Assembly (NCBI GenBank): GCA_016217725.1
Contig: JACRHB010000220.1
Span: forward strand, 11,970 to 75,969
DNA: 64,000 bases
Source of the DNA: Nitrospirota bacterium
GTDB taxonomy: Bacteria > Nitrospirota > Thermodesulfovibrionia > UBA6902
Reading direction: 5' to 3'
The notes beneath the pieces were generated by a model. The model searched no databases. It saw only the letters and a list, made by a program, of their open reading frames with translations, and had not been told where the DNA came from. How positions within the stretch are numbered: the stretch's first letter is position 1; each line of letters opens with the position of its first letter. Position numbers and translations under genes: made by a program. Positions 1 through 64,000 of the stretch are shown here, piece after piece.

Positions 1-184
1 GGTGAGCTTTTAATTCTTCTGCCGTATTTATTACTGGATGTTTATTGTCTTTGACTTATTGTTATTAGTCTCGTTTGTCTCAGCAATTACATTGTTTGCA
101 TCAGCCACGGCTATGATGTAGTAGACGCCGGGAGTTAACCACGGAGACACGGAGAAAAAACACTTTAATGTTATTTGAGGCGTT

Positions 185-403
185 TTATGATGGGAATTTT
201 ACTTTTCTTCTTTTATATCCGACAGGGATGAAGTCGTCCTTTTCCTTTTCTTCCATCTTCTTTAATCCGACGTCCATAAGGACTCGTTTCTTCTCCTCGT
301 CTCTTTTAACGCTCTTTCTATACCTTTTAAAGCCGAGTTTGTCCTGCAAGACAAGCGATTCTACAGGCGATATATCTTCAAATTTCTTTATCCCCGGCTT
401 CAT
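185..403 (-). CDS. hypothetical small basic protein (72 aa), 4-nt overlap with the upstream nucleotidyltransferase-fold gene
   Basis: ORF overlaps the stop of 400..966 by 4 nt (ATGA-style coupling); Lys/Arg/Glu-rich; no recognisable motif. Confidence 0.3.
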   Translation of the reverse strand: MKPGIKKFEDISPVESLVLQDKLGFKRYRKSVKRDEEKKRVLMDVGLKKMEEKEKDDFIPVGYKRRKVKFPS

Positions 404-966
404 CGCTCCGCCTTCTTCTTCAATTCCAGAAGCTCGGACAGAGTATTGTTATCCGGCAGGGCTGCTTTTTTCTCCAGATAAGTCCAGTCCAATTCTTTTG
501 AATACCGCCGAACAAGCAGCTCCGCCATCTCACAGTCCATCTCTGATTTCCAATGCTTGCATGCATTCAAACGGTCTATTATCAAATCCTCTATCCCTAT
601 AATCGTGCATTGAAGGCCTTCCGTAAGCTCAACAATTTCAATCGGGGAATCTTCACCGACAAGCGATGATGCAGGAGCTTCAACAGCCATCTTCAACTCC
701 TCACTCACCCAGTACCTTCCCTCTTTCCGAAATCCGAGCTCCTTTAACACTGCGTCCAACGCCTCTCTGTCGGCATAAGCCAGATCCAGATCCGCAGTAA
801 AATAAACCTCTCTTGAGTAATACGACAAAGCACAGCCGCCTATAACTATCGGCGCAGGCTTGCCCTGCCGCTCAAGCAGGCTTGTAATCAATGCCGCCGT
901 GAGCAACTGCCTCTTTAAAGGAGACTCCGTCCGTTTTATTTTTTCGAGCGCTTCATTCGTATTCAT
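400..966 (-). CDS. minimal nucleotidyltransferase (MNT)-fold protein
   Basis: hG[GS]-x(9-13)-DhDh nucleotidyltransferase signature in 'IVIGGCALSYYSREVYFTADLDLAYA'; 188 aa; paired with a small downstream ORF. Confidence 0.5.
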   Translation of the reverse strand: MNTNEALEKIKRTESPLKRQLLTAALITSLLERQGKPAPIVIGGCALSYYSREVYFTADLDLAYADREALDAVLKELGFRKEGRYWVSEELKMAVEAPASSLVGEDSPIEIVELTEGLQCTIIGIEDLIIDRLNACKHWKSEMDCEMAELLVRRYSKELDWTYLEKKAALPDNNTLSELLELKKKAER

Positions 967-1104
967 TTCTTAATAATAGCAACTCCACGCCGTTACTACA
1001 AGTTATTCAAAGAAAAAGGCGGGGTTTACTTTTTAGACCGATTTTGATAATTTACATGCTTGATGCAACAGGGACTATTTAATTTTTTTAAGGAGGGTTC
1101 ATCT

Positions 1105-1374
1105 GTGGAAAAGATACAGATGCTTGAGGAGAAAATAACTAAAGTTATCGGCAAGATCAAAGCGCTCACGGAAGAAAATGAGCAATTAAACGTAAAGATA
1201 AACAAACTCCAGGATGAGTTGGCGGAGAAGGATGACGAGATGGCGGCGCTCAAGCGCGACCTGAGGAGCGCCGAGACCTGGAAGACGGATATAGAAAAGC
1301 TTAACAGCGAGCGTGAGGCGGTGAAGTCTCAGCTGGAGAATTTGATCAGAGAGCTTGAGTCGGTGGAGCTGTAA
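1105..1374 (+). CDS. zapB: ZapB-like coiled-coil cell-division protein (probable GTG start; ORF-track ATG at 1060)
   Basis: About 90 aa, entirely heptad-repeat coiled coil (LEEKI..KINKLQDELAEKDDEMAALKRDL..); AGGAGG 8 nt upstream of GTG at 1105; directly upstream of zapA. Confidence 0.5.
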   Translation: MEKIQMLEEKITKVIGKIKALTEENEQLNVKINKLQDELAEKDDEMAALKRDLRSAETWKTDIEKLNSEREAVKSQLENLIRELESVEL

Positions 1375-1379
1375 TATAA

Positions 1380-1646
1380 ATGCATTCCGTGGAAGTCCAG
1401 ATACTCGGCCAGAGCTATTCGATAAAAACCGACGAGGATGAGGCTTACATAAAGTCTCTGGCTAAATACATTGACGAAAAATTAAAAGAGATTTACAGCG
1501 TCGCCCCGAATATAAACCAGTCGAGGGCGATGGTCATGGCCGCCTTCGGTATAGCCGACGAGCTTTTCAAGCTTAGAGCGGAGCTTCAGCATCTGGATAG
1601 GATTATTGAGGAGAAGACGAAGATTTTATCGGGGTTCCTTGAATAG
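1380..1646 (+). CDS. zapA: cell division protein ZapA
   Basis: 88 aa; 'VEVQILGQSYSIKTDEDEAYIKSLAKYIDEKLKEI' matches the ZapA family N-terminal beta-strand plus coiled coil. Confidence 0.75.
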   Translation: MHSVEVQILGQSYSIKTDEDEAYIKSLAKYIDEKLKEIYSVAPNINQSRAMVMAAFGIADELFKLRAELQHLDRIIEEKTKILSGFLE

Positions 1647-1649
1647 GTT

Positions 1650-3152
1650 TTGAAGGATGAAGGCATAATGGAAGATTTAAACGACTTAATACAAGAGAGA
1701 CTCAAAAAGCTCAACAGGCTCCGTGAAGCGGGGATTGAGCCTTACGGGATGCCTTTTGCCGTCAAAGACAAGGCTGCGGAGGTAGCGAATAAGTTCGGCG
1801 GATTAAGCAAGGAAGAGCTTGAGGCCAAGAATGAAAGATGCACCCTTGCGGGACGCATGATCTCGTTCAGGGATTTCGGCAAGACCGCTTTCGCCCACAT
1901 ACAGGACGCCTCAGGAAAAATACAGGTCTATTTCTCAAAGGACGTTATCACGGGCAAACAGGATATTTTCAAAAACCTCGACATAGGAGACATAGTCGGG
2001 ATACACGGGCAGTTGTTCAGGACCAGGACGAATGAGCTTACCGTCCATGTAAATGATCTTACGATGCTCTGCAAATCCCTGAGACCCCTGCCGGAAAAAT
2101 GGCACGGCCTGAAAGACCTCGAGATCCGCTGCAGGCAGAGGTACGTCGACCTGATCGTCAATCCGCACGTTAAGGAGCTTTTTATCAAGCGGAGCAGGCT
2201 GGTAAAGGCGATCAGGAGCTATTTCGACGACCGGGGATTCATTGAAGTAGAGACCCCGATGATGCACCGAATCCCCGGAGGCGCGACCGCGCGGCCGTTT
2301 AAAACCCACCACAATGCATTGGGGATGGACCTTTATTTGAGGATAGCCCCCGAGCTTTATCTGAAAAAGCTCCTTGTCGGCGGTTTTGAAAGGGTCTATG
2401 AGCTCAACAGGAATTTCAGAAATGAAGGCATATCGGCAAAGCACAACCCTGAATTCACCATGCTCGAGTTCTACGTCGCTTACGAGGATTACAATTATCT
2501 GATGAGTTTTACGGAAGAGCTTATTCCTTATCTCTGCAAAGAAATAAACGGCGGCCTCCGCGTCCCATTCGGTGAGGAGAGCGGCGAATTCATTGATTTT
2601 ACACCTCCCTGGCCGCGTATAAGCATGATGGATGCGATGGCAAAGGAAGGCGTAGCCCCCGCTGTTTTCAAGGAGATGGATAAGGCGAGACAGTTCGCCC
2701 TTGACAACAAGATCGACGTCGACAGAAAAACCGTTCACGGCAAGCTACTCGATGAGATATTCAAAAAGAAGGTTGAGCCGAAGCTCATACAACCGACCTT
2801 TATAACGGACTATCCCGTAGAGCTTTCCCCTCTGGCAAAGAGGAAAAAAGACCACCCGGAGATGGCGGAGAGGTTTGAGCTTTTTATCGGCGGCAGGGAA
2901 GTCGCCAACGCCTTTTCAGAGCTGAACGACCCTGCGGACCAGCGGGAAAGATTTCAGGAGCAGGTGGAAGCGAGAAAACAGGGAGACGAAGAGGCGGGTT
3001 TTATGGACGAGGATTTTGTCAGGGCGCTGGAATACTGCATGCCCCCTGCCGCGGGCGAAGGGATAGGCATCGACAGGCTGATTATGCTGTTGACGAATAC
3101 TTTTTCCATACGCGACGTAATACTGTTCCCGCAGTTGAAGCCGGAACAGTAA
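1650..3152 (+). CDS. lysS: lysine--tRNA ligase, class II
   Basis: 500 aa; N-terminal OB anticodon-binding region and class II motifs (FRNEG, GGIGIDRL, ELFIGGREVANAFSELNDP). Confidence 0.95.
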   Translation: MKDEGIMEDLNDLIQERLKKLNRLREAGIEPYGMPFAVKDKAAEVANKFGGLSKEELEAKNERCTLAGRMISFRDFGKTAFAHIQDASGKIQVYFSKDVITGKQDIFKNLDIGDIVGIHGQLFRTRTNELTVHVNDLTMLCKSLRPLPEKWHGLKDLEIRCRQRYVDLIVNPHVKELFIKRSRLVKAIRSYFDDRGFIEVETPMMHRIPGGATARPFKTHHNALGMDLYLRIAPELYLKKLLVGGFERVYELNRNFRNEGISAKHNPEFTMLEFYVAYEDYNYLMSFTEELIPYLCKEINGGLRVPFGEESGEFIDFTPPWPRISMMDAMAKEGVAPAVFKEMDKARQFALDNKIDVDRKTVHGKLLDEIFKKKVEPKLIQPTFITDYPVELSPLAKRKKDHPEMAERFELFIGGREVANAFSELNDPADQRERFQEQVEARKQGDEEAGFMDEDFVRALEYCMPPAAGEGIGIDRLIMLLTNTFSIRDVILFPQLKPEQ

Positions 3153-3161
3153 CAAATAAAT

Positions 3162-3213
3162 AAAGTTGTTAGTTGTTAGTTTTTAGTCTAACAACTAACA
3201 ACTAACAACTTTA
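3162..3213. terminator. perfect palindrome (GTTGTTAG)n / (CTAACAAC)n between lysS and lolC; terminator-like hairpin
   Basis: aaagttgttagttgttagtttttagtctaacaactaacaactaacaacttt; the same word-palindrome recurs at 11652-11710. Confidence 0.6.
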
Positions 3214-3217
3214 CGAT

Positions 3218-4450
3218 ATGAATTTCCCCTATCATATTTTCATAGCCCTTCGTTATTTTAAATCAAAAAAGAAGCACCGGGGCATCTCCATCAACACGGT
3301 TATTTCCATAGCCGGGGTCGCGCTCGGGGTGATGACCCTCTTAACCGTGCTTTCCGTAATGAGCGGGTTTCATGAAGACCTGCAGGAGAAGATCCTCGGA
3401 GTTAATTCGCATGTCATAGTGCAGAGCTTTGACGGCAATATAAAGGATTATGAAGCGCTGAGAGAAAAGATCAACGGGCTCGAAGGCGTTGTCGGCTCCT
3501 CGCCGGTCGTATACGGGCAGGTTATGCTGCGGTTCGGCGGCAGGGCGTCGGGAGTCGTTGTAAGGGGCATTGACCCGGATATTGAGAAGGGCACGACCGA
3601 GATCCTTAACAAACTCAAAGCCGGCAGCGTTGACGGCCTGAAAGACGATACGGCAGGGACGCCGGGAATAATAATCGGCAGGGAATTAATGAGGAACCTG
3701 GGGTTATTCGTCGGAGACGATATAGAGATGATATCGCCGGTAGGCGAGCTCGGGCCGCTGGGCATGATCCCGAAGATGAAGAGGTTCAGGATAGCCGGCT
3801 ATTTTGAGGCGGGGATGTACGAATATGATTCGAGCCTCGCTTTTCTGAACTTGCACGTCGCCCAGGATTTTTTCGCATTGCGCGACGCGGTCACTACCAT
3901 TGAGGTAAAAATAAACAACCCGTATGACGCAAAGAGGACGGCGGAGAAAATCGACAAGCTTATCGGTCTTCCTTACATTGCAAGGGACTGGATGCAGATG
4001 AACAGGAACCTCTTCTCCGCGCTCAAACTCGAAAAGATCGTGATGTTCATAATCCTCACGCTGATAATACTTGTGGCTTCCTTCAACATTGTAAGCAATC
4101 TCATCATGATCGTCATTGAAAAGGCGAAGGAGATAGCCATTATGAAGGCTATGGGGGCGACCGGCAAGGGCGTCATGTCCATTTTTATGATACACGGCCT
4201 TATCATAGGCGTTTTGGGCACTGTAATCGGCGTTGTCGGCGGTTATACGCTCTGCCGGCTTTTGAAGACGTATAAATTTATAAATCTCCCTGCGGACGTG
4301 TACTACCTGAGTTATCTCCCCGTCAAGATAAATCCGTTTGATTTTTTGGTAGTCCCGGCAGCGGCGATTTTAATAAGCTTCCTGGCGACCGTATATCCGT
4401 CATGGCAGGCTTCAAAGCTCGACCCCGTGGAGTCGTTGAGGTATGAATGA
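3218..4450 (+). CDS. lolC: lipoprotein-releasing system permease, LolC/LolE (FtsX-like) family
   Basis: 410 aa; N-terminal TM, large periplasmic domain, three C-terminal TMs; FtsX/MacB-type permease motifs; followed by lolD. Confidence 0.85.
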   Translation: MNFPYHIFIALRYFKSKKKHRGISINTVISIAGVALGVMTLLTVLSVMSGFHEDLQEKILGVNSHVIVQSFDGNIKDYEALREKINGLEGVVGSSPVVYGQVMLRFGGRASGVVVRGIDPDIEKGTTEILNKLKAGSVDGLKDDTAGTPGIIIGRELMRNLGLFVGDDIEMISPVGELGPLGMIPKMKRFRIAGYFEAGMYEYDSSLAFLNLHVAQDFFALRDAVTTIEVKINNPYDAKRTAEKIDKLIGLPYIARDWMQMNRNLFSALKLEKIVMFIILTLIILVASFNIVSNLIMIVIEKAKEIAIMKAMGATGKGVMSIFMIHGLIIGVLGTVIGVVGGYTLCRLLKTYKFINLPADVYYLSYLPVKINPFDFLVVPAAAILISFLATVYPSWQASKLDPVESLRYE

Positions 4451-4463
4451 GTTTTTAAAAATA

Positions 4464-4560
4464 CACCCTCCCCTTCATCCCCTCCCATCAAGGGAGGGGA
4501 GATTAAAAAGTCTCCTCTCTCCTTGTGGGAGAGGGTTAGGGTGAGGGGGATTTGAGAGGG
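4464..4560. repeat. CCCCTC/GAGGGG hairpin-cluster repeat (family also at 39626-39731, 47556-47660, 60065-60165, 61576-61619)
   Basis: caccctccccttcatcccctcccatcaagggagggga...ctctctccttgtgggagagggttagggtgaggggga; arms of nested GC-rich stem-loops. Confidence 0.7.
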
Positions 4561-4564
4561 CTTT

Positions 4565-4822
4565 ATGCTTAAATTCTTTTTCAGGTCGATAATAGTTATT
4601 TTGATTGTAATATTTTTGTCGGCAGGGCTTGCCGTATGGAAAGGCGGGGAACCTTTCAGATGGCTCGGGGAAAGTATTGTAAGCGCGGGAGAGTCCATAC
4701 AGAGGCTCGGCGATTTTGTAGACAAGGTGAAAGAAGAAACCCCGAAGGCGAAGAAGACATATGATTTACTCAAAGAAATCTTCACTTCTGAAAAGGAGGA
4801 GGAGCAGGAAAGCAAAAAATAA
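4565..4822 (+). CDS. hypothetical small membrane protein (85 aa)
   Basis: One N-terminal TM helix (IIVILIVIFLSAGLAVW); stop abuts the lolD start (4822/4823), suggesting translational coupling. Confidence 0.4.
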   Translation: MLKFFFRSIIVILIVIFLSAGLAVWKGGEPFRWLGESIVSAGESIQRLGDFVDKVKEETPKAKKTYDLLKEIFTSEKEEEQESKK

Positions 4823-5494
4823 ATGGAGCCTTTGATAAGCGTCAGGGATTTAAATAAAATATTCATCACCCCGGGCAGCAGGATTCACGTGCTGAAAGAC
4901 ATTTCACTTGATATTCCCGGAGGAGGCTTGACCGCGCTCATGGGGCCTTCGGGGGTCGGCAAGAGCACGCTCCTTCATATACTCGGCACGCTCGACAGAC
5001 CTACGTCGGGCCATGTGCTTTATGAAGACAGGGATGTATTTGCGTTTAAGGACGACGAGCTGGCTGATTTCAGGAGCAGGGCGATAGGGTTTGTCTTTCA
5101 GTTCCATCATCTCCTGCCGGAATTCAATACCCTTGAAAACACGACAATGCCGGCGCTTATTACAGGCATGAGCTTCAGGGACGCAAGCGAAAAGGCAAGG
5201 CGTCTGCTTTCCGACGTCGGACTTTCGGAAAGACTGCTGCACAGGCCCGGTGAGCTTTCAGGAGGCGAGCAGCAGAGGGCCGCGGTTGCAAGGGCGTTAA
5301 TGCTCGACCCGAAAGTCGTGCTTGCCGATGAGCCTACGGGAAATCTCGACACCCAAACCGGCGAGGAATTATTCGGTCTCCTGATTGAGTTAAACAAGAA
5401 AGGCATAACCTTTATCATCGTTACCCATAATGAAAGCCTTGCAGCGCGGTGCGGCAGGATATTGCGAATGAAGGATGGGAGAATAATGGAGTGA
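4823..5494 (+). CDS. lolD: lipoprotein-releasing system ATP-binding protein LolD (ABC ATPase)
   Basis: Walker A GPSGVGKST, ABC signature LSGGEQQR, Walker B VVLADEPTGNLD; 223 aa. Confidence 0.9.
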   Translation: MEPLISVRDLNKIFITPGSRIHVLKDISLDIPGGGLTALMGPSGVGKSTLLHILGTLDRPTSGHVLYEDRDVFAFKDDELADFRSRAIGFVFQFHHLLPEFNTLENTTMPALITGMSFRDASEKARRLLSDVGLSERLLHRPGELSGGEQQRAAVARALMLDPKVVLADEPTGNLDTQTGEELFGLLIELNKKGITFIIVTHNESLAARCGRILRMKDGRIME

Positions 5495-5530
5495 AGGAGT
5501 TAAGAAGTCAAGGAGTGATGGAGTTTTTTA

Positions 5531-5570
5531 CTTCTGCACTTCTGCACTTTTGCACTTTTGCACTTCTTCG
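5531..5570. repeat. CTGCAC/TTTTGCAC word-repeat (half copy of the GTGCAGAAG-TGCAAAAG hairpin family; full copies at 50048-50212 and 51407-51517)
   Basis: cttctgcacttctgcacttttgcacttttgcacttcttc immediately downstream of the lolD stop. Confidence 0.6.
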
Positions 5571-5576
5571 CTTTTT

Positions 5577-6419
5577 ATGACTCACCTGTCTGACGACACT
5601 TTTGAGGCATTTCTGCCGATAATTTTAAATAGAGACACAATCGACTTGCGGGAGGTTGCTTTTATCGACCCTTTCGGAATGGTCGGTTTGCTTGAGACCG
5701 GAAGATATTTTACATTAACCCGAAAAAAACAAACCTTGCTGCTTCCCGGATCCGCAGAACTGCTCAAGTATCTTGAACGGATGGACTTCTTCAAGTTTGC
5801 GGGAAGATATTTCGAGCTTGTCCCGGAAGCGCCGGATCTCTCCGGCAAATATCTGAGAAGCGCCGTTACGGACGTTCTTCTTGAGATCACCCCGATAGAA
5901 AAATCGGACGACATCCATTACATAGTCGGAAAAGTTAAACAGCGCGCGCAGGCGATCCTTGCAAGGCACCTCCATTATAATGAAAGGGCGATAGATATTT
6001 TTATCGTCGCCCTTTCGGAAGTGTGTCAGAACATTCTCGAGCATAGTGAAAATACCGGCTTCGTAGGCATCCAGAAATATTTTTTCCAAAAACAGGAGAA
6101 GAACGTGGTGAAGATAGCGGTCATGGATCCGGGGCTGGGCTTCAGAAAAACCATCTCGGAGAGAATAGCCGTAAAAAACGATCTTGAGGCGATTGAGAAG
6201 GCTCTGCTTCACGGCGTGTCGAGATATGAAGACGCGGGAAGGGGGCACGGCCTTGCCGCGGTAAGGAGATTCGTGAGAGAATGGAATGGAAAAATCTCGA
6301 TACGGTCAGGGACGGCAAAATTGTCGATAATTCCGGATTGGGCCCGGGGGAGGGAGAAAGAAATCAATCTGACATATTTCCCCGGGGCGCAGATCAACAT
6401 AATGCTGCCGGAGGTATAA
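5577..6419 (+). CDS. GHKL-type ATPase domain protein (anti-sigma regulatory factor / Ser kinase-like); start uncertain (ORF-track start 5550 lies in the repeat)
   Basis: C-terminal region with ...NILEHSENTGFVGI...VMDPGLGF...GRGHGLAAVRRF resembling the HATPase_c N, G1 and G2 boxes; N-terminal about 100 aa unassigned. Confidence 0.5.
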   Translation: MTHLSDDTFEAFLPIILNRDTIDLREVAFIDPFGMVGLLETGRYFTLTRKKQTLLLPGSAELLKYLERMDFFKFAGRYFELVPEAPDLSGKYLRSAVTDVLLEITPIEKSDDIHYIVGKVKQRAQAILARHLHYNERAIDIFIVALSEVCQNILEHSENTGFVGIQKYFFQKQEKNVVKIAVMDPGLGFRKTISERIAVKNDLEAIEKALLHGVSRYEDAGRGHGLAAVRRFVREWNGKISIRSGTAKLSIIPDWARGREKEINLTYFPGAQINIMLPEV

Positions 6420-6424
6420 AGAAT

Positions 6425-6479
6425 GTAGCACCCCCGTTAACCGGGGGCGGTTATCGCCGGGGATAAACCCCGACGCTGC
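6425..6479. repeat. twin-hairpin element (family of 3 GC-stem/AT-loop twin-hairpin elements; the other two share a GTAGCG...CGCTAC frame, at 10500-10555 and 35205-35260)
   Basis: gtagcacccccgttaaccgggggcggttatcgccggggataaaccccgacgctgc: two adjacent G/C stems with 4-nt AT loops. Confidence 0.55.
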
Positions 6480-6605
6480 CGAAAGCAAGGTTATTGTGAT
6501 TGATATGGACAAAGAAGGCGTTCCGAATAGTCGCAACGCCTTCTTTTAAGCAATCTGTTCTGCTGCTGAATTAATTAGAGTCTATCCATAAACTCAAACA
6601 TTAAG

Positions 6606-6690
6606 CCGTCATTCCCGCAGTCTTTTGAGCGGGAATCCAGTCTTTTAAATAAGCTCTGGCTGCCCGATTACTGACTTCGGGCATGACGAA
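6606..6690. mobile_element. ~85-bp MITE-like element with GTCATTCCCG terminal inverted repeats and two internal hairpins (copies at 19926-20004 and 41897-41977)
   Basis: ccgtcattcccgcagtcttttgagcgggaatccag...gcccgattactgacttcgggcatgacg; the TIR cgtcat(t/g)cccg is shared by all three copies. Confidence 0.55.
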
Positions 6691-6732
6691 ATTGAAAATC
6701 TGTAATTTATAAACAGACTCTATTTAAGCTTG

Positions 6733-6984
6733 TTACGGCTTCTGGATAAAGATCTCCCAGTAGCCTTTGTCTTCGATTTTGATCAGCTCGAACGGAAAAC
6801 CCTGTTTCTCGCAGTATTTCGGTATGGTGTCTTCGGCGGACGCAGGCGCGTCGCAAAGCACTTTTAACAGGGTGCCGTTCGGCGCTTTCTCCATCGTCTT
6901 TTTTGTTATTACGAGCGGGTAAGGACAAACCCTTCCCAATACGTCCAGGGTCTGTGTCGGTGTTAGCGCTTTTAAGTCTGCCAT
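6733..6984 (-). CDS. tusA: TusA-family sulfurtransferase
   Basis: 83 aa; conserved CPxP active-site motif (LDVLGRVCPYPLV). Confidence 0.8.
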   Translation of the reverse strand: MADLKALTPTQTLDVLGRVCPYPLVITKKTMEKAPNGTLLKVLCDAPASAEDTIPKYCEKQGFPFELIKIEDKGYWEIFIQKP

Positions 6985-7020
6985 TATATGCCTCCTATTT
7001 TTATTTTAATTTTTAGCTTC

Positions 7021-7434
7021 TTAAAAGAAAAGCAGATGGTTCACTTCTTCCATCATCTTTGTTATGTCTGTAAAGGGAACGACTTTTACCGTTACTTCCG
7101 CGCCGAATTCTTCTGCATCGATCACAATGTCGTTCTCTGTTAAACCGAACCTGTCGAGGTCTTCTTTGCATACAAGAACGTTCAGATCGAGAAGGAGCGA
7201 CATCTTGATATGTGTTTCGGTGCTTGTAAGTTTATACAGATCCATCGCCTTCTGATCTTTTTTGCAGTTTAGAACGCCGTCGCCAATAAACGCAATGTCC
7301 GCCGTGACGACGTCGCCTTCATTCAGATAAACCTCAACGCTCTGGGACGCTATGGCATGAGTAATGGCCAGTTTTGGATTTTCACTCTTGTACCCCGGTC
7401 TTTGAACGATAAATCCGAGTTTAGTCGTTGCCAT
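7021..7434 (-). CDS. DsrE/DsrF (TusC/TusD)-family sulfur relay protein
   Basis: 137 aa; N-terminal KLGFIVQRPGY and ...VLVCKEDLDRFGL resemble the TusC/DsrF pattern; lies between dsrE-like and tusA. Confidence 0.6.
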   Translation of the reverse strand: MATTKLGFIVQRPGYKSENPKLAITHAIASQSVEVYLNEGDVVTADIAFIGDGVLNCKKDQKAMDLYKLTSTETHIKMSLLLDLNVLVCKEDLDRFGLTENDIVIDAEEFGAEVTVKVVPFTDITKMMEEVNHLLFF

Positions 7435-7436
7435 TG

Positions 7437-7796
7437 TTATTCACCTCCTATATGCAAAACCCTGTCGGCATCAAATGTGCTTGCAAGGTACCAGTCCATG
7501 CTGTGTCTCTTAAAACCTTCCATTGTATTTTCCTTGTGATAACCCCTGGCTTCAGCGCAGGCCTCACAGGCTGTCACGTTAAGGCCTTTTGCCATTAACT
7601 CTTTCAAGGGACCTTCAAGAAAAGAATAGTCTTTAAAAGCCCTCTGTCCCTTTATTGAAAGCATCGTCCCATTGCCTGAGACCCATAGATCAACTTTATG
7701 GCCTTTTTCCATGGCCGTACCTGCAAGCTTTACTGCAAAATCAAGGCTCATCGAGCCGACTAGTGAAGCAAAACAACCGATAGTAAGCTTTCCCAT
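7437..7796 (-). CDS. DsrE/TusD-like sulfur relay protein (start at internal MGKLTIG; ORF-track start 7820)
   Basis: Conserved Cys in ...NVTACEACAEARGY, comparable to the TusD/DsrE active-site region ICVAAALRRG. Confidence 0.6.
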   Translation of the reverse strand: MGKLTIGCFASLVGSMSLDFAVKLAGTAMEKGHKVDLWVSGNGTMLSIKGQRAFKDYSFLEGPLKELMAKGLNVTACEACAEARGYHKENTMEGFKRHSMDWYLASTFDADRVLHIGGE

Positions 7797-7810
7797 TGGT
7801 TCAATTCCTC

Positions 7811-8107
7811 CTATAACCAAGCAGTTTTATCGTATTCGTTGAAGATCAAATCTACTATATCGCTGTAACTTATAACCTTAACGTTGTCGGCGACGTCTGC
7901 ATTGCCCAGGCCCCTTGTCTGCAGGTCGTCTATCAGGACATAAAAGTCGGCTGTTTTTTGCAGCAGGGATGAGGGACTTCCTTTCTCTTTGGTTGTGGCA
8001 TGGTAAACGCCGTTTTGAACAAGTATAATGCAGAGCTTTTCAGGATTTAACCGGTCAAGAGTGTCTACATTAAGCCTGTAATCACTTACAAAAGCAGCTA
8101 ATTTCAT
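7811..8107 (-). CDS. DsrH/TusB-like protein (start at MKLAAF with AGGAGG RBS; ORF-track start 8188)
   Basis: 99 aa; ...LCIILVQNGVYHA... matches the DsrH/TusB LLLQDGV motif; GGAGG 7 nt upstream of ATG 8107. Confidence 0.6.
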   Translation of the reverse strand: MKLAAFVSDYRLNVDTLDRLNPEKLCIILVQNGVYHATTKEKGSPSSLLQKTADFYVLIDDLQTRGLGNADVADNVKVISYSDIVDLIFNEYDKTAWL

Positions 8108-8299
8108 ATGTACCTCCTGAATGGAAAATATGTTGGAAGTTTCTAAAAAAAGATGAATAATTTTATCCGGTAACCAGTTTTTTGTCAAGAAAGAATGAGG
8201 GTATAAAAATTCTTTATAAAAAAGCTTTGACGTAAGCCGTATCCGGTTAACGTGACCGTAAGAAACCGGACACGGACAACGGTCACGATCAACGTTTTT

Positions 8300-9640
8300 T
8301 CATCCTTCCAGCTTTCTCATTATCTCCATAAATCCCGGGAAAGACGTATTAATGCAATCCGTGTCGGAGACCACCGTCTCTCCGTCAGCCAAAAGCCCGG
8401 CGACAGCCAGCGACATTGCGATCCTGTGGTCGCCATAGCTTTGGACCACGGCGGATCTTAACTTTTCCCTACCTTCAATGATAAGGCCGTCTTCAAGCTC
8501 CGCAACATTGACCCCCATCTTCCGCAGCTCCGAAGCAACGGTCGCTATTCTGTCCGATTCCTTCACCCTCAATTCCTTTGCCCCGGTTATCTTTGTTTTT
8601 CCCTGAGCCAATGCCGCAGCTACGCAAAGAATCGGGAATTCGTCTATGGTCTTTGGAACCATCTCGCCGCCGAGATCTATCCCCGAAAGAGTTGAGTGTT
8701 TAACATAAATATCCGCAACGGGCTCTCCGGAGACTTCTCTCTCATTTTCGAGTCTGATGTCGGCGCCCATTGTCTGAAGTATCTCAAGCAACCCCGTTCT
8801 TGTCGGATTGACCCCGGTGTTTTTTATCAATATCTCCGAGCCGGGGACCAATATGCCGGCAGCGATGAAAAAAGCAGCCGATGAGAAATCCGCCGGCACG
8901 GTTAAATCCTGAGGACTTAATACAGTCCTCCCTTTAACGCGTGCCGTTGAACCCTCGACTTTTATCTCTGCTCCTGCCGCTTTCAACATGCGTTCGGTAT
9001 GGTCACGAGACTTTTCAGGCTCAGTTACGGTTGTAACGCCGTCGCAGTAAAGACCGGCAAGCAGAATGGCTGATTTAACCTGTGCGCTTGCAACGGGAGA
9101 TTTATAAGTTATCGGCTTGAGCTCCCCGCCCGTTACACTTAAAGGGGGATAACCGTTTTCCGATTTAAACACCGCGCCCATCTGAGTCAGAGGCTCCATT
9201 ACCCTTCTCATAGGCCTGCGTGTTAATGAGGCGTCGCCTTTCAACATTGCAGAGAACGGCTGACCCGCAAGGACGCCGCAGAGAAGTCTCATCGTTGTTC
9301 CTGAATTCCCGCAGTCTATGTCGCCTTGCGGCTTTCGCAAGCCCGATAGCCCGTTACCGTTGATTATTACTACCCCCCCTTGTTCCCCCCTTAGCAAGGG
9401 GGGGATGGGGGGGTGACTTCTGACTTCTGACTTCTGACTTCTGACTTCTATCTCCACCCCCATCTGTCTGAACGCCCCGACGGTGCTGAGGGGGTCTTCC
9501 GCGTGCAGGAAATTCCTTATAACGCTTTTGCCTTCTGCAAGGGCTGAAAGTATAACGGCGCGATGGGAGATCGATTTGTCCGGCGGGGGGATGAGCTCAC
9601 CGCGCAGAGGGTTTGTGAATTTAATTCTAATCTGATCCAA
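8300..9640 (-). CDS. aroA: 3-phosphoshikimate 1-carboxyvinyltransferase (EPSP synthase), with an in-frame ~23-aa repeat-derived insertion
   Basis: 446 aa; class II EPSPS motifs (ISHRAVILSAL, DCGNSGTTMRLL, RVKESDR); the extra loop VRSQKSEVRSHPPIPPLLRGEQG is encoded by the palindromic/tandem repeat at 9373-9448. Confidence 0.95.
   Translation of the reverse strand: MDQIRIKFTNPLRGELIPPPDKSISHRAVILSALAEGKSVIRNFLHAEDPLSTVGAFRQMGVEIEVRSQKSEVRSHPPIPPLLRGEQGGVVIINGNGLSGLRKPQGDIDCGNSGTTMRLLCGVLAGQPFSAMLKGDASLTRRPMRRVMEPLTQMGAVFKSENGYPPLSVTGGELKPITYKSPVASAQVKSAILLAGLYCDGVTTVTEPEKSRDHTERMLKAAGAEIKVEGSTARVKGRTVLSPQDLTVPADFSSAAFFIAAGILVPGSEILIKNTGVNPTRTGLLEILQTMGADIRLENEREVSGEPVADIYVKHSTLSGIDLGGEMVPKTIDEFPILCVAAALAQGKTKITGAKELRVKESDRIATVASELRKMGVNVAELEDGLIIEGREKLRSAVVQSYGDHRIAMSLAVAGLLADGETVVSDTDCINTSFPGFMEIMRKLEG
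9373..9448. repeat. G-rich palindrome plus (TTCTGAC)n tandem repeat embedded in-frame in aroA
   Basis: cccccccttgttccccccttagcaagggggggatgggggggtgacttctgacttctgacttctgacttc; the same style as the intergenic hairpin repeats. Confidence 0.7.
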
Positions 9641-10487
9641 GGAGTTTTCTTGCCTCTTGGGCCCTTATAAATTCTTTTTCAAGGCCGTCCCAGTCCGATC
9701 TTTCAATAAGCCCTGTTACGTGAGAGATGGAAGAGGAGAATTTTTTTAGACTCTTTAATATATTCTTTTTGTTGCAGGCGCATATATCCCGCCAGAGGCC
9801 CGGGGGGCTTAATGCGATCCTCGTCATGTCCCTCAATCCTCTGCCGCCGTAAGGGAGAATCTTGCCGTCAGCCTTCATGATGCCGTTTACCAATGCATAG
9901 GCGGCCACGTGCGGCATGTGGCTTACCGAGGCATAGATCATGTCATGCGCTTCAGGTTTCATAAGCAATGTTTTTGAGCCGACTGCCTTCCAGAGGGCAA
10001 TAATCGTTTTGAGCGCGTTTTTGTTCGTATTCGGACCGGGGGTAATGATGCAGCGAGCATTCCGATAAAGATCGGCAGAGGCGCAGCTTATGCCGGAGCA
10101 TTCCTTCCCCGCAATTGGATGCGCTCCCACAAAGTGCACGCCTTCCGGCATCAGAGGCTCAATCTTTTTAACTATCAGGGCCTTTACGCTGCCCACGTCG
10201 GTGACTATTGCGCCTTTCTTTATGCCGCCTCTTATATTTCCGACAATCGCTTCAAACTGCCCGACGGGGACCGCAAGTAAAATCAGGTCGGCGTCCTTTA
10301 TACCTTCCGCGTGAGAAGTGGAATAATTGTCTATGATCCCAAGCCTTTTTGCCTTGATTAAATTTTTCTTATTCCTTCCGATGCCGGTTATCCGGCCCTT
10401 GAACCCTTTCTTTTTAAGGGCCAGGGCGAATGAGCTGCCCATAAGTCCGACGCCGATTATTGCAATGTGTTTAAAATGTATGGTCAT
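9627..10487 (-). CDS. tyrA: prephenate (arogenate) dehydrogenase
   Basis: 286 aa; N-terminal Rossmann fold GVGLMGSSFA; TyrA-family core; located within the aromatic amino-acid operon. Confidence 0.85.
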   Translation of the reverse strand: MTIHFKHIAIIGVGLMGSSFALALKKKGFKGRITGIGRNKKNLIKAKRLGIIDNYSTSHAEGIKDADLILLAVPVGQFEAIVGNIRGGIKKGAIVTDVGSVKALIVKKIEPLMPEGVHFVGAHPIAGKECSGISCASADLYRNARCIITPGPNTNKNALKTIIALWKAVGSKTLLMKPEAHDMIYASVSHMPHVAAYALVNGIMKADGKILPYGGRGLRDMTRIALSPPGLWRDICACNKKNILKSLKKFSSSISHVTGLIERSDWDGLEKEFIRAQEARKLLGSD

Positions 10488-10499
10488 AAGTTGTTTTTT

Positions 10500-10555
10500 G
10501 TAGCGTCGGGGTTAATCCCCGACGATGAACGCCCCCGATAAACGAGGGCGCTACG
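10500..10555. repeat. GTAGCG...CGCTAC twin-hairpin element between tyrA and hisC
   Basis: gtagcgtcggggttaatccccgacgatgaacgcccccgataaacgagggcgctac. Confidence 0.55.
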
Positions 10556-11648
10556 TACGGGCGGGTTTTAAACCCGCCCCTTCTTCCTTCAACGCTTCCA
10601 TAAATCTCTTATTCTCCTCAGGGAGTCCTATTGTAACACGGACTGCGCCGGCTCCCATCGGTCTTATGATGACCCCCTTTTGAAGAAGGTCGTTGTACAG
10701 TTTGAAAGCCGTATCTTTTTTCAAAGGGATATAAATGAAATTTGCCTCTGTCGGAACGTAATCCATACCCAAAGCTTCAAGCTCCTTGTAAAGATATTTT
10801 TTGCCTCTTTCGTTTATCCTTTTGGTCTTTGCAAGGTGCTTCTCGTCTTTCAATGCCGCAAGGGCGGCCTTCTGCGCCGGAGAGTTTATGTTGAACGGCT
10901 GCCGCACCTTGTTCATTTCTGTAATTATGGATGCCTTTGCAATTGCATACCCTATCCTGAGACCGGCAAGACCGTATATTTTAGAAAAGGTCCTAAGGAT
11001 AAGTATATCCCTGTCCTGCCTGAAATACTTCATGCCGTCCGCATAATCCGGCGCAGAGACATATTCATAGTATGCTTCATCAACGACCACGAGTACCCCT
11101 TCGGGAATCTTCTCCATAAAGGCGTCCATTTCATCCTTTGTATTTATCGTTCCCGTAGGGTTATTGGGATTTGCAATAAAAATTATCTTTGTCTTTTCCG
11201 TTATCCTTGAAGCCATCTCCTGAAGGTCATGCCGCTGCCCTTTAAGCGGCACAATTATATTGTTGCCGTGCGCCGCCTGAGCAATCGAGGAGTATACGAC
11301 AAAAGAGGGGTGCGCCATTAACGCCTCGTCTCCGGGAGCGAGGAACGTCCTCACCGCCAATTCTATAATCTCATTAGAGCCGTTGCCGAATATTATCTCA
11401 TCCGGGCTGACCCGCAATTTCTCCGACAAGGCCTGACGGAGATAATGGCAGCTTCCGTCAGGATATCTGTTCAGGTCTTTTAAACCCTTGCGAAGCGCCT
11501 GGATTGCGAGAGGCGACGGGCCGAGAGGGTTTTCATTCGATGCAAGCTTTATCGAGCCTTTAATCCCCAGCTCCCGCTCAAGCTCTTCCAACGGCTTGCC
11601 CGGGACGTAAGGCGTTAAGGTTTTTATGTGTTCGGGGGCGTATATCAT
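10551..11648 (-). CDS. hisC: histidinol-phosphate / aromatic aminotransferase (class II PLP aminotransferase); the C-terminal 9 aa are encoded by a palindromic repeat
   Basis: 365 aa; ...KLASNENPLGPSP..., ...TFSKIYGLAGLRIGY (PLP lysine region); the C-terminus ...EEGAGLKPART comes from the gggcgggttttaaacccgccc element. Confidence 0.9.
   Translation of the reverse strand: MIYAPEHIKTLTPYVPGKPLEELERELGIKGSIKLASNENPLGPSPLAIQALRKGLKDLNRYPDGSCHYLRQALSEKLRVSPDEIIFGNGSNEIIELAVRTFLAPGDEALMAHPSFVVYSSIAQAAHGNNIIVPLKGQRHDLQEMASRITEKTKIIFIANPNNPTGTINTKDEMDAFMEKIPEGVLVVVDEAYYEYVSAPDYADGMKYFRQDRDILILRTFSKIYGLAGLRIGYAIAKASIITEMNKVRQPFNINSPAQKAALAALKDEKHLAKTKRINERGKKYLYKELEALGMDYVPTEANFIYIPLKKDTAFKLYNDLLQKGVIIRPMGAGAVRVTIGLPEENKRFMEALKEEGAGLKPART
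10558..10595. repeat. palindrome GGGCGGGTTTTAAACCCGCCC(CTTCTTCCTTCA), copy 1 (the hisC 3' end is encoded inside it); copy 2 at 14257-14294 lies in-frame inside the Mo-enzyme gene
   Basis: A ~35-nt block shared with 14257-14294; both encode ..EGAGLKPA.. on the minus strand. Confidence 0.7.
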
Positions 11649-11651
11649 GAG

Positions 11652-11710
11652 GAAGTTGTTAGTTGTTAGTTGTTAGTCCAAAAACTAAAAACTAACAACT
11701 AACAACTTTT
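11652..11710. repeat. (GTTGTTAG)n/(CTAACAAC)n palindrome between pheA and hisC (same family as 3162-3213)
   Basis: gaagttgttagttgttagttgttagtccaaaaactaaaaactaacaactaacaactttt. Confidence 0.65.
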
Positions 11711-11713
11711 TGT

Positions 11714-12781
11714 TCATTCCGCCGACGGGTAGGAACCCAGAACCTTCAGATAAAGACATTCCTTTTTTACTTCATTAAGCGCCTTCTTGACCCCTTTGTC
11801 TTCCATATGGCCTTCCATGTCTATGAAGAAGATGTATTCCCATGCCTTTCTCCTCGAAGGCCTGGATTCGATCTTTGTGAGGCTGATTTTGTTTCTCGCA
11901 AACGGCCTCAATATTGAATAAAGGGCGCCGGCTCTGTCTTTTATGGACAGCATGACCGACGTCTTGTCCTTGCCCGTCACGAGCGGCGATTCTTTTGCAA
12001 TCACCAGGAAGCGGGTGAAATTGTTTTTGTAGTCCTCTATTCCCTTTTCAACGAATTTGAGATTATAAACCGAGGCGGCAAGCTCGCTTGCAACCGCAGC
12101 CGCAGAGGGGTCTTTTGAGACGCGCTTGGCAGCAGCGGCGGTGCTCAGCTCCTCAACGACCGGCGTGCCCGGGAAATTCTTTTCGAGCCAGCCCTTGCAC
12201 TGCGCCGTCGCCTGCGGATAGGAATAGATCTTGTTTATGTCCGACCTTACGCCTGTTTTTGACAGGAGGTTGTGCCTTATCTCAAGCATTATCTCAAAGG
12301 CGATCTTTAAATCCGAATCGATAAATACGTCGAGGGTTGAATTGACCACCCCTTCGGTTGAATTTTCGATCGGCACCACTCCGTACTGCGCCTTCCCCCT
12401 CGCCACCGCTTCAAAGACGCCCTTTATGGTGCTTTCGGGCAGGTATTCCGCAGAGGAGCCGAATTTCCTGATCGATGCAAGATGCGTGAAAGTTGCGGTC
12501 GGCCCGAGATAGGCGACCTTTAAAGGCTGCTGCAGGGAGAGCGACGCGGAGAGGATTTCTTCATAGATCAGCTTTAGGGCATTGTCGGGAAACGGCCCCG
12601 GGTTGTTTCCCGAAAGTCTTCTCAGTACCTCTCTCTCTCTTTCGGGTGAATGGATGTTTAAATTCTTATCCTGTTTTGCCTTGCCGATCTCTATCGCGAT
12701 CTCCGCCCTCCTGTTCAGTAATTCGAGGATGCGGAGGTCGAGCTCGTCGATCTTTTTCCGGAGCTTATCGAGTTCAGACAT
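11714..12781 (-). CDS. pheA: bifunctional chorismate mutase / prephenate dehydratase (P-protein); start at MSELDKLRK (ORF-track start 12934)
   Basis: CM domain (LDKLRKKIDELDLRILELLNRRAEIAIEIG), PDT domain (VAYLGPTATFTHLA...) and C-terminal ACT domain. Confidence 0.9.
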   Translation of the reverse strand: MSELDKLRKKIDELDLRILELLNRRAEIAIEIGKAKQDKNLNIHSPEREREVLRRLSGNNPGPFPDNALKLIYEEILSASLSLQQPLKVAYLGPTATFTHLASIRKFGSSAEYLPESTIKGVFEAVARGKAQYGVVPIENSTEGVVNSTLDVFIDSDLKIAFEIMLEIRHNLLSKTGVRSDINKIYSYPQATAQCKGWLEKNFPGTPVVEELSTAAAAKRVSKDPSAAAVASELAASVYNLKFVEKGIEDYKNNFTRFLVIAKESPLVTGKDKTSVMLSIKDRAGALYSILRPFARNKISLTKIESRPSRRKAWEYIFFIDMEGHMEDKGVKKALNEVKKECLYLKVLGSYPSAE

Positions 12782-13047
12782 GATGAAGGTTAATTTAGCA
12801 ATTACCCCCGGATTTTTCAAGGGATGGGCTTTTAACTTAAGAACGGCAGTTATATCCACAGATTTCACAGATAAAGACAATGACATAAATGAGATAGTCA
12901 CATATTGTATATTCACCCAAAAGGTGAAAGGCAAAAGTCAGTTAAGCTTTTAATAACTCTGTGATAATCTGCGTTAATCTGTGGATAAATGCTTTTTTTA
13001 GGTTTAAGGATTTGTAGAAGCAAAAAACCGGCCTTGGCAGGAGTCAG

Positions 13048-13126
13048 GAGTTAAGAGTTAAGAGTTAAGAGTTAAGAGTTGAGAGTTAACGGGCTCTAAA
13101 ACTTTTAACTTTTAACTTTCAACTTC
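13048..13126. repeat. (GAGTTA)n ... (AACTTTTA)n imperfect palindromic word-repeat; overlaps the stop of the Mo-oxidoreductase gene
   Basis: gagttaagagttaagagttaagagttaagagttgagagttaacgggctctaaaacttttaacttttaactttcaacttc. Confidence 0.6.
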
Positions 13127-16100
13127 TTTAATCATCCTCACCATCACGTCCCCGAACCCGGGCATGCCGGTGAAAGGGGAAAGGTTATCCGGATCGAGGC
13201 ATTCATTGATATTCGGAATGTATTCGGAGACATTATTTATAAAACCCGGGCCGGAAGCCTTTTGTCCGCCGGGACCGAATGCGGTCTTGATGACGCCCGG
13301 CATTACTTCTTCCGTCAGAAAAACTTTCCCGCTCACCCGCTTTTTGAAGGGCGTTTCGAGCGCTATGACGTCTCCGTTTTTAACACCCAGCCGCTCGCCG
13401 TCGGAATTATTCACGGCTAAGACGGGAATGGAGCCCCCTTCATCCAGCCGCTTCATGCACTCCGTCTCCGTTTCCGCAAGATACGGGCAGACCGCCGTCA
13501 TCGTCATTGAATGATGGACCCTGCCTGTAATCAACTGGAACGGATACTCCCTGCTTATCTGTTTGTATTGTGAATTCTTCGGATTCCATTTGCAGTCTCT
13601 CCAGTAAAAGGTCGTCGGGAAACCGGTCCCGAGCCTTCTGTTGCTGTTTTCGAGGTAACCGAACTTGAATTCAAATTTCCCTGAGCCGGTCTTCGGATAT
13701 ACGCCGGATGAGGCGCCGGTTGACTTTCTGTGCCTGTAATAGCTTGCAGGCCATACCGCTGCGCCGTTATGTTTTCTGAGCCAGTCCACTGTGAGCGGTT
13801 CGCCCTGTTTGAGGAGCTTCTTTCCCCAGACGGCGGTCGGATTATCCGGTGCGCCGGTTATCAAACAGCCTTCCGGCAGATCCGGGTAAGGGAGCGGTTC
13901 TCCGACATTGTAATACCCCGGCGTTTCGGCAAGGAGCTCATTTATAAAATCCTCTTCTTCGTTATATCTCCGCCCGAAATCTTCCGCCCTGACGTCGGGA
14001 TCGCCGTTTCTTACTAATGCTTCGGAAAGGGTAAGCATAATTTCAAAGGGAGTCCTTGCTTCATAAAGAGGCTTGATTACCTGATCCCTGATCGCTATTT
14101 CCGGGCTCATTGTGTAAACGTCGCTGACTCCCATCCTTTCGAGATAACCGGCTTCGGGCAGAATTATGTCCGCATATTTCCCGGTTTCAGAAATGTGCGT
14201 GTCGATAAAGACTATAAGCTCAAGCTGGTATCTGCTTAAGGATTCCCCTTCATCCGTAGGGGCGGGTTTTAAACCCGCCCCTTCTCCTTCATCAAAAGGA
14301 AGGGGCAGGAGATCGTTTTTCAAGGTCAAGGCGTCAATCCAGTCCGGGGTGCTGCCTGCCGTCATGACGGGATTGCCCGCCCTTGTTATAAAGGCCTTTA
14401 CCGGGTAGGAATAGTCTTTAAAGACCCCGTGCTTTAGCTTTATCCCGTCCCTTATTTTTTGCGGCAGATCGGCCAACACGCCTTTCCATGCAGCCGGGAA
14501 ATCGCCGAAAAGATCTTTATGAAGCCCGGAAAGCTTGTCCGAAACCTCGCTCCCGTCAATATTTCTGCCGACGACCTTTTCCAGAAAATCTTTTCCTGCG
14601 GCTTTATCCCCCCTCCGGGGCTTTTGTGAATCGATGAATACAAGCCCTCCCGGCGTATCGATATTGCCCGTTATCAAGCAGAGCGCCGTCATGAGTATCG
14701 ATGAAACGTCGCCGTTTGCATGGTGTGAAACGCCGTGCATCCCCAGCTCGATCGAGGCGGGCTTTGTGCTGCCGAAAAGGTGCGATATCCTGATGATGTT
14801 TTCCGCGGATATCCCCGTCTTCTCCGCCGCCCATTCAAGGGTGAAAAATTTCATATCGTTTGAAGGGTCTCTCTTTTCCGAGTATGAAAGGAGCGCGTCT
14901 TTGAATTCCTCCCAGCCGTTTGTGTAATTTTTTATGAAATCGTGATCTATATATTTCTGCTCCGGATCATTCTGGATGATGTAATGGAGCATTGCCGCAA
15001 GCAGCGCCGCATCCGTCCCCGGTGTTATGGGAAGCCATATGTCCGCATGAGCGGCGGAATTGGTATATGCGGGGTCAATCACAATATACATGCATCCGTT
15101 TTCTTTTGCCGCAGGTATCCCCCGGGACATGTAATTGAATCTCGTCGCCACAAACGGGTTGGCCCCGAGATTCAGGATGAGCTTTGCGTCATGCTCCCTT
15201 TTGAGATGCAGCCCGCCGTCGTCATCTCTGATCAATAAAGGCCGTTGAACGTCGGGCAGCGGTCTTTCATCGCCTAACATAAGGCCCTGTCCCCATCTGC
15301 GGTTGGGATCGCAAATGCTGCCGTGGTTGTATGTGTTCGGAGTGCCGAAGGCATGAAACAGCCTGTAATACGCCTCTCTGTCGGTCACGTCGCCGCAGTC
15401 TAAAAAAACGGATTCCGCCCCGTATCTGTTTTTTATCTCGAGCAGCTTCTTTGCAATATAATCGGAAGCCTCCTCCCACGTGATTTCCTTCCATTTATCC
15501 TCGCCCCTTTCCCCGGTCCTTATCAGAGGGGTTTTTATCCTGTGAGGAGAGTATGTAAGCTGCAGCCCGGAAGCGCCCTTTGCGCAGAAGGCCCCGTTGT
15601 TTACAAGTGTATGCGGACTGCCGTATATTTTTTTGGCAATGCCGTTGTCAACAAGCACGGATATCCCGCATTCGGAAGGGCACATGGCGCATGATGAATA
15701 TCTTGATTTTAATGTGCCTTCTGTCTGTTCAGGAGATTTCTTTACCTTAATGCGTCGGGTAGATTTTGTGTCTGAGGGGATCGTATAATCCTTCAGCGGA
15801 GCATTGCAGACGTCACCTTTAAAGATGTAAAAGACCGAGGGGTTGGTCCCGAGCTCGGGATTGAGGACTTTTAACTGATGCTTGGAAAGCTCAGCCGATA
15901 TTTCACTTTTGGGGTCGTTTATGTCGCCGAAAAGCATCGCCCTCCCCATGCAGCTCTGCGCACAGACTGGCTGAAGACCCCTTGTAATTCTTTCATAGCA
16001 GAAATCGCATTTCTCGGCCTGTCCCGTGCTCGGGCTTATCTCGATCGCGTTATAAGGGCATTTATCCTCGCACATCTTGCAGCCGATACAGCCGCTCCCA

Positions 16101-16369
16101 TTCAAGATGACGACGCCGTCCTGATTTTTATAAAGGGCTTTCTCCTTGCATTCTTCAATGCACGGTGCAGTATCGCAGTGATTGCAGAGACGGGGAAGGA
16201 AAACTTTTTTGATTTGCGGATAACCGCCGGACCGATAAGTCTCAACCCTGCAGCGGAAAGCTCCAAACGGGATATTATATTCAGCCTTGCACGTTACCTG
16301 ACAGGCGTGGCATCCGATGCACCTGTCGAGGTCGATCAACATTCCGTATCTCTTTTGATGTTTCGCCAT
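13112..16369 (-). CDS. molybdopterin (MopB-family) oxidoreductase fused to an N-terminal 4x[4Fe-4S] ferredoxin module (PsrB/PsrA-like fusion); no Tat signal
   Basis: 1085 aa; the N-terminal ~190 aa carry four CxxCxxCxxxCP ferredoxin motifs (CIGCHACQVTC...CNHCDTAPCIEEC...CIGCKMCEDKCP...); then the MopB CxxCxxxC (CAMCPSECG) and Molybdop_Fe4S4, Molybdopterin and Molydop_binding regions. Confidence 0.85.
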   Translation of the reverse strand: MAKHQKRYGMLIDLDRCIGCHACQVTCKAEYNIPFGAFRCRVETYRSGGYPQIKKVFLPRLCNHCDTAPCIEECKEKALYKNQDGVVILNGSGCIGCKMCEDKCPYNAIEISPSTGQAEKCDFCYERITRGLQPVCAQSCMGRAMLFGDINDPKSEISAELSKHQLKVLNPELGTNPSVFYIFKGDVCNAPLKDYTIPSDTKSTRRIKVKKSPEQTEGTLKSRYSSCAMCPSECGISVLVDNGIAKKIYGSPHTLVNNGAFCAKGASGLQLTYSPHRIKTPLIRTGERGEDKWKEITWEEASDYIAKKLLEIKNRYGAESVFLDCGDVTDREAYYRLFHAFGTPNTYNHGSICDPNRRWGQGLMLGDERPLPDVQRPLLIRDDDGGLHLKREHDAKLILNLGANPFVATRFNYMSRGIPAAKENGCMYIVIDPAYTNSAAHADIWLPITPGTDAALLAAMLHYIIQNDPEQKYIDHDFIKNYTNGWEEFKDALLSYSEKRDPSNDMKFFTLEWAAEKTGISAENIIRISHLFGSTKPASIELGMHGVSHHANGDVSSILMTALCLITGNIDTPGGLVFIDSQKPRRGDKAAGKDFLEKVVGRNIDGSEVSDKLSGLHKDLFGDFPAAWKGVLADLPQKIRDGIKLKHGVFKDYSYPVKAFITRAGNPVMTAGSTPDWIDALTLKNDLLPLPFDEGEGAGLKPAPTDEGESLSRYQLELIVFIDTHISETGKYADIILPEAGYLERMGVSDVYTMSPEIAIRDQVIKPLYEARTPFEIMLTLSEALVRNGDPDVRAEDFGRRYNEEEDFINELLAETPGYYNVGEPLPYPDLPEGCLITGAPDNPTAVWGKKLLKQGEPLTVDWLRKHNGAAVWPASYYRHRKSTGASSGVYPKTGSGKFEFKFGYLENSNRRLGTGFPTTFYWRDCKWNPKNSQYKQISREYPFQLITGRVHHSMTMTAVCPYLAETETECMKRLDEGGSIPVLAVNNSDGERLGVKNGDVIALETPFKKRVSGKVFLTEEVMPGVIKTAFGPGGQKASGPGFINNVSEYIPNINECLDPDNLSPFTGMPGFGDVMVRMIKEVES

Positions 16370-16572
16370 CAGTTTTATATTACTAAACAGACCGTCTTTT
16401 TGTGAACTTTGGAACGTAATGAACAGCGTATGCAGAAAAAAATAAGTGAAAAAAATGACGCTGCAGAAAATTGAGAAGATGTTAAATCAAGCTTACTTGA
16501 CTTCCCATCTTCTCATTTAATGACATTTAAAAATAGGAGGGAGACATGATTGTAAATACGCTGCTTGCGTGG

Positions 16573-16947
16573 TCATTCAACAATCAACTTCCCTACCATT
16601 CCTCCCCAAAAGTAATGAAAACCTTTTTCGATATAACAGCCGTACTCAAATTCGCCTGTCTGAGAGGCGTAAAATTCGCCGGTTACTTTTTGACCTTTCG
16701 GAATCTTAAAGCGCAGATCATAGCCAACGAGTCTGAAATTGTAATCCCAGTCAACGCTTTCAACTTCAAGTATCACGTGGGAGCCTTTTTTAACCCTCAC
16801 AAGGTCGGGAATCCATTTGCAGTTATCACCTTTTATCTTGACTGTTTCAGTTGGAACTCCCGAGGGCATACCCTCCAGGGACATTAGTCTCTGCCCGGCA
16901 CATCCTATTAATAATATCAAAAGAATTGCCGTAAATATTTTTTTCAT
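16573..16947 (-). CDS. lipoprotein, possible cupredoxin-like fold (start at MKKIF; ORF-track start 16989)
   Basis: Signal peptide with lipobox LLIGC; C-terminal C-x6-H-x5-M spacing resembles type-1 copper ligand geometry, but weakly. Confidence 0.4.
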   Translation of the reverse strand: MKKIFTAILLILLIGCAGQRLMSLEGMPSGVPTETVKIKGDNCKWIPDLVRVKKGSHVILEVESVDWDYNFRLVGYDLRFKIPKGQKVTGEFYASQTGEFEYGCYIEKGFHYFWGGMVGKLIVE

Positions 16948-17229
16948 CACTGCCTCCTTTCCGCCTGTTTGTCTCCGTTTCTCACTCAATGCGAGGGGAG
17001 AAATCTCAAATATCTTTAGCTTTTATATATCATGTCAAACCTATATTGTCAACTCACCCCAATCAATCAAATGATTAAAAACTTTAATCTGACGCTTTTC
17101 GCGGAATGAATGTAATTGAATTATAAAAATTTCTAATTGTTCCTAAAATAAAATAGTATGTTATAATTTTTCGACGAAATTTCTTTTTCTAAAGGTTAAT
17201 CTGAATTACATCAGAGGATTTATTCTAAT

Positions 17230-18750
17230 ATGCTGCTTTATCTATTTCTAATAATATATTTTTTCGTCCTGATTACTGTTTTCATTTACGCGTCACACCG
17301 CTATTACATGGTTTATCTGTACTTCAAACATCAGAAAAACAAGCCTGTTCTTAAAAAAAAGCTGGAGCGCCTGCCGAGGGTGACCATCCAGCTTCCTATA
17401 TTTAATGAGATGTACGTCGTAAGGCGTTTGATCACAGCGTCATGCGGGATAGATTATCCGAGAGAGCTTCTCGACATACAGGTTCTTGATGATTCTACGG
17501 ATGAAACAGCGGCAGTTGCACAAAAATGCGTAAAGGAATTCAGGGAAAAAGGATTTGATATACACTATATCCATCGTGAAAACAGGGAAGGTTTTAAAGG
17601 AGGTGCCTTAGCTAACGGTCTCAAGTCTGCCCAGGGTGAATTCGTTGCAGTTTTTGACGCGGATTTTGTCCCGGGAAAAGATATATTGCAAAAGACCATT
17701 CATTATTTTGCCGACAAATCCGTCGGGATGGTGCAGACCAGGTGGACTTATTTGAACAGGGACTATTCGCTTTTAACCAGGATACAGGCCATCATGCTGG
17801 ACGGGCATTTTGTTATAGAGCATACTGCGAGGAACTGGTCCGGACGCTTTTTTAATTTTAACGGCACGGCCGGGGTCTGGAGAAAAGAGGCCATAGAGAC
17901 GGCAGGCGGCTGGCAAAATGATACGCTTACAGAAGACCTCGATTTGAGCTACAGGTCGCAATTGAAAGGCTGGAAGTTCGTCTTCCTGAAAGATGAGATT
18001 GCGCCTTCTGAGATCCCCGTGGACATCAATGCATTCAAGACCCAGCAGAACAGATGGGCCAAAGGCTCCATTCAAACGGCCAGGAAGCTCCTTTCACAAA
18101 TTTTCAAGAGCAAGCTCCCTCTGAAGGTTAAAATAGAGGCCTTCTTCCACCTGACAAACAATATGTCTTATCTTCTCATGCTGCTGCTTTCTTTACTAAT
18201 GTATCCTTCAATGGTTGCAAGGATCAACCTGGGATGGTTCCAGATGATAGTCACCGATGTGCCGTTTTTGCTTGTTGCGACCGTAGGGATATCGTTCTTT
18301 TACCTTTGCTCGCAGAAAGCGGCGTATAAGGACTGGAAATCGAGATTGATCTATATGCCCATGCTTATGTCCCTGGGCATAGGGCTTTCTGTCAACAATT
18401 CAAAGGCGGTCTTAGAGGCGTTGTTCAATATAAAGACGGAATTCAAGCGGACCCCGAAATACAAGATTGAAAAGAAAAGGGACCGATGGTTCGGCAAGAA
18501 ATACAGGGGAGAGATAAACCTTTCGGTCCTGATTGAGCTGCTCCTCGGGATTTATTTCACGTTCAATGTTTATTTTGCGTATATAAATAAAATATACGTC
18601 TCGATACCGTTTCTCATGATCTTCCAGATCGGTTTCTTTTATATTGCTTTTTTATCGCTCTATCAAGTAATATTGACAGGCATAGCTTCAAACCGATTTG
18701 CACGCCACTTTATTTCAAAAAGAGAAACGGAAGACGTAATGGCTGCATAA
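17230..18750 (+). CDS. processive family-2 glycosyltransferase (cellulose/chitin/NodC-like synthase) with C-terminal TM helices
   Basis: DDS...DAD (DxD) motifs and Q(Q/R)xRW motif (QQNRWAKG); multiple TM helices at both ends. Confidence 0.8.
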   Translation: MLLYLFLIIYFFVLITVFIYASHRYYMVYLYFKHQKNKPVLKKKLERLPRVTIQLPIFNEMYVVRRLITASCGIDYPRELLDIQVLDDSTDETAAVAQKCVKEFREKGFDIHYIHRENREGFKGGALANGLKSAQGEFVAVFDADFVPGKDILQKTIHYFADKSVGMVQTRWTYLNRDYSLLTRIQAIMLDGHFVIEHTARNWSGRFFNFNGTAGVWRKEAIETAGGWQNDTLTEDLDLSYRSQLKGWKFVFLKDEIAPSEIPVDINAFKTQQNRWAKGSIQTARKLLSQIFKSKLPLKVKIEAFFHLTNNMSYLLMLLLSLLMYPSMVARINLGWFQMIVTDVPFLLVATVGISFFYLCSQKAAYKDWKSRLIYMPMLMSLGIGLSVNNSKAVLEALFNIKTEFKRTPKYKIEKKRDRWFGKKYRGEINLSVLIELLLGIYFTFNVYFAYINKIYVSIPFLMIFQIGFFYIAFLSLYQVILTGIASNRFARHFISKRETEDVMAA

Positions 18751-18805
18751 AATGGTTTAATTTTTTAAATTAAAAAAATAAATTCTAAAACAAAGGAGCT
18801 ACACC

Positions 18806-19816
18806 ATGAAAAAGAAAATGACGATAATTTTCTTGTCCCTGGCAGCAAGTATTTTTCTTTGCAGTGAGGCTTTCTCGGCATGGACACAGGCAAAAGGGCA
18901 TTCGTACAATTCGCTCGGCTTCAGTTATTACAAGACCACGAAAAAATTTACCACTATGGAGAAAACGCCAAAATTTAACGATGAGATAATGCAATATGAA
19001 GAAGGCGACGTAGCATCCACGCACGGAGAGCTTATCAGAAGGGAAGAAGAGGAATTTACGTCTAAAAAGATTACGTATTACGGAGAGTACGGCATTATAG
19101 ATACGCTTACGGTTATTGCATCCATTCCATGGGACTGGCAGAAGTCCAATGATGCGGAGAAATACGGTGACAATGACGGACCCAGCGGGATCGGAGATAT
19201 AAATCTGGGTCTAAGGTATAATCTCACACAGAGCCTTCTCGGCTCCGGCACCGTTATGTCCGTCCAGGGAGAAGTAAAAATCCCGGAGGCCTATAAGTAT
19301 GAAAACCCCCTTACGCATTTAAGTCTCGGAGACGGACAATATGACGCCTCGCTGCTCCTTCAATTAGGCAGAGGGATCGGAAAAGGATACGCCGTATTCA
19401 GCGGAGGATATAAGTACAGATTTGAAAATGAAAAGATCCAAGACCATGAATTCAAACCATCCGACCAGTTTAAGGCCTCAATCAGCGGAGGATATGCTCT
19501 TACGCCCAAAATTTCGTTATTGGCTTCTTTAGACTGGTTCAGGTCCGTAGGAAACGCAAAGGTTTCCAACGAGCTCATAGCGAATGCTCCCGAGGCGGGC
19601 ATTAAGGCCGAGCACGCGGAAGGAGAGCTTATAAAAGATTCTCTGGGACTTGAGCCGTATGATTTAAACTGGTTTATCGGGGTGCAATATAGTATAACAG
19701 ATACGGTGCAAGTCGTAGCTTCCTACAACACGGACCTCGACGGTATCGGTCCTTTTAAGACGGAAAACTACGGACTCGGCGAAACCTTCGGCTTGTCCCT
19801 GGTTTATATACATTAA
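18806..19816 (+). CDS. secreted protein, possible outer-membrane beta-barrel (downstream of the GT2 synthase)
   Basis: Signal peptide (MKKKMTIIFLSLAASIFLCSEAFSA); alternating-hydrophobic beta-strand-like segments; Gly/Tyr-rich. Confidence 0.4.
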   Translation: MKKKMTIIFLSLAASIFLCSEAFSAWTQAKGHSYNSLGFSYYKTTKKFTTMEKTPKFNDEIMQYEEGDVASTHGELIRREEEEFTSKKITYYGEYGIIDTLTVIASIPWDWQKSNDAEKYGDNDGPSGIGDINLGLRYNLTQSLLGSGTVMSVQGEVKIPEAYKYENPLTHLSLGDGQYDASLLLQLGRGIGKGYAVFSGGYKYRFENEKIQDHEFKPSDQFKASISGGYALTPKISLLASLDWFRSVGNAKVSNELIANAPEAGIKAEHAEGELIKDSLGLEPYDLNWFIGVQYSITDTVQVVASYNTDLDGIGPFKTENYGLGETFGLSLVYIH

Positions 19817-19925
19817 GAACGCATTAAAAAATACCTTGCTGTATAATAAAGGCTGTTTTCTTCTTCAGGTTTCCTGGAAGAAAGCAGCCTTTTAATTTCA
19901 TGAAATTAATAAGCCGGCAATTAAT

Positions 19926-20004
19926 CCGTCATTCCCGCTTGTCGGGAATCGAACGACTTATCACGCTGAAAGTAAAGAAAGATTCCGGACAAGCCGGAAT
20001 GACA
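19926..20004. mobile_element. MITE-like GTCATTCCCG element, copy 2
   Basis: ccgtcattcccgcttgtcgggaatcg...gattccggacaagccggaatgacag. Confidence 0.55.
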
Positions 20005-20039
20005 GAATTCAAATATTTGCATGCCGGGTTAATAATAAT

Positions 20040-20654
20040 ATGAGGAATAAAAATAAATTTTTATTCCTCATATTATCATGCTCCCTTCTGGCGGTGTTAT
20101 CCTTCTACGTTATCGAAAACAGGCATACCCTCCTGGCAATTTTTTATCAGACTTTAAAGCTGCAGGACAAGGCGGTTGAGGAATTTACAAAAGCCGTAGA
20201 ATCAAGTCAAAGCAACGCATATGCATATTACCAGTTAGGCTTGATATACAAAGACCGGAATGATTTTGACAAGGCTGAGGACATATATTTAAAATTATTA
20301 AAGCTCTTTCCGGGTCATCCTTACGCCAACTATGATTTAGGTTTTGTATACAGAGAAAAACGCATGTACGATAAAGCGATGGAGCAGTATAAAAAGGCTC
20401 TGGGAATTAATCCGAAGAACGTTTTTGCCCTTTCCGATATAGCTTATATCTACAAGGAAAGCGGCCGATATGAAGAGGCGTTGTCGCAATACAGGAAGGT
20501 CCTCGAAATAGACCCGTCCCAGCGTTATGCCTTGTGGGACCTCGGCGTGGTTTATGAGAAGATGGGGATGAAAGACAAGGCTGAAGCGCAGCTCAAATAC
20601 TACCATGAAATGACGGACTGCAGTCTCAGGAGATTCTGGAATTGCCTTGACTGA
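20040..20654 (+). CDS. tetratricopeptide repeat (TPR) protein
   Basis: 204 aa; N-terminal signal/TM, then 5 TPR units (AYYQLGLIYKDRNDFDKAEDIY..., ANYDLGFVYREKRMYDKAMEQY...). Confidence 0.8.
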   Translation: MRNKNKFLFLILSCSLLAVLSFYVIENRHTLLAIFYQTLKLQDKAVEEFTKAVESSQSNAYAYYQLGLIYKDRNDFDKAEDIYLKLLKLFPGHPYANYDLGFVYREKRMYDKAMEQYKKALGINPKNVFALSDIAYIYKESGRYEEALSQYRKVLEIDPSQRYALWDLGVVYEKMGMKDKAEAQLKYYHEMTDCSLRRFWNCLD

Positions 20655-20725
20655 TGAACAATGAGCAACGAAGAAAAAGACACGTTCATTGTTCATCGTT
20701 CACCGTTCATTGTTGATTGTTGATT
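20650..20725. repeat. TGTTCATTG word-repeat hairpin overlapping the TPR stop codon and the GT-C start
   Basis: ctgatgaacaatgagcaacgaagaaaaagacacgttcattgttcatcgttcaccgttcattgttgattgttg. Confidence 0.55.
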
Positions 20726-22719
20726 TGAATATAGCGGCTTACATAATAATAAACCTGCTCTTATTTTCTTCCTGGCACGTCATCCTTTTCAGGCACAGAG
20801 AGACCTTATCGTTCGCCGACAGGATAATAGGCGTTTTTGTCTTAGGGCTGGCGCAGATAATAGCTACCGAGCTGCTGTTAGGCGTAGTGTTTAAAAGGCT
20901 TTTTGCGGCGCCGCTTTTTGGGGTGAACGCGGCAATCTCTTCTGCCGTCCTGATTTATTCCGCTGCCGCTTTCAAGACACAAAAAACCCGGGCCAGCGTC
21001 CTAACCGAGGTCGCCGACAACGTCGTCCGGTTTTTTAATATCTTAAAGACCAATCCGATATTGCTCTCTATTTTTATAATTTTTTCCATTTCGATCTGCT
21101 GGATAATTTTCTTGGGATATTTATTCCCTTCATACACGTGGGATGCCCTGTGGTATCATCTCCCCATAGTCGGCTATATAATGCAGAGCGGCGCCATCCG
21201 CGAGATACCGAACGATTTTATCATCTCTCAGTTTATAAACATCTTTCCAAAAAACATCGAGCTTTTTTTCGTCTGGAACATTATTTTCTTAAAAAGCGAA
21301 GTCCTGGCGGATCTGAGCCAACTCGCTTTTACGATTATCGGCCTCTTCACAATATACAGCATGTCGCTCAAATTGCAGCTCAAAGAGAAAAACGCCGTAT
21401 TCGCCGCGCTTCTATTCTTCTTTGCGCCGATAATAATTCTCCAGTCCACGACGAATTACGTTGACATCACCGTGTCCGTGCTGTTCCTTATCGCGGTGAA
21501 TTTTCTTATTAAGAACAACCCCGGAAATATAAAGGACCGTGCGCATGAACCCGGAGGGGGTATCCCCGTTGTTTTATCAGGACTGGCGGCGGGAATCTTA
21601 CTCGGGTCCAAAGGCTCCGGCCCTTTATTTATCATCGTATTGTCGGCCGCAATTGTAATTCAAGAAACAATTAAGTGTCTTTCCGAACGGAAGACCCCGG
21701 CCGTGCAAAAAAGGCGCGGCTTCGGAGCGAGCTCAAGGCTCCTTCTAATTTACTTTGCAACTCCGGTCCTTATCATGGGAGGTTACTGGTATTTTAAAAA
21801 TTGGGCGCTTTATAACAACCCTGTCTATCCGATGGAGGTTTCCATATTCAATATTACGCTCTTCAAAGGACTATACAAAGAGTTCCTTGAACCGGCTCCC
21901 GCGGTATTCAAAGATCTCTCGCCGCTGAAAAAACTTTTGTACGTCTGGATGGAAAGAGACGAATATTATTTCTACGATTCAAGGCGGAGCGGGTTCGGCC
22001 CTTTATGGTTTATTCTTTTCTTGCCCGCCCTCATATTTTCGCTGATACACGCCGCAATAAAGAAAAGGTACGGCTTCCTTGCCGTAAGCGCAATCCTTGT
22101 CTGCGCGTTTTTGTTATATCCGAGGAATTGGAACACGAGGTACGTTATATTCCTCTTCGGATTAGGCGCGCTGGCATATGGATATATACTTGACTATTCC
22201 AATGACAAAGGGAAGGCATTGGAAGTCATCGCCGTGCTGCTAGCAGGATATACCGCTCTTGCATCCAATTCACCGTGCGTAACGCCGTCGCAAATAAAAA
22301 AATTCCTAAGGCTGCCCGCAGGCGAACGGACCATAGCAAGGCACGCCCCGTTCAGCATTGATCTGCACGCGAGGCAGGAATACGGACACTGGATATGGAT
22401 AAGCAATAATATTTCAAAAGGAGACACCCTGGCCTATACCTTTGAGCCGCTGTTCCTCGCCCCTTTGTGGAATAGTGCATTTTCCAATAAGGTGGCTTAT
22501 ATTAAATCCGACAGTTATAATAACTGGTTAAAAAAGCTTGATGAAAATAACGCGGGATACGCCTTAATAAGACGGAATTCCGAAGAGGACAAGTGGATTG
22601 ACAGGGAGAGGGAGATATTCTCTTCCGCCGGATGGCTGGGCGGCTTGAAAGAGAGGTTCAAGATCGTATATTCCGATGAAAATTATAAGATAGCAAGATA
22701 TGAAAAGAATGAAGATTAA
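20689..22719 (+). CDS. GT-C fold membrane glycosyltransferase (ArnT/PMT-like, family 39/83-like); start uncertain
   Basis: 676 aa; ~11 predicted TM helices in the N-terminal two-thirds and a soluble C-terminal domain; followed by a DPM1-like GT2. Confidence 0.6.
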   Translation: MFIVHRSLLIVDLNIAAYIIINLLLFSSWHVILFRHRETLSFADRIIGVFVLGLAQIIATELLLGVVFKRLFAAPLFGVNAAISSAVLIYSAAAFKTQKTRASVLTEVADNVVRFFNILKTNPILLSIFIIFSISICWIIFLGYLFPSYTWDALWYHLPIVGYIMQSGAIREIPNDFIISQFINIFPKNIELFFVWNIIFLKSEVLADLSQLAFTIIGLFTIYSMSLKLQLKEKNAVFAALLFFFAPIIILQSTTNYVDITVSVLFLIAVNFLIKNNPGNIKDRAHEPGGGIPVVLSGLAAGILLGSKGSGPLFIIVLSAAIVIQETIKCLSERKTPAVQKRRGFGASSRLLLIYFATPVLIMGGYWYFKNWALYNNPVYPMEVSIFNITLFKGLYKEFLEPAPAVFKDLSPLKKLLYVWMERDEYYFYDSRRSGFGPLWFILFLPALIFSLIHAAIKKRYGFLAVSAILVCAFLLYPRNWNTRYVIFLFGLGALAYGYILDYSNDKGKALEVIAVLLAGYTALASNSPCVTPSQIKKFLRLPAGERTIARHAPFSIDLHARQEYGHWIWISNNISKGDTLAYTFEPLFLAPLWNSAFSNKVAYIKSDSYNNWLKKLDENNAGYALIRRNSEEDKWIDREREIFSSAGWLGGLKERFKIVYSDENYKIARYEKNED

Positions 22720-22847
22720 GGGCCGCGAAAACACTTTGCAGATATTGTTCATGCTTATCATCCTTGTATTAGCTGTCGTGTATTTTACGTTGCCTGAAAG
22801 AACGCTGTTTATCGAGAATCAGATGAAGTGGTGGGGAGAGTTTTGGG

Positions 22848-23558
22848 ATGTATTCGGAAAGTAAGAAGGTTACTGTAATAATACCGGCGTTGAATGAGGA
22901 GGAGTCTCTGCCCCTTGTTCTTAGAGACATCCCAAGAGACCTAGTTGGCGAAATCGTTGTTGTCGACAACGGCAGCACGGACAATACCTTCTCTGTCGCA
23001 AGGGACCACGGAGCAACGGTCTTAAAAGAGGATAAAAGAGGATACGGCTCCGCGTGCTGGAGAGGAATAGAATATATTAAAGAGCAGCCCCGGCGCCCGG
23101 AGATAATAGTCTTCCTTGACGCCGACTACAGCGATTATCCCGAAGAAATATCCCTGCTTGTAAAACCTATTCTGGAGGAAGGCTATGACATGGTGTTGGG
23201 TTCGAGGATCACGGGACGACGGGAGAAAGGCTCCATGACTCCGCAATCTTTTTACGGCAACAAGCTCGGAACTTTCCTCATGAAGCTGTTCTTCGGATTC
23301 CCTTATACGGACCTCGGCCCTTTCCGGGCGATTAAATACGATAAGCTTATGGACCTGAATATGCAGGACAGGACCTACGGCTGGACCGTAGAGATGCAGA
23401 TCAAGGCTGCAAAAAAGAAATATAAGATCAAAGAAGCTCCCGTCAACTACCGGGTAAGGATAGGCAAATCAAAAGTCTCCGGCACCGTAAAAGGCACATT
23501 GATGGCAAGCTATAAAATTTTATTGACCATATTCAAATACCTGTTTTCCCCGCCGTAA
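22848..23558 (+). CDS. polyprenyl-phosphate glycosyltransferase (GT2, DPM1/ArnC/GtrB-like)
   Basis: 236 aa; VTVIIPALNEEESLPLVLRDIP...VVVDNGSTDNT and DAD motifs typical of Dol-P/Und-P sugar transferases. Confidence 0.85.
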   Translation: MYSESKKVTVIIPALNEEESLPLVLRDIPRDLVGEIVVVDNGSTDNTFSVARDHGATVLKEDKRGYGSACWRGIEYIKEQPRRPEIIVFLDADYSDYPEEISLLVKPILEEGYDMVLGSRITGRREKGSMTPQSFYGNKLGTFLMKLFFGFPYTDLGPFRAIKYDKLMDLNMQDRTYGWTVEMQIKAAKKKYKIKEAPVNYRVRIGKSKVSGTVKGTLMASYKILLTIFKYLFSPP

Positions 23559-23581
23559 CGCTTCCCCGACGGCCTATCAGC

Positions 23582-23959
23582 TCATTCATATTCCCTCAAA
23601 TCCCTCTCGGAAAGTCCGAAATAATGGCCGACTTCATGGATGAGCGTTTTTCGTATCTGCTCGACAAGCTCCTTTTCGTTTGAACAAATGCTTTCAATGT
23701 TTTTCTGAAAGAGCATTATCCTGTCGGGTAATGGATAAGGGACATCAAAAAAACCCCTTTTATGCGGATACGGCACGCCGCTGAAAAGTCCGAGAAGGTG
23801 TTCTTTCTTCGTATTCATACGTCTTAAATCTTCCTTGTCCGGATAATCCTCCACGATAATAGTGATGTTCTCAAAATACGTTTTGTACTCATCCGGCAAT
23901 AATTCCAAAGCGTCCCCGGCAAGTCTTTCAAAACGCTCTCTGCTTACCCTGAAGGCCAT
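23582..23959 (-). CDS. zincin-like metallopeptidase family protein (HExxH)
   Basis: 125 aa; C-terminal HEVGHYFGLSERDL zinc-binding motif characteristic of the small Zincin_1-type proteins. Confidence 0.7.
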   Translation of the reverse strand: MAFRVSRERFERLAGDALELLPDEYKTYFENITIIVEDYPDKEDLRRMNTKKEHLLGLFSGVPYPHKRGFFDVPYPLPDRIMLFQKNIESICSNEKELVEQIRKTLIHEVGHYFGLSERDLREYE

Positions 23960-24041
23960 GAGTTTATTTTACCTTTTATTTCGTTGATTTCTACCATAAA
24001 AATCCTTATCCTTAATGAAACAGTAAATTATGGAAAGATCC

Positions 24042-25115
24042 ATGCCGAAAACAAATGAAGCGACTGATACGGATTTGAAAGTAATAGAGTGGCTTCAGCA
24101 GGTCGACCGGGAACGAGGGTGACGTCTTTGATAAACGCTGATGACATAAAAATCCTTATCAAAGAAGGGGAAGGGCTTACCGTCGAATTCAAAGAGCGTT
24201 TTACGTCGCGCATTGATGAAGATATTGTTGCATTTGCAAACACCAAGGGCGGGATAATTATTCTGGGCGTCAGAGATGACCGGACTGTAAGCGGCGAGAA
24301 ACTGACAAATGATCTTAAAGCCCGCATCAATTCCGTTGCAAGGAACTGTAATCCCCCGGTTCAGGTAAAGATAAAACAATTACAGAACATCATAGCCATA
24401 GAAGCGCCTCAGGGGGAGGAGAAACCGTATAGTTGCAGTTCCGGTTAATGCCGCCGTACTTTTCCTGATGAAGCATTTAAACCGCCGCAGCGAAATAAAA
24501 GGCATAAATCGTAACGACGTCTATGAGATACCTTTTGAGGCCTTGCGCGAGGCAATCGCCAACGCAATAATTCATCGGGACTACAGCGTGCGCGGCACAA
24601 GTCTTATGGTTGAAGTATATGACGACAGAGTTGAGATAATAAATCCGGGCATATTCCCGGGACGTCAAATGAAAGATTTCGGCAAGATTTCCGTTCGGAG
24701 AAACGAACGTATTGCCGACCTCTTTTTCCGTATGGATAAGGTGGAGCGCGCAGGTACGGGAATAAGGCGGATGAAAGAGGCAATGGCGGAGGCCGGCTTG
24801 CCTGTGCCGGACATTAGACAGACGGATTTTTATACAATTATATTTAAACGGCCAATTGAACGGGCCGGGGTAAAGGTCGGAAGAAAGTCGGAGAGAAAGT
24901 TGGGTGAAAAGTTGGGTGAAAAGTTGGGTGAAAATGAAAAAAGAGTTTTAGAAATTATTGTAAAAAATAAGTTCGCAACAATAACTGAGCTTTCCAGGTC
25001 ATTGGGAATAAGCACGACCGCTGTAGAAAATAATCTTGCAAAACTGAAAGCAAAAGAGATCATCAAACGCATAGGCCCTGATAAGGGAGGACATTGGGAG
25101 ATTATCGACTGCTAA
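24042..25115 (+). pseudogene. AlbA_2 (Schlafen-like) plus HATPase_c_4 plus HTH transcriptional-regulator-family gene, disrupted by frameshifts (fragments 24042-24122, 24089-24448, 24468-25115 in three frames)
   Basis: N-terminal AlbA_2 signature (GEGLTVEFKERFTSRIDEDIVAFANTKGGIIILGV), then a RecG-C-terminal-like ATPase domain (NAIIHRDYSVRGTSLMVEVYDDRVEIINPG) and a wHTH; homologues are single ~450-aa ORFs. Also contains a (GGGTGAAAAGTT)x3 tandem repeat at 24895-24936. Confidence 0.6.
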
Positions 25116-25284
25116 ATTTCAAAAACGATTTGATATTGTGTCGAAGGCAAATGAAGCGGCTGATGCGGATTTGGAAGCTGTTGAGAGGCAAAAGAGGGTT
25201 AGCAAGGCTTTCGTCTTTTTCAGAACTTTAAACTTTTATCAATTTTAAAGTAAAATTATCGAAGACAATTTTCAAGAGGAGATT

Positions 25285-26304
25285 ATGGATAACATAACTG
25301 TTAACCTTGATGGCATTCCAACTGAAATCAAACGATTAAAAATTCCCCTTAAGAAACTTATCCTCGATATAGAAAACCCCCGCATACAATATTTTCTTGA
25401 TACTCGCTTGAATGATGATGTAACTCAAGAGAAAATCAAGTTTGCTTTGGCTGAAGGCAATGACCAATACGAAAAGCTGAAAGAGCATATAGAAAGAAAT
25501 GGCGGCATTTACGATCCGATATGGGTTGTGCCCAAAGACGAATATTTTGTTGTCATCGAAGGCAACACAAGAGCTTTCATCTATGAGGAGTTGTCTGAAA
25601 AATATGTTAATGATGAGAAGTGGCATTCTATTGATGTATATCTTTTGCCATATAAGATCAATCGAAACGTTATTAATTTTATTCGATTGGAAAAGCACCT
25701 CTTTGGGCCTACACCGTGGGATGCTTATGAGAAGGCAAGAGAACTTTATCGACTAAATACAGATGAAGATTACTCACTGAAGCGACTCGAGCAACTAACG
25801 AAATTAAAAGCATCTGACATCAGAAATAATATTCAGGCTTTTATGGATATGGAGAAACAATATCTCCCTAAATACAATAAACCGGCTGAAAGACTCAAGT
25901 TCAGTTACTTTGTTGAATTCAGGAAAAATAAAGAACTGAAACGTATGGTCAAAGAGGGAAAAGTTTCACTTATGGATTTTTGTGATTGGGTTGGCGAAGG
26001 GAAGTTCAGACGCGGTGAAGATATACGTAAACTTCCATTAGTGCTTAAAGATGAACAATCAAGGCAAGCGCTTATTGATGATAGTTTTCAGGCAGCTCTT
26101 GATCAGTTGGAACAAAAGAACCCGGCGGCGAAATCAAAGCTTTTTGAGAAGATAGAGGATGTAGTTGAAGGACTTGAAGGTCTTCCTTTTGGCGAATTGG
26201 ACGAAATTAAAAGAGGACAACAACCGGCTAAGGTTGATTCCCTAAAAAGACTGCATTATGTGACAAAAAATCTTTTGGAAGATATAGGCACTCTTACTCA
26301 ATAG
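25285..26304 (+). CDS. ParB/Srx-fold (ParB N-terminal nuclease-like) domain protein, island gene 1
   Basis: ParB box-like LILDIENPRIQYF and arginine-finger-like VVIEGNTRAFIY; paralogous to 28124..29170 (shared ENPRI, V(I/V)EGNTR, WDAYEKA); ~33% GC. Confidence 0.55.
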   Translation: MDNITVNLDGIPTEIKRLKIPLKKLILDIENPRIQYFLDTRLNDDVTQEKIKFALAEGNDQYEKLKEHIERNGGIYDPIWVVPKDEYFVVIEGNTRAFIYEELSEKYVNDEKWHSIDVYLLPYKINRNVINFIRLEKHLFGPTPWDAYEKARELYRLNTDEDYSLKRLEQLTKLKASDIRNNIQAFMDMEKQYLPKYNKPAERLKFSYFVEFRKNKELKRMVKEGKVSLMDFCDWVGEGKFRRGEDIRKLPLVLKDEQSRQALIDDSFQAALDQLEQKNPAAKSKLFEKIEDVVEGLEGLPFGELDEIKRGQQPAKVDSLKRLHYVTKNLLEDIGTLTQ

Positions 26305-26711
26305 TGGCTGGGAACAGACATCAATTTATTCTTGGTTTGGTTGTTAAGAAGATGCGGGAAGAAGGGGCGGAGCTTTACGGCATTGATGGTAACTATCCAG
26401 GGCTCTTCGGCGAAAAAGTGCCATTGCCGCCTCAAATATTAAGACACCGCCCCGATGCGATAGGAATAAAAAGTAATGGGCAATTATGCATAGGGGAAGC
26501 AAAAACAGAGGGGGATATTCTCAATACAAGGACATATGAGCAGTTGCAGGACTTCACCAGTGTTGAAATAAACGGCTCAAAGTGCGAAGTATTTGTTGGC
26601 GCACCGCAATCCAGTGAAAATAATTTTGGAAAAAGTCTGGAGAAAACCGGATTGAAAGGATGTGATAATCTCCATGTACTTTATATTCCAGACGAAATAA
26701 TCAATGATTAA
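26304..26711 (+). CDS. small PD-(D/E)xK nuclease-fold-like protein, island gene 2
   Basis: 135 aa; ...HRPDAIGIKSNGQLCIGEAKTEGD gives the D...(E)xK spacing typical of restriction-endonuclease-like folds; start overlaps the stop of gene 1. Confidence 0.4.
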   Translation: MAGNRHQFILGLVVKKMREEGAELYGIDGNYPGLFGEKVPLPPQILRHRPDAIGIKSNGQLCIGEAKTEGDILNTRTYEQLQDFTSVEINGSKCEVFVGAPQSSENNFGKSLEKTGLKGCDNLHVLYIPDEIIND

Positions 26712-28134
26712 AGAGAAACAGCTTTTTGAACCAAAGACACAAGCCCTTCCACATCAAATAGAAGCTACTAATTATATTAATAATCACCAGGAGGTAGCTT
26801 TATTTGATGAGCAGGGATTGGGAAAAACAAAGATCGTCATTGATTCATTATGCTGTTCAATGAAGCACGGTGAAATTGAAGGGGTGCTTGTGGTATGTCC
26901 CATGTCTCTTATATACAATTGGGAGCAGGAGGTGCATAAACATTCTTTTCTTATTCCGGTTGTGCTTAAGGGCAGTGATAGAGAAAAAAGATATAAATTC
27001 ATGACAGGCGCAAACTTTTATATCACCAATTATGAAGCTGTTGTTGCTGAGACAAACAGAATAAAACGGTTTTGTAAGAGCCGCAAGGTTGCAATTGTGC
27101 TCGACGAATCTGCCCGCATAAAAGACCCTGCTACAAAAACCGCACAAGCGCTATTTGATTTGAGACCATTTTCAACAAAGAGAATAATCATTACCGGAAC
27201 CCCTGTTGCGAATAAGCCGATTGATCTATGGTCACAGTTTTATTTCCTTGATGGCGGGAAACTGTTCAGTGAAGACTTTAATGATTTCAAGGCAGAATTC
27301 AATGAGCGGCATACCTTATACAAGGATAATCTCGCTGAATTAAACACCATTGTTTCAGCCAACTCTCTCCGTCGCTGCAAAGACGATGTACTTGAACTTC
27401 CTGATAAGAGATTCATCAACGTATATGTCCGTCTTAAAGGGAAGCAGCTTGAACTCTACAATCAACTTCGCGAGGAATTAAAAATTGAAGTGCAGGACAT
27501 GGAGGGGAATGTTTTTGTTGATGAGGCCGAAAATATTCTCAAGAAATTACTCAGACTGACACAGATTGCAAGCAATCCTCTTTTAATTGATAAGGGGTAT
27601 GATGAGACTCCTTCCAAATTTATTATGCTTGATGACTTGCTCAACGATATTGCAGCAAGAAAGGAAAAGGCTATAATTTGGACAGGCTTTGTTGAAAATA
27701 TAATTATTTTAAAAAACAGGTTCAAACAATATAAGCCATTAATCATTCATGGTGATATTCCGGTTAAGGAACGGGCAGAAGCGGTCAAGGTCTTTCAGGA
27801 GTCAGAGAACAATATTATAATGATTGCAAATCCTTCTGCTGCACGTGAAGGGCTTACACTTACGAAGGCGAATAATGCGATTTACGTAGACAGAAATTTC
27901 AATCTTGTAGATTATTTGCAATCACAGGATAGAATACATAGAATATCTCAGACAAAAGAGTGTAATATATTCAAAATTCTTGCAAAAGATACAATTGATG
28001 AATATATTGATAGGGTCATTGATGTAAAAAAAGAAATAGCTGGTTATGTTCAAGGCGATTTAAAGAAAGTAAAAGTTGAAAGCCTTAATTTTCTTTTAAA
28101 CAAAACTGAACTCTTATGTATTCTTGGGGGGTAA
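26704..28134 (+). CDS. SNF2-family DEAD/DEAH-box helicase (compact, 476 aa), island gene 3
   Basis: Walker A DEQGLGKT, DExH VLDESARIKD, SNF2 motif TGTPVANKPIDLW, helicase-C motif VI QSQDRIHRISQ; 8-nt overlap with gene 2. Confidence 0.85.
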   Translation: MIKEKQLFEPKTQALPHQIEATNYINNHQEVALFDEQGLGKTKIVIDSLCCSMKHGEIEGVLVVCPMSLIYNWEQEVHKHSFLIPVVLKGSDREKRYKFMTGANFYITNYEAVVAETNRIKRFCKSRKVAIVLDESARIKDPATKTAQALFDLRPFSTKRIIITGTPVANKPIDLWSQFYFLDGGKLFSEDFNDFKAEFNERHTLYKDNLAELNTIVSANSLRRCKDDVLELPDKRFINVYVRLKGKQLELYNQLREELKIEVQDMEGNVFVDEAENILKKLLRLTQIASNPLLIDKGYDETPSKFIMLDDLLNDIAARKEKAIIWTGFVENIIILKNRFKQYKPLIIHGDIPVKERAEAVKVFQESENNIIMIANPSAAREGLTLTKANNAIYVDRNFNLVDYLQSQDRIHRISQTKECNIFKILAKDTIDEYIDRVIDVKKEIAGYVQGDLKKVKVESLNFLLNKTELLCILGG

Positions 28135-29170
28135 TGTGCCTGTAGAAACAATCACCGTATTAGGCAGAGATATAACTTATGAAATAAAAAATGTTGATAT
28201 ACACAACCTTGAATACTATCCGGAAAACCCTCGAATCAACTATATAATCAGCAGATATCCTCGTGGGAAAGTCACGCAGGATTTCATTGAACAAGAACTC
28301 TTAAAGTTAGATTCAACAAAGGAAAGGATAAAAGACCTCGAAGAAAATAAAGGTCTTTTAGATGAAGTCTATGTCGTTGAAAATAAAGTGGTCGAGGGAA
28401 ATACGCGGCTCTGTGCTTACAGAAGGTTGAGTCGAAAATATCCTGATGACACGCGATGGAAACGCATCAAATCCCGTATTCTTAAAGGTAAGATCAAAGA
28501 TGAAGAGCTTTTCTATATACTTGGCACTTTTCATATTAAAGGAAAGACAGAATGGGATGCATATGAAAAGGCCGCATATATACACAAAATGATCAGGATC
28601 CTCAATAAAAATCCTGAAGACATTGCAAAGCAATTAGGGAAACAGAAAAAGTCTATAGAAGCCATGCTAAGGGCATATGACGTTATGTCGAAAAAATACC
28701 TTACATCCTCTAATGAACCATCACTTGTAAACGGTGCGAGAGATGAACTTAAGAAATACAGTTACTTTGAGGCATTTTTTCTCCAAAAAGAACTGGCAAA
28801 AAAATCAGAGGATACTCCTGACTTTATCGATCAGTTTGTTGAATGGGTAAAGGAAGATAGGTTCAAGAAGGCGCAGAATGTTCGAGAGTTGCCAAAGATA
28901 TTAAGTCATAAGAAGGCGACGAAGGCTTTTTATGAAGGGGATGCTGAGGATGCATTTGATGAAGCCAAGCATATTCTTTATGAGCATAAGCCGGAGAAGG
29001 TTGACAGATTCTATAAAAAGGTAAGAGAATTTCGAGAGTTGATCCACGAGGCTGAGGCGTTTAAAATAAGAGATGAAATTGAGAGCAACAAGAATAAGAA
29101 AAATGAGTTAAGAGAGTGTTATAAAGATTTAAAGAGGTTTTGTAAGGAAGTGGGATTGGATGCTCAATAA
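28124..29170 (+). CDS. ParB/Srx-fold domain protein, paralog 2, island gene 4
   Basis: LEYYPENPRINYI and VVEGNTRLCAYRRL motifs; 11-nt overlap with the SNF2 gene. Confidence 0.55.
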   Translation: MGGNVPVETITVLGRDITYEIKNVDIHNLEYYPENPRINYIISRYPRGKVTQDFIEQELLKLDSTKERIKDLEENKGLLDEVYVVENKVVEGNTRLCAYRRLSRKYPDDTRWKRIKSRILKGKIKDEELFYILGTFHIKGKTEWDAYEKAAYIHKMIRILNKNPEDIAKQLGKQKKSIEAMLRAYDVMSKKYLTSSNEPSLVNGARDELKKYSYFEAFFLQKELAKKSEDTPDFIDQFVEWVKEDRFKKAQNVRELPKILSHKKATKAFYEGDAEDAFDEAKHILYEHKPEKVDRFYKKVREFRELIHEAEAFKIRDEIESNKNKKNELRECYKDLKRFCKEVGLDAQ

Positions 29171-30185
29171 GCCAAAGGAGAGGATCATGAAAAGAACATT
29201 TAAGGCGATTGAAATGGTACAAAATAAATGGAAGTTTTATGTGTTTAGTATAAAATCCGACTTGTTATACAAAATAGCTTATATCAGTAGGAGACACGAG
29301 AATAAGGAAGAAGGATATCAGCGAAATCTGTCAAAAAAACGCGCAAGAGAAATATATGATTATATTTTTACCTTACACGGTGTTATCCCCAATAATATTA
29401 TTCTGAACTTTGATACGAATCTAAATTATGATACAAAAAGTCAGACAATTTCCTTTAAAGATGATGAAAATATTGCGTGGATTATTGATGGTCAACATAG
29501 GCTGTATGGCTTGTCTTTAAGCAAAAAACCCATTGATGTTATGGTGGTAGCTTTTGAGAAATTAGATATACAAAATCAAGCAAAAATATTTAGGGTAATT
29601 AACTCCACCCAAAAAGGTGTTAATGCGTCACTTATCTATGATCTTATTGACTTGGTTAAAGATGCGAGTTTTCTTGAGGAACGTGCTCATGAACTTGCAA
29701 AAAAACTCAATAGCGACCCGGAGTCACCATGGTATATGCAAATAAAAATGTTGGGGATAGGGGCTGGCCTGATTTCTCAAAGCGCATTTGTAAATAACTT
29801 AATACTTTTGTTGGATGAAGAAAGACGGGCACCATTGCAGGTATATACAGAAGAAGAGCAATATGGCATATTAAAAAATTATTTCAATGCAGTCAAATAC
29901 TCATTCCCAAATGACTGGGGACAGGCGAATTCCTTACTCACTAAGACAATGGGATTTTACTCATTAATAGCCGTACTGCCAACTGTTTTACAAATGTGCT
30001 CAGGCAACTTTACGACTGATTCGGTAATTAAAATACTTGAACCAATAAAGGATTATAATTTTGCAAGTAGTGGACCATTGAAAGGCGTTTCCGGCAAGGC
30101 TGGGGTTGAGAGAATCACATCTGAAATAAACTCTCTTTTAACAGCAACAAGGAAATCAAAGAAGACGCCGATAATAAAGCTTTAA
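29160..30185 (+). CDS. DGQHR-domain protein (DndB/DpdB-like ParB-superfamily), island gene 5
   Basis: GYQRNLSKKRAREIYDYI ... WIIDGQHRLYGL: the diagnostic DGQHR motif, plus an FxxxN motif (FRVINSTQ); 11-nt overlap with gene 4. Confidence 0.8.
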   Translation: MLNKPKERIMKRTFKAIEMVQNKWKFYVFSIKSDLLYKIAYISRRHENKEEGYQRNLSKKRAREIYDYIFTLHGVIPNNIILNFDTNLNYDTKSQTISFKDDENIAWIIDGQHRLYGLSLSKKPIDVMVVAFEKLDIQNQAKIFRVINSTQKGVNASLIYDLIDLVKDASFLEERAHELAKKLNSDPESPWYMQIKMLGIGAGLISQSAFVNNLILLLDEERRAPLQVYTEEEQYGILKNYFNAVKYSFPNDWGQANSLLTKTMGFYSLIAVLPTVLQMCSGNFTTDSVIKILEPIKDYNFASSGPLKGVSGKAGVERITSEINSLLTATRKSKKTPIIKL

Positions 30186-30187
30186 TC

Positions 30188-31021
30188 ATGTTCCATAAAA
30201 TCGTTGCTAATTTTAGAGAAGTTAGTGGAGTGTGTGAAGGGTTTGTAAAAGATGCTGTCAGAACAAATCCTGCATTACCGTTATCTTTAATTACACATAA
30301 ATTCCAACCGTTTTATTCTAATGAGTTGAAAAATAAATTTTTCAAAGAAGTTAACCTTTATTTAGACAAGGCCATGTATCAATACATAATAAGTCGTTCC
30401 CTGTTGCATGAAGGTATTTTTTCTTGGGGAGCAGTAACACAATATTATGCCAATTTCTTTGCAATTTCTGGATTAATAAGGCTACATGAAAATGGATTTT
30501 CAAGGATAGGCAATTTAGATGTAGAGGTTCAACAGCAATCTGATATATATGAAATTAGAAAAACTAAAACAGAGGGACTACACAGAATTGTTTGGTCTAA
30601 ATTTTATGCCCTATACAAAGGGTTTGATTATAAGCCTCAGATCTTTTATACAGTCTATTCACCAATTAATAATAACAATTATTTTGAATCAGACAGGCGC
30701 AATGACATTAACTACAATCCAGCATCAGGATATCAAGAAATTTATCAAACGTATAGCACGGTGAAGTCTTTAATAAAAGAGCGCACAAAAGATGCCTATT
30801 CTGCGGACAAGATTGAATTAGCAAATGAATGGATTGATTCAGATACAAGAACTCAATACAGAATCAGATTGCTCGCAAATATTATTTCTGAAATAGACGC
30901 ACTTAGTCATTTCCCTACTCACGTCAAGGAACGATTAATAAATAGAGAGAAATTTATTCAACGATATGAAACGGACAAAAGATATCGGGTTCGTTTCTTA
31001 GGCTGGTTAACAGGTGAATAG
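30188..31021 (+). CDS. hypothetical protein (277 aa), island gene 6
   Basis: No recognisable motif; AT-rich codon usage as in the rest of the operon; 3-nt gap from gene 5 and 8-nt overlap with gene 7. Confidence 0.5.
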   Translation: MFHKIVANFREVSGVCEGFVKDAVRTNPALPLSLITHKFQPFYSNELKNKFFKEVNLYLDKAMYQYIISRSLLHEGIFSWGAVTQYYANFFAISGLIRLHENGFSRIGNLDVEVQQQSDIYEIRKTKTEGLHRIVWSKFYALYKGFDYKPQIFYTVYSPINNNNYFESDRRNDINYNPASGYQEIYQTYSTVKSLIKERTKDAYSADKIELANEWIDSDTRTQYRIRLLANIISEIDALSHFPTHVKERLINREKFIQRYETDKRYRVRFLGWLTGE

Positions 31022-32396
31022 AATGAATATACTTCTTGTTGAACCAGGTTACAAAAATAAATATCCACCTCTTGGTCTTATGAAAATATCTGCATTCCAC
31101 AAACAGCGCGGTGATAACGTACGTTTTATAAAGGGACTAAACAAAGAGGTCAAAGCACAAATGTGGGATAGAATTTATATAACCACCCTGTTTAGTTTTT
31201 ATTGGAATGAAACTATTAATACTATCAGATACTATGAATACAGCATACAAGACCCTCAGAATCTTTTTATAGGCGGGCCGATGGCAACGCTTATGTCAGA
31301 CGAAATAGAGAAAGAAACAGGATATAGGCCGGTAAAGGGATTACTGAATGAAAAAAGAAAATTGAGGTTGCCGAATGATTATAAAGTTGACAGCCTGGTT
31401 CCCGACTACAGCATCCTTGAACAAATAGAGTACAAGTATCCGGCATCAAACGCCTATTTTGCTCATGCAACAAGAGGCTGTATAAGAAAATGCCCGTTCT
31501 GCGCTGTTCCCAAAATTGAACCTTTTTATACAGATTATATCCCCTTAAAGAAACAGATAATAATGATTAATGAAAAATATGGAGAAAAGAAAGACCTTCT
31601 ATTGCTGGATAACAATGTCCTTGCATCTTCACAATTTGACAAAATAATTGATGAAATCAAAGAAGCGGGGTTTTATAGGGGAGCTAAATTAAATAACAGG
31701 AACAGATACGTAGACTTTAATCAGGGAATAGATCTGAGACTCCTTACGAAAGAGAAAATGAGGCTGTTGGCTGAACTTTCCATAAAGCCTTTGCGAATTG
31801 CCTTTGACCACATTAAATTGGAGAAGGAATACGTTAAAAGAGTAGAGTGGGCTTCTGAATTCGGAATAAACAATTTATCAAATTATATCCTATATAACTT
31901 TCATGACACTCCAGAAGATTTTTATAGACGGTTAGAAATAAACATTGAACTGAATGAAAGATTAGGGACTAAAATATTTTCATTTCCGATGAAATATATC
32001 CCCATAGATAATAGGGATCGAAAGCATAAAGGCAAGTATTGGAATCTTCGATACTTGAGAGGTATTCAATGTATTTTACAAGCCACACACGGAGTCGTAA
32101 GTCCCCAAAGAGAATTTTTTCATGCAGCATTCGGGAGAAACGTCGAAGCTTTCAAAAAGCTTCTTTTAATGCCTGATAACTATATTATCTTTCGCGAAAA
32201 TCACAAGAATAATGGTACTGCTGATTGGGCTAAGATATACGATTCCTTATCTAATGAGCAACAAAAGGAATTTCACGACATAGTTTTTGAGAATCAATTC
32301 AATAATGGATTGCTGTCGAAATATTCAAAGATAAATATTCTCTTAGCTCACTATAAGGTGCCGAAACAACAAGTTTCTCTAAAAGAGCTTTCTTAG
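31014..32396 (+). CDS. radical SAM enzyme with an N-terminal B12-binding-like (Rossmann) domain, island gene 7
   Basis: Canonical CxxxCxxC (ATRGCIRKCPFCAV); the N-terminus MNILLVEPGYKNKYPPLGLMKISAFHKQRGDNVRFI resembles the N-terminal domain of class-B radical SAM enzymes; ~34% GC. Confidence 0.7.
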   Translation: MNRMNILLVEPGYKNKYPPLGLMKISAFHKQRGDNVRFIKGLNKEVKAQMWDRIYITTLFSFYWNETINTIRYYEYSIQDPQNLFIGGPMATLMSDEIEKETGYRPVKGLLNEKRKLRLPNDYKVDSLVPDYSILEQIEYKYPASNAYFAHATRGCIRKCPFCAVPKIEPFYTDYIPLKKQIIMINEKYGEKKDLLLLDNNVLASSQFDKIIDEIKEAGFYRGAKLNNRNRYVDFNQGIDLRLLTKEKMRLLAELSIKPLRIAFDHIKLEKEYVKRVEWASEFGINNLSNYILYNFHDTPEDFYRRLEINIELNERLGTKIFSFPMKYIPIDNRDRKHKGKYWNLRYLRGIQCILQATHGVVSPQREFFHAAFGRNVEAFKKLLLMPDNYIIFRENHKNNGTADWAKIYDSLSNEQQKEFHDIVFENQFNNGLLSKYSKINILLAHYKVPKQQVSLKELS

Positions 32397-32604
32397 TGTA
32401 GAAAGATTTCCAACCTGACAACTATGGCAAGCCATAACACAGAATACAATCCACCCGGAGAAATAATGCAGGAGGAAAATCTTGACTAGGCAGGTAACCC
32501 CGAACAGATACGCCACCCTTATTGAACGTCTTGCGGACATTATCCATTTCGCATGGACAACCGCGCCCGCTTCTTGATATTTTCGTCGTCAAATAGCATG
32601 ATAT

Positions 32605-33777
32605 ATGACGACGATGGCGACAAAGGCGAAAAATCACGATGATATTTATATCGATAGAATATTGAGCCTGCCGGGGCTGTTGGAGAAAAAATCCTATTTC
32701 CTTTTCGGGCCCCGCCAGACGGGGAAATCGTCCCTTATCCGGCATACCCTGAAGGGCGCAAAGGTCTACGACCTCCTGGACACATCGATATTTCTGGCTC
32801 TGAGTCAAAACCCAGGCCGTCTGTCCCAGGAATTGAGCGCCGGAGACCGGATCGTGGTAATCGATGAAATACAGCGCCTGCCCATTCTGCTCAATGAGGT
32901 TCACCGGCTGATTGAAGAGAGAGGCCTTCGTTTTTTGCTCACCGGCTCGAGTGCCCGGAAGCTCCGCGGCGGCGGCGTGAACCTGCTTGGCGGGAGGGCG
33001 CGTACGAAAAATCTGCATCCTCTCACCTGCCGGGAGCTCGGGCGGCATTTCGACCTGTTCCGTGCAATCGAACGCGGCTTGCTGCCGTCCATATATTTTT
33101 CGGATGATCCACGCGCGGATCTTCGCGCCTATGCAGGCTCTTACCTGCAGCAGGAGATTATTGCCGAAGGGGCCGCCCGCAATGTGCCTGCCTTCAGCCG
33201 TTTCCTGAAGGTTGCCGCATTATGCAACGGCACGATCGTCAATTTTACTAATATAGCCAATGATGCCCAGGTGCCCCGCACGACAGTGTACGAGTATTTC
33301 GAGATCCTCAAAGACACTCTTATCCTCCACGAGCTTCCTGCCTGGCGCCGGTCATTAAGGCGCAAGCCTTTGGCCTCCTCGAAGTACTATTTTTTTGATA
33401 TCGGCATAGTGTCGGAGCTGCAGGGTCGAAGATTCAGGCCCGGCACGCCTGAATTCGGAGAGGCCTTTGAGACATATATTATGCATGAGCTCCGAAGCTA
33501 TATCGATTATATTTCTGCCGAGCCTCTCAGCTACTGGCGGTCGACGTCAGGTTTTGAGGTGGATTTCATCCTGGGCGATCATACGGCCATTGAGGTGAAG
33601 GCAAAAGAGAATGTATCGGTACAGGAGCTTAAATCGCTGCGTGCCCTTAAGGAAGAAAAGATATTGAAGCGCTACCTTTGTGTAAGTCTCGAATCCCGTA
33701 CAAGAACGGTCGACGGAATTATTATTCTGCCATACCGGAAATTTCTCGACGGCTTATGGAGCGGAGAGTATTCATGA
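32605..33777 (+). CDS. AAA-family ATPase (AAA_14 plus DUF4143 architecture)
   Basis: Walker A GPRQTGKS, Walker B VVIDEIQ; C-terminal DUF4143-like region; GC-rich (~60%). Confidence 0.85.
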   Translation: MTTMATKAKNHDDIYIDRILSLPGLLEKKSYFLFGPRQTGKSSLIRHTLKGAKVYDLLDTSIFLALSQNPGRLSQELSAGDRIVVIDEIQRLPILLNEVHRLIEERGLRFLLTGSSARKLRGGGVNLLGGRARTKNLHPLTCRELGRHFDLFRAIERGLLPSIYFSDDPRADLRAYAGSYLQQEIIAEGAARNVPAFSRFLKVAALCNGTIVNFTNIANDAQVPRTTVYEYFEILKDTLILHELPAWRRSLRRKPLASSKYYFFDIGIVSELQGRRFRPGTPEFGEAFETYIMHELRSYIDYISAEPLSYWRSTSGFEVDFILGDHTAIEVKAKENVSVQELKSLRALKEEKILKRYLCVSLESRTRTVDGIIILPYRKFLDGLWSGEYS

Positions 33778-33836
33778 TCCTGGGCAAGCTGTGGTAAAAT
33801 CGCTTTGTCCGGTTAAGCCCGGAGAGAGGAGGGCGT

Positions 33837-34367
33837 ATGGAAATCAAAATCAACAAAAGCACATTGTCACTGGTTGAAGGCGATATTACAAAACAGGACA
33901 CGGACGCAATAGTGAATGCGGCGAATAAAACCCTTCGCGGCGGAGGCGGCGTTGACGGGGCGATCCACAGGGCGGGCGGCCCGAAGATCCTTGAGGAATG
34001 TATAAAGATTGGCGGCTGCGAGACCGGCGAGGCTGTGATAACCACGGGCGGGAATCTCAAGGCCAAATATGTAATCCATACGGTCGGTCCGGTTTACAGG
34101 GACGGCCTGCACAATGAGCCGAAGCTTCTTGAGAACGCTTATAGAAACAGTCTGAAACTTGCTTCGTCGAAGGGTATAAAAAGCATCGCCTTCCCGTCAA
34201 TAAGCACGGGAGCTTACGGTTATCCATTGGAAGATGCAGCGGAGATCGCATTAAAGACCGCGATTAATTATCTCTGGGAGCATCCCGACATAGAACTGGT
34301 CCGTTTTGTCCTTTTCGGACAGAAGACGCTTGAGGTTTATGAGAAGAAACTGAAGCCACTGGTTTAG
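33837..34367 (+). CDS. macro-domain protein (O-acetyl-ADP-ribose deacetylase, YmdB/MacroD-like)
   Basis: 176 aa; DIT..DAIVNAAN..L.GGGGVDGAIHRAAG and ...AFPSISTGAYGYP motifs. Confidence 0.9.
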   Translation: MEIKINKSTLSLVEGDITKQDTDAIVNAANKTLRGGGGVDGAIHRAGGPKILEECIKIGGCETGEAVITTGGNLKAKYVIHTVGPVYRDGLHNEPKLLENAYRNSLKLASSKGIKSIAFPSISTGAYGYPLEDAAEIALKTAINYLWEHPDIELVRFVLFGQKTLEVYEKKLKPLV

Positions 34368-34451
34368 CAGGAAACTCAAAGTGTCATGCTGAACTTGTTT
34401 CAGCATCTAAAGACCCTGAACCAAGTTCAGGGTGACAAAATGGGACAAGAT

Positions 34452-35111
34452 TTAGATACCCAGATTGACGTACATGACGTTTTTTGGGCCTTCCGCCTGT
34501 CCCGTCAATTTGCGGTATGCATAAGCGTAAGCCGTCAGTGAGGTCGGGATCGTTGCGAACAGTCCGACAAGCAGGAACAGGGCGCCTGCCAGATTGATGA
34601 GTCCCAGCAGCCCCCCGAGTAAAAACAAATCCCATTTTGCGCCTTCAGTCGCTTTGCCGCTCGCCTTAAGCGCCTCAAGCGGGCCGAGGCCTTTATCGAC
34701 GATGAAGTAAGAGTAAAGACTGAACTTAACTCCCCATATGACGCCGGGGACAATGAATAGGATAAATCCCCCGAGCATAATAAGGGCATAAACCAAAGAG
34801 CTTGCGATAAACGTTAGTAGAAGGTTGAAAGAGGACAGGAGGTCGTCAAGCTGTCCCTTTATGCCGTCGCAAAACTTAAGGCCGATCTTGATAAGGCCCA
34901 TCTGCACGACAAAGCCCAGGACCCAGCTTGCAAAATACAGCGTAACACTTATAAAGGGGAGCGCTTCACGCACGAAGTTCGCTATTATCGCGGGAAGGTT
35001 CTCAATGAGAAAGGCGACGGTAAGAAGCCCGAGGAAGAACCCGATATGGTCCTTCATTATTGCCCATCCGAACTTTACGGCCTCGCCGATTGAAAGCTTT
35101 TTCCCGTCCAT
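34452..35111 (-). CDS. integral membrane protein (6 TM, DUF975-like)
   Basis: 219 aa; six hydrophobic helices; no catalytic motif. Confidence 0.55.
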   Translation of the reverse strand: MDGKKLSIGEAVKFGWAIMKDHIGFFLGLLTVAFLIENLPAIIANFVREALPFISVTLYFASWVLGFVVQMGLIKIGLKFCDGIKGQLDDLLSSFNLLLTFIASSLVYALIMLGGFILFIVPGVIWGVKFSLYSYFIVDKGLGPLEALKASGKATEGAKWDLFLLGGLLGLINLAGALFLLVGLFATIPTSLTAYAYAYRKLTGQAEGPKNVMYVNLGI

Positions 35112-35204
35112 TCCGTCTCTCCTTTATAAAAGCTGTAAGACTTTATCAATATAAGCTGATTATGTCAATGAATAAGAAAAGTTAAAAGTTAAAAGTTGAA
35201 AGTG

Positions 35205-35260
35205 TAGCGTTGGGGTTTATCCCCAACGAAAAAATCGCCCCCAATAAATGAGGGCGCTAC
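35205..35260. repeat. GTAGCG...CGCTAC twin-hairpin element, copy 3, flanked by (AAAAGTT)n words
   Basis: gtagcgttggggtttatccccaacgaaaaaatcgcccccaataaatgagggcgctac, preceded by aaaagttaaaagttaaaagttgaaagt. Confidence 0.55.
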
Positions 35261-35388
35261 TTAACTTTTGATATTCGTGGCTAAACGCCGTTTTCAGGCT
35301 TGTTGAATTGTGTGTTCGGAGGGGAGTGTGAGAGACCGGAGGGAGGCTGTCCCTCCGGTCTGTTCGATTGTTTTATGATCGGAAGCCG

Positions 35389-36873
35389 TCAGCCTATTCC
35401 TTCGTACTTCTTCATCCTCCAGTATTCCGCATTGAGGGTCTCCACGATATAGTCAACCCTGCGCGTTCTTATCAGCTTTCCGAGCGCGTCAAGAAAGACC
35501 TTCGGGTGTCTGAAGAGTATGGTGAACAGTATGGAGTAGAAGCTTATGTTGGTCTTCTGTGTGAAATAATTCTTCACAAAGAAGGCGTTCTGCAATTTTC
35601 TTCGGATGTCCCTGAGCTCCTCTTTCTTGAACGTTATCGCCATGAGGGGAAGCTCGGGCTGTCTGTGCGCCCATATTTCGGAGAACGGCAGATTGGGATC
35701 CAGCCAGCCGTTTTTAATAGCCATGTCATAAATGTCGGTTCCGGGATAGGGCGTCAGGAAATAAAAGGCGGTATAGTCCGCCTGGATATCTTTTGCCACC
35801 TGGAAGCTCTGCTCTATATCGTCTCTGGTTTCTTCAGGGTTTCCGATAATAAAGGTTGCCAGGGTCCTGATGTCGAGGTCCTTGCAGAGTTTGAAGGAAT
35901 GTCTTATCTGCGCGGTCCTGTCTCCGGCGCCTCCTTTACCGAGCACCCTGAGGATCTTTTCGGAGCCGCTTTCAACGCCGAAATCAAGCTGCACGAGACC
36001 GCTGTCTTTCATCATTTTCATCAAACCCATGTCCGTCTGGTCCACCCTGGACTGGCAGCCCCACTTGATGTTCAGGTTTCTACGCTTTAATTCCTCGCAA
36101 TATTCTTTCACCCATTTGGGACTCAGCGTAAAGGTGTCGTCGCAGTAATATATTCCCTTTATGTCGTAATTTTTATAGAGATATTCTATTTCATCAACTA
36201 CGTTCTTCACCGAGCGTCTTCTTGTTTTTCTGCCGAAGATGTTATGGCTGCCGCAATAGATGCATTTGAAAGGGCAGCCCCTGCTTGTAACAATGGTGGT
36301 CTGGTTCTTGGTTGCGTAGCCTCTTATTATTCCGGGCGGCTTGAGGTACGGCTTCATGTCGATAAGGTGCCGCGCAGGGAAAGGGATGGTATCCAGGTCT
36401 TGTATCATTTCGCGCCTGCCGTTATCTACGATGCCGACGTTGTCGCGGTACATGACGCCTTTGACGCCTGCAAGGCTTTGGTTGTTTCCCAGCTTCTCGC
36501 ATACCTCGACAATTGTGTCTTCGCCTTCGCCGACCACTATAAAATCAACGCCGAACTCTTCCATGGTCTCTTTCGGCTTTACGGTCGTATGAACTCCGCC
36601 GGAGCAGAATATTTTGCCGGGCAATTCCTTTTTCAGGTTTTGCATCAGATGCAGCGCCCTCTGGTATCCTACCGTCAGGAAGCTGAGGCCTATCAAGTCA
36701 GGGTTGAAATCCTTTATCTCATTCAGCATGCTTGCCTGATATTCGGGGTCTGAATCATAAATCTGAACGGCGTGTCCCGCCTTTTCAAGGACTGCGGCGA
36801 TATACATCAGTCCCAACGGCGGCACAACGTTGTTGCCGTCTAACACTTGAGCATTAACCAATGTTACTCTCAT
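35389..36873 (-). CDS. B12-binding domain radical SAM protein (class B)
   Basis: N-terminal B12-binding Rossmann fold (VTLVNAQ...VVPPLGLMYIAAVLEKAGHAVQIYD) and CxxxCxxC (SRGCPFKCIYCGS). Confidence 0.85.
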   Translation of the reverse strand: MRVTLVNAQVLDGNNVVPPLGLMYIAAVLEKAGHAVQIYDSDPEYQASMLNEIKDFNPDLIGLSFLTVGYQRALHLMQNLKKELPGKIFCSGGVHTTVKPKETMEEFGVDFIVVGEGEDTIVEVCEKLGNNQSLAGVKGVMYRDNVGIVDNGRREMIQDLDTIPFPARHLIDMKPYLKPPGIIRGYATKNQTTIVTSRGCPFKCIYCGSHNIFGRKTRRRSVKNVVDEIEYLYKNYDIKGIYYCDDTFTLSPKWVKEYCEELKRRNLNIKWGCQSRVDQTDMGLMKMMKDSGLVQLDFGVESGSEKILRVLGKGGAGDRTAQIRHSFKLCKDLDIRTLATFIIGNPEETRDDIEQSFQVAKDIQADYTAFYFLTPYPGTDIYDMAIKNGWLDPNLPFSEIWAHRQPELPLMAITFKKEELRDIRRKLQNAFFVKNYFTQKTNISFYSILFTILFRHPKVFLDALGKLIRTRRVDYIVETLNAEYWRMKKYEGIG

Positions 36874-36904
36874 AATTCCCTTCCCCTTTTCTTATTCAAA
36901 AATT

Positions 36905-39313
36905 TTAACCGCAGGCGCAGCACCCGCATTCCACCTTAGGTTTTGAGCCTTTCATGGTTACTGAATAAAACTGTATAAACTGAACTTTCTTATAGAGATA
37001 ATTCTTCGTCAATTGGACGTCGGGGAAGCCTGCGTTTTCAGCGGCGTCTTTGAACCTCTTATCCGTGAGGGCTCCCGACAGGCAGGCGTTCCACAGCTCT
37101 TTGTCCCTTTTCAGATATCCGGGGACGGGCTTGTCCGAGACAATATCCGAGATGATAAATCTGCCGCCGGGCTTTAAAATCCTGTAGATCTCATCAAGAA
37201 CCTTTGTCTTGTCTTCCGTAAGGTTGATGACGCAATTGGAGATGACGAGGTCGACCGTATTGCTCTCAACCGGCAGCTCCATTATGTTCCCGCTTTTGAA
37301 TTCGACGACGTTGTAACCCAGAACCTTTGCGACTTTCTCAGCGCTTACCGTCGCCTTTCCCACCATTTCATCGGTCATGTCTATCCCGATTACTTTACCT
37401 TTAGGCCCCAGCTTTTTTGCGGCTATGAAGCAGTCTATGCCTCCGCCCGCGCCCAAATCCACGATAGTCTCTCCTTCTTTTATATCCGCAAGGGCGGCGG
37501 GATTTCCGCAGCCGTAAGACACGTCAAGGACTTCGTTCGGAATATGCTCCAGGTCTTTCGGGCTGTACCCGGTAGGGCAGTAATAATCGGCAACCGGCAT
37601 ATTGGCGGCCTTTGAAAATTTTTTCTTCACGGTCTTTGTAACGTGGCCTTTTATCTCGGGCTTGCATACTTCCTCGTCGTCTTCAACGTCTACAGACAGG
37701 ACGCAGGAGCAGTGGTAGCATCCGACCTCGAATTTCTTATCGAGCGGCTTGATCCCCGCGCCGAGATGCGACGGCAGCTTTGAGTCCATTGCGTTATAGA
37801 CAAGCGGCGCAGAGTATCCTTTACCGTCTTGTGCCGGAACCCCTTCTGAGGCCAGCTCCCAGATTATATCTTCAAACAGCGCCTTGTATGTCAAACAATA
37901 AGGGTCCCGCGCGGTTACGGAGCCTTTGCCGGTGTCAACCTCGCTTGCGTAATAACTGTGCGAGGTGCAGCCTCCCCCGCAAAAGAACTCAAGATAGCAA
38001 TCCCTGCATGCCGGTTTGTTGTGCACGCTGTTGGCCCTGCCCCTTGCCATGACCTTTGAATTCAGCCAGATGTCCTTCAGGGATTTCTTTCTTACCGAAC
38101 CGGCGTCAAAATAAGGGTCGCCGTTCAAGGATGCGCACGGATAAACATGGCCATCCGAGTTTACGCAGACTTTTTCAAAGCAGTTATTGCAAAGGTCGTT
38201 CTTCCGGCCTCTTTTTGTGCGCACGCGCACTTTCAGGGATTCTATATTATCGAGGATGAGATCCTGCTCCTTGTATGACTTTTTAAGGTTTTTCATGGCA
38301 AGGGCGATGCGCTCCGAAGGCACGAATAATTCATTAACGTTATTTGCGCCCCGGCCCTTTGCGTGCATCCAGAGGATGTTATGCTCTTTAATTCCCAGCT
38401 TTGATAAAAACCGGGAAGTCTTTAATATCTCTTTCTCGTTATATTTATTGATCGCCGTTGAGATGATAGGGGTTATTCCGATGCCGACAAGTTTTTTAAT
38501 ACCGTTCACGGCGGCGTCAAAGCTGCCTTTGCCGCGCAGCTTGTCATGGATCCCGGCATTCGGGCCTTCCAGGCTTACCTGGAGGAGGAGTTTCGGACCC
38601 ATCACCTTTTTCAACTCGGCAATCCTCCTGTCGTCAAAGAGGGTGGCGTTTGTGAGGACGATGAGCTCGCGCTTCTTTATTTTTGTAATATATTTTATGA
38701 GCTCAAATATCCCTTCTTTAATAAACGGCTCCCCCCCCGTAATATAAAACCGTTTAACGCCGAGCTTTATCGCTTCATCTACGACGCCTTTGATCTCTTC
38801 CGTAGTTAATTCCTTTTTCAGGCTGCTCCCTGCGCTGACAAGACAGTGCTTGCACCTGAGATTGCAGGCGAGGGTGTAGTATATCCACAACTCGTCCAAT
38901 TTATAAGGCGCGATCGCATTGCTTCTGCCGGGATATTCAGGTCGTTCGAGCTTTTTATTGGATACGAACTCAAGCAGTCCGGCGGCGCTGAGAAAATCGG
39001 CGACCTCTTTTCCGGCCTGTGCGGTGTCCGGGACGTTATATTTTTTACGGACGGCTTCCTGTATCTCTGAAACCGTGTGTCTGCCGTCACACAGCTTGAT
39101 GATCTCCGCCCCCGTATTATTCACGCTGATCCAGTTGGGCGCCTTGGGATCAATGAAAAGGGCTATCCCGTCTCTTTGTTTTTTAACGTATTCAGGAGCG
39201 TACAGGACGTCGTCGGGACGGAATTCCTTGAGCTCGGGATTTGTGACCCTCCAGTAATCCAGACTGTATTTTTTTATCCGATCTTCTCTTGTATCGCAGC
39301 AGCCTTGCGCCAT
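36905..39313 (-). CDS. fusion protein: PqqD-like RRE domain, radical SAM/SPASM domain and a C-terminal class I SAM-dependent (ArsM-like) methyltransferase
   Basis: 802 aa; N-terminus matches the PqqD pattern (RPDDVLYAPEYV...DGIALFIDPKAPNWISVNNTGAEIIKLCDGRHTVSEIQEAV); radical SAM CNLRCKHC; SPASM CRDCYLEFFCGGGC; MT motif I VLDVSYGCGNP...IVDLGAGGGIDCF; Cys-rich C-terminus CGCCACG. Confidence 0.8.
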   Translation of the reverse strand: MAQGCCDTREDRIKKYSLDYWRVTNPELKEFRPDDVLYAPEYVKKQRDGIALFIDPKAPNWISVNNTGAEIIKLCDGRHTVSEIQEAVRKKYNVPDTAQAGKEVADFLSAAGLLEFVSNKKLERPEYPGRSNAIAPYKLDELWIYYTLACNLRCKHCLVSAGSSLKKELTTEEIKGVVDEAIKLGVKRFYITGGEPFIKEGIFELIKYITKIKKRELIVLTNATLFDDRRIAELKKVMGPKLLLQVSLEGPNAGIHDKLRGKGSFDAAVNGIKKLVGIGITPIISTAINKYNEKEILKTSRFLSKLGIKEHNILWMHAKGRGANNVNELFVPSERIALAMKNLKKSYKEQDLILDNIESLKVRVRTKRGRKNDLCNNCFEKVCVNSDGHVYPCASLNGDPYFDAGSVRKKSLKDIWLNSKVMARGRANSVHNKPACRDCYLEFFCGGGCTSHSYYASEVDTGKGSVTARDPYCLTYKALFEDIIWELASEGVPAQDGKGYSAPLVYNAMDSKLPSHLGAGIKPLDKKFEVGCYHCSCVLSVDVEDDEEVCKPEIKGHVTKTVKKKFSKAANMPVADYYCPTGYSPKDLEHIPNEVLDVSYGCGNPAALADIKEGETIVDLGAGGGIDCFIAAKKLGPKGKVIGIDMTDEMVGKATVSAEKVAKVLGYNVVEFKSGNIMELPVESNTVDLVISNCVINLTEDKTKVLDEIYRILKPGGRFIISDIVSDKPVPGYLKRDKELWNACLSGALTDKRFKDAAENAGFPDVQLTKNYLYKKVQFIQFYSVTMKGSKPKVECGCCACG

Positions 39314-39625
39314 TTGCTGAAAAAACCTTTTATAGTAAGATTAAATTAATTTAAGAGTTACCGCCGCCTTATGTCAAGCATTTTAGAATCCATTGCCTCG
39401 ATTCCCTGAATGAGAACGGGAATGTTGATGGTTAATTCAAAGCGTCATTTTACTTTGTGTTTTATACGGAAAATCATCCGAAAAACTTGAGTAAAGCAAC
39501 TATGAATGAAGGATTTGAAAAAACCGGAACATATAAAGCGTCACGTTTAATTATAAACATTTAACCATAAATTAACAACAGTGAATTTGCTCGTATCCCT
39601 TCAGTGGAGCGTAGGGTGTTTAATT

Positions 39626-39731
39626 CCCCTCTTTGACAAAGAGGGGTTAGGGGAGATTTTTAAATAATTTAATCTAAAAATCCCCCTACATCCCCAAATC
39701 CCCCTACATCCCCCTTTTCCAAAGGGGGATT
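39626..39731. repeat. CCCCTC/GAGGGG hairpin-cluster repeat, copy 2
   Basis: cccctctttgacaaagaggggttaggggagatttttaaat...aaaaatccccctacatccccaaatccccctacatcccccttttccaaagggggatt. Confidence 0.7.
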
Positions 39732-39837
39732 AATTTCTTCCAGTCTAATATAGGGTAACCACCACTCTTCACTGAGTTATCTTTGTTCGGCAAGCGGACT
39801 TATGGCTTTTGTTATGTTTCTTTTGTAATAATATTGA

Positions 39838-40692
39838 ATGATTGAGTCAAAGGTCATGAAAAAATACGACGAAGGATTAGGCACGGTTTATGAGAGGTTT
39901 ATGCTTAATGATTATTTCGAGCGCTTAATGAATTCCCACGACATAAAAAACATTCTTGAAGTTCCCTTTTACGGCATGACGGGTTTGACGGGCATCAACA
40001 GTGTCTATTTTGCCGGGAAGGGTTGCAGCATAGTATTAGTGGATACAAAAAAAGAAAACGTCTCGGAAGCGGAGAAGCTTTTGGGAGAGCTGCCTATCAA
40101 AGGGAAGTATGATGTTTTACTGCATGAAGAGCTTTCAAAGCTGCCTTTCGGCGACGACAGTTTTGATCTTGTATGGAACTTTGCTGCAATCTGGCATGTG
40201 AAGGACGCCGATCTATTACTGAAAGAGATGGCAAGGGTTTCATCCAATCTCTTATTGATCTTTATTCCAAATAAAAAACAAATAGGATATACTTTAAGGA
40301 AATATCTTATCGACAGGAAATTCTTTGATACGGTTGACGAATCGTGGATCAACCTTGATCGAATTACCGCTCATCTGAAGAAGCAGGGGATGAAGATAGT
40401 CGAAGAGGGGCTGATAGACATCCCTTTTTGGCCGGATACCGCGATCCCCGTTAAAAATATTTTTAAAAGGAATATTAAGAAAAGCACTGAATCTGACGAT
40501 AATAAGTCTACTGAAACAAAAAAGATATTTGACGGATTCTGGAATTGGGATATAATGAGCTATTATATGGGAAACAACCCCCGTCTGAAAGATAAGATGG
40601 AGAAATTGTCTTTTCTCGAAAAGATGCCGCTGCCTAAGAAAGTAAAGACTTTTTGGGCCCATCACTTGTACATTTTATGTTCAAAGCAATGA
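39838..40692 (+). CDS. class I SAM-dependent methyltransferase (Methyltransf_11/25-like)
   Basis: ...SIVLVDTKKENVSEAEKLL... and ...LPFGDDSFDLVWNFAAIWHV... pattern (motifs I-III); 284 aa. Confidence 0.55.
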   Translation: MIESKVMKKYDEGLGTVYERFMLNDYFERLMNSHDIKNILEVPFYGMTGLTGINSVYFAGKGCSIVLVDTKKENVSEAEKLLGELPIKGKYDVLLHEELSKLPFGDDSFDLVWNFAAIWHVKDADLLLKEMARVSSNLLLIFIPNKKQIGYTLRKYLIDRKFFDTVDESWINLDRITAHLKKQGMKIVEEGLIDIPFWPDTAIPVKNIFKRNIKKSTESDDNKSTETKKIFDGFWNWDIMSYYMGNNPRLKDKMEKLSFLEKMPLPKKVKTFWAHHLYILCSKQ

Positions 40693-40704
40693 GGAGGTAA
40701 AAAT

Positions 40705-41526
40705 ATGTCGGACCATACCAACCATGAGCATGATCACCATCATGACCACCACCAGGAACACGAGCATCACCATGAGCATGAGCACCAGCACGATCATCAT
40801 CATGACCATGATCATAAACCCGTAAAGGTTAAATTCAGAAGCTTCAAGATGGACAGGGCTTTTGCCTTTGACCCTAAGAAGGGCGAGAAGGGAATAATAA
40901 CCTATACTATAACGGAGCCTGCGAGGATAAGCATAAAGGTAATTAAAAAAGGGACGAGAGAGCTGTACCTTTCGACTATATTAAACTGGGAAATGCGCGA
41001 TGCGGGGACGCATACCGAGTACTGGGACGGTAAGGATTACAGCGGTAATATCATTGAAGACCTGTCTTCGGTTTTAATGGTGATGGAAGGAGAGCCGATG
41101 TCTACGTTCAAACCCGGCGCTTATTCCGTCGAAGGCCTGTCGGACGAAGAGATCATACACGGCCATAAATGGGGACATCCTCATAATTACTATCAGGAAG
41201 GCACAAATGTAATACCGGTGATCTCGATAACTTCCGTCAAAGACGGAGACGTTCTTTCAGGTATTGTGAAAGTTGAATCAAGGCTTGAAACGAGCGAAAG
41301 AGGCTACGGTGAAAAAGTCGGCTACGGCGTCAGGTACTATTTAAATAATATTCTTGTGACCGAAGAATTTTATGACTCAAAGAGCGACGGTAAATTTTCG
41401 TATGACATCGATACGACCGCCTTCCCCGACGGGGAATATATGCTGTACGTAGGGATGTGCGATCATCATCAGCACACAACCTCAAGGGGCTGCAAGGTTA
41501 AGATAAACAACAATTCCGGGAATTGA
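40705..41526 (+). CDS. His-rich (N-terminal HDHHHDHH..HEHEH..) Ig-like/FlgD-like beta-sandwich protein
   Basis: The N-terminal 37 aa are >60% His/Asp/Glu; the rest is paralogous to 42027..42737 (FDPKKGEKGIITYTITEPARISIKV / FDPALGKPATISYKLTKAGTIRLRI; YWDGKDYSGNIIED / QWDGRDASGNIIDN). Confidence 0.6.
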   Translation: MSDHTNHEHDHHHDHHQEHEHHHEHEHQHDHHHDHDHKPVKVKFRSFKMDRAFAFDPKKGEKGIITYTITEPARISIKVIKKGTRELYLSTILNWEMRDAGTHTEYWDGKDYSGNIIEDLSSVLMVMEGEPMSTFKPGAYSVEGLSDEEIIHGHKWGHPHNYYQEGTNVIPVISITSVKDGDVLSGIVKVESRLETSERGYGEKVGYGVRYYLNNILVTEEFYDSKSDGKFSYDIDTTAFPDGEYMLYVGMCDHHQHTTSRGCKVKINNNSGN

Positions 41527-41582
41527 GCGGGGGTTAAAGCCTGCGCGTTGATGCAATTGATTTTTTTAAAAGGAGACAACCG

Positions 41583-41861
41583 ATGAGCAATAACGTCATA
41601 CTTGCAAATAATGAATGGATTGAGGTCACGCCGAGGGTAAAGGTTTCAGGCCCCCACCATGAGATTTTTTTAGAAGGGGTTGTCAGCACCCAGCCGGAGA
41701 ATGACGACGAAGACATCAGATACGAAAACGGCAGGATCTTTGTAAGGCGCAGAAACGACAAGGACGACGACAGACACTTTGTCATAACTTACAGGGTCAG
41801 CGTTTACGGGCAGGAGACTTTCACGAACACACGGGTTATCGTGAGAAAGCCGTCTAAATAG
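41583..41861 (+). CDS. hypothetical protein (92 aa)
   Basis: ORF with a plausible RBS (aaggagacaaccgATG) between the two His-rich/Ig-like paralogs. Confidence 0.4.
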   Translation: MSNNVILANNEWIEVTPRVKVSGPHHEIFLEGVVSTQPENDDEDIRYENGRIFVRRRNDKDDDRHFVITYRVSVYGQETFTNTRVIVRKPSK

Positions 41862-41896
41862 AGTCTGTTTATAAATGGCATAAAACGTTCAACAAG

Positions 41897-41977
41897 GTGT
41901 CATTCCCGCAGTCTGTTGAGCGGGAATCCAGAGAATACAAAGATAGATTCCGGCTTAAGGACTGCCGGAATGACAGA
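41897..41977. mobile_element. MITE-like GTCATTCCCG element, copy 3
   Basis: ggtgtcattcccgcagtctgttgagcgggaatccag...gattccggcttaaggactgccggaatgacagac. Confidence 0.55.
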
Positions 41978-42026
41978 CACGCAAATTGAATTAATACACA
42001 GACACTAATCAAGGAGAGATTTATCT

Positions 42027-42737
42027 ATGAGCATAGATTCAAAAGAAAAAAATGAAGGGACGAATAAGCTGCATAAGATAAAGATAAATACGCCGGATAC
42101 GGGATATGAGCCTTTCCCGGTATATATAATCAACAGGTCTACATATGAAGCGCTGAATTTCGATCCGGCGCTCGGCAAGCCTGCGACCATCTCGTATAAG
42201 CTGACTAAGGCCGGCACGATACGACTGAGAATTGCAAGAAGGGATAACCCCGGGCTGATACTCTTAACCCTTCTGGACTGGACCGAACAGCCGTTCGGTG
42301 AACATAAAGTCCAATGGGACGGCCGTGACGCGTCGGGGAATATCATCGACAACAAAAAAATATTGATACACTTTGACGCCAAAGACCAGGCCTTAGGCGG
42401 GAAACATCGGGAGCATGACAAACTCAACTGCGGTGATCCGAAGCTTATTATCAAGACAAATCCGGAGACGCTCCGGAACATTAAAGGTAATTTAGAGCTC
42501 AGGGCTTCTTTTTCCGACGGACCGGACCGGATAAAATGGAGCTCCGGCTGCGAGGTCAAATATTTTATTGATTACGGTCTGATTAAAAAGGAAGTCTTTC
42601 AGAAAGTTCAAAACGAGTTCTCTCTTGTAATAGACACTTCAAAGTTAAGCGCCGGCGAGCATCTCATCACTGTTAATATCAGCGACATGAACGATCACGT
42701 GGGAACCGCCGGTTTAAGAATTACCGTCGCCGGTTAA
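42027..42737 (+). CDS. Ig-like/FlgD-like beta-sandwich protein, paralog of 40705..41526, lacking the His-rich N-terminus
   Basis: Shared blocks as listed for 40705..41526. Confidence 0.6.
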   Translation: MSIDSKEKNEGTNKLHKIKINTPDTGYEPFPVYIINRSTYEALNFDPALGKPATISYKLTKAGTIRLRIARRDNPGLILLTLLDWTEQPFGEHKVQWDGRDASGNIIDNKKILIHFDAKDQALGGKHREHDKLNCGDPKLIIKTNPETLRNIKGNLELRASFSDGPDRIKWSSGCEVKYFIDYGLIKKEVFQKVQNEFSLVIDTSKLSAGEHLITVNISDMNDHVGTAGLRITVAG

Positions 42738-42943
42738 AAAATTACGTATGCCTAAGAACGGGCACATGATCAGATTTGGAGCTGGAGCACCATAAGCATA
42801 CTCATATAATCTCGTCGCTTCACATGTGACGCTGCCTGAAATATCAGGAAGCGGCTTGAGCTAACGCCGTAAAAGAAATTGCACATATCCTTCCCGGCTG
42901 CAGATATGTATATGTGACCGAGAGGGCGAAGCATTGCCGATTA

Positions 42944-43099
42944 CCGTGATCCGTGTCCGTTTAACGTGACCGTAAAAGAGGAAGGATCAATGAACAATGT
43001 GCAATTAACAATTAAAATCTCGCTTCCGCAATTGCTCATTGATAATTGTTCATTGTTAATTGTTTTTACGGACACGTTAACCGGACACGGTTCACAAGA
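42944..43099. repeat. ~155-bp long hairpin element (GTGTCCG / CAATGAACAATTG words) immediately upstream of cbiM; partner copy at 46001-46165 downstream of cbiO
   Basis: Outer arms cgtgatccgtgtccgtttaacgtgaccgtaaaa / ttttacggacacgttaaccggacacggttcac; inner palindromes caattaacaatt and caatgaacaat/attgttcattg. Confidence 0.7.
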
Positions 43100-43111
43100 A
43101 AGGAATACCCC

Positions 43112-44134
43112 ATGCATATCCCCGACGGTTATCTGAGTCCGCAAACGTATATACCTCTTTACGGGATAATGCTCCCGGTCTGGTACTGGGGCTCCAGGAT
43201 ATTAAAGAAGACTTTAAATGCGCGGCAGATACCTTTTTTGGCCCTCGGCGCCGCTTTTTCATTCGTCATCATGATGTTCAATATCCCGATACCCGGCGGC
43301 TCGACGGGGCATGCAGTCGGCGCTGCATTGATCGCAATTCTGTTAGGACCGTGGGCGGCGCTTATGGCCGTATCCATGGCGCTCATAATACAGGCGCTGC
43401 TTTTCGGCGACGGAGGGATTACCGCAATAGCGGCGAACTGTTTTAATATGGCTTTTATAATGTCTTTTTCAGGATATTATATTTATAAGCTTCTGAGTTT
43501 AAATTCCGGCTCCAATATCGCCCGAAGGGTCTTTGCTGCAAGTGTGGCGGCGTATATATCTATAAACCTGTCCGCCTTTTTTACCGCTGTAGAATTTGGA
43601 ATTCAACCGTACATTGCGCACAAGCCGGACGGCACTCCTTTGTACGGGCCTTACGGCTTGAACGTAGCGGTCCCGATAATGACGATTGAGCACCTTGCAT
43701 TTTTTGGATTTGTAGAGGCGCTGGTGACGGGATTGGTAGTCGCTTACATTGCGAAGACCGAGCCGGAGATGCTGAACATCTCCACTCCTGCGTTACAGAC
43801 GGCAGCAGACCGGCCGGCTTTTTCAAAGACGGCGAAAAGGCTCTGGATCGGACTCGCCGTACTTATTATTCTGACGCCCCTCGGGCTTATCGCCTCAGGA
43901 ACCGCATGGGGAGAATGGGGAGCGGAGGATCTGCTCGCAATATTCGGCTTTGTGCCTCAGGGGTTGAAAGGGCTTTCTAACGTTTGGCATTCTTTTTTCC
44001 CGGATTACTCGGTTCCGGGGATGGAGGGTCCCTTAATGCTTGCAGCGGGATATATCCTCTCCGCGCTTATCGCTACGGGTTTGATAGTGTTGACGGCCTT
44101 CGTCATCAGCAGGATAATGTTCAGAGGAAGATAG
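43112..44134 (+). CDS. cbiM: ECF-type cobalt/nickel transporter substrate-capture component CbiM/NikM with an extra C-terminal 2-TM (CbiN/PDGLE-like) extension; start at MHIPDGYLS
   Basis: Hallmark N-terminus MHIPDGYLS; ~7 TM in the first 245 aa; additional ~95 aa with 2 TM. Confidence 0.85.
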   Translation: MHIPDGYLSPQTYIPLYGIMLPVWYWGSRILKKTLNARQIPFLALGAAFSFVIMMFNIPIPGGSTGHAVGAALIAILLGPWAALMAVSMALIIQALLFGDGGITAIAANCFNMAFIMSFSGYYIYKLLSLNSGSNIARRVFAASVAAYISINLSAFFTAVEFGIQPYIAHKPDGTPLYGPYGLNVAVPIMTIEHLAFFGFVEALVTGLVVAYIAKTEPEMLNISTPALQTAADRPAFSKTAKRLWIGLAVLIILTPLGLIASGTAWGEWGAEDLLAIFGFVPQGLKGLSNVWHSFFPDYSVPGMEGPLMLAAGYILSALIATGLIVLTAFVISRIMFRGR

Positions 44135-44135
44135 A

Positions 44136-45065
44136 TTGTCTTTCCATTGGCTTAAAACAGACCACAGCCTTCCACCGGCTCCTCAGTCAAACGGAGCTCC
44201 AAATAAGAAGGGATACCTCGAGAAGACCCTCAGGGAGATCACGTCGTTTTTTGTCAACGGGATATTCTCGGAGGAGACAACCGCAAAGGCGGGATTTCTT
44301 CAGGCGCTGGACCCCAGGGCCAAGGTTTTTACCCTGGGGATTTTCGTTATAGCGGTCACCCTGTATAAAAACATCTACATCCTACTCGGCGCATACGCAT
44401 TTACTATTTTATTAGCGCATCTTTCAAAAATCGGCATCGGATTTTTTCTGATCCGAGTCTGGCTTTTTATCCCGCTGTTTTCAGGGATCATAGCCCTTCC
44501 GGCGGTGCTTAATATCTTTGTCCCGGGGGATCCGCTTGTTGACCTTGTTACATTAGAAAAAGAGATTATGCTTGGCCCGCTGAAAATTCCTCAGACCGTC
44601 TCGGTGACGAAACAGGGACTTTTATCGGCGTCCGTATTTGTTATGAGAGTTGCAACGTCGGTATCCCTTGTAGTGCTTCTGACCCTCACGACAAAGTGGC
44701 CTCATATTCTGAAGTCGCTGAGCGTATTCAGGGTGCCCCAGTTCTTCACCTTTATTCTCGGCATGACGTACAGGTACATACATCTGCTATTGCGGCTTAT
44801 TGAAGACGTGCATCTTGCGCGGCGAAGCAGGACTATTGGAAAGGAGAAGGCGAGCTCGGGACGGAAATGGATCATATCACAGATAAGGTTTGTCATGAAG
44901 AAGTCGCTCAGCACGGGGGAGCAGGTTTATTCGGCTATGGTTTCAAGGGGATTTATGTATGAGCTGAAGACAGCCGATAATTTCAAGATAAAGCCTATTG
45001 ATTATGCCTGGTCGGCGTTTGCCGTCACTGTAACGGCTGTCACACTGGTGTTAAATTGGATATAG
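44136..45065 (+). CDS. cbiQ: ECF transporter transmembrane (T) component CbiQ
   Basis: 309 aa; 5-6 TM; Arg-rich cytoplasmic loop (...HLARRSRTIG...) typical of EcfT/CbiQ coupling helices. Confidence 0.8.
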   Translation: MSFHWLKTDHSLPPAPQSNGAPNKKGYLEKTLREITSFFVNGIFSEETTAKAGFLQALDPRAKVFTLGIFVIAVTLYKNIYILLGAYAFTILLAHLSKIGIGFFLIRVWLFIPLFSGIIALPAVLNIFVPGDPLVDLVTLEKEIMLGPLKIPQTVSVTKQGLLSASVFVMRVATSVSLVVLLTLTTKWPHILKSLSVFRVPQFFTFILGMTYRYIHLLLRLIEDVHLARRSRTIGKEKASSGRKWIISQIRFVMKKSLSTGEQVYSAMVSRGFMYELKTADNFKIKPIDYAWSAFAVTVTAVTLVLNWI

Positions 45066-45117
45066 ATTCAAATAAGGAGGCTGAACGCCTCCTTGAATTA
45101 TCTTTGGGAAGTTTGAT

Positions 45118-45999
45118 ATGGACATAGACATCAAATTAGATTCGGAGCTCGACAATATCTTTGAAGTCAGAAACCTTCATTACTCTTTCCTGGGAAGATA
45201 TCCGGCGCTGTGCGACGTTTCCTTCGATGTTAAAAGAGGAGAAAGGGTGGTCGTGCTCGGGGCCAACGGCTCCGGGAAGTCAAGCCTCATGAACCTCCTT
45301 GACGGACTGGTTTTCCCACAGAAGGGCGAGATCAGATTCATGGGGCGGGAGATAAGCGAGCAAAATCTGAAGGATGAGAATTTCAACAGGTTCTTCAGGA
45401 ACAAGGTGGGTTTTGTATTCCAGAATTCCGACGTCCAGCTCTTTTCGAGCACTGTTTGGGATGAAATCGCGTTCGGCCCTTTGCACCTCGAGCTGCCTCA
45501 CGATGAGGTGAAAGCGAGGGTTGAAGATATATCGGGCCTGTTAGGGATAAAGAAATTGTGGGAAAGGGCGCCGTACCAATTGAGCGGCGGCGAGAAGAAA
45601 AAGGTAGCCATTGCATCCACGGTCGTCGTCAATCCGGACGTCCTTTTATTGGACGAGCCGACAAACGGCCTGGACCCGAGGAGCCAGGCCGAGCTTGTCG
45701 ATTTCCTGCAGGAGCTGTATCAGGCGGGCAAGACGATAATAATCTCCACTCATGACCTGAACATCGCCAAAATGATCTCGGACCGCGCGATAGTCCTGAA
45801 TGAATCCCATACCGTTGAGGCTGAAGGAGCCACCCGCGACATCCTTGAAAACACCGAGCTCCTTCTGAAAGCCAATCTCATCCATGAGCATATACATTGC
45901 CACGACGGCGAGATCCACAGGCACCCTCACGGCCACGTCGGAGAGCACGACCACGAGCACGGCCGCGGCCATGCGCACAAACACAGTCATAAGCATTAA
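45118..45999 (+). CDS. cbiO: ECF transporter ATPase CbiO with a C-terminal His-rich tail
   Basis: Walker A GANGSGKSS, signature LSGGEKKKVAIA, Walker B LLLDEPTNGLD; the C-terminal ~40 aa HEHIHCHDGEIHRHPHGHVGEHDHEHGRGHAHKHSHKH. Confidence 0.9.
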   Translation: MDIDIKLDSELDNIFEVRNLHYSFLGRYPALCDVSFDVKRGERVVVLGANGSGKSSLMNLLDGLVFPQKGEIRFMGREISEQNLKDENFNRFFRNKVGFVFQNSDVQLFSSTVWDEIAFGPLHLELPHDEVKARVEDISGLLGIKKLWERAPYQLSGGEKKKVAIASTVVVNPDVLLLDEPTNGLDPRSQAELVDFLQELYQAGKTIIISTHDLNIAKMISDRAIVLNESHTVEAEGATRDILENTELLLKANLIHEHIHCHDGEIHRHPHGHVGEHDHEHGRGHAHKHSHKH

Positions 46000-46000
46000 A

Positions 46001-46165
46001 ACTCATACGTGTCCGGTTAGCGTGTCCGTGTCCGTAAAACAATTATCAATGAACAATTACCAATGAGCAATTGCGGCAATAGTTTTTTAATTGTTAATTG
46101 CACATTGTTCATTGATCATTCCTCTTTTACGGTCACGAAAAACGGACACGGATCACGAAATCGGT
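46001..46165. repeat. ~160-bp long hairpin element downstream of cbiO (partner of 42944-43099)
   Basis: acgtgtccggttagcgtgtccgtgtccgtaaaacaattatcaatgaacaatt...aattgttaattgcacattgttcattgatcattcctcttttacggtcacgaaaaacggacacggatcacg. Confidence 0.7.
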
Positions 46166-46169
46166 TGAT

Positions 46170-46889
46170 ATGCCTTCCGTTGCCGGAATAAAAGCGAGAG
46201 ACGGTTATCTGTTTTTCGTCAACGCCTTGACCGAAGATCCCAGGAACACATCGGCAGTCGTCGAATTGAGCGACCGCTGCGGGGCCTTGGTCCTTACGAG
46301 CAATGAGAAGCAATTGCAGAGATTAAATAACGTCCTCAATAAGTGCGTATCCTGTACACTGAATAAGACGGATGACTTAAGCGATGACCTCGTCAACAAG
46401 GCCGTCTCTTTTCTGAAGAAAGAATTTCATGAGGAGCCGTCGTATAAGACCAAACCTCTGACCTTCCTCCTTCTCGTGGTCGGGACGAACAGTGGCGCGC
46501 AGGGGCGACTTGAATACATCTATATAAGGCACAGGGTTTCGGAAAGGCTTGAAAAAGAGGGCGCGCGGGAGTTCGTGACAACGTTTGACGTAGAGCCTCC
46601 CGTGCCTGCGCATAATGTCTTTTACGGCGATTCGGACATTATCCAGTATCTTGCGCAGCAGGCGGACGGAGAGAATATCCCGATGAATGCCGTCAAGATC
46701 CTGGCCTGTCTTTCAATCCCCGAAGCTTACTATAAGGATAGCGCATTACAGTCAGGCGTCAGCATGGCGTTGCTCTCTGCTGAAAACGGTTTCGAATGGG
46801 TCAGGACGGATGAAGTTCTTTCATTGGCCGACAAAGCTGAAAAAGTTAATTCAATGCTTGTCGAAGGGCTGAATGATATATGGACATAA
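46170..46889 (+). CDS. hypothetical protein, weak proteasome alpha/beta-fold-like N-terminus
   Basis: VAGIKARDGYLFFVNALTED...VVELSDRCGALVLTSNEKQ loosely resembles the proteasome-subunit pattern TAVGIKGKDGVVLAVEK...KIFKIDDHIGCAFAGL; no Thr1. Confidence 0.35.
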   Translation: MPSVAGIKARDGYLFFVNALTEDPRNTSAVVELSDRCGALVLTSNEKQLQRLNNVLNKCVSCTLNKTDDLSDDLVNKAVSFLKKEFHEEPSYKTKPLTFLLLVVGTNSGAQGRLEYIYIRHRVSERLEKEGAREFVTTFDVEPPVPAHNVFYGDSDIIQYLAQQADGENIPMNAVKILACLSIPEAYYKDSALQSGVSMALLSAENGFEWVRTDEVLSLADKAEKVNSMLVEGLNDIWT

Positions 46890-47557
46890 TCGAAGGCATA
46901 GAAAAAAGAAAGAGCATCAGGGCCTTCAAGCCTGATCCGGTGCCGAGGAAAGCCCTTGAAAAAGTCTTGCAAGCCGCTGTTGCCGCGCCTTCCAAAGGCA
47001 ATTCGCAGATATGGGAGTTCGTCGCCATTACCGGTAATGAGCTGAAAGATATCAAGGTGATGCTCGGGGAGCTGCTTAAAACCGACTTTATCCCTTTAAT
47101 GAAGCTAACGGATGAAGAAGCGCCAAGCCCCGCCCTTGAAAAGGCAAAGATCAGGAGCAGCCGGAATAAAGAAGAGATGTCAAAGATATTAAATCCGATG
47201 GGCCTTGATTTTGATGACTTTATGCTTGAAGGGACTTTCAGATTCTTCGATGCCCCCGCAGCCGTTATGGTTTTCATAGAGGATATTTATTTGAAAAACC
47301 TTCCCCATCTTTTAAGTGTCGGGGCGGCGGTCCAAAATATGCTGTTGTCCGCGCAGACGCTCGGGTTAGGCACGTGCTGGATAGGAGGCGTATGGAGATA
47401 TACAAAGCAGATAAGAAAGATCCTTGGAATACCTGATAACAAGATGCTGGTCTCATCGGTAGCCATAGGATATCCTGATAACGACTCTCCGATAAACAAA
47501 TATAAATCAGGCAGGGACTCTATCGACGATTTGGTTCAATGGAAGGGATTTGAATAA
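46880..47557 (+). CDS. nitroreductase-family (FMN-dependent) oxidoreductase
   Basis: N-terminal RKSIRAFKPDPVP...L..AAVAAPSKGNSQIWEFV and C-terminal CWIGG nitroreductase signatures. Confidence 0.85.
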   Translation: MDIIEGIEKRKSIRAFKPDPVPRKALEKVLQAAVAAPSKGNSQIWEFVAITGNELKDIKVMLGELLKTDFIPLMKLTDEEAPSPALEKAKIRSSRNKEEMSKILNPMGLDFDDFMLEGTFRFFDAPAAVMVFIEDIYLKNLPHLLSVGAAVQNMLLSAQTLGLGTCWIGGVWRYTKQIRKILGIPDNKMLVSSVAIGYPDNDSPINKYKSGRDSIDDLVQWKGFE

Positions 47558-47660
47558 ATCCCCCTACATCCCCCTTTTTCAAAGGGGGACCTTCCCCTCT
47601 AACAAGAGGGGTTAGGGGTGTGTTCCCCTCTTTTGCAAAGAGGGGTGAGGGGAGATTTTC
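47556..47660. repeat. CCCCTC/GAGGGG hairpin-cluster repeat, copy 3 (starts inside the nitroreductase stop codon)
   Basis: aaatccccctacatccccctttttcaaagggggaccttcccctctaacaagaggggttaggggtgtgttcccctcttttgcaaagaggggtgaggggagattttc. Confidence 0.7.
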
Positions 47661-47683
47661 AGATCAAATAAAGGAGCAGTATT

Positions 47684-48400
47684 TTGTCTCTGACAATATT
47701 ATTAAGATCGCCTGACGGCATCGTCATGGCGGCTGACAGCAGGGTGACGGAGGGCTATACTCTGCAGGGACCGAAGACCAAGGACGACTCCGTTAAGTTC
47801 ATTCGGTTGAGTGATGATTTCGGGGTCATGACGCACGGTCTTTACGACATAGGCACTGACGGGATCAATGCATTAAAAGAGAAGGTCGGCGGAAGCGGGA
47901 ATGGGATTTCATCTTTAGCAGAGCTTATCGGCAATGCGAAGAAAATCTTTGCAGAGGTAAATAATGAATGGTCCGTGAAGAACCCGGAAGTAAAACGAAG
48001 GGACAAAGATACCGGTTTCATAATTGGCGGGTTCGACAGACGGGAAGCGGCGTTTAAAGTCTATAACTTTGAAAGCCCTGAATTTGCTCCGAAACCGGTG
48101 GCCGGCAATTTCTTCATCGCAGGCCAGTGGCAGATAGCCAGGTTTTTGCTGATGAAATTGAACGGCGGTAAAAAGAATATCAATTCCCTTAAAAAGCTGT
48201 CAGCCGTTCTGCTTACGGCAACGGCTTCGGTCGACAAAACAGTCGGCGGCCCCATGCGTATTGCCTCCATTACGGCATCAGAAGGATTTCGATGGGTCGA
48301 TGACGAGGAGATGAAAAAGCTGGCGGACTTTAATGCGTCGTTCCGCAGGGTATTTCAGGAGACCCTCGAAGCGTCTCTGAACGCAGTTTCAAAAAATTAG
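47684..48400 (+). CDS. proteasome beta-subunit-like Ntn-hydrolase fold protein (HslV/20S-beta/Anbu-like)
   Basis: N-terminus MSLTILLRSPDGIVMAADSRVTEGY matches the proteasome-type consensus T-[IL]-h-h-x-x-x-DG-hhhAAD-[ST]-R-x-T; 238 aa. Confidence 0.6.
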   Translation: MSLTILLRSPDGIVMAADSRVTEGYTLQGPKTKDDSVKFIRLSDDFGVMTHGLYDIGTDGINALKEKVGGSGNGISSLAELIGNAKKIFAEVNNEWSVKNPEVKRRDKDTGFIIGGFDRREAAFKVYNFESPEFAPKPVAGNFFIAGQWQIARFLLMKLNGGKKNINSLKKLSAVLLTATASVDKTVGGPMRIASITASEGFRWVDDEEMKKLADFNASFRRVFQETLEASLNAVSKN

Positions 48401-48567
48401 CCACGAATAAACACGAATGAACACGAAGGAATAAAAAAACAAAAAATGAATTTGGACGCAGATAAACGCAGATTATCAAGATTTAAAGAAACAAACTTAT
48501 CTGCGTATATCCGCGAAAATCTGCGTCCTAATTTTATTCGAGTTAATTCGAGTTAATTCGTGGCTAA
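48397..48567. mobile_element. ~170-bp MITE-like element with 12-bp perfect TIRs TTAGCCACGAAT/ATTCGTGGCTAA; second copy at 63155-63323
   Basis: Perfect TIRs; internal inverted repeats (ggacgcagat...atctgcgtcc) and ACACGAAT word repeats; ~85% identity between copies; the left TIR contains the TAG stop of 47684..48400. Confidence 0.7.
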
Positions 48568-48611
48568 AAAGTTTTTTTAGTATTTAACACATAGTAAAAG
48601 GAATAAAACAT

Positions 48612-50120
48612 ATGAACGTGATCTTGGTTCAACCCGCGACTTCGGACAGGGGATTTATTCATCTGGGATTGGGCTTTATTGCAGCCTCCCTGGAGCAAAG
48701 GGGGCATAAGGTAAGCATCCTCGATCTCGGGATAGAAGGCGAGTCCTCAAAAAAGATAAGAAGGATAATCCAGGAGGCGGCCCCGGAAGTGGCGGGGATA
48801 ACGGCGCTTACCCCTACTTATCCGACGGCGCTCAGGATGGCGCAGTTGATAAGGGAGATAAATCCCCGGTGCATAACCGTCTTCGGAGGGACTCATCCCA
48901 CTATATTGACCGAGGAGGTCCTTAATGAGCCCTTCGTGGACATTGTGGTAAGGGGCGAAGGGGAGATAACCATGTGCGAAATATTGGACGCCCTGAAGGA
49001 CGGAAAAGGCCTTTCGAGTATTTCAGGCATTGTCTATAAGGAAAACGGGAAAACGGTCTATAACCCCGACAGGCCTTTCATAGAAGACCTGGACACTCTC
49101 CCGCCGATACCCTGGCATCTCTTTAAAGTGGAAAAATATACCGGCAACCTGAACGGGAGAAGGGCGGTGGGCCTCTCCGCTGCCAGGGGATGTCCTTTCA
49201 GTTGTGTCTTTTGCTACAGAGGCCCGGCTGCCGGCAAGGTCGTAAGGTACTGGAGCCCTGAAAGGGTCGTAAAGGAGGTCAAGCGCGTTAAGGAAAAATA
49301 TAATATAACGGCCTTCCACTTCTGGAACGACGTATTTACTTACGACAAAAAGTGGGCGATCACCCTGTGCGATATGATCATAAAGGAGAAACTGGACATT
49401 GAATGGGACTGTCAGACCAGGGCGGACCTGATCAATGAGGAAGTATTGAGGAAGATGAAAGAGGCGGGCTGCACCGCGATAATGTTAGGCGTGGAGAGCG
49501 GGAGCAATGAGATCCTGAAGCACGTGAACAAGAAGCTGACCAAAGAGCAGATATATGACTCCTTCCAATTGCTCCATCAGGTGGGTTTTGAGACCACCGC
49601 AACTTTTACAATGGGTCTTCCCTGGGACACCAAAGAGACCATCCAGGAAACCATCGATTTCGCCAAGGCGATAAACCCGAGTTTTGCGATGTTCTACGTA
49701 GCCACTCCGTTCCCCGGCTCCCCCATCTGGGAGATCTGCCTTCAGAAAGGGATACCGCTTTCGAGAGACTGGGAGAATTACAGGATCATTCCTTTTGAGA
49801 TAGACCTCGATAAATTCGCCCCTGTCTTTGATACGTCCAGATTGTCCGTAGAGGATTTAAAGAGGTTCATCAAGACCGCCCAGATAGAATTTCAGGTCGG
49901 CAGATTTAAAAAGGGGCAGAGATTAAGGGGTCTGAAAAATATCTACGAGATCTTCGCCTTGATATTCAGACGGAGCAAATCGGTGACAAAGCTGATGCAA
50001 TTGATTTTCAGGGTGCTCGGGGATACGCTCTATCTCATCAGAATAAAGTGCAGAAGTGCAAAAGTGCAAAAGAGCAATAGCGCAGAAGAGCAGAAGAACA
50101 AAAGTGCAAAAGAGCAATAG
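48612..50120 (+). CDS. B12-binding domain radical SAM protein; the C-terminal tail is encoded by a word-repeat
   Basis: MNVILVQP...HLGLGFIAASLEQRGHKVSILD B12-like domain; CxxxCxxC (ARGCPFSCVFCYR); the last ~25 aa (KCRSAKVQKSNSAEEQKNKSAKEQ) read through the GTGCAGAAG repeat. Confidence 0.85.
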   Translation: MNVILVQPATSDRGFIHLGLGFIAASLEQRGHKVSILDLGIEGESSKKIRRIIQEAAPEVAGITALTPTYPTALRMAQLIREINPRCITVFGGTHPTILTEEVLNEPFVDIVVRGEGEITMCEILDALKDGKGLSSISGIVYKENGKTVYNPDRPFIEDLDTLPPIPWHLFKVEKYTGNLNGRRAVGLSAARGCPFSCVFCYRGPAAGKVVRYWSPERVVKEVKRVKEKYNITAFHFWNDVFTYDKKWAITLCDMIIKEKLDIEWDCQTRADLINEEVLRKMKEAGCTAIMLGVESGSNEILKHVNKKLTKEQIYDSFQLLHQVGFETTATFTMGLPWDTKETIQETIDFAKAINPSFAMFYVATPFPGSPIWEICLQKGIPLSRDWENYRIIPFEIDLDKFAPVFDTSRLSVEDLKRFIKTAQIEFQVGRFKKGQRLRGLKNIYEIFALIFRRSKSVTKLMQLIFRVLGDTLYLIRIKCRSAKVQKSNSAEEQKNKSAKEQ

Positions 50121-50212
50121 TGCAGCGCCGGGAAGACTGACTTTCATTGTTTTCCCTTTTGCACTTCTGCACTTTTGTACTTTTGCACTTCTGCACTTTT
50201 GTACTTTTGCAC
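50048..50212. repeat. long hairpin of GTGCAGAAG/TGCAAAAG words (left arm coding, right arm reverse complement)
   Basis: gtgcagaagtgcaaaagtgcaaaagagcaatagcgcagaagagcagaag... / ...ttttgcacttctgcacttttgtacttttgcacttctgcacttttgtacttttgcac. Confidence 0.7.
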
Positions 50213-50233
50213 TAAAGAATCAAGAAAAATTTA

Positions 50234-51448
50234 ATGGACTACAACAAATTAAAAGAAGCCGTCATCACTGAAATCGATAAGCTGGCGGAAGAGATGAAGG
50301 CCGTTGCAAAGGCCATTCATGAAAAACCCGAAATAGGTTATCAGGAATACGAAGCCTCACGGCTCCTCTGCGGCTTTCTCGAAAAAAACGATTTTAAAGT
50401 GAAGCGCAATATCGCAGGGATGGAGACGGCTTTTGCCGCCTCCTATCCTGAAAAGGCGGACGGTCCGACAATCGCCTTGTTGGCCGAATATGACGCCCTG
50501 CCCGGCCTCGGGCACGGATGCGGACATAACCTCATCGGCACTGCGAGCGTCGGGGCTGCCGTCGGATTAAGTAAGGTTTTACCGAAGCTGAAAGGAAGAA
50601 TAGCTGTAATGGGCTGTCCTGCGGAAGAGGCCGGGATAGACAACGCAGGGGGGAAGGTCCGGCTGATCAAAAAAGGATCATTCAAAGATATCGACGCCGC
50701 GTTCATCTTTCATCCCTTCCCCATGACGACGGTCGGGGGAGAGACCACAACGCTGCTCGGGCTTGAATTTAATTTTAAAGGTAACCCCGCACATGCCGCA
50801 GGAAATCCCTGGGACGGGATCAACGCGCTGGACGGTGTATTGCTGACCTTCAACGCGATCAACGCCCTCAGGCAGCATATACGCGACGGCGTGCGCATTC
50901 ACGGCATCATAACCCACGGAGGCGACGCCCCGAATATAGTGCCGGAAAAGGCGTCCGCGCGTTTCTTTCTCCGCACGGAGAATAAAGAGTCTCTGCTCGA
51001 GATAATTCAAAAGGTCAAGGCCTGCGCCGAAGGGGCGGCGACGGCGACGGGGACCAAGCTTGAGGTCAATACTTTCTGCAATCTCTATGACTCAATGAAG
51101 AGCAATTCCGTTCTCGCAAGTATCCTCGAAAAGAACCTGAACGCACTCGGCTTGAGCGTTGAAGGCAGGAAAAAGGGGAAAGGCTCCACGGATTTCGGAA
51201 ACGTGACAAGGGTTGTGCCTGCCTGCGAGCTGGGCCTCAGGCTCGGAAACGGCATCGTCCCGCACACGAGGGAGTTTTTGCACGCGGCGAATTCCGAAGA
51301 GGGCTTCAAGGTAATGATGCAGGGAGCAAAGGTGCTGGCCTTAAGCGCGCTGGACCTTCTCTACTCGGACGGCTTACTTGAGAAGGCGAAAAAGGAATTT
51401 GAAGGAGTGCAGAAGTGCAACAGTACAAAAGTGCAAAAGGAAAAATAA
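50234..51448 (+). CDS. M20-family amidohydrolase (M20D; hippurate hydrolase / aminobenzoyl-glutamate utilisation-like)
   Basis: 404 aa; ...ALLAEYDALPGLGHGCGHNLIGTASVGAA... metal-binding region; the C-terminal tail (VQKCNSTKVQKEK) is encoded by the repeat. Confidence 0.85.
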   Translation: MDYNKLKEAVITEIDKLAEEMKAVAKAIHEKPEIGYQEYEASRLLCGFLEKNDFKVKRNIAGMETAFAASYPEKADGPTIALLAEYDALPGLGHGCGHNLIGTASVGAAVGLSKVLPKLKGRIAVMGCPAEEAGIDNAGGKVRLIKKGSFKDIDAAFIFHPFPMTTVGGETTTLLGLEFNFKGNPAHAAGNPWDGINALDGVLLTFNAINALRQHIRDGVRIHGIITHGGDAPNIVPEKASARFFLRTENKESLLEIIQKVKACAEGAATATGTKLEVNTFCNLYDSMKSNSVLASILEKNLNALGLSVEGRKKGKGSTDFGNVTRVVPACELGLRLGNGIVPHTREFLHAANSEEGFKVMMQGAKVLALSALDLLYSDGLLEKAKKEFEGVQKCNSTKVQKEK

Positions 51449-51517
51449 AGAAGGACCATCTTCCGGAAGCCGGTCTTCTGAACTTTTGATCTTCTGCTCT
51501 TTTGCTCTTTTGCACTG
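51407..51517. repeat. GTGCAGAAG/TGCAAAAG word-repeat hairpin, copy 3
   Basis: gtgcagaagtgcaacagtacaaaagtgcaaaagg...tcttctgctcttttgctcttttgcac. Confidence 0.65.
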
Positions 51518-51526
51518 TTTGAAAAA

Positions 51527-52711
51527 TTGATAAAAATTTTTCTAATTGGCTGGTTCGGCGCGGGGAACGTCGGGGATGAGGCGATACTCCTTACGGAATT
51601 GTTGGCGATAAGAAACAGGATAAAGGGAGCAAGGTTTTATATTTTATCTTTTGATAAAGAGAAGACCAAAAAACTTACCGGCGAAATTTCCGAAGTCGAA
51701 AGGATCATTGAGCTCGGCGCCAAAAAGAGATTTTTTAGATCGGATTTCAGGGGGTTGCTGAGCGCGTTCAAAAATTCCGATGCGGTCGTAATAGGCGGTG
51801 GCGGCATTTTTCAGGACCTTTACAATTACTATCCGGTCCCGTTTTTTACCTTAATGGCCCTTATGGCGAGACTATTCAGGAAGCTGCTTGTGCTTCACGC
51901 CGTCGGGATAGGCCCCCTTAACAAGCTTATCAGCAGGAGATTGTGCAGGACGGCCGCCGGGCTCGCGCACATGATCTCTGTAAGGGACTTTGAATCAAAA
52001 GAGCTTTTAAAAGAAATCGGGGTAAACAAAGAGATACACGCAGCGGCGGACCCTGTCTTTTTGCTCAGGGACCTGCTCGGGGAAAAGATCGAAAGACTTA
52101 TGGACAGGCATAAAACCGGCAAAGAACGGCCCACAGTCGGGATCTGCATCCAGAACCTCCTTTCCTGGAGCCGGGATAATAAGCAGGCGCTTGCCGCTGC
52201 GCTCGACGCACTTGCAAGAGAAAGAAATACGCGCCTCGTGTTTATACCTTTCGGCGTTTACCCGGACGGATGGTTCCGAAAAGAAGATACCGAGCCTATA
52301 GACGTTATCGCCTCCAAGGAGCTGGCAGGCCTGCTGAAAAGCGAGCATTCCATTATGACGTCGCATACGACCCCCGAAGAGACCATGGCCGTTATCGGGG
52401 GGCTGGACCTTGTGATCAGCATGAGACTTCACGGAATAATCATGGGCCTCAGTATGGGTGTGCCGGTCCTCGCGCTTACATACGCCGACGAGTCAAAGAT
52501 AAGCAACCTCATGAAGCGGGTAGGGCGTGAAGAAGACGTCTTCCATGTAAACGATCTGGATGCTGAAAAATTACTGAGCAGGCTAAAAGCCGTTCTTGCA
52601 AGAAATGACGAATTCAAGAGGGACCTAAGAGAAAAGGTAATTCATTTAAAGAGGGAAGCTGAAAAAAGTTTTGAGCTATTGTCGGGAAGATTATCGCTGT
52701 CGCCCCATTAG
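51527..52711 (+). CDS. polysaccharide pyruvyl transferase family protein (CsaB/WcaK-like)
   Basis: IFLIGWFGAGNVGDEAIL...AVVIGGGGIFQD... and ...LVISMRLHGIIMGLSMGVPVLAL matching the PS_pyruv_trans family. Confidence 0.8.
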   Translation: MIKIFLIGWFGAGNVGDEAILLTELLAIRNRIKGARFYILSFDKEKTKKLTGEISEVERIIELGAKKRFFRSDFRGLLSAFKNSDAVVIGGGGIFQDLYNYYPVPFFTLMALMARLFRKLLVLHAVGIGPLNKLISRRLCRTAAGLAHMISVRDFESKELLKEIGVNKEIHAAADPVFLLRDLLGEKIERLMDRHKTGKERPTVGICIQNLLSWSRDNKQALAAALDALARERNTRLVFIPFGVYPDGWFRKEDTEPIDVIASKELAGLLKSEHSIMTSHTTPEETMAVIGGLDLVISMRLHGIIMGLSMGVPVLALTYADESKISNLMKRVGREEDVFHVNDLDAEKLLSRLKAVLARNDEFKRDLREKVIHLKREAEKSFELLSGRLSLSPH

Positions 52712-54236
52712 CCGGGACCTTCCGGGTAATTATCTGCGCGTCGGCGTAATGGTGTTTTTTTTCCCCATCGCCCTGTATCTGTTTACCCTCGCGCCGACCG
52801 TGATCTGGGGGGACAGCGCAAGGTTCGCGCTGGAAGTCAAAAACCTGTATCTCGGCTACAGCGCGGACAGCCACCCGCTTTTCATTGTGCTGGGAAAGGC
52901 CTTCTCTTTCCTGCCGTTTGAATTGGCATACAGCCTCAATCTGCTCGCAGCGGTATCGGCCTCCGCAGCGGTATTTCTCGTCTATCTTATTCTCATTGAG
53001 ATAACGCGATCTAAAATATCCGCCGTTGTCGGCGCCCTCGCCTTATGCGTATCGCATGCCTTCTGGCTCCATGCGGTAACGGCTGAAGTCTATGACCTGA
53101 ACGCGGCGTTTGTCGCGGCAGTGATATTATGCCTGCTGAAGTGGAGGAAAGACCCGGACCGCCGCGCTCCGTTATATGCTGCCGCTTTGTTATTCGGACT
53201 GGGTATGACCAACCATCGGATCATCCTGATCGATCTGATAGGCATAGTAATATTCGTGCTTGTCACAGACTTTAAAATTATCAAAAGGGGCAGGGCGCTG
53301 CTGTCGGTCTTTATTTCATTCTTCGCCGGCAGCCTTTTACTTGTCTACGTCATAATTCAGAAGATGCTTGATAAGCCCGTTACGGTAGTAGCCGACACGT
53401 TCTCCGCAGAGGGATACAAAGACGCCGTCGTCAAATATTCTCCGAAAATTCTTGAAGAGATAGGAATGTATCTTTCATACCTTTTTTATCAGTTCCCCCT
53501 TGCCGGGTTCATCCTCGGCCTTGCAGGGATTGTCGCTCTTTTCAGAAAAGATAAAAAACTCGCCCTGCTCTTTTGCCTGCTGATAATTATGAACTGGCTT
53601 CTATTATTCAAGCTCGGCCCGAGTTACGGTCATTCAAAATACACCTTCTATATCTCGGCATATACGGTCTTCTCGATATTGATCGGCTACGGTTTCTTCT
53701 CACTGAAAAATTACCTGGAGGACAAAGGGCGCTCCGTTGAGAAGCTCTCTCTTATAACGGCCGCATCAGTTGTTCTGCTGCCTGCGCTTCTTTATAATGT
53801 CACTCCGCACCTGACAAAAAGGCTCGGCATCGACCTTCTTCACGCAAGGCCGGTCCCCTACAGGGATAATGATGAATTTTTCCTGAACCCCTCAAAAAGA
53901 GGCTACACCGGGGCGGAGAGGTATGCCAAAGAAGCCTTTGAGACGGCCTCGGCAGGCTCGGTAATAATCTCGGATTATACGCCTTATACGGTGCTTAAAT
54001 ACCTGCAGGATGTAAAGGGCGTAAGGACCGACGTCCTTCTCATCAGGATCGCGGGCCACGGCGGCGTCATCCCGAAGATTTTATCCGAATACTCCGGTAA
54101 GAGAGACATATATTTGGCCGATACGGGCATTCCAAAGTCTTACAAAATGCGCTACCTGGCAAAAAAGTACGCCATCGTCCGGCAGGGCGTATTGCACAAG
54201 CTCATCCAAAAGGAAGTCCCTCCAGCTACCAATTAA
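52671..54236 (+). CDS. DUF2723/TMEM260-like GT-C fold membrane protein (probable start at MVFFF, 52749)
   Basis: ~11 TM helices; the conserved acidic first loop (VIWGDSARF) is typical of PMT/ArnT-like GT-C enzymes. Confidence 0.55.
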   Translation: MSYCREDYRCRPISRDLPGNYLRVGVMVFFFPIALYLFTLAPTVIWGDSARFALEVKNLYLGYSADSHPLFIVLGKAFSFLPFELAYSLNLLAAVSASAAVFLVYLILIEITRSKISAVVGALALCVSHAFWLHAVTAEVYDLNAAFVAAVILCLLKWRKDPDRRAPLYAAALLFGLGMTNHRIILIDLIGIVIFVLVTDFKIIKRGRALLSVFISFFAGSLLLVYVIIQKMLDKPVTVVADTFSAEGYKDAVVKYSPKILEEIGMYLSYLFYQFPLAGFILGLAGIVALFRKDKKLALLFCLLIIMNWLLLFKLGPSYGHSKYTFYISAYTVFSILIGYGFFSLKNYLEDKGRSVEKLSLITAASVVLLPALLYNVTPHLTKRLGIDLLHARPVPYRDNDEFFLNPSKRGYTGAERYAKEAFETASAGSVIISDYTPYTVLKYLQDVKGVRTDVLLIRIAGHGGVIPKILSEYSGKRDIYLADTGIPKSYKMRYLAKKYAIVRQGVLHKLIQKEVPPATN

Positions 54237-55517
54237 ATGCTGAGATCTTTATTTTTACTCAGGGAGCTTCAGAGCAATCTAAAGCTTAAAAGAGACGAAC
54301 TGGAGCGGATACAGCTCGGGAAGCTTAAGGCCTTGCTCAGGCACGCATACGAAAACGTCCGCTATTACAGAGGGCTTCTTGATTCCGCCGGTATTAAGCC
54401 CGACGACGTTCAGACCTTAAGCGACCTCCGTCTAATTCCCGTAACGGAGAAGGCCGCGTTGCGAAAGCTGGACTTGCAGGAGAAGACCGCAGGGAACATA
54501 GACGTCAAAGCTTGTGTGAAAGTCTTTACAAGCGGCTCCACCGGCATGCCGACACATATCTATTTCACCCGTTATGACCATCTCATGATCGATATGGTGT
54601 ATTTAAGGTCTTTCCTTGTAAACGGGCTCCGGTTCAGGGACAAGAGGGCGTTCATACTCGACCCCCACAGCTTCGAGACAAAAAAATGCTGGTACCACCG
54701 CCTGGGATTGGCCGCATACGAAAACATCTCCTGTTTTACCGACGCCGGGGAGCAGCTGGAGAGGCTGAGGCGCATTCAGCCTGATTTTATCCACGGATAC
54801 CCGTCAAGCCTGGCGCTCATAGCCCGCCTGATGCTTGAAAAAGGGACCAAGGACGTAAGACCGCGCCTGGTCTCGACGTCAGCAGAGCTCCTTCATCAAA
54901 AACAGAGGGAGACGATCAACGCCGCCTTCGGCATAAGTCTCTATGACAGGTACGCCGCAAGGGAATGCGGCAATATCGCATGGGAATGCGACAGGCATGA
55001 CGGATACCATATAAACATCGACACTTCGGTAGTGGAGATCATCAGAGACGACAAGCCCGCCGGATACGGAGAGCCCGGCGACGTAATTGTCACGAACCTC
55101 CATTCATATGCAATGCCTTTTATCAGATATAAGATCGGCGACATAGGCGCTTTGTCCGACCGAACCTGTCCGTGCGGCGTCGAAACGCCTCTGATGCGGA
55201 CCGTCGAAGGAAGGGACGAAGACTTCATCATACTTAAAGACGGGAGGCTCATATCCCCTATGATGGTGACGGGCACCCTCGATTATGTGCCGGGCATACG
55301 ACAGTTCAGAGTGGTTCAGGAAAGCATGGACGTCGTAACTGCGCTCCTTGCAAAAGGCGACGGCTTTGCGCCCGAAACCGTAGATAAGGCGAAGGAGAGC
55401 CTGAGAGAGATATTCGGCAGCGGTATCGAGATAAGGTGCAGCGCGGTCGAAGAGCTCCCGGGAGAGAATAATGGAAAAGTGCGGGCGGTGCTTTCAAAGG
55501 TGCGTGAAACAAATTAG
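54237..55517 (+). CDS. phenylacetate-CoA ligase-like adenylate-forming enzyme (PaaK / CapK / coenzyme F390 synthetase family)
   Basis: 426 aa; P-loop-like FTSGSTGMPT; N-terminal YENVRYYRGLLDSAGIKPDDVQTLSDLRLIPVTEK matches the PaaK-family N-terminus; paralog at 60206..61510. Confidence 0.8.
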   Translation: MLRSLFLLRELQSNLKLKRDELERIQLGKLKALLRHAYENVRYYRGLLDSAGIKPDDVQTLSDLRLIPVTEKAALRKLDLQEKTAGNIDVKACVKVFTSGSTGMPTHIYFTRYDHLMIDMVYLRSFLVNGLRFRDKRAFILDPHSFETKKCWYHRLGLAAYENISCFTDAGEQLERLRRIQPDFIHGYPSSLALIARLMLEKGTKDVRPRLVSTSAELLHQKQRETINAAFGISLYDRYAARECGNIAWECDRHDGYHINIDTSVVEIIRDDKPAGYGEPGDVIVTNLHSYAMPFIRYKIGDIGALSDRTCPCGVETPLMRTVEGRDEDFIILKDGRLISPMMVTGTLDYVPGIRQFRVVQESMDVVTALLAKGDGFAPETVDKAKESLREIFGSGIEIRCSAVEELPGENNGKVRAVLSKVRETN

Positions 55518-55579
55518 CTGCATCCGGCAACGGAGCTGTTTTTATGATAATAAAATCAAGCTGAACAAATAACCGCGAT

Positions 55580-56863
55580 ATGAAAATTCTATTAATAAAA
55601 CCCGATCAATTAAATGCAAACGGAGATAAACTGGGAATGAAGACGCCCATGAGGACCCTGAACCTTCCTTATCTGGCTGCTTTGACACCCCGTGAAATTA
55701 CCGTTGAAATAGTCGATGACAGCATGGAGGAAATAAATTTCACCGGCGCTTATGACTTCATAGGCATAACGGCAATGACAGGTCAGGCGACCAGGGCCTA
55801 TCAAATAGCCGATAAATTCAGAGAGAAAGGCCGGAAAGTCATAATGGGCGGCATTCACGCCACCGCGCTTCCGGAGGAGGCGCTTCAACACTGCGATTCC
55901 GTTGTTATCGGGGAAGTGGAGAATTTATGGAAAGACATTCTTGAAGATTTCAGATCGGGAAAACCTGAACAGATTTATAAAGCGGAACAGTTGGCCGATC
56001 TCAGGAGCTTGCCGATGCCGAGGTATGAGCTCCTCAAACAGAAGAAATTCTTTTCTCCTTTTGTCCCGATCCAGGCGACCAGGGGATGTCCTCATAATTG
56101 CAATTTCTGCGCTGTAAGCACATATTACGGCAATAAATACCGGTTCCGGCCGGTAGAAGACGTGGTAAAAGAAATAGTCGGCTCCGGTTATAAAAAATTT
56201 TATTTTTGCGATGACAATATTACGGCGAATAGAAAATATTCGCGCGAATTATTTAAGGCCCTGATACCTCTCAAGATAAACTGGGTGGGCCAGTCTACGG
56301 TAAACCTGGGGAGGGACGAGGAGCTTTGTAAATTGGCGGCGGCGAGCGGCTGCCACTTCATGTGTCTCGGGATAGAGAGCGTGGATCAGGATAATCTCAT
56401 ATCCATGAACAAGGGATGGAGCAAGGTTTCGGATTTCCACGTCTTATTGAACAACATGCGCAGAAACGGCTTGAGCTTTGTCCTGAACATGATCGTAGGG
56501 TTTGATAAGGACGACAACAAGGTGTTCTCAAAGATATATGATTTTTCAATGGAGTGCAAGACATTTTTTCTTGCATTGAATACCCCGATCCCGTATCCCG
56601 GGACGAAATTTGCGCAGGAGCTGGAGGATAACGGGAGGCTTTTACATAAAGACTGGTCGAAATACGTGCAGGGCGGCATAGTCTACAAATTGCAAAACAT
56701 GGATCCTGAGGAGCTGAGAGACGGTTATTGGAGGCTTCTGCGGAAATTCTTCTCTATAAGATCCATCTTGATAAGAGCGGGCGGACAGCCTCTGCATAAT
56801 CTGGCTTTTTATTTTGACAGGAATATCGGCACATACCTGTCTGTGAAGAAAGGGCGGTATTAG
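55580..56863 (+). CDS. B12-binding domain radical SAM protein
   Basis: KILLIKP...LNLPYLAAL...; CxxxCxxC (TRGCPHNCNFCAV). Confidence 0.85.
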   Translation: MKILLIKPDQLNANGDKLGMKTPMRTLNLPYLAALTPREITVEIVDDSMEEINFTGAYDFIGITAMTGQATRAYQIADKFREKGRKVIMGGIHATALPEEALQHCDSVVIGEVENLWKDILEDFRSGKPEQIYKAEQLADLRSLPMPRYELLKQKKFFSPFVPIQATRGCPHNCNFCAVSTYYGNKYRFRPVEDVVKEIVGSGYKKFYFCDDNITANRKYSRELFKALIPLKINWVGQSTVNLGRDEELCKLAAASGCHFMCLGIESVDQDNLISMNKGWSKVSDFHVLLNNMRRNGLSFVLNMIVGFDKDDNKVFSKIYDFSMECKTFFLALNTPIPYPGTKFAQELEDNGRLLHKDWSKYVQGGIVYKLQNMDPEELRDGYWRLLRKFFSIRSILIRAGGQPLHNLAFYFDRNIGTYLSVKKGRY

Positions 56864-57023
56864 AGCCAATTTGTAGAAATTTGCGGCTGATATCTTTTCC
56901 TCCTGCTGGTTCAATCTTGTAGATTGAACCAACCGTTTAACAGACATTAAATATAAAGGTTCAAACTACAAGCCTGAACCAGCAGAGTCGGCTGTTAGCT
57001 GATAGCTGTCAGCTTTTTACATC

Positions 57024-58637
57024 ATGAGCATATTCTCCAACATCCCTGTCTTATACAAACACTACAAGGCCACCTCCGCCATATTGAGGAAGGTCTTTAA
57101 ATATCCTTTAACGCCCGACAAGAGCGGGCAGATAATTGCGGACAGGCTCAGCAGGCGGAATGAAAATTTTCTTGAGACCGTGGAGAAGACGATATATGCT
57201 TTCCCCTCGAGTCCGTACAGGCTGCTCCTGGAGCGCGCCGGGTATGGGTTTCAGGACATATATAAGCTCGTGATGACGAAAGGGCTCGAAGACACCCTCG
57301 GGGATTTATATTCAAAAGGGGTCTACATCGACATATTGGAATTCAAGGGCAAGAAAACAGCGGTGAGAGGTGATTCGAGCTTCAATTTCAAAGAGAAGGA
57401 TTTCTCCAACCCTCTGCTTACAACGGGACTGGACACAAAGAGCGGCGGCACGAGGAGCGCGGGCACGAGCATTGTGGTTCCCCTTGAGTACATTGAGCAG
57501 CATAACGCTTACGGCGTATTTGCCGCCCGTGAAAACAATATGATGAAGAACCCGGCCGTCATCTGGCTTCCCATCCTGCCTGCCGGTGAAGGCCTGTTCT
57601 TCAACCTGAGGTTTGCGGCAATGGGCAACCCGCCCGTGAAATGGTTTTCACAGGTCGACGAAAAATACATAAAGCCCTCCATGACCGACAAGCTGAAGAC
57701 AAAGACCTCGATATGGACTGCTGCGTTTTACGGCAAAAAGATACCGGCGCCGGAGTTCGTAGACATGAGGAAGACGGTGAGCATTGCGCGATGGATGAAC
57801 GGGAATCTCGGTAAGGCAGCCGGCTTCTCGGTGGTGACATATGCAAGCTCCGCGCTCCGGCTGATAACCGAGGCGAAGAAACATGATCTCAGGCTCGGGG
57901 AAACGGCCTTCTGGCTGATGGGCGAGCCGCTGACCGATAAAATATCGGATGAGATCAGGGATTTCGGGTGCAGGGCGTATTCGCTTTACGGCTGCAACGA
58001 GCTGATGATAATAGGGCAGGGCTGCGCAAACCCTCGCGAGCCCGACGACATGCATTTCTGCAAGGACAAGCTCGCGGTCCTTCAGCGCAAAACAGAAGTA
58101 GAGCATTCCGACGTCTCCGTCGATGCGTTTTACTTCTCGACGATATTGAAATCCAGCCCGAAGATATTCCTCAACACCCAGACCGGAGATTATGGAGTGA
58201 TCGAAAAAAGGAGCTGCGGCTGCGGCTTTGAAAAGCTCGGTTTCACCGAGCACATACACACCGTGAGGAGCTTTGAAAAACTCACTGCGGAGGGCGCGAC
58301 CTTTATCGGCAGCGACCTTATCCCGCTCGTGCAAAAGATCCTGCCTTCGGAATTCGGCGGCGACGCAACGGACTATCAATTCGTGGAGGAGCCGGATGAA
58401 AGCGGCTTCCCCAGGCTCTTCATACTGGTAAACCCCGACCTGGGCGAGCTTGACGATACCAAAATGAAAGCGCTGGTGTTTGAGACCATGGGCGCGGGGG
58501 AATATTCGCATGCGTACTCAAGGTCCTACTGGAGCCAGGCGGACACTGTCCGGATAAAAAGGGAGCATCCGATACCGACCGCGCGCGGGAAGATAGTCCC
58601 GCTGCACATAAGAAAAAAAACTGGAGGGAATTCTTGA
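57024..58637 (+). CDS. hypothetical protein, possibly a divergent adenylate-forming enzyme (PaaK/LuxE/GH3-like)
   Basis: 537 aa; ...DTKSGGTRSAGTSIVVP... resembles the Ser/Thr/Gly-rich AMP-binding P-loop; otherwise unassigned. Confidence 0.4.
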   Translation: MSIFSNIPVLYKHYKATSAILRKVFKYPLTPDKSGQIIADRLSRRNENFLETVEKTIYAFPSSPYRLLLERAGYGFQDIYKLVMTKGLEDTLGDLYSKGVYIDILEFKGKKTAVRGDSSFNFKEKDFSNPLLTTGLDTKSGGTRSAGTSIVVPLEYIEQHNAYGVFAARENNMMKNPAVIWLPILPAGEGLFFNLRFAAMGNPPVKWFSQVDEKYIKPSMTDKLKTKTSIWTAAFYGKKIPAPEFVDMRKTVSIARWMNGNLGKAAGFSVVTYASSALRLITEAKKHDLRLGETAFWLMGEPLTDKISDEIRDFGCRAYSLYGCNELMIIGQGCANPREPDDMHFCKDKLAVLQRKTEVEHSDVSVDAFYFSTILKSSPKIFLNTQTGDYGVIEKRSCGCGFEKLGFTEHIHTVRSFEKLTAEGATFIGSDLIPLVQKILPSEFGGDATDYQFVEEPDESGFPRLFILVNPDLGELDDTKMKALVFETMGAGEYSHAYSRSYWSQADTVRIKREHPIPTARGKIVPLHIRKKTGGNS

Positions 58638-58638
58638 C

Positions 58639-60057
58639 ATGAAGATAACGTTGGTATATCCGGGGATCGCGCAGATCGGCTTCGGCAGCTTCGGCCGTGG
58701 CACGCCGACTACGAACCTTATGAGCCTCGGCCTCGGCTATCTCGGGGCGTCTATAAAAAAGAATACAAAACACGAAGTAGACGTCCTAGACCTGAGGAAG
58801 ATGAAGGGATGGGATGACTTCGGCAGGGAGCTGAAAGAGAGGTCGTGCGACATTGCCGGCATTTACACGAATACGGTTAACTTCGAATATGCGATGAAGT
58901 GCGCGGAAATCACCCATAAGATGGGCAAGACGGTAATTGCCGGAGGCCCCCACGCAACGCTCGCCCCTCAGGAGCTTCTCGATACGGGCCACGTCGACCA
59001 CGTCATCACGGGTGAAGCCGAGTTTACCATCGTTGACGTGCTTGAAAAATTTGACAGGGGTCTCGGGATGGAAAAAATTATCCAGGGTCAGCCCGTGGAA
59101 AACCTTGACGAGCTGCCGTTTCCGGACAGGGACCTGTTCAATCTGGACAAACGTCTCAAATACCTTCCGGGCATATTCCCCTTCCCTCCGAGATACGCGG
59201 GCGTGCTTGCGAGCAGGGGCTGCGGCTTCAACTGCAAGTTCTGTCAGCCCCTTGAAAGGAAGATTTTCGGCAAGAGGCTTAAATTTCGCTCTGTAGACAA
59301 CATCATAAAGGAAGTCGCGCAGTTGAAAGAGCGCTACGGCGTCGAGTTCATCATGTTCCAGGACGACCAGCTTACGCAGAACAGGGAATGGGTGCTCGAC
59401 CTGAGCGCCGAGATGAAAAAAGTAGGCATAGACTGGGGCGCGCTCGCAAGGGTGGATACGATAAACGAGCACGTGGTCAAGAGCATGAAGGAGGCGGGAT
59501 GTCTCGTGCTCCAGTTCGGCTTTGAAAGCGGCTCGCAGAAGATACTCGACTTCCTGAGGAAGAGGGCCGGGGTCGAGCAGGCGGTAGAGGCGGCAAGGCT
59601 CTGCCATGAAAACGGCGTGCTCATCTTTGCGAATTATATGATGGGCATCCCGACCGAGACAGAGGAAGACGTTGAAGCGACTTACGAGCTTATGAAAAAA
59701 ATTAACCCTGAGATCCATGCGCTGAGCTATTTCTCACCGATACCTGGAAGCGACCTCTACGATTACTGCAAGGAAAGAGACCTGATAAACGTGACTTCTT
59801 ACGACATGTATGCGCGGGGCGCCGTCGAGAACAAGCTGAAAGGGATAGATTACAAGGCGCTCGACCGTATGAAGAAGAAGATCGAAAAATGCACCCCCGC
59901 ATGGTATCAGGAGAGCTATTACGCCTCATGCGTTATGAAACGGTGGAGGAAGCTCGCAAAACAGGGGCATACCGTACACATGATAAAGGAGCTCGTGACC
60001 CACACGCCTATGCTCGACAGTACGGTGGGGGCGGTCTACAGGATGGTGAAAAGATAG
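58639..60057 (+). CDS. B12-binding domain radical SAM protein
   Basis: ITLVYPGIAQIG...LMSLGLGYLGASIKK...; CxxxCxxC (SRGCGFNCKFCQP). Confidence 0.85.
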   Translation: MKITLVYPGIAQIGFGSFGRGTPTTNLMSLGLGYLGASIKKNTKHEVDVLDLRKMKGWDDFGRELKERSCDIAGIYTNTVNFEYAMKCAEITHKMGKTVIAGGPHATLAPQELLDTGHVDHVITGEAEFTIVDVLEKFDRGLGMEKIIQGQPVENLDELPFPDRDLFNLDKRLKYLPGIFPFPPRYAGVLASRGCGFNCKFCQPLERKIFGKRLKFRSVDNIIKEVAQLKERYGVEFIMFQDDQLTQNREWVLDLSAEMKKVGIDWGALARVDTINEHVVKSMKEAGCLVLQFGFESGSQKILDFLRKRAGVEQAVEAARLCHENGVLIFANYMMGIPTETEEDVEATYELMKKINPEIHALSYFSPIPGSDLYDYCKERDLINVTSYDMYARGAVENKLKGIDYKALDRMKKKIEKCTPAWYQESYYASCVMKRWRKLAKQGHTVHMIKELVTHTPMLDSTVGAVYRMVKR

Positions 60058-60064
60058 AGTTGTT

Positions 60065-60165
60065 ATCCCCTCTCCCTTGATGGGAGAGGGTTAGGGGGAG
60101 GGTGAATCAACAGAATGTCTGAATCACCCTCCCCTTAATCCCCTCCCATCAAGGGAGGGGAAAAG
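60065..60165. repeat. CCCCTC/GAGGGG hairpin-cluster repeat, copy 4 (~45-bp arms)
   Basis: cccctctcccttgatgggagagggttagggggagggtgaatcaacagaatgtctgaatcaccctccccttaatcccctcccatcaagggagggga. Confidence 0.7.
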
Positions 60166-60205
60166 ATAAGAGACACATAGGAACGTCTGCGGAATTGAAG
60201 TTAAA

Positions 60206-61510
60206 ATGATCCTCAACTCCCTCCGACAGTTAAAGCATTTGAAAAAGAATCAGTACCTCTCCACATCGGAGCTAAGGTCGCTTCAGGAAGAGAAGCTGAG
60301 GAATATCGTCGCGCATGCTTACAAAAACGTCCGCTACTACCGGAGGCTTTTTGACGGCGCGGGGATCAGGCCGGACGATATCAGGACGCTCGACGACCTA
60401 TGCAAAATTCCCATCACGACAAAAAAAGACCTGCAGGGTTTGAAGCAGGAGGAGATAGTCTCCGGAGGCGCTGATATGGATAAATGCGTGGTCAAATACA
60501 CGAGCGGCTCCACGGGGCAGCCGTTAAAAATATTCCTGAGCCCCGGAGAGAGGGATTACCAAATCTTGCTTAACCTCCGCATACTCATGGAGAACGGCCT
60601 GCGCCTGACGGACAAGGTGGCTTATCTCATCAACCCTTACAGGTTCCCCAAATCGAAATTCTGGTTTCAGCGCTCGGGTATACTGAGGCGTGAATATCTC
60701 TCCGTATTCGATTACCCTGAAAAACACGCGGCGCTTCTTATGAGAATGAAGCCGGACGTGCTTTACGGTTATCCTTCAAACCTGACGCTTCTGGCGCTGC
60801 ATATAAAGGAAAATGCAATTAACGAGATCCGTCCCAGGCTCGTCTTTTCCGTCGCAGAGGCGCTTGAGCCGAATGCGAGGAAGGCGATAGACTCGATAAT
60901 GAACGTCAGTACCTGTGATATTCTCGGGACCATAGAAATCGGAGACATCGCATGGCAATGCGAAGCGCGCAGCGGCTATCACGTCAGCGCGGATGCGGCG
61001 CTTGTCGAATTCCTGAAAGACGACGGCAGGCCTGCGGGTCCGGGCGAAGAAGGCAAGCTGATCTGCACAAGCCTTTACGGTTACACCATGCCCCTTATAC
61101 GCTATGCCGTCAACGACATATGCGTGCCGTCAGACAGGACCTGCTCCTGCGGGAGGACGCTGCCTATGATGGAGAGTATAAAGGGACGCGCCAACGACTT
61201 CATCATACTGCCCGACGGGAAGGTGATCGCCTCGTGCTTCCTTGTAATAATCATGCAGGCCTTTCACGACGTGGCGCAGTACCGGATAGTGCAGGAAGAT
61301 AAGGCGAGGCTGATCGTGAGCCTTGTGAAGGGAAAGGATTTCAACGCGCGCACGCCGGACCTGATACGGAAGGAGATCGACAGGATCACCGGAAACGCGC
61401 TCAGGGTGGATATGGAGATATTGGATGAATTGCCGAGAGACAAGAGCGGGAAGATAAGGACGGTCGTTTCGAAGGTCATCCCCGGCATGCAGGAGAAGAT
61501 CAGCGTTTAA
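60206..61510 (+). CDS. phenylacetate-CoA ligase-like adenylate-forming enzyme (PaaK/CapK family), paralog 2
   Basis: YTSGSTGQPLK P-loop; N-terminal YKNVRYYRRLFDGAGIRPDDIRTLDDLCKIPITTKKDL, parallel to 54237..55517. Confidence 0.8.
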   Translation: MILNSLRQLKHLKKNQYLSTSELRSLQEEKLRNIVAHAYKNVRYYRRLFDGAGIRPDDIRTLDDLCKIPITTKKDLQGLKQEEIVSGGADMDKCVVKYTSGSTGQPLKIFLSPGERDYQILLNLRILMENGLRLTDKVAYLINPYRFPKSKFWFQRSGILRREYLSVFDYPEKHAALLMRMKPDVLYGYPSNLTLLALHIKENAINEIRPRLVFSVAEALEPNARKAIDSIMNVSTCDILGTIEIGDIAWQCEARSGYHVSADAALVEFLKDDGRPAGPGEEGKLICTSLYGYTMPLIRYAVNDICVPSDRTCSCGRTLPMMESIKGRANDFIILPDGKVIASCFLVIIMQAFHDVAQYRIVQEDKARLIVSLVKGKDFNARTPDLIRKEIDRITGNALRVDMEILDELPRDKSGKIRTVVSKVIPGMQEKISV

Positions 61511-61575
61511 TTGATTATTTGCCACAGAGAACACAGAGGACACAGAGGAAAATAGAAGATGAGCGCGTGCAGAGA

Positions 61576-61619
61576 TACCCTCTCCCTTGACGGGAGAGGG
61601 TTAGGGAGAGGGTGAATCA
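61576..61619. repeat. CCCTCTCCC/GGGAGAGGG hairpin (single arm of the family) plus upstream (ACAGAGGA)n tandem words at 61522-61550
   Basis: accctctcccttgacgggagagggttagggagagggtgaatcat. Confidence 0.6.
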
Positions 61620-63138
61620 TTGGTGGGCATCAGGAAAAATGAATAGAGGCATATTATTCGGCGGTGTTGCCGTATTGGTCCTTGCGGTCTTCTATCCCGT
61701 CATCGACAGTTTTTTTGTCACCGACGACATGCGGTTGATATATATCTCTTCCCCGATTTCATCGCAAGGCATAACGGATTTCTTTTCTTCCTCCGGAGGA
61801 TGGTTCGCAGGGTTTTACAGGCCGCTCATAAGGACGGCCTTCTTCGTCGATTATTCGTTATATAACTTGAACCCGGCCGGTTATCACATAACCAACCTGC
61901 TGTTTCATATCGCCTCTGCAATAATCGTATTTTACCTTGCAAGGCTTTTGACGGGCAGTGAAAAGACGGGGGCCTTCGCAGCCTTCATCTTCGCCGTGCA
62001 GCCGCTTCACACAGAGGCGGTGTCATGGATTTCGGGCCGGGGGGACGTGATGTTTACTTTTTTTTACCTCGCCGCTCTGTTAAGCTTTCTCAAGTTCAAA
62101 TCGGACGAAGACGGGGAAAAGCCTTATCTTGTCTTATCCGTTATCTGTTTTATACTTTCTTTACTGGCAAAAGAATCGGCGGTTACCCTGCCCGTCATGC
62201 TCTTTCTGACAGAATGGCTCTACAACCGCCGGGCCCCGGATAATACACGTCACGGGATAAAATTCGCGCATCACGCGCCTTTTGTTTTTGTTCTCATCCT
62301 CTACGCCCTCTTTAAATATTTTTTTATCGGGGGCGGCATGTATGACCATGGGATCGGGACCATTACGTTTCTGAGAACGGTATATCATTTCTTTCAACTG
62401 TTCGCGCCGGTAAATATCGACACCTTTAGATTCGGCAACATGCCCGGCTTTATCCTTAATTCAATAATTGTATTGAACCTCGCAGTCCTGCTGTTTGCAT
62501 ATCTGTATTTATGCCGCAATAAAAAAGGGGCGCTGCCTCTCTTTGCATACTGCGCCCTATGGCTGGTGATAACGTCCTTCCCTCTGTACTTTGTGCCGGG
62601 AGTAAGGTTCCTGTATGTTTCATCGGTCGCATCTTCCATTCTCATGGGCGTTATCCTGACCGGGCTAGCGGGCGCCGTGAAAGAGCGGCGCACGAAGGTC
62701 CCGGCGGTTTTAGTCCCCCTGCTGATTCTCAGCATAATTCTCACCTCTTCCGTCAGGACCTTTCAGAGGAACGGCATCTATGATTACGCCGGCGGCATTG
62801 CGGAAAGGGCGCTGGCTCAATTGAAAGATAAACATCCGGAATTCCCCGCGGGCTCCGTTCTTTATTGCATAAATTTCCCGCAGGACTGGGTGCGGGATAC
62901 CGAGGCGTGGGTCAAGCCCATCCCGGTAATGAGCATGGCGGTCAAGGTGAAATACGCGAATGATTCCCTGATCGTGCACGGCGCAATAAAAGGGCTCTCA
63001 ACTTTTGAAGAGAAGCTGGAGTTCCTCGAGAAAAATTCCCTGCGCAAGCACGTAGAGGAAGGCAGGAGCATATACGTTTTCGAGTACAAGGACGGCAGCG
63101 TAATCGAGACGACGGGGCTTTTCAGAAAAGAGATATGA
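61612..63138 (+). CDS. GT-C fold membrane protein (PMT/ArnT-like) with a soluble C-terminal domain
   Basis: 508 aa; ~10 TM; acidic first-loop motif (FFVTDDMRL) characteristic of GT-C family 39/83 enzymes. Confidence 0.55.
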   Translation: MNHWWASGKMNRGILFGGVAVLVLAVFYPVIDSFFVTDDMRLIYISSPISSQGITDFFSSSGGWFAGFYRPLIRTAFFVDYSLYNLNPAGYHITNLLFHIASAIIVFYLARLLTGSEKTGAFAAFIFAVQPLHTEAVSWISGRGDVMFTFFYLAALLSFLKFKSDEDGEKPYLVLSVICFILSLLAKESAVTLPVMLFLTEWLYNRRAPDNTRHGIKFAHHAPFVFVLILYALFKYFFIGGGMYDHGIGTITFLRTVYHFFQLFAPVNIDTFRFGNMPGFILNSIIVLNLAVLLFAYLYLCRNKKGALPLFAYCALWLVITSFPLYFVPGVRFLYVSSVASSILMGVILTGLAGAVKERRTKVPAVLVPLLILSIILTSSVRTFQRNGIYDYAGGIAERALAQLKDKHPEFPAGSVLYCINFPQDWVRDTEAWVKPIPVMSMAVKVKYANDSLIVHGAIKGLSTFEEKLEFLEKNSLRKHVEEGRSIYVFEYKDGSVIETTGLFRKEI

Positions 63139-63154
63139 TCCTAAAAAACGGGAA

Positions 63155-63323
63155 TAGCCACGAATGAGCACGAATAAACACGAAGGAATAAAAAACAAAA
63201 AATAAATTTGGACGCGGATGAACGCAGATTATCAGGATTTAAAAAACCAAACTCATCTGCGTATATCTGCGAAAATCTGCGTCCTGATTTTATTCGTGAT
63301 AATTTGTGAAAATTCGTGGCTAA
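63155..63323. mobile_element. MITE-like element with TAGCCACGAAT TIRs, copy 2
   Basis: atagccacgaatgagcacgaataaacacgaagg...ggacgcggatgaacgcagatt...atctgcgtatatctgcgaaaatctgcgtcc...aattcgtggctaat. Confidence 0.7.
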
Positions 63324-63368
63324 TAAGGTTGTTAGGGTAATCACAGTATGAAAGGAGATTTCAACAAC

Positions 63369-64000
63369 ATGCCGATTGACCAAAAAGACGGCGGGAGGAA
63401 GTATTCCGTCCTGCTCGCAATATTGATATTGTTTCACGTGACAAGCAATTTGATAATCGTGACCGCAGACAATACTCCGCTGCTCTGGGACGGGGGCGAT
63501 TACTTTTACAAGAGCCTGAAATATTATGACGTCTTTAGAAACTTCGACTCCGGCTTCTTTTCGAGGTTCAATGACGTAAGCCATTACAGACCGCCTCTGC
63601 TTATGCTTACGTCGCTGCCTCTTTATGCCGTATTCGGCAGGTCGGTCGACACGGCTATCATGACCAACACGCTTTATCTCATAATCCTCGTGCTTTCGGT
63701 TTACGGGCTCGGCAGGAGGCTGTATAGCAATGAGGTCGGCTTTTTGTCCGCCGTCCTGGTCATGTTTTTCCCCATCATCTTCGGCTTGAGCAGGTCGTAC
63801 TGGCAGGATTTCCCTGTTACCGCGATGGTCTCACTCAGTGTGTATCTGCTCCTGAGGACCGATTATTTCAGATGCAGAAAATACTCCCTGCTCTTCGGCA
63901 TATCGTTAGGCCTCGGCATGCTTACGAAGTGGATCCATTTTGTATTTCTGACAGGCCCTTTCCTTTACATTTTATTTCTGTCGTTGAAGCAGGACGTAAA
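63369..64000 (+). CDS. GT-C fold membrane glycosyltransferase (ArnT/PMT_2-like), 5' partial (runs off the window)
   Basis: AAAGGAG RBS 11 nt upstream of ATG 63369; open frame to the window end; TM helices and a ...WDGGDYFY... first-loop acidic motif. Confidence 0.55.
   Translation, partial: MPIDQKDGGRKYSVLLAILILFHVTSNLIIVTADNTPLLWDGGDYFYKSLKYYDVFRNFDSGFFSRFNDVSHYRPPLLMLTSLPLYAVFGRSVDTAIMTNTLYLIILVLSVYGLGRRLYSNEVGFLSAVLVMFFPIIFGLSRSYWQDFPVTAMVSLSVYLLLRTDYFRCRKYSLLFGISLGLGMLTKWIHFVFLTGPFLYILFLSLKQDV

Follow-up and report, generated by a model that had tools for sequence, protein, structure and literature searches.

Intragenic REPs and Rickettsia palindromic elements (RPEs) that lie in loops or linkers of the encoded proteins have been documented (PMC3733652; PMC10969869). 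The RPEs of Rickettsia form dispersed families of ∼100–150 bp with a conserved encoded peptide (PMC10969869 and PMC3733652, summarizing Ogata et al., 2000, 2002). The GTAG/CGTC-tagged REPs are short GC-rich stem-loops that are mostly intercistronic and that add 10–30 loop or linker residues when they fall within ORFs (Di Nocera et al., 2013; PMC3733652), and REPIN/RAYT systems have also been described (PMC3116915). Low-copy 7-nt tandem arrays are represented by the cyanobacterial STRR heptamers (Calothrix) and the GGGNATC repeats (Xanthomonas, Nostoc), which are scattered over the genome, mostly near ORF ends, with function unknown (PMC4692102). Haemophilus provides known cases of heptanucleotide phase variation (PMC8262952; PMC2651432). 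A literature search on heptamer repeats in Nitrospirae returned nothing specific. We describe here an aroA gene of a Nitrospirota bacterium that carries a heptanucleotide array and an adjoining hairpin in frame. It lies in a 64 kb stretch of a metagenome-assembled genome (MAG); this stretch is referred to below as the window.

The aroA gene and its insert

EPSP synthase, the product of aroA, is the target of glyphosate. In the window, the gene belongs to the string pheA-hisC-tyrA-aroA, and the features considered here are as follows.

8300..9640, minus strand: aroA, an ORF of 446 aa with a TTG start, encoding a class II 3-phosphoshikimate 1-carboxyvinyltransferase (EPSP synthase)
9627..10487: tyrA, the end of which is overlapped by aroA
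9414..9449, minus strand: heptanucleotide array, (GAAGTCA)x5 on the coding strand (TRF period 7, 5.1 copies, 100% matches, score 72)
9373..9413, minus strand: two-tier C7/G7 hairpin of 41 nt, delineated by inverted repeats I1–I3 and by folds, encoding (H)PPIPPLLRGEQGG
9373..9441, minus strand: extra peptide, codons 66–88 (VRSQKSEVRSHPPIPPLLRGEQG), at the predicted turn of the β-hairpin formed by strands 63–67 and 89–96

The protein is assigned to Pfam PF00275 and to the class II EPSP synthases on the basis of full-length similarity to solved enzymes (PDB search: 3rmt, E = 5e-122, residues 9–444; 3tr1, E = 4e-120) and conserved substrate-binding motifs; KSISHR and GNSGTTMR are both present. Alignment A1 contains 96 invariant columns, by definition common to the window protein. 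An NCBI protein entry ('MAG: Nitrospirae bacterium') is 100% identical to it, and its 90% identity cluster has a single member. A sequence-only reading of this DNA had proposed that some 23 extra codons interrupt an otherwise intact enzyme with the frame preserved. This is borne out: residues 66–88 are in frame and repeat-encoded, and the 446-residue ORF is intact and retains DCGNSGTTMRLL.

On the coding strand, the insert region reads GAG ATA (GAAGTCA)x5 C7 AT C7 TTGCTAA G6 AACAA G7 TAG TAA TAA TC and is translated as E-I-EVRSQKSEVRSHPPIPPLLRGEQGG-VVII, with the repeat DNA spanning 77 nt in total. The array, of ∼35 nt, is (TGACTTC)x5.1 on the plus strand; its unit is stop-free in all three frames, and by running through all of them it encodes EVRSQKSEVRS. 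The first unit coincides with the native Glu-Val codons of strand β63–67. The hairpin reads C7 TTGTT C6 TTAGCAA G7 AT G7 on the plus strand, with outer arms C7 (9373–9379) and G7 (9407–9413), inner arms C6 (9385–9390) and G7 (9398–9404), a TTAGCAA loop (9391–9397) and internal loops TTGTT (9380–9384) and AT (9405–9406); it includes a perfect 10-nt inverted repeat (9373–9382 versus 9395–9404). This is the G7/C7 palindrome beside a tandem repeat that had been reported at this site, where the array was written as (TTCTGAC)x4, the same repeat in another register. The DNA fold of the hairpin has an energy of −17.8 kcal/mol (z = −3.1) and the RNA fold of the sense strand −35.2 kcal/mol (z = −1.9). 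The plus strand also presents G7-AT-G7 as a possible G-quadruplex; owing to competing pairing by the C runs, the hairpin is the more likely structure.

The AF2 model of AroA has a mean pLDDT of 90.1, which drops below 50 only at residues 70–86, and the DSSP strands 63–67 and 89–96 flank this segment. The insert is accordingly modelled as a disordered surface turn, the only segment of low confidence in a predicted structure that is otherwise that of a normal class II EPSP synthase, in agreement with the surface-loop position suggested earlier. At this position 3rmt and 3tr1 lack 18–20 residues (an alignment gap), and the shortest of the 120 nearest homologues has 20 residues fewer than the window protein.

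At up to three mismatches, the hairpin 41-mer is unique in the 64 kb (0 expected). The pattern C6-N(0–12)-G6 matches once in the window against 0.05 expected, and the array 14-mer matches only at aroA, with four overlapping matches against 0.27 expected, a count reached by no shuffle. The window contains no partner array able to pair with (GAAGTCA)n into a tandem-arm hairpin. Rfam searches of the whole window at the gathering threshold, and of 9250–9560 at E values up to 10, gave no meaningful match; a terminator/promoter scan of 8200–11 800 left the aroA hairpin unflagged and revealed no terminator-like T tract. No direct repeat flanking 9373–9449 was found (the flanks are GAGATA and TAGTAATAATC), and a MITE, which calls for a target-site duplication in addition to terminal inverted repeats, is rejected.

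The repeat had also been likened in style to the intergenic hairpins of the contig. In build the likeness stands: at least nine intergenic C-rich/G-rich hairpins of similar construction, differing in sequence, occur in the window, along with many tandem arrays of 7–10 nt. It does not extend to the exact 41-nt hairpin, which has no second copy in the 64 kb. The intergenic arrays are inverted pairs that produce long hairpins, each locus with a unit of its own, and hairpins with tandem-repeat arms are present in most intercistronic gaps; a test for strand asymmetry, in which both strands of these intercistronic hairpins were folded as RNA, showed no consistent bias. GTAG-REP copies (GGGGCGGGTTTAAAACCCGCCCCTAC) are located at 14256–14284 and 10557–10581. 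One GTAG-REP is in frame within an oxidoreductase gene (13112..16369) and is absent from two orthologues, and one forms the C-terminus and stop codon of hisC. In relatives, the cobA-hemD linker contains an 8-mer tandem-arm hairpin in L082 and a GTAG-REP in L083, the latter one compensatory pair apart from the copy in the aroA of L083, and L106 has an in-frame repeat in cmk. Pfam results for 10 small window ORFs include no transposase, whether of the Y1 (RAYT) type or another, an uninformative negative.

The insertion site among homologues

The comparison set comprised the 120 nearest homologues, from Nitrospirota/Thermodesulfovibrionia MAGs. Nearly all are single full-length ORFs with 87–100% coverage (P0032, at 87%, is full length from its TTG start), which is the constraint expected under read-through translation. 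An intein, an intron or translational bypass was rejected on the grounds of size (69–77 nt), the lack of an in-frame stop and of an Rfam match, and the in-frame constraint.

Among these homologues, hypervariability in length is confined to the insert turn, at 3–34 residues (s.d. 6.75, versus at most 1.1 at all other sites). Segment lengths range over 13–44 residues; about 90 of the 120 exceed the basal segment of 13–16 residues, and 31 carry no insert (13–15 residues, with one of 16). The modes are 15 (n = 18), 22 (n = 29), 23 (n = 18) and 29 (n = 6), and the peaks at 15, 22 and 29 are separated by 7 aa, equal to three heptamers. Residue identity within 112 unique loops reaches 0.179 at offset 7, compared with 0.05–0.08 at the other offsets from 1 to 12. 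In the tree, short and long loops are intermingled; the short loop of P0033 (EGSRDLVIN), for example, falls inside a group of EGSRVQGFKGSRDLVIN sequences, indicating contraction between repeats. Farther afield, about 95 AroA loci of other phyla among the matches listed (at most 55% identity; outgroup) have the short turn, and a search of metagenome contigs with an N-terminal AroA fragment gave at least 19 loci, mostly insert-free.

The DNA of ten relatives contains heptamer arrays of 3–10 units that start from the same Glu codon, followed in some by hairpins of different families. Five kinds of unit are seen (GAAGTCA, GAAGACA/GAGGGCA, GTCAGCA, GAACACA and GAGTYAA), and in the GAGTYAA array of L109 a CAA replaces TAA exactly at the would-be stop position. 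GAAGTCA is found at the same codon as in the window in L081, L104 and L106, and perfect (GAAGTCA)x4–5 arrays occur in two lineages. Third-codon positions are 47% identical between the window and L104, the sole pair measured, and perfect arrays at that divergence imply recent slippage. Many arrays are decayed (L081, L104), and many homologues have a decayed array only, with no hairpin. Perfect head-to-tail copies, together with a unit and a copy number that vary at the locus, are the marks of a slippage microsatellite.

To the sequence-only reading the insert looked like a lineage-specific invasion of the loop by a repeat, a view that homologous insertions of similar sequence in orthologues from unrelated lineages, or a mis-assembly, would undermine. 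The comparison speaks against a single invasion: (GAAGTCA)n starts from the same Glu codon in L081 and L106, which are only 65–69% identical, and the same turn has extra residues in about three-quarters of the set. Nor does the heptamer part look imported: it begins on native I-E-V codons (ATA GAA GTC A), and its behavior is that of a microsatellite evolving in situ. Homologous insertions are present in part, namely the arrays of L081 and L106, a C7/G7 hairpin in L104 (78% identical) and C/G-rich hairpins in L105 and L008. Mis-assembly, on the other hand, is hardly credible. A MAG is the source of the window, and homopolymers and short tandem repeats are prone to error; however, L104 is an independent assembly from another sample with a homologous array and hairpin at the same codon and the same hairpin run lengths, the inserts in ∼90 homologues come from many projects, the frame is intact, and the array is shorter than one read.

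The hairpin of L104 is also 41 nt long and differs from that of the window in loop and spacer. The C/G-rich hairpins of L105 and L008 are at the aroA insert site, the inserts of L084 and L107 have the form GTAG-GGGCGATTCATGAATCGCCC-GTAC and that of L083 the form GTAG-GGGCGAGCGGCCGCTCGCCC-TTAC. Three hairpin families are found at this turn, which recurs as an insert site in homologues that are only 55–78% identical. At four-fold sites of the hairpin the window and L104 agree in 9 of 10 cases, versus 86 of 208 (41%) over the remainder of aroA (binomial p of ∼0.002, our own calculation from the counts). The hairpin codons are all CCC for Pro and all GGG for Gly, codons that account for 27% and 24% of genome usage, respectively. 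This conservation of the C/G runs exceeds what would be predicted under neutrality and points either to selection on nucleic-acid structure or to more recent (re)acquisition.

Under the former alternative, the hairpin (or a G7/C7 G-quadruplex or i-motif) would be a functional element under selection in aroA, with each lineage filling the slot with its own repeat; it could serve as an internal stability or processing site of the pheA-hisC-tyrA-aroA mRNA, cause transcription or translation to pause between folding units, or act as a binding site. Besides the synonymous conservation relative to L104, the recurrence of the site across such diverged homologues and three hairpin families, its standing as the sole hypervariable site of the protein, the stable RNA fold (−35 kcal/mol) and the similar hairpins in intercistronic gaps of the same genome, where an RNA role is plausible, are in its favor. 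We nevertheless regard it as unlikely, given that the 31 insert-free homologues and the many with only a decayed array are scattered in the tree, that neither a sequence nor a structure is conserved, that the hairpin has no T tract and no Rfam family, that the RNA z-score is modest and that similar inserts occur in unrelated genes. Selection on the extra peptide itself, for instance as a loop that gives EPSP synthase a new interaction or a regulatory role, is less likely still. Although the insert is kept in most homologues and its Pro/Gly-rich segment would be exposed according to the model, no insert residue is conserved, the number of extra residues varies from 0 to ∼31 and the sequences are a three-frame read-out of whichever heptamer is present, predicted to be disordered.

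Slippage, palindromes and the reading frame

We consider it probable that the insert is a long-standing heptanucleotide array, driven by slippage and lodged in a permissive loop, that was secondarily colonized by the genome's own palindromes, with selection on the frame only. The turn of this β-hairpin in the N-terminal lobe of AroA would then be a long-lived 'repeat slot' in the Nitrospirota (Thermodesulfovibrionia-like) MAGs from which the 120 nearest homologues come. The array may have been born on the native ATA-GAA-GTC-A codons at the end of strand 63–67, and replication slippage would have made it grow, shrink and change its unit, as the comparison of relatives shows. Because 7 is not a multiple of 3, only frame-restoring changes survive in the essential aroA, and this filter gives rise to length classes 7 residues apart and to the 7-residue period of the peptide. 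The observed units are all stop-free in the three frames.

In some lineages, GC-rich palindromes from the genome's own repertoire may subsequently have become established within or next to the array, these being of the two-tier C7/G7 kind in the window genome and its nearest relative and GTAG-tagged and REP-like in sister lineages. As 41 nt is not a multiple of three, the arrival of the hairpin must have been compensated. The adjacent array could do this in one slippage step (gain of one unit, 48 nt; loss of two units, 27 nt), which would explain the accumulation of arrays and hairpins at a single site. Runs of C and of G read as Pro and Gly in every frame, as suits a loop. The insert would be transcribed and translated into a surface loop that is disordered and has no function in itself, and would be tolerated selfish or neutral DNA, the frame of which is kept by selection on the enzyme.

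That any permissive loop would do is not the whole story: three kinds of hairpin recur here and the other AroA surface loops are insert-free. A possibility to which we give limited weight is that a lineage-specific process builds the 7–10-nt arrays and the tandem-arm intercistronic hairpins, for which the aroA turn may be a preferred or selected substrate, a structured mRNA or DNA slot for pausing, processing or stability, with the array doubling as a frame-restoring buffer.

A repeat early in a gene with a unit that is not a multiple of three is the classic phase-variable layout, and the five perfect units lie ∼190 nt into aroA, in its first fifth. Gain or loss of units could in principle toggle the gene, resulting in reversible aromatic-amino-acid auxotrophy, and the perfect arrays of two lineages are a sign that slippage is ongoing. 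aroA, however, is a housekeeping gene in a biosynthetic string and neither a surface nor a restriction gene, the arrays are short (4–5 units), full-length single ORFs prevail among the homologues and the decay of many arrays (L081, L104) would abolish switching, so that a contingency locus seems improbable.

Under the favored reading, an array in a permissive loop colonized by palindromes, an essential and highly conserved enzyme can accommodate nested palindromes and a frame-shifting microsatellite at the same orthologous position in many diverged relatives, with selection acting on the frame only. The suggested mechanism is that a slippage-prone array beside an insertion site rescues the frameshift caused by a palindrome that is not a multiple of three in length. 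The ∼100 natural loop variants at one position of EPSP synthase amount to a permissive-insertion map for protein engineering. 'Selfish DNA in coding genes', known from Rickettsia and REP-rich proteobacteria, would be extended to Nitrospirota, and the tandem-repeat-armed intercistronic hairpins are a little-studied feature of these genomes.

Comparison with known repeat systems

The resemblance to RPEs that was noted from the outset holds in kind. As in Rickettsia, a palindromic repeat viewed as selfish DNA is in frame in a housekeeping gene and would be translated as part of a surface loop. The insert appears compatible with the fold, judging from the intact ORF and the low-pLDDT turn of the model, and another gene carries an in-frame GTAG-type palindrome. 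In contrast to a dispersed ∼100–150 bp family with a conserved peptide, the 41-nt hairpin is unique and the heptamer unit is confined to aroA in the 64 kb searched, and the peptides are hypervariable. The locus further differs in combining a homopolymer-armed 41-nt hairpin with a 35-nt microsatellite, in belonging to a different phylum and in that one orthologous site is occupied and turning over in most of the 120 nearest homologues.

The aroA inserts of L084, L107 and L083 and the window copies at 14256 and 10557 fit the GTAG-REPs. The aroA hairpin of the window shares with them the form of a GC-rich imperfect palindrome of 20–40 nt (here a 41-nt stem-loop), but its only GTAG is at the 3′ end of the sense strand (GGGGGGG-TAG), opposite to the canonical 5′ tag, and the plus strand reads CTAC-stem. 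Its arms are homopolymeric, and the 10 small ORFs include no RAYT.

With the STRR heptamers the locus has in common low-copy tandem 7-nt arrays scattered over the genome, mostly near ORF ends. Here, however, each locus has its own unit, the intergenic arrays occur as inverted pairs with long hairpins, and one array occupies a mid-gene position, in frame, in an essential gene of many nearest homologues. The contingency loci of Haemophilus (PMC2651432; PMC8262952) are similar in having a unit that is not a multiple of three in the 5′ part of the coding region, where slippage shifts the frame. They differ in that the repeat here lies in a gene of core biosynthesis, that its arrays are short and in many cases decayed and that all homologues seen are in frame; slippage at aroA appears to be filtered by selection and not used as a switch.

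The aroA gene and its insert

The aroA gene stands in the gene string hisC-tyrA-aroA and encodes a normal class II EPSP synthase, with PDB matches to 3rmt (E = 5e-122) and 3tr1 (E = 4e-120); the NCBI entry 'MAG: Nitrospirae bacterium' is identical in protein sequence. Both PDB alignments are gapped by 18–20 residues exactly at AroA residues 66–88, where the coding strand reads GAG ATA (GAAGTCA)x5 C7 AT C7 TTGCTAA G6 AACAA G7 TAG TAA TAA TC.

8300–9640, minus strand: aroA, 446 aa, TTG start
9373–9413: two-tier palindrome containing a perfect 10-nt inverted repeat (inverted-repeat search)
9414–9449: heptamer array, 7-nt unit, 5.1 perfect copies, score 72 (TRF)
9627–10487: tyrA, between hisC and aroA
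10551–11648: hisC

The array and hairpin exceed chance expectation. Allowing up to three mismatches, the hairpin 41-mer has no other copy in the 64-kb window; the C6...G6 pattern has 0.05 matches expected by chance, and within the window the array 14-mer is confined to this site. The hairpin folds as DNA at −17.8 kcal/mol (z = −3.1) and the whole insert as sense RNA at −35.2 kcal/mol (z = −1.9). These tests confirm the sequence-only reading in its central observation of an in-frame palindrome with heptamer repeats inside aroA, including the peptide VRSQKSEVRSHPPIPPLLRGEQG; the conserved downstream motif DCGNSGTTMRLL is likewise unbroken. Mis-assembly is ruled out by the independent assembly of L104, the closest relative.

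An AlphaFold2 model, built from an alignment of 46 homologues, has a mean pLDDT of 90.1. The sole segment with pLDDT below 50 is residues 70–86, with strands 63–67 and 89–96 on either side, and the insert is thus predicted to occupy the turn of a β-hairpin, in keeping with the loop proposed earlier. Judging from the known EPSP synthase fold, this turn would point away from the interdomain active-site cleft.

The β-turn in homologues and relatives

The nearest homologues aligned are Nitrospirota/Thermodesulfovibrionia MAG proteins with 63–78% identity, and nearly all of them vary at the turn. Among the best 120 matches, the segment from Gly61 to Gly95 has 13 (n = 12), 15 (n = 18), 22 (n = 29), 23 (n = 18) or 29 (n = 6) residues, among other lengths, and at most 44. 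In these 120 the turn is the only length-hypervariable AroA site (3–34 residues, s.d. 6.75, versus s.d. ≤1.1 at all other indel sites); among the matches listed, some 95 AroA loci of other phyla have a short turn. The modes at 15, 22 and 29 are seven residues, or three heptamers, apart, and the variable peptides have a seven-residue period (identity 0.179 at offset 7 versus 0.05–0.08 at the remaining offsets 1 to 12). Neighbour joining places short loops here and there among long ones, and some loops differ from their neighbours by clean repeat-unit loss (e.g. homologue P0033 versus P0028). A function of the insert peptide itself is unlikely given this hypervariability.

Two homologues, P0077 (FKDLK) and P0100 (FKGSR), have a five-residue insert between window AroA residues 237 and 238 that duplicates a peptide of each one's own β-turn array, indicating a putative second, minor slippage site within aroA.

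Insert DNA at the aroA turn of relatives (coding strand; identity to the window in parentheses)
L104 (78%, closest): GAAGTCA AAAGCCA GAAAACA GACTA then C7 AT C7 TCATCAA G7 TGAA G7
L107 (77%) and L084 (75%): two or three GTAG-GGGCGATTCATGAATCGCCC-GTAC-type hairpins
L083 (75%): (GTCAGCA)x4 then GTAG-GGGCGAGCGGCCGCTCGCCC-TTAC
L082 (75%): (GAAGACA)3 ... (GAGGGCA)3
L106 (69%): (GAAGTCA)x4, then decayed units
L108 (68%): (GAACACA)x4
L105 (67%): C/G-rich hairpin and heptamers
L109 (66%): (GAGTYAA)x5
L081 (65%): GAAGTCA x five, degenerate
L110 (64%): insert-free, GAT ATT GAG GTT AAA AAG GAT GAG ATA ATT
L008 (55%): GAAGTCA, C/G-rich hairpin and heptamers

In all array-bearing relatives examined, the Glu codon at the end of strand 63–67 is the first codon of the array. 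The aroA units are stop-free in all frames, in contrast to the typical intergenic unit of the window, which contains stops; in L109, CAA replaces the TAA of GAGTTAA exactly at the position of in-frame reading. The shared start, the stop-free units and the scattered short loops argue for microsatellite turnover and not a one-off invasion: the insert fits a microsatellite that would have been born on native codons, with later slippage turnover under frame selection. Heptamer arrays at the same codon in diverged relatives contradict the single invasion by a repeat that had been proposed, and homologous inserts in other lineages (e.g. L106, L081, L104 and L008) leave its lineage specificity only partly standing.

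The 7-nt unit, 190 nt into aroA, has a geometry that fits phase variation of the gene, but the gene class is unsuitable, the arrays are short and often decayed, and the homologues are uniformly in frame. Neither the hairpin (41 nt) nor the array (35 nt) is divisible by three, so each alone would break the frame. Under slippage turnover, an out-of-frame palindrome insertion could have been rescued by one slippage event of the adjoining array (+1 or −2 units), which would account for arrays and hairpins piling up at a single turn. Pro and Gly are the read-out of C and G runs in any frame, making such a hairpin especially tolerable in a loop.

Repeats elsewhere in the window and in relatives

The aroA insert belongs to a genome-wide phenomenon.

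10557–10581: same REP family as at 14256–14284; last nine codons of hisC (GAGLKPART) and its TAG stop codon
14256–14284: canonical GTAG-REP GGGGCGGGTTTAAAACCCGCCCCTAC (plus strand GTAG-GGGCGGGTTTTAAACCCGCCCC), in frame within gene 13112–16369 (minus)
L082:18572–18644: 8-mer tandem-arm hairpin, in frame, cobA-hemD linker
L083:21237–21264: GTAG-REP, in frame, cobA-hemD linker
L106:10788–10820: (ACAGAGC)x4.7, in frame in cytidylate kinase (cmk), encoding NRAQSTEHRAQN

Gene 13112–16369 encodes a 1085-aa molybdopterin-type oxidoreductase. Its REP encodes EGAGLKPAPT, is bordered by the direct repeat GATGAAGGRGAA (DEGE...DEGE) and is absent from the oxidoreductase orthologues of L082 and L081. The linker of the cobA-hemD fusion, between EEFNAEGLI and KFLLPRAE, is a second in-frame hot spot, used at one site in L082 and L083; the L083 REP there differs from the L083 aroA REP by a compensatory pair (G-C to A-T). 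The L104 contig ends (7208–7236) in (CTTCTGA)x4, the aroA heptamer in reverse complement, a sign that L104 probably has more than one copy of this unit.

Most gaps separating co-directional genes hold a long tandem-arm hairpin, with an array of a 7–8 (or 14) nt unit as left arm and the complement array as right arm.

3161–3213, 11653–11708, 13041–13125, 46038–46120, 50045–50213, 51406–51522: tandem-arm hairpins
48395–48565, 63150–63325: nested hairpin element of ~170 nt, two copies, MFE −54 to −63 kcal/mol

The tandem-arm units are locus-specific (AGTTGTT, GAGTTAA, AAGTGCAA and others); RNA MFEs are −23 to −82 kcal/mol, and neither strand is consistently favoured when both strands of these hairpins are folded. 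Such hairpins also occur in relatives (e.g. L106:8046–8137). Unlike these single-locus hairpins, the nested element, with 10-nt tandem units (CACGAATRAA outside, ACGCAGATAA inside), is a dispersed family. ORFs 48612–50120 and 50234–51448 each overlap the left arm of the hairpin that lies downstream (50045–50124 and 51406–51439), and 8-mer repeats encode their C-terminal residues.

The likeness of the aroA hairpin to intergenic hairpins of the contig, also remarked on earlier, is borne out by at least nine similarly built intergenic C-rich/G-rich hairpins (4478, 39625, 39707, 47568, 47624, 60068, 60095, 60139 and 61577). Short hairpins of this type (TCCCCTCTTTGACAAAGAGGGGT, ATCCCCCTTTTYCAAAGGGGGA, TCCCCTCCCATCAAGGGAGGGGA) cluster at 4478–4500, 39600–39760, 47550–47690, 60050–60170 and 61577–61601, some adjoining GTAG/CTAC; cyanobacterial loci L050, L077 and L071 have comparable two-tier C6/G6 hairpins. 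An imperfect 6/12/18-nt repeat (CATGAG/CATCAC...; 40723–40815) at the start of ORF 40705–41526 would give a His-rich stretch. At about 24000–32000, G+C is 0.35–0.41, against some 0.48 elsewhere, and both GC and AT skew are strongly positive; this block is a candidate for a gene cluster gained by horizontal transfer.

Hairpin conservation and comparison with known systems

The 41-nt hairpin is common to the window and L104, with equal run lengths, though the loop and the spacer differ. In the rest of aroA, the pair shares 78% protein identity, with only 46.8% of third-codon positions identical. Four-fold sites at conserved residues are identical at 9/10 positions in the hairpin versus 86/208 outside the insert (p about 0.002 by our binomial calculation), and the hairpin Pro and Gly codons are all CCC and GGG (27 and 24% in window usage). 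Both features suggest that the arms are either under nucleotide-level constraint or younger than the divergence of the two genes; this extra conservation is the main point for which a neutral model does not account. Together with the recurrence at one site, it supports a less likely alternative, an RNA or DNA structure kept by selection. Against that explanation stand the 31 insert-free homologues among the 120 and the many that lack the hairpin, the lack of a sequence common to the inserts and the same inserts in unrelated genes. A terminator scan of 8200–11800 showed no terminator-like tail at the hairpin and Rfam gave no match for the insert region, both of which count against it.

The feature is real, and the description that suits it best is a repeat slot, translated with the enzyme, in a permissive β-turn of EPSP synthase. 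The slot combines a heptanucleotide array driven by slippage, which most of the 120 nearest homologues share, with a nested C7/G7 hairpin, and probably acts as tolerated selfish or neutral DNA. Heptameric SSRs are over-represented in bacteria, yet little studied (PMC4692102). Within the 64-kb window the insert does not form a dispersed family, which sets it outside the Rickettsia palindromic elements (RPEs), and its hairpin differs from GTAG-REPs in GTAG polarity. Among Pfam matches of ten small window ORFs there is no Y1 transposase of the kind associated with REPs (RAYT). The analogy with RPEs drawn in the sequence-only reading therefore holds in kind, as in-frame, tolerated loop DNA, and not as family membership. 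RPEs and intragenic REPs, known from loops and linkers (PMC3733652; PMC10969869), share the mode of the aroA insert, that of tolerated DNA read through as a loop.

Follow-up and report, generated by a model that had tools for sequence, protein, structure and literature searches.

Probable double-foot REP sequences carried in frame by hisC and a molybdopterin oxidoreductase gene of an uncultured Nitrospirae bacterium

The palindrome that recurs in two genes of the window (the whole 64-kb stretch of DNA that we analysed) is very probably a 29-nt double-foot REP of the RAYT group 4 / TnpA-REP subclass 2.4 type, both copies of which would have been placed in trans by a RAYT. That the element is a double-foot REP is well supported, whereas we infer the catalysis performed by the RAYT. 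The element belongs to a named class that has already been described, and in-frame intragenic copies of such elements have been documented (PMC6006769, PMC3733652). The phenomenon is thus already known, and what is new here is the host phylum and the host genes.

The 21-mer GGGCGGGTTTTAAACCCGCCC occurs at positions 10559-10579 and 14260-14280 and had no match in 100 shuffles of the sequence, in agreement with the sequence-only reading, which had noticed the same palindrome at the end of hisC and inside the molybdoenzyme gene, both minus-strand ORFs. The 21-mer had been described as a perfect palindrome; it is indeed an inverted repeat, but its exact form is a 10+1+10 hairpin with an odd centre, and the natural unit is 29 nt long and has four-base feet. 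Two copies of the 29-nt element are present in the 64-kb window. Copy 1, at 10555-10583 (GTACGGGCGGGTTTTAAACCCGCCCCTTC), is a double-foot unit in which both feet are degenerate (GTAC...CTTC, each mutated by one base), whereas copy 2, at 14256-14284 (GTAGGGGCGGGTTTTAAACCCGCCCCTTC), retains an intact GTAG foot on one side and has a degenerate CTTC on the other. With their feet now mutated, both copies are probably immobile relics. The stem GGGCGGGTTT/AAACCCGCCC is a short stable palindrome with G-C pairs at its base, as in REP stems, and folded as RNA the hairpin reaches -18.1 kcal/mol (z -4.2) in copy 1 and -22.1 kcal/mol (z -4.5) in copy 2. An independent assembly of run SRR12113407 contains the hisC copy as well, with 99.75% identity across 2 kb, and the copy is therefore no assembly artefact. 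Read on the minus strand, copy 1 gives EGAGLKPART and copy 2 gives EGAGLKPAPT, so that the shared frame pointed out earlier is real; however, it says little about the origin of the copies, since three of the six frames of the 29-mer are open (VGAGFKPAPT, VGAGLKPAPT and RGGFKTRPY) and the other three stop at TAG or TAA, which makes a shared frame a one-in-three outcome once both copies lie inside ORFs.

We scanned one genome per species for the exact 21-mer and found it at no fewer than 120 loci in about 20 phyla among the matches listed, from which all counts of loci given here are taken. The palindrome is thus not unique to the two sites in the window, and the flanks of its copies are unrelated. 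The hosts among the matches listed include Dehalococcoidia, Thermodesulfobacteriota, Nitrospirota, Omnitrophota, Patescibacteria and Planctomycetota, and further Alpha- and Gammaproteobacteria, Bacteroidales, Spirochaetes and Acidobacteriota. The alignment of 130 listed copies yields a 29-nt palindrome, GTAGGGGCGGGTTT-T-AAACCCGCCCCTAC, as the consensus, with a left GTAG in 87 copies, a right CTAC in 76 and both in 56; beyond these feet the flanks differ from locus to locus. This is the layout of a double-foot REP, in which a G+C-rich hairpin lies between a GTAG foot and a CTAC foot. Flanking direct repeats are not in excess (10 of the 130 listed copies versus 47 of 644 mismatched controls), and insertion without target-site duplication holds for the family, with the copy in the molybdoenzyme gene as an exception. 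Other GT[AG]G hairpins cluster with the element: one lies within 80 nt of 25 of 131 listed copies, versus 67 of 2255 random positions, and at two loci (L089 and L038) one REP copy lies within another. Three other MAGs (CAVPIX, JBFLXM and JACOVV) contain at least five loci each. In other phyla the 29-mer is found in frame in the genes for a Mur ligase, a His_Phos_1 phosphatase, PrmC, a VWA-TPR protein and a GH108 lysozyme, and these in-frame copies are mostly located at inter-domain linkers. A literature search with the sequence of the element returned only unrelated eukaryotic papers.

The distribution of genes around the element points to a Y1/HUH transposase. When all ORFs within 2.5 kb of 131 listed copies were clustered, this transposase was the single recurrent neighbour family; to judge from a visual inspection of representative sequences, the larger clusters of neighbours look generic, for example sigma-54 activators, ABC ATPases and histidine kinases. 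At 4 of the at least 120 loci, a Y1_Tnp gene (PF01797, with a score above the threshold) is located beside or around the copy, and the RAYT-like proteins match the model for the REP-associated tyrosine transposase (NF047646) with an E value of 3e-19 and 69 bits, below the curated cutoff of 80. At the Nitrospirota locus L038 a REP lies on either side of the transposase gene, about 40 nt upstream of the start and about 40 nt downstream of the stop, and a third is located inside the gene, in frame and directly after the HUH motif. The transposase gene at L055 likewise contains an in-frame internal REP, and at L085 a REP pair lies immediately upstream of the transposase gene. The best 120 homologues of the L038 protein all carry VGAG[LF]KPAPT, VGAGSEPAPT or a similar peptide in the same loop, although the query itself had the peptide and the result is therefore biased; in the genes of these homologues the loop is often made of half-units repeated in 15-nt steps. 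Two RAYT genes picked by protein sequence illustrate how the loop is encoded. In Thermosynechococcus (L128) the palindrome itself encodes it (GTAGGGGCGGGTTTGAAACCCGCCCCTAC), and in a Nitrospirae MAG (L122) it is encoded by an inverted REP pair, one member of which has a compensatory G>A / C>T change (GGGCAGG/CCTGCCC). A tblastn search found no RAYT/Y1 gene in the 64-kb window. A RAYT-bearing Nitrospirae contig from the same run series, JACPZK010000031.1, probably belongs to another organism (41% G+C versus about 47% in the window).

In the histidinol-phosphate aminotransferase gene hisC (10551-11648, minus strand), copy 1 forms the last 10 codons, and the protein ends in ...EALKEEGAGLKPART (...RFMEALKEEGAGLKPART) before the stop. 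Copy 1 therefore supplies a C-terminal tail of ten residues, EGAGLKPART, and not the last nine residues up to and including the end at the stop codon that had been assigned to it: the stop TAG (10551-10553) is located outside copy 1 and comes from the minus-strand GTAG foot (10551-10554) of a neighbouring REP doublet. The 119 HisC orthologues (70-82% identical) all lack a GAGLKPA-type peptide; after the conserved IEALK their tails consist of 3-10 variable, unconserved residues. The doublet, which is REPIN-like, occupies 10500-10554 (GTAGCGTCGGGGTTAATCCCCGACG ... CGCCCCCGATAAACGAGGGCGCTAC), abuts copy 1 and belongs to a second GTAG REP family. This second family is represented in the window by six REPs arranged as three inverted doublets (6425-6479, 10500-10554 and 35204-35260; none expected), with compensatory stem changes between the window copies. 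Copy 1 and the doublet lie within the gene string pheA-hisC-tyrA-aroA, and three consecutive hairpins (-51.9 kcal/mol, z -4.5) make the spacer between hisC and tyrA a BIME-like array. Because of the analogy to E. coli REPs, the likeliest role of this three-hairpin set in the operon transcript would be that of an mRNA 3'-end or decay barrier rather than that of a terminator.

Copy 2 is located in the gene for a molybdopterin oxidoreductase of 1085 aa with a fused 4Fe-4S domain (13112-16369, minus strand), whose protein contains ...LPLPFDEGEGAGLKPAPTDEGESLS... (...KNDLLPLPFDEGEGAGLKPAPTDEGESLSRYQLEL...). The material added to this gene amounts to 39 nt, or 13 codons, and is bounded by a 12-nt direct repeat that matches at 11 of 12 positions (TTCCCCTTCATC at 14243-14254 and TTCTCCTTCATC at 14282-14293; insertion and repeat together span 14243-14293), so that the protein reads DEGE-GAGLKPAPT-DEGE. 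In an alignment of 57 orthologues, 38 have no insert and run straight through ALTxKDxxGEYLLELMVFIDTH, two have three extra residues, and 17 have larger inserts. These larger inserts are palindrome-derived and fall into at least three families (NPPLPPF-DKGGE-GGLS; PSPLAGEGKGEG; and KGGFKTRPY/KGGFETRPY). Two orthologues, P0003 and P0008, harbor the same palindrome as the window in the same loop but read it in another frame (KGGFKTRPY and KGGFETRPY; DNA ATAAGGGCGGGTTTAAAACCCGCCCCTAC and GTAAGGGCGGGTTTGAAACCCGCCCCTAC), a signature at the level of the DNA that is predicted by insertion filtered for open frames and not by a protein motif. The nearest relatives of the window's enzyme carry remnants of the type LLPAF-NNEEA-GGLL where the window has LPLPF-DEGE-[GAGLKPAPT-DEGE]-SL, and therefore copy 2 lies inside an older, decayed palindrome insert (LPLPF..DEGESL), the two together forming a composite variable loop of residues 687-711 (14237-14311, minus strand). 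The earlier view of an insertion between conserved blocks thus holds in that the segment is extra, but the 39 nt were added within a previous insert. The AlphaFold model of the enzyme is poor (mean pLDDT 58); it places residues 687-711 in coil with pLDDT below 50, which gives weak support to a disordered loop. From the aligned sequences, the loop appears to be a recurrent insertion hot spot that was struck repeatedly by different palindromes. The further claim of the sequence-only reading, that a mobile palindrome is tolerated inside ORFs, is supported by the copies with unrelated flanks together with the orthologues that lack the segments: as had been anticipated, both segments are extra relative to the orthologues.

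For copy 2, however, a different route of origin has to be weighed. Instead of RAYT transposition, a template switch mediated by microhomology or a short gene conversion could have produced it by local copying, with another REP copy of the genome as the template, for example the hisC copy 3.7 kb away. The block common to the two window copies, TGAAGGA(A)GAAGGGGCGGGTTTAAAACCCGCCC(C/G)TACG, is 41-42 nt long and exceeds the 29-nt REP, which hints at local copying, and neither this block nor the 12-nt repeat at copy 2 fits simple Y1 transposition. Both window copies also share the rare CTTCT foot and some 10 nt of flank, and the insertion is exactly 39 nt long with the 11/12 direct repeat of 12 nt around it, whereas the family lacks such repeats. 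The CTTCT foot occurs in 2 of the 130 listed copies of other genomes; in 241 million metagenome records it had just two matches, whose flanks are unrelated, so that the flank shared by the window copies does not represent a widespread sub-family. However, part of this flank in hisC (TTGAAG, the L-K of the conserved EALK) is native to hisC, since REP-free orthologues have TTGAAG too; similarity of the target to a REP foot (GAAGG versus GTAGG) may therefore account for the resemblance. Moreover, statistics are impossible with two copies only. We consider local copying a reasonable alternative, though rather unlikely, and such an origin of the second copy would not change the identity of the element as a REP; the nested insertion with its atypical 12-nt duplication is a local curiosity of the molybdoenzyme gene.

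Two other interpretations concern the element itself, and both fare far worse. The perfect inverted repeat and the direct repeat flanking the molybdoenzyme copy are reminiscent of a MITE, that is, of two terminal inverted repeats mobilised by a DDE transposase, which duplicates the target site; but flanking direct repeats are not in excess among the 130 listed copies, neither a DDE transposase nor any protein family other than the Y1/HUH transposase recurs beside the listed copies, and 29 nt is far under the MITE size of 70-300 bp (PMC3733652), so that this interpretation is highly improbable. It is equally hard to believe that GAGLKPAP is a conserved protein motif, or that the hairpin is a terminator or regulator that arose at its present site and was never mobile, even though the peptide recurs in many RAYT proteins and the plus strand of the hisC copy passes a terminator-like scan: the peptide is missing from the 119 HisC orthologues and from most orthologues of the molybdoenzyme, P0003 and P0008 read the same DNA in a different frame, and identical DNA is found across phyla with unrelated flanks. 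As to an intrinsic terminator, the match in the scan is on the antisense strand of copy 1 only; downstream of the hairpin in the sense (minus) direction lies GTACGTAGCG or CTACGGATGA, with no T-run, and a classical terminator is therefore not supported. Rfam has no family at either site that would point to a regulator; the sole match, 'Termite-leu', scored 21.9 bits against a gathering score of 51 and is at chance level.

Under the preferred reading, placement in trans of a double-foot REP, a subclass-2.4 RAYT encoded elsewhere in the genome would have moved the hairpin as single-stranded DNA. With GTAG as the guide to the site of cleavage, the DNA would have been cut and strand-transferred without duplication. 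In vitro, cleavage and strand transfer of single-stranded REPs have been shown for TnpA-REPs of other subclasses (Corneloup et al. 2021; PMC8266576), and in those reactions GTAG takes the place of the guide sequence of IS200/IS605 (PMC8266576). The insertions that survived would be those in one of the three open frames and at sites that tolerate 10-13 extra residues, such as the unconserved tail of HisC and the variable loop of the molybdoenzyme. Afterwards the copies would have lost their intact pairs of feet, leaving GTAC/CTTC in copy 1 and GTAG/CTTC in copy 2. A bolder proposal is that a master copy located in frame in the RAYT gene keeps the 29-mer identical from cyanobacteria to Nitrospirota and that new copies prefer sites at or beside existing palindromes (the tips of hairpins). 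We regard this combined proposal as doubtful. If it were true, enzyme and substrate would be inherited and horizontally transferred as one unit, and certain protein loops, for example the loop of the molybdoenzyme, would be insertion hot spots that receive a steady supply of new peptide segments.

The case has a bearing on annotation. Peptides like GAGLKPAPT, GGFKTRPY and NPPLPPFxKGGxGG in proteins of uncultured bacteria should be treated as REP-derived passengers and not as functional motifs, and such passengers can displace the stop codons and the ends of genes. The intragenic GTAG REPs gain an example from Nitrospirae with this case, which also presents one exact REP sequence common to very many phyla along with a RAYT subclass that carries the REP in its own gene. 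It leaves the current understanding of REPs and RAYTs unchanged.

The element shares with the REP/BIME sequences of E. coli and the REPINs of Pseudomonas a GTAG head followed by a hairpin, inverted doublets, and clusters between the genes of operons, and the three hairpins of the hisC-tyrA spacer resemble the clusters of these bacteria (PMC3333891, PMC3116915). Unlike the situation described here, classical REPs are species-specific, present in hundreds of copies and almost entirely extragenic (PMC3333891, PMC3116915). Their RAYTs belong to other subclasses (2.2, 2.1 and 2.5).

As a palindromic repeat that forms an extra segment inside protein genes, the element is also similar to the Rickettsia palindromic elements (RPEs). 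These were reportedly described by Ogata et al. in 2000 as palindromic repeats that lie in frame in many unrelated protein genes and are tolerated as extra peptide. RPEs are mostly longer than the 29-nt element, and we know of no RAYT dedicated to them. RPEs are also mentioned in the work on the GTAG-tagged super-family discussed below, where the short RPE-4 and RPE-6 are CGTC-tagged and not GTAG-tagged (PMC3733652).

Di Nocera, De Gregorio and Rocco (2013) described the super-family of GTAG-tagged REPs (PMC3733652). In several species these REPs are found wholly inside known ORFs or at the ends of ORFs, their GTAG termini give flanking ORFs their TAG stop, and in orthologous recB genes roughly the same site is taken by different REPs (PMC3733652). 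The window and the 29-nt family match this description in the GTAG tag, the small palindrome, the clustering as dimers, the copies inside ORFs, the supply of a TAG stop and the site shared between orthologues. However, the phyla of the super-family are Proteobacteria, Cyanobacteria, Chloroflexi and PVC, with Nitrospirae not among them, and the text of that paper has no sequence containing GGGCGGG or GTAGGGG (PMC3733652).

The class to which we assign the element was defined by Quentin, Siguier, Chandler and Fichant (2018), whose TnpA-REP subclass 2.4 corresponds to RAYT group 4 of Bertels et al. and is spread over many phyla, with an abundance in Cyanobacteria and Bacteroidetes (PMC6006769). 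Its 'double foot' REPs have 5' GT[AG]G, 3' C[TC]AC and a stem with three G-C pairs at its base, and they flank the transposase gene and are also found in frame between the HUH motif and the Y motif of tnpA-REP (PMC6006769). The feet, the G-C pairs at the stem base, the REPs both flanking and inside the transposase gene, and the patchy spread over multiple phyla are all seen here as well. In contrast to that report (PMC6006769), the host here is an uncultured Nitrospirae bacterium, and the exact 29-mer is found in about 20 phyla among the matches listed.

Judged from the alignment of the molybdopterin oxidoreductase (1085 residues) with 57 orthologues, the loop at residues ~685-712 (window 14237-14311) is an insertion hot spot. 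Seventeen of the 57 orthologues carry inserts in this loop, which range in length from 14 to ~90 residues and trace back to three or more families of palindromes; the 29-nt REP is read there in two frames.

A two-part in-frame insert is present in aroA (window 9375-9448, inside the ORF at 8300..9640 on the minus strand). One part is a palindrome (CCCCCTTGTTCCCCCCTT/AAGGGGGGGATGGGGGGG) that is distinct from the 29-nt REP and encodes the peptide HPPIPPLLRGEQGG, and the other part consists of five GACTTCT heptamers in tandem, which encode SEVRSQKSEVRS. The palindrome family of this insert, recognizable by NPPLPPF..KGG..GG, is also found in orthologues of the molybdopterin oxidoreductase and in the phosphatase of locus L023.

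The tails of several HisC orthologues (P0151, P0152, P0129, and P0160) are repeat-like, ending for example in ..LEVRSELLTSYFLL or ..IVGSKAVGSKQ, which suggests that different small repeats strike the hisC 3' end in different lineages. A 31-mer identical to the hisC REP copy, both mutated feet included (GTACGGGCGGGTTTTAAACCCGCCCCTTCT), occurs in metagenome contig Ga0182030_10015194 (locus L129, 6585-6614); its surroundings there are unrelated.

A third repeated palindrome of the window is built of AGTTGTT heptamers (AAAGTTGTTAGTTGTTAGTTTTTAG...CTAACAACTAACAACTAACAACTT) and occurs in two copies (3161-3213 and 11652-11710), one of which fills the spacer between pheA and hisC. Models of miRNA precursors match this palindrome below threshold, for the sole reason that it forms a long hairpin. 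There is also a second GTAG-tagged REP family, represented by three REPIN-like inverted doublets of ~55 bp (6425-6479, 10500-10554, and 35204-35260). All three are intergenic, and the copies differ by compensatory substitutions in the stem. AAAAGTT heptamer repeats (35175-35203) directly precede the doublet at 35204.

Among the 120 best homologues of the L038 RAYT (P0241-P0360), half-REPs are tandemly duplicated as 15-nt units in the loop after the HUH motif (e.g., P0252, P0324, P0326, and P0343), giving loops such as VGAGS-VGAGS-VGAGS-EPAPT or seven consecutive APAPT units. From these sequences it looks as if the REP arms in the loop were repeatedly cut and rejoined, or were subject to slippage. 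In some RAYT proteins (P0334, P0359, and that of locus L128) REP peptides are also found at the N- or C-terminus. In two loci of other genomes (L089, 1560-1650; L038, 5534-5590 and 5190-5250), REPs lie within half-REPs of their own family or are joined to them, as exemplified by GTAGGGGCGGGTTCGCTT-GTAAGGGCGGGTTTTAAACCCGCCCCTAC; in L038 one composite architecture of REP and half-REP is found at two places, once inside the RAYT gene and once on its downstream side.

Follow-up and report, generated by a model that had tools for sequence, protein, structure and literature searches.

A conserved Nitrospirota family in which a ferredoxin-type electron-wire subunit is fused to a molybdenum or tungsten catalytic subunit

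The 64-kb stretch of Nitrospirota DNA analysed here (the window, meaning that whole stretch) carries what is, judged by its sequence and its relatives, a real and conserved gene for a molybdenum or tungsten enzyme in which the electron-wire and catalytic subunits form one chain. The product is probably a cytoplasmic, self-wired Mo/W-bis-pyranopterin (MopB/CISM) oxidoreductase that would be catalytically competent and reduce an imported small solute, with no functional tie to the tusA/DsrEFH-like genes of the window. The substrate could be a sulfur compound or a metalloid compound. Sulfur is possible, and is no better backed than a metalloid because the relatives are found with ArsR/SmtB regulators, rhodaneses and importers, and the sister family occurs in arsenic/antimony islands.

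The gene and its domains

The original prediction had placed the open reading frame exactly (Table 1). The protein belongs to the MopB/complex iron-sulfur molybdoenzyme (Mo/W-bisPGD) superfamily, and its N-terminal part is a four-cluster ferredoxin B subunit of the PsrB/DmsB/NrfC/TtrB type; the B-subunit motif RYGMLIDLDRCIGC stands at the very start of the protein. In Pfam, Fer4_11 (91 bits against a cut-off of 26) and other 4Fe-4S models match residues 9-149, followed by Molybdop_Fe4S4 at 221-274, Molybdopterin from 277 and Molydop_binding at 966-1074. The scores for PF00384 (131 bits), PF01568 (32 bits) and PF04879 (44 bits) are all above the gathering cut-offs. Among the NCBIfam models, TtrB, ArrB, DsrO and NrfC match residues 2-193 and PhsA, Fdh-alpha and DmsA match from about residue 213, and solved structures repeat this split, with ArrB and PsrB on residues 6-184 and PsrA and ArrA from about residue 210. 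Pfam, NCBIfam and structures agree on the proposed fusion of B to A.

Four CxxCxxCxxxCP motifs had been described in the ferredoxin part. Four cysteine groups are indeed present (C17/20/23/27, C62/65/70/74, C94/97/100/104 and C121/124/136/140), and all 16 cysteines are invariant among 76 relatives, but the strict CxxCxxCxxxC spacing is found in only two of the groups (C17 and C94), with a proline after just one. The FS0 motif of the catalytic module reads C227-x2-C230-x3-C234-x27-C262; at the position of the first ligand, at least 90% of relatives carry Asp in place of the C227 of the window protein. Cys353 is invariant in 76 sequences. The AF2 model of the fusion (pLDDT 80.6 and pTM 0.86, with low confidence in the FS0/linker region) has ArrA and PsrA as its closest folds in Foldseek.

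The linker between the two modules varies from 37 to 71 amino acids across the fused family. An RR pair occurs in 29 of 76 linkers, compared to 11.4±2.9 in shuffles, but this enrichment does not align with the Tat motif of the sister family and the sequences share kinship, so a fossil Tat motif is a hint only.

Table 1. Features of the window discussed in the text (positions within the window)
Feature	Position	Strand	Remarks
Fused FeS(B)-MopB(A) oxidoreductase, complete gene	13112..16369	minus	ATG start, 1085 aa; ORF, domains, family conservation, AF2 model
N-terminal four-cluster ferredoxin, residues 1-193	15791..16369	minus	Fer4_11; TtrB/ArrB/DsrO/NrfC models; ArrB and PsrB structures
Inter-domain linker, variable, residues 194-220	15710..15790	minus	S-T-R-R motif; low pLDDT
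FS0 [4Fe-4S] domain of catalytic module, residues 221-274	15548..15709	minus	Molybdop_Fe4S4; motif read directly
Molybdopterin (bis-PGD) binding core, residues 277-965	13475..15541	minus	PF00384; includes Mo/W ligand Cys353
Cys353 codon, Mo/W ligand	15311-15313	minus	Aligns with PsrA Cys173 and the ArrA Mo-ligand Cys
C-terminal molybdopterin dinucleotide-binding domain, residues 966-1074	13148..13474	minus	PF01568
tusA	6733-6984	minus	Real gene; same strand as fusion
DsrF/TusC-like gene	7021-7434	minus	Real gene; same strand as fusion
DsrE-like gene	7437-7820	minus	Real gene; same strand as fusion
DsrH-like gene	7811-8188	minus	Real gene; same strand as fusion
pheA-hisC-tyrA-aroA, four-gene aromatic amino-acid operon	8300-12934		Between the tusA/DsrEFH-like block and the fusion

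The fused family and its origin

Over 100 protein clusters, drawn from independent assemblies, have the same architecture at 59-75% identity, and this rules out an assembly or frameshift artefact. The family occurs in about 55 species-level genomes, all of uncultured Nitrospirota/Thermodesulfovibrionia; many were recovered from groundwater and deep-subsurface metagenomes. No description of a fused cytoplasmic Psr-like enzyme in Nitrospirota was found in the literature searched. The domain order had been called unusual; FeS followed by MopB is correct, but the protein is not a one-off, since it defines a conserved family and B-A fusions arose independently elsewhere. Other examples include the Dehalococcoidia-type P0127 and P0129, P0131 of Myxococcales, P0138, P0150 and the approximately 990-aa P0503 of Burkholderiales. 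These have the same order of N-terminal ferredoxin and C-terminal MopB and no obvious leader, but they are only 31-38% identical, are scattered over the tree and are uncharacterised too.

Neighbour-joining trees (numpy distances on 320-694 columns, not maximum likelihood, and without SoeA, SrrA, AioA, ArxA or SreA references) recover the fused family as monophyletic, with a bootstrap of 100, and place a Tat-exported unfused family as its sister, with a bootstrap of 99-100. By scores and by these trees, the MopB module sits in the broad Psr/Phs/Ttr/Arr radiation without falling within any of its named families, and it reaches no curated NCBIfam cut-off. The original interpretation is supported in part: the fusion, the lack of an export signal and the broad radiation hold up; membership of Psr, Phs, Ttr or Arr and the sulfur relay do not. 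A formate dehydrogenase or an assimilatory nitrate reductase is ruled out by model scores and tree, the MopB module grouping with neither formate dehydrogenases nor assimilatory enzymes.

The closest known systems share some features with the fusion and differ in others. PsrABC and PhsABC share the Cys-ligated Mo, FS0 and the four-cluster B partner and give the best curated-model match and a near-best structural match. However, the PhsA model NF012032 yields 264 bits where the cut-off is 694, and the neighbour-joining trees join the fused family to the sister and outgroup clades, E. coli PhsA and T. thermophilus PsrA standing elsewhere. The Tat signal on A, the separate B and the NrfD/PhsC-type anchor of these complexes are all missing from the fused enzyme. 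For TtrABC, the scores are 100.8 against 1750 (TtrA) and 196 against 416 (TtrB), and TtrA lies on a separate long branch of the tree. ArrAB supplies the top Foldseek match (6cz7_A, E 1.6e-38) and the best B-domain structure match, and its Mo is also Cys-ligated, yet ArrA scores 145 against 1600 and ArrB 157 against 450, and CGDVTD occupies the ArrA RGRYS position in the window protein, so that (R/K)GRY is absent. ArrAB is also periplasmic and has two subunits, whereas the fusion is predicted to be a cytoplasmic single chain. As for the cytoplasmic sulfite-oxidising SoeABC, the window has no NrfD-type gene, which would argue against a Soe-type complex.

The sister family is widespread (examples are WP_173201954.1 of Geobacter sp. 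SVR and P0405 of Desulfitobacterium hafniense DCB-2) and follows the arrangement X-S-R-B-[NrfD]-A-TorD. It is 47% identical to the fused family over the whole MopB module and shares with it the motifs GDVTDR, HGSICD(P/T)xRR and the D/C-x2-C-x3-C of FS0, but it has a twin-arginine leader and a separate B subunit. The best matches of the window B domain are these separate B subunits (47-54% identity), split and fused paralogues are found together in the same MAGs, and in the B-[NrfD]-A-TorD operon of locus L004 B lies only 11 nt upstream of A. The fused gene may have originated from such a Tat-exported two-gene system, with the B gene directly upstream of the A gene, through loss of the B stop codon, of the hydrophobic core of the A leader and of the TorD-like chaperone.

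Location in the cell

The fused enzyme is almost certainly cytoplasmic, going by its gene and those of its relatives. Upstream of the ATG, the frame runs for 39 codons to a stop and contains no ATG, GTG or TTG and no RR motif, so no leader is possible and a hidden Tat signal behind a mis-called start, which had been raised as a risk, is ruled out. In the permease-fused relatives, the TM segments are confined to the first 215 or so residues, and the 40 residues past the last of them hold 6-10 Lys/Arg (the positive-inside rule). All 51 fused loci lack a TorD-like chaperone gene, which is present in 27 of the 28 loci of the sister family. The search for a missing PsrC/NrfD anchor came back empty: neither an NrfD homologue nor a TorD-like chaperone is found within the window, and an NrfD homologue, which is sometimes present in sister loci, occurs in just two of the 51 fused loci.

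Conserved partners of the fused enzymes

A polar-amino-acid-type ABC importer is linked to the fusion in 15 of 51 fused loci and is translationally fused to it in five. Its parts there are a GlnQ-like ATPase, HisQ/M-type permeases or an SBP_bac_3-type binding protein, which are either fused or directly upstream and co-directional. In the protein database, a PF00528 permease domain is fused to the enzyme in 13 protein clusters. The linkage also appears in four of five loci of a leaderless unfused outgroup clade. An ArsR/SmtB-type regulator gene lies upstream of the fusion in 29 loci, with the motif LGCCKF in 28 of the 29 copies, and a rhodanese gene adjoins it in 13. The window lacks homologues of all three partners (importer, ArsR-like regulator and rhodanese) and has generic ABC ATPase matches only, so the importer coupling is an extrapolation from relatives and covers about 30% of fused loci. 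The outgroup enzymes adjoin DHDPS, aminotransferase and nitrogenase-like genes, a neighbourhood that suggests catabolism of an amino-acid-like compound. Much of the conserved synteny, such as that of GT2 and the pheA operon, reflects vertical inheritance and is uninformative on function.

How the enzyme may work and what it may act on

An electron path can be proposed from the homologous PsrAB and ArrAB. Electrons from a soluble donor of low potential, probably ferredoxin, would reach the distal [4Fe-4S] cluster of this single cytoplasmic polypeptide, in which the four-cluster ferredoxin would serve as B subunit and the rest as catalytic A subunit. The electrons would then pass along the four [4Fe-4S] clusters to FS0 and on to the Cys353-ligated Mo/W centre. 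Gene linkage in the relatives, not in the window, suggests that the ABC importer brings in a small solute, probably anionic or amino-acid-like; in some relatives its permease is physically fused to the enzyme. In most relatives, expression would be under the ArsR/SmtB-type repressor with its vicinal-cysteine sensor motif. One could go further and tentatively regard the fused family and its unfused leaderless relatives as "importer-docked" molybdoenzymes, in which a polar-amino-acid-type ABC importer may feed a self-wired Mo/W reductase of the cytoplasm directly with a substrate not so far recognised. Permease, FeS wire and catalytic module would form one polypeptide of about 1360 aa in some species, and amino-acid analogues that bear an oxyanion or contain a chalcogen or pnictogen are conceivable as the substrate.

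Two more specific substrates each look unlikely. The first is an imported organosulfur or organoselenium amino-acid derivative (e.g., S-sulfocysteine, cystine polysulfide or a sulfoxide), reduced in the cytoplasm for salvage or as an electron sink. Psr, Phs and Ttr enzymes cleave S-S bonds, the neighbours include rhodanese and TauE-like genes, the outgroup enzymes have the surroundings described above, and the models that give the importer components their highest scores are those of cystine, Gln and Lys/Arg/Orn transporters. None of these components, however, reaches a curated cut-off, and we know of no MopB activity on such derivatives in this clade. The nitrogenase-like clusters of the outgroup may resemble Mar sulfur-salvage clusters, but a Mar-type link for the outgroup clade was not confirmed in the literature searched.

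The second is antimonate, arsenate or a pentavalent organo-arsenical amino-acid analogue, the fused enzyme then being a cytoplasmic paralogue of a periplasmic metalloid reductase; this too we consider rather improbable. The sister protein WP_173201954.1, which is 47% identical to the window protein and is not its orthologue, comes from Geobacter sp. SVR, reportedly an antimonate-respiring organism, and might be the antimonate reductase AnrA, an enzyme reported from Geobacter sp. SVR or Desulfuribacillus stibiiarsenatis. AioX-like (phosphonate-binding-type) sensor systems adjoin 18 of 28 sister loci and none of 51 fused loci, and such sensors also serve other oxyanions. ArsR, Acr3, ArsM-like and ArsC genes stand beside several sister loci, but ars genes flank a minority of these and no fused locus. 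The regulator of the fused family meets the ArsR/SmtB metalloregulator model and has the vicinal Cys pair, ArsM/UbiE-like methyltransferases flank the outgroup enzymes, and ArrA is the top structural match; against this stand CGDVTD in place of (R/K)GRY and the low ArrA score.

The original prediction had favoured a cytoplasmic reductase or oxidase of polysulfide, thiosulfate, tetrathionate or a persulfide carrier, which exchanges sulfur with a TusA/DsrEFH relay, and this now seems quite improbable. The tusA and DsrE/F/H-like genes do exist, on the strand of the fusion, but "next to" overstated their position because they lie 5 kb downstream, behind aroA, with the pheA-hisC-tyrA-aroA operon in between. 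The block follows aroA in the window only and is absent from all 50 other fused loci (scanned over 7.5 kb downstream and 4.5 kb upstream). This synteny speaks against a functional link and, together with the intervening operon, leaves the relay unsupported. Of the curated models PhsA scores highest, the best solved-structure matches include PsrA, and a rhodanese adjoins the fusion in 13 related loci (a TauE-like gene in one), yet the PhsA score is far under its cut-off, the fused family falls outside the PhsA/PsrA clade and no NrfD/PsrC anchor is present.

In ActB of alternative complex III, MopB-like and four-cluster-type ferredoxin modules share one polypeptide, but MopB comes first, the Mo cofactor and most clusters are lost and the protein is part of a membrane complex (PMC10100899). 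A non-catalytic electron-transfer role of this kind is highly improbable for the window protein, for even though ActB is a natural MopB-ferredoxin fusion whose FeS part matches its N-terminus, and QrcB is among its weak NCBIfam matches, its domain order is the reverse, Cys353, the FS0 ligands and both PGD-binding domains are kept across 76 sequences, and it has no membrane partner.

Significance

MopB enzymes drive much of the anaerobic cycling of sulfur, nitrogen, arsenic and selenium, and many of their clades have no known substrate. The fused family outlines how a periplasmic respiratory enzyme of two subunits could turn, by a clean path of evolution, into a single cytoplasmic chain, one that is repeatedly wired to an ABC importer and, in some species, fused to it. 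Current database names such as "polysulfide/thiosulfate reductase" or "tetrathionate reductase subunit B" are unsuited to the fused gene and should be read as an annotation warning. If the direct hand-over from importer to enzyme is true, reduction would be coupled to transport in a way for which the MopB enzymes offer no characterised precedent. For the cytoplasmic oxidoreductase that we favour, knowing the substrate would extend the element cycling of the subsurface by one reaction and would explain why an apparently respiratory enzyme has moved inside the cell.

Architecture of the Fused Protein

The fused protein consists of an N-terminal ferredoxin (B) domain and a C-terminal molybdopterin oxidoreductase (MopB) catalytic (A) module. 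The Pfam layout (see table) is repeated in NCBIfam and PDB searches, in which residues 2-193 are matched by TtrB, ArrB, DsrO, NrfC, and PsrB, and the remainder, from about residue 210, by PhsA, PsrA, and ArrA. Of the four CxxCxxCxxxCP motifs originally described, the four cysteine groups (16 cysteines) are present, but only two are strict CxxCxxCxxxC motifs, and one of these two has the proline. The Mo/W ligand is Cys353, which aligns to Cys173 of PsrA and to the ArrA ligand. With a complete, conserved Mo/W-bisPGD catalytic module and its own five-cluster wire, the enzyme is predicted to work as a module of the PsrAB or ArrAB kind. Its domain order is unlike that of ActB, and unlike ActB it retains the cofactor ligand.

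The first ligand of the [4Fe-4S] cluster domain (FS0) is a Cys in the window protein. At least 90% of fused-family members and most sister-family members have an Asp at this position (D-x2-C-x3-C), which suggests that the FS0 cluster of most members is Asp-ligated or otherwise unusual.

The original prediction that there is no signal peptide is borne out. An in-frame stop lies only 39 codons upstream of the ATG, these codons contain neither an alternative start nor a twin-arginine motif, and the protein begins with the B-subunit motif without any preceding segment. A Tat motif hidden by a mis-called start can thus be set aside. The fusion is also no artefact, since an identical protein (P0001) is found in a Nitrospirae MAG and more than 100 protein clusters share the architecture at 59-75% identity.

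The AlphaFold2 model, built from a 76-sequence alignment, has a pLDDT of 80.6 and a pTM of 0.86; a pTM of this size in a two-module chain implies that the B module, as modelled, is packed on the A module in a defined way. Confidence is low in the linker and FS0 region and in a window-specific insert. This insert is an acidic, Gly/Pro-rich stretch, PLPFDEGEGAGLKPAPTDEGESLSRY, with a pLDDT below 50, and the two relatives read at sequence level, P0089 and P0110, lack it or differ there. In Foldseek the top-ranked structure is ArrA, ahead of acetylene hydratase, PsrA, and FdhF, a ranking that confirms the modelled fold and does not decide the substrate.

Features of the fused gene, its surroundings, and selected relatives
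Feature	Positions	Strand	Residues	Remarks
Fused ORF	13112-16369	-	1-1085	1085 aa
Four-cluster ferredoxin models			9-149	Pfam; Fer4_11 and others
Linker	15710-15790	-	194-220	
MopB FS0 domain			221-274	Pfam
First FS0 ligand	15689-15691		227	Cys codon
Molybdopterin domain			from 277	Pfam
Window-specific insert	14237-14308		688-711	
Dinucleotide-binding domain			966-1074	Pfam
pheA	11714-12934	-		downstream of fusion, same strand
hisC	10551-11648	-		downstream of fusion, same strand
tyrA	9627-10487	-		downstream of fusion, same strand
aroA	8300-9640	-		downstream of fusion, same strand
DsrH-like, DsrE-like, DsrF/TusC-like, tusA, in turn	8188 down to 6733	-		beyond pheA-hisC-tyrA-aroA
Lipoprotein ORF	16573-16989	-		138 aa; lipobox LIGC; upstream of fusion; no family assignment
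PqqD, radical SAM, SPASM, and SAM-methyltransferase fusion	36905-39313	-		802 aa
B12-binding radical SAM protein	35389-36873	-		adjoins the 802-aa fusion
Permease-FeS-MopB triple fusion	10001-14092			L002/L046 (CP070788.1); also L033, L043, L047, L050; proteins P0082-P0114
ArsR/SmtB-type regulator	9647-9982			L008

Distribution and Phylogeny

Among the 185,579 species-representative genomes scanned, about 55 have the fused gene (58-75% identity). Every one of these is an uncultured Nitrospirota/Thermodesulfovibrionia MAG (a few are mis-binned), many are labelled as groundwater or deep-subsurface samples, and no cultured isolate in the scan carries the gene. The entire family forms one 50%-identity cluster in an exhaustive profile search, and no description of it was found in the literature searched. 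Neither the fused protein nor its relatives reach the curated NCBIfam cut-offs; PhsA is the best match every time, far under threshold.

Neighbor-joining trees with 100 bootstraps were built from 320 columns, with partial PsrA and ArrA included, and from 694 columns covering the full MopB module. The fused family is monophyletic (bootstrap 100), and its sister (99-100) is a family of about 948 aa in which the Tat leader is of textbook form, as in Geobacter sp. SVR protein WP_173201954.1 (MQISRRLFLQ). Both join leaderless, unfused enzymes of about 740-810 aa (90-100). This super-clade lies inside the Psr/Phs/Ttr/Arr radiation, apart from E. coli-plasmid PhsA and TtrA, Thermus PsrA, and Shewanella ArrA, and by the membership tests the fused enzyme belongs to none of the Psr/Phs, Ttr, and Arr families. 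FdhF and one DmsA-family protein fall outside the super-clade, which argues against a placement with formate dehydrogenase. The search for fused homologues also yielded five distant FeS-MopB fusions (31-38% identity) that are scattered over the tree, and the B-A fusion has thus arisen several times.

Origin of the Fusion

The fusion originated next to the Tat-exported split family. In the 28 sister loci the operon reads (phosphonate-binding-type sensor, kinase, σ54 regulator)-B-[NrfD]-A-TorD-like chaperone. In this operon the B gene directly precedes the A gene (the gap is 11 nt in L004), and the domains of the fusion follow exactly this order. The six best matches of the window B domain are sister-family B subunits (47-54% identity), followed by TtrB (44%) and PhsB or DmsB (35-36%). 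The requirements of a Tat enzyme have been lost from the fused loci: a TorD-like gene is found in 0/51 fused versus 27/28 sister loci, the sensor in 0/51 versus 18/28, and NrfD in 2/51 versus 8/28. Two MAGs, SURF_11 (L057 and L083) and SRP302447_co3_820 (L065 and L059), carry a cytoplasmic fused enzyme alongside a periplasmic split one, so the two forms are paralogues and not replacements.

The linker between the B domain and MopB varies in length (37-71 aa). RR occurs in 29 of 76 linkers, compared to 11.4±2.9 in shuffles; S-T-R-R is frequent, and an S-T-R-R-(I/V)-K-V-K motif recurs in otherwise variable sequence. The S-T-R-R may perhaps be a fossil of the A subunit's ancestral twin-arginine signal.

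The sister operon is highly conserved and horizontally spread (L004, L005, L006, L058-L086), with hosts that include Geobacter, Thermodesulfovibrionales, Desulfitobacterium, Neomoorella, and Deferribacterales.

Genomic Surroundings

The GT2 glycosyltransferase gene, divergent and upstream of the lipoprotein ORF in the window, and the pheA operon recur across the 51 fused loci in which partners were counted; this is vertical synteny. The proposed tie to the tusA/DsrEFH sulfur relay is not supported, as such a block occurs in 0 of the 50 other fused loci. It is inserted after aroA in the window genome only; in L001, L002, and similar relatives, the genes after aroA are cmk, one for an acyltransferase, and rpsA, and size-matched clusters turn up again in the downstream stretches of other loci. 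The H-E-F-tusA order of the block is unusual, and no YeeE/YedE gene is found near it in the window.

The lipoprotein ORF stands where 29 relatives have an ArsR-like regulator. It has a weak match to the NosZ C-terminal region and nothing stronger, is possibly cupredoxin-like, and has no homologue in the other loci. Promoter and terminator scans at the window locus gave results no better than shuffles. Elsewhere in the window, the 802-aa fusion and its B12-binding neighbour may form a RiPP-type maturation cluster.

The regulator is an ArsR/SmtB-type protein encoded directly upstream of the fusion and co-directional with it (29 of 51 fused loci). ArsR's classical arsenite-binding site, ELCVCD, is presumably missing from it. 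The regulator's C-terminus is a nearly invariant VLDLGCCKF, with LGCCKF in 28/29 copies. Another partner, a 116-aa rhodanese, occurs in 13 of 51 loci. A polar-amino-acid-type ABC importer, represented by a GlnQ-like ATPase, two HisQ/M-type permeases, or an SBP_bac_3-type binding protein, is directly upstream or fused in 15. The window holds no homologue of importer, regulator, or rhodanese.

Location, Substrate, and Importer Coupling

Relatives of about 1360 aa have a HisQ/M-type ABC permease fused ahead of the FeS domain, and the gene just upstream encodes a second permease. Their hydrophobic segments are confined to the first ~215 residues, and the Lys/Arg-rich junction behind the last of these would put the enzyme part at the cytoplasmic face. 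Together with the missing leader and the missing chaperone, these relatives point to an enzyme in the cytoplasm. There it would act on a small imported solute, with electrons supplied by a soluble donor and, in relatives, under ArsR-type control.

Two kinds of substrate are about equally well supported. A sulfur-type compound is favored by the similarity to PhsA and PsrA, by the rhodanese, by a TauE-like gene, and by transporter scores of the cystine kind. A metalloid-type compound is favored by the vicinal cysteines of the ArsR/SmtB regulator, by ArsM-like neighbours in the outgroup clade of leaderless, unfused enzymes, and by the sister family, which occurs within As/Sb islands and in a bacterium that respires antimonate. 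The sister operon sometimes adjoins ArsR, Acr3, ArsM-like, and ArsC genes, and its Geobacter sp. SVR protein is possibly the published antimonate reductase AnrA.

One outgroup carrier is the cultured Photobacterium gaetbulicola. In its locus (L091) and in L093, the outgroup genes lie amid NifH/D/K-like, NifB-like, DHDPS, and aminotransferase genes and two ABC permeases, a nitrogenase-like system, so far uncharacterised, that has a molybdoenzyme as its partner.

Importer linkage is also seen in 4/5 sampled outgroup loci, that of P. gaetbulicola among them, so the association of enzyme and importer is older than the fusion and spans phyla. This repeated coupling between molybdoenzyme and ABC importer, sometimes as a translational fusion, is the most interesting element of the system, and it belongs to the relatives rather than to the window.
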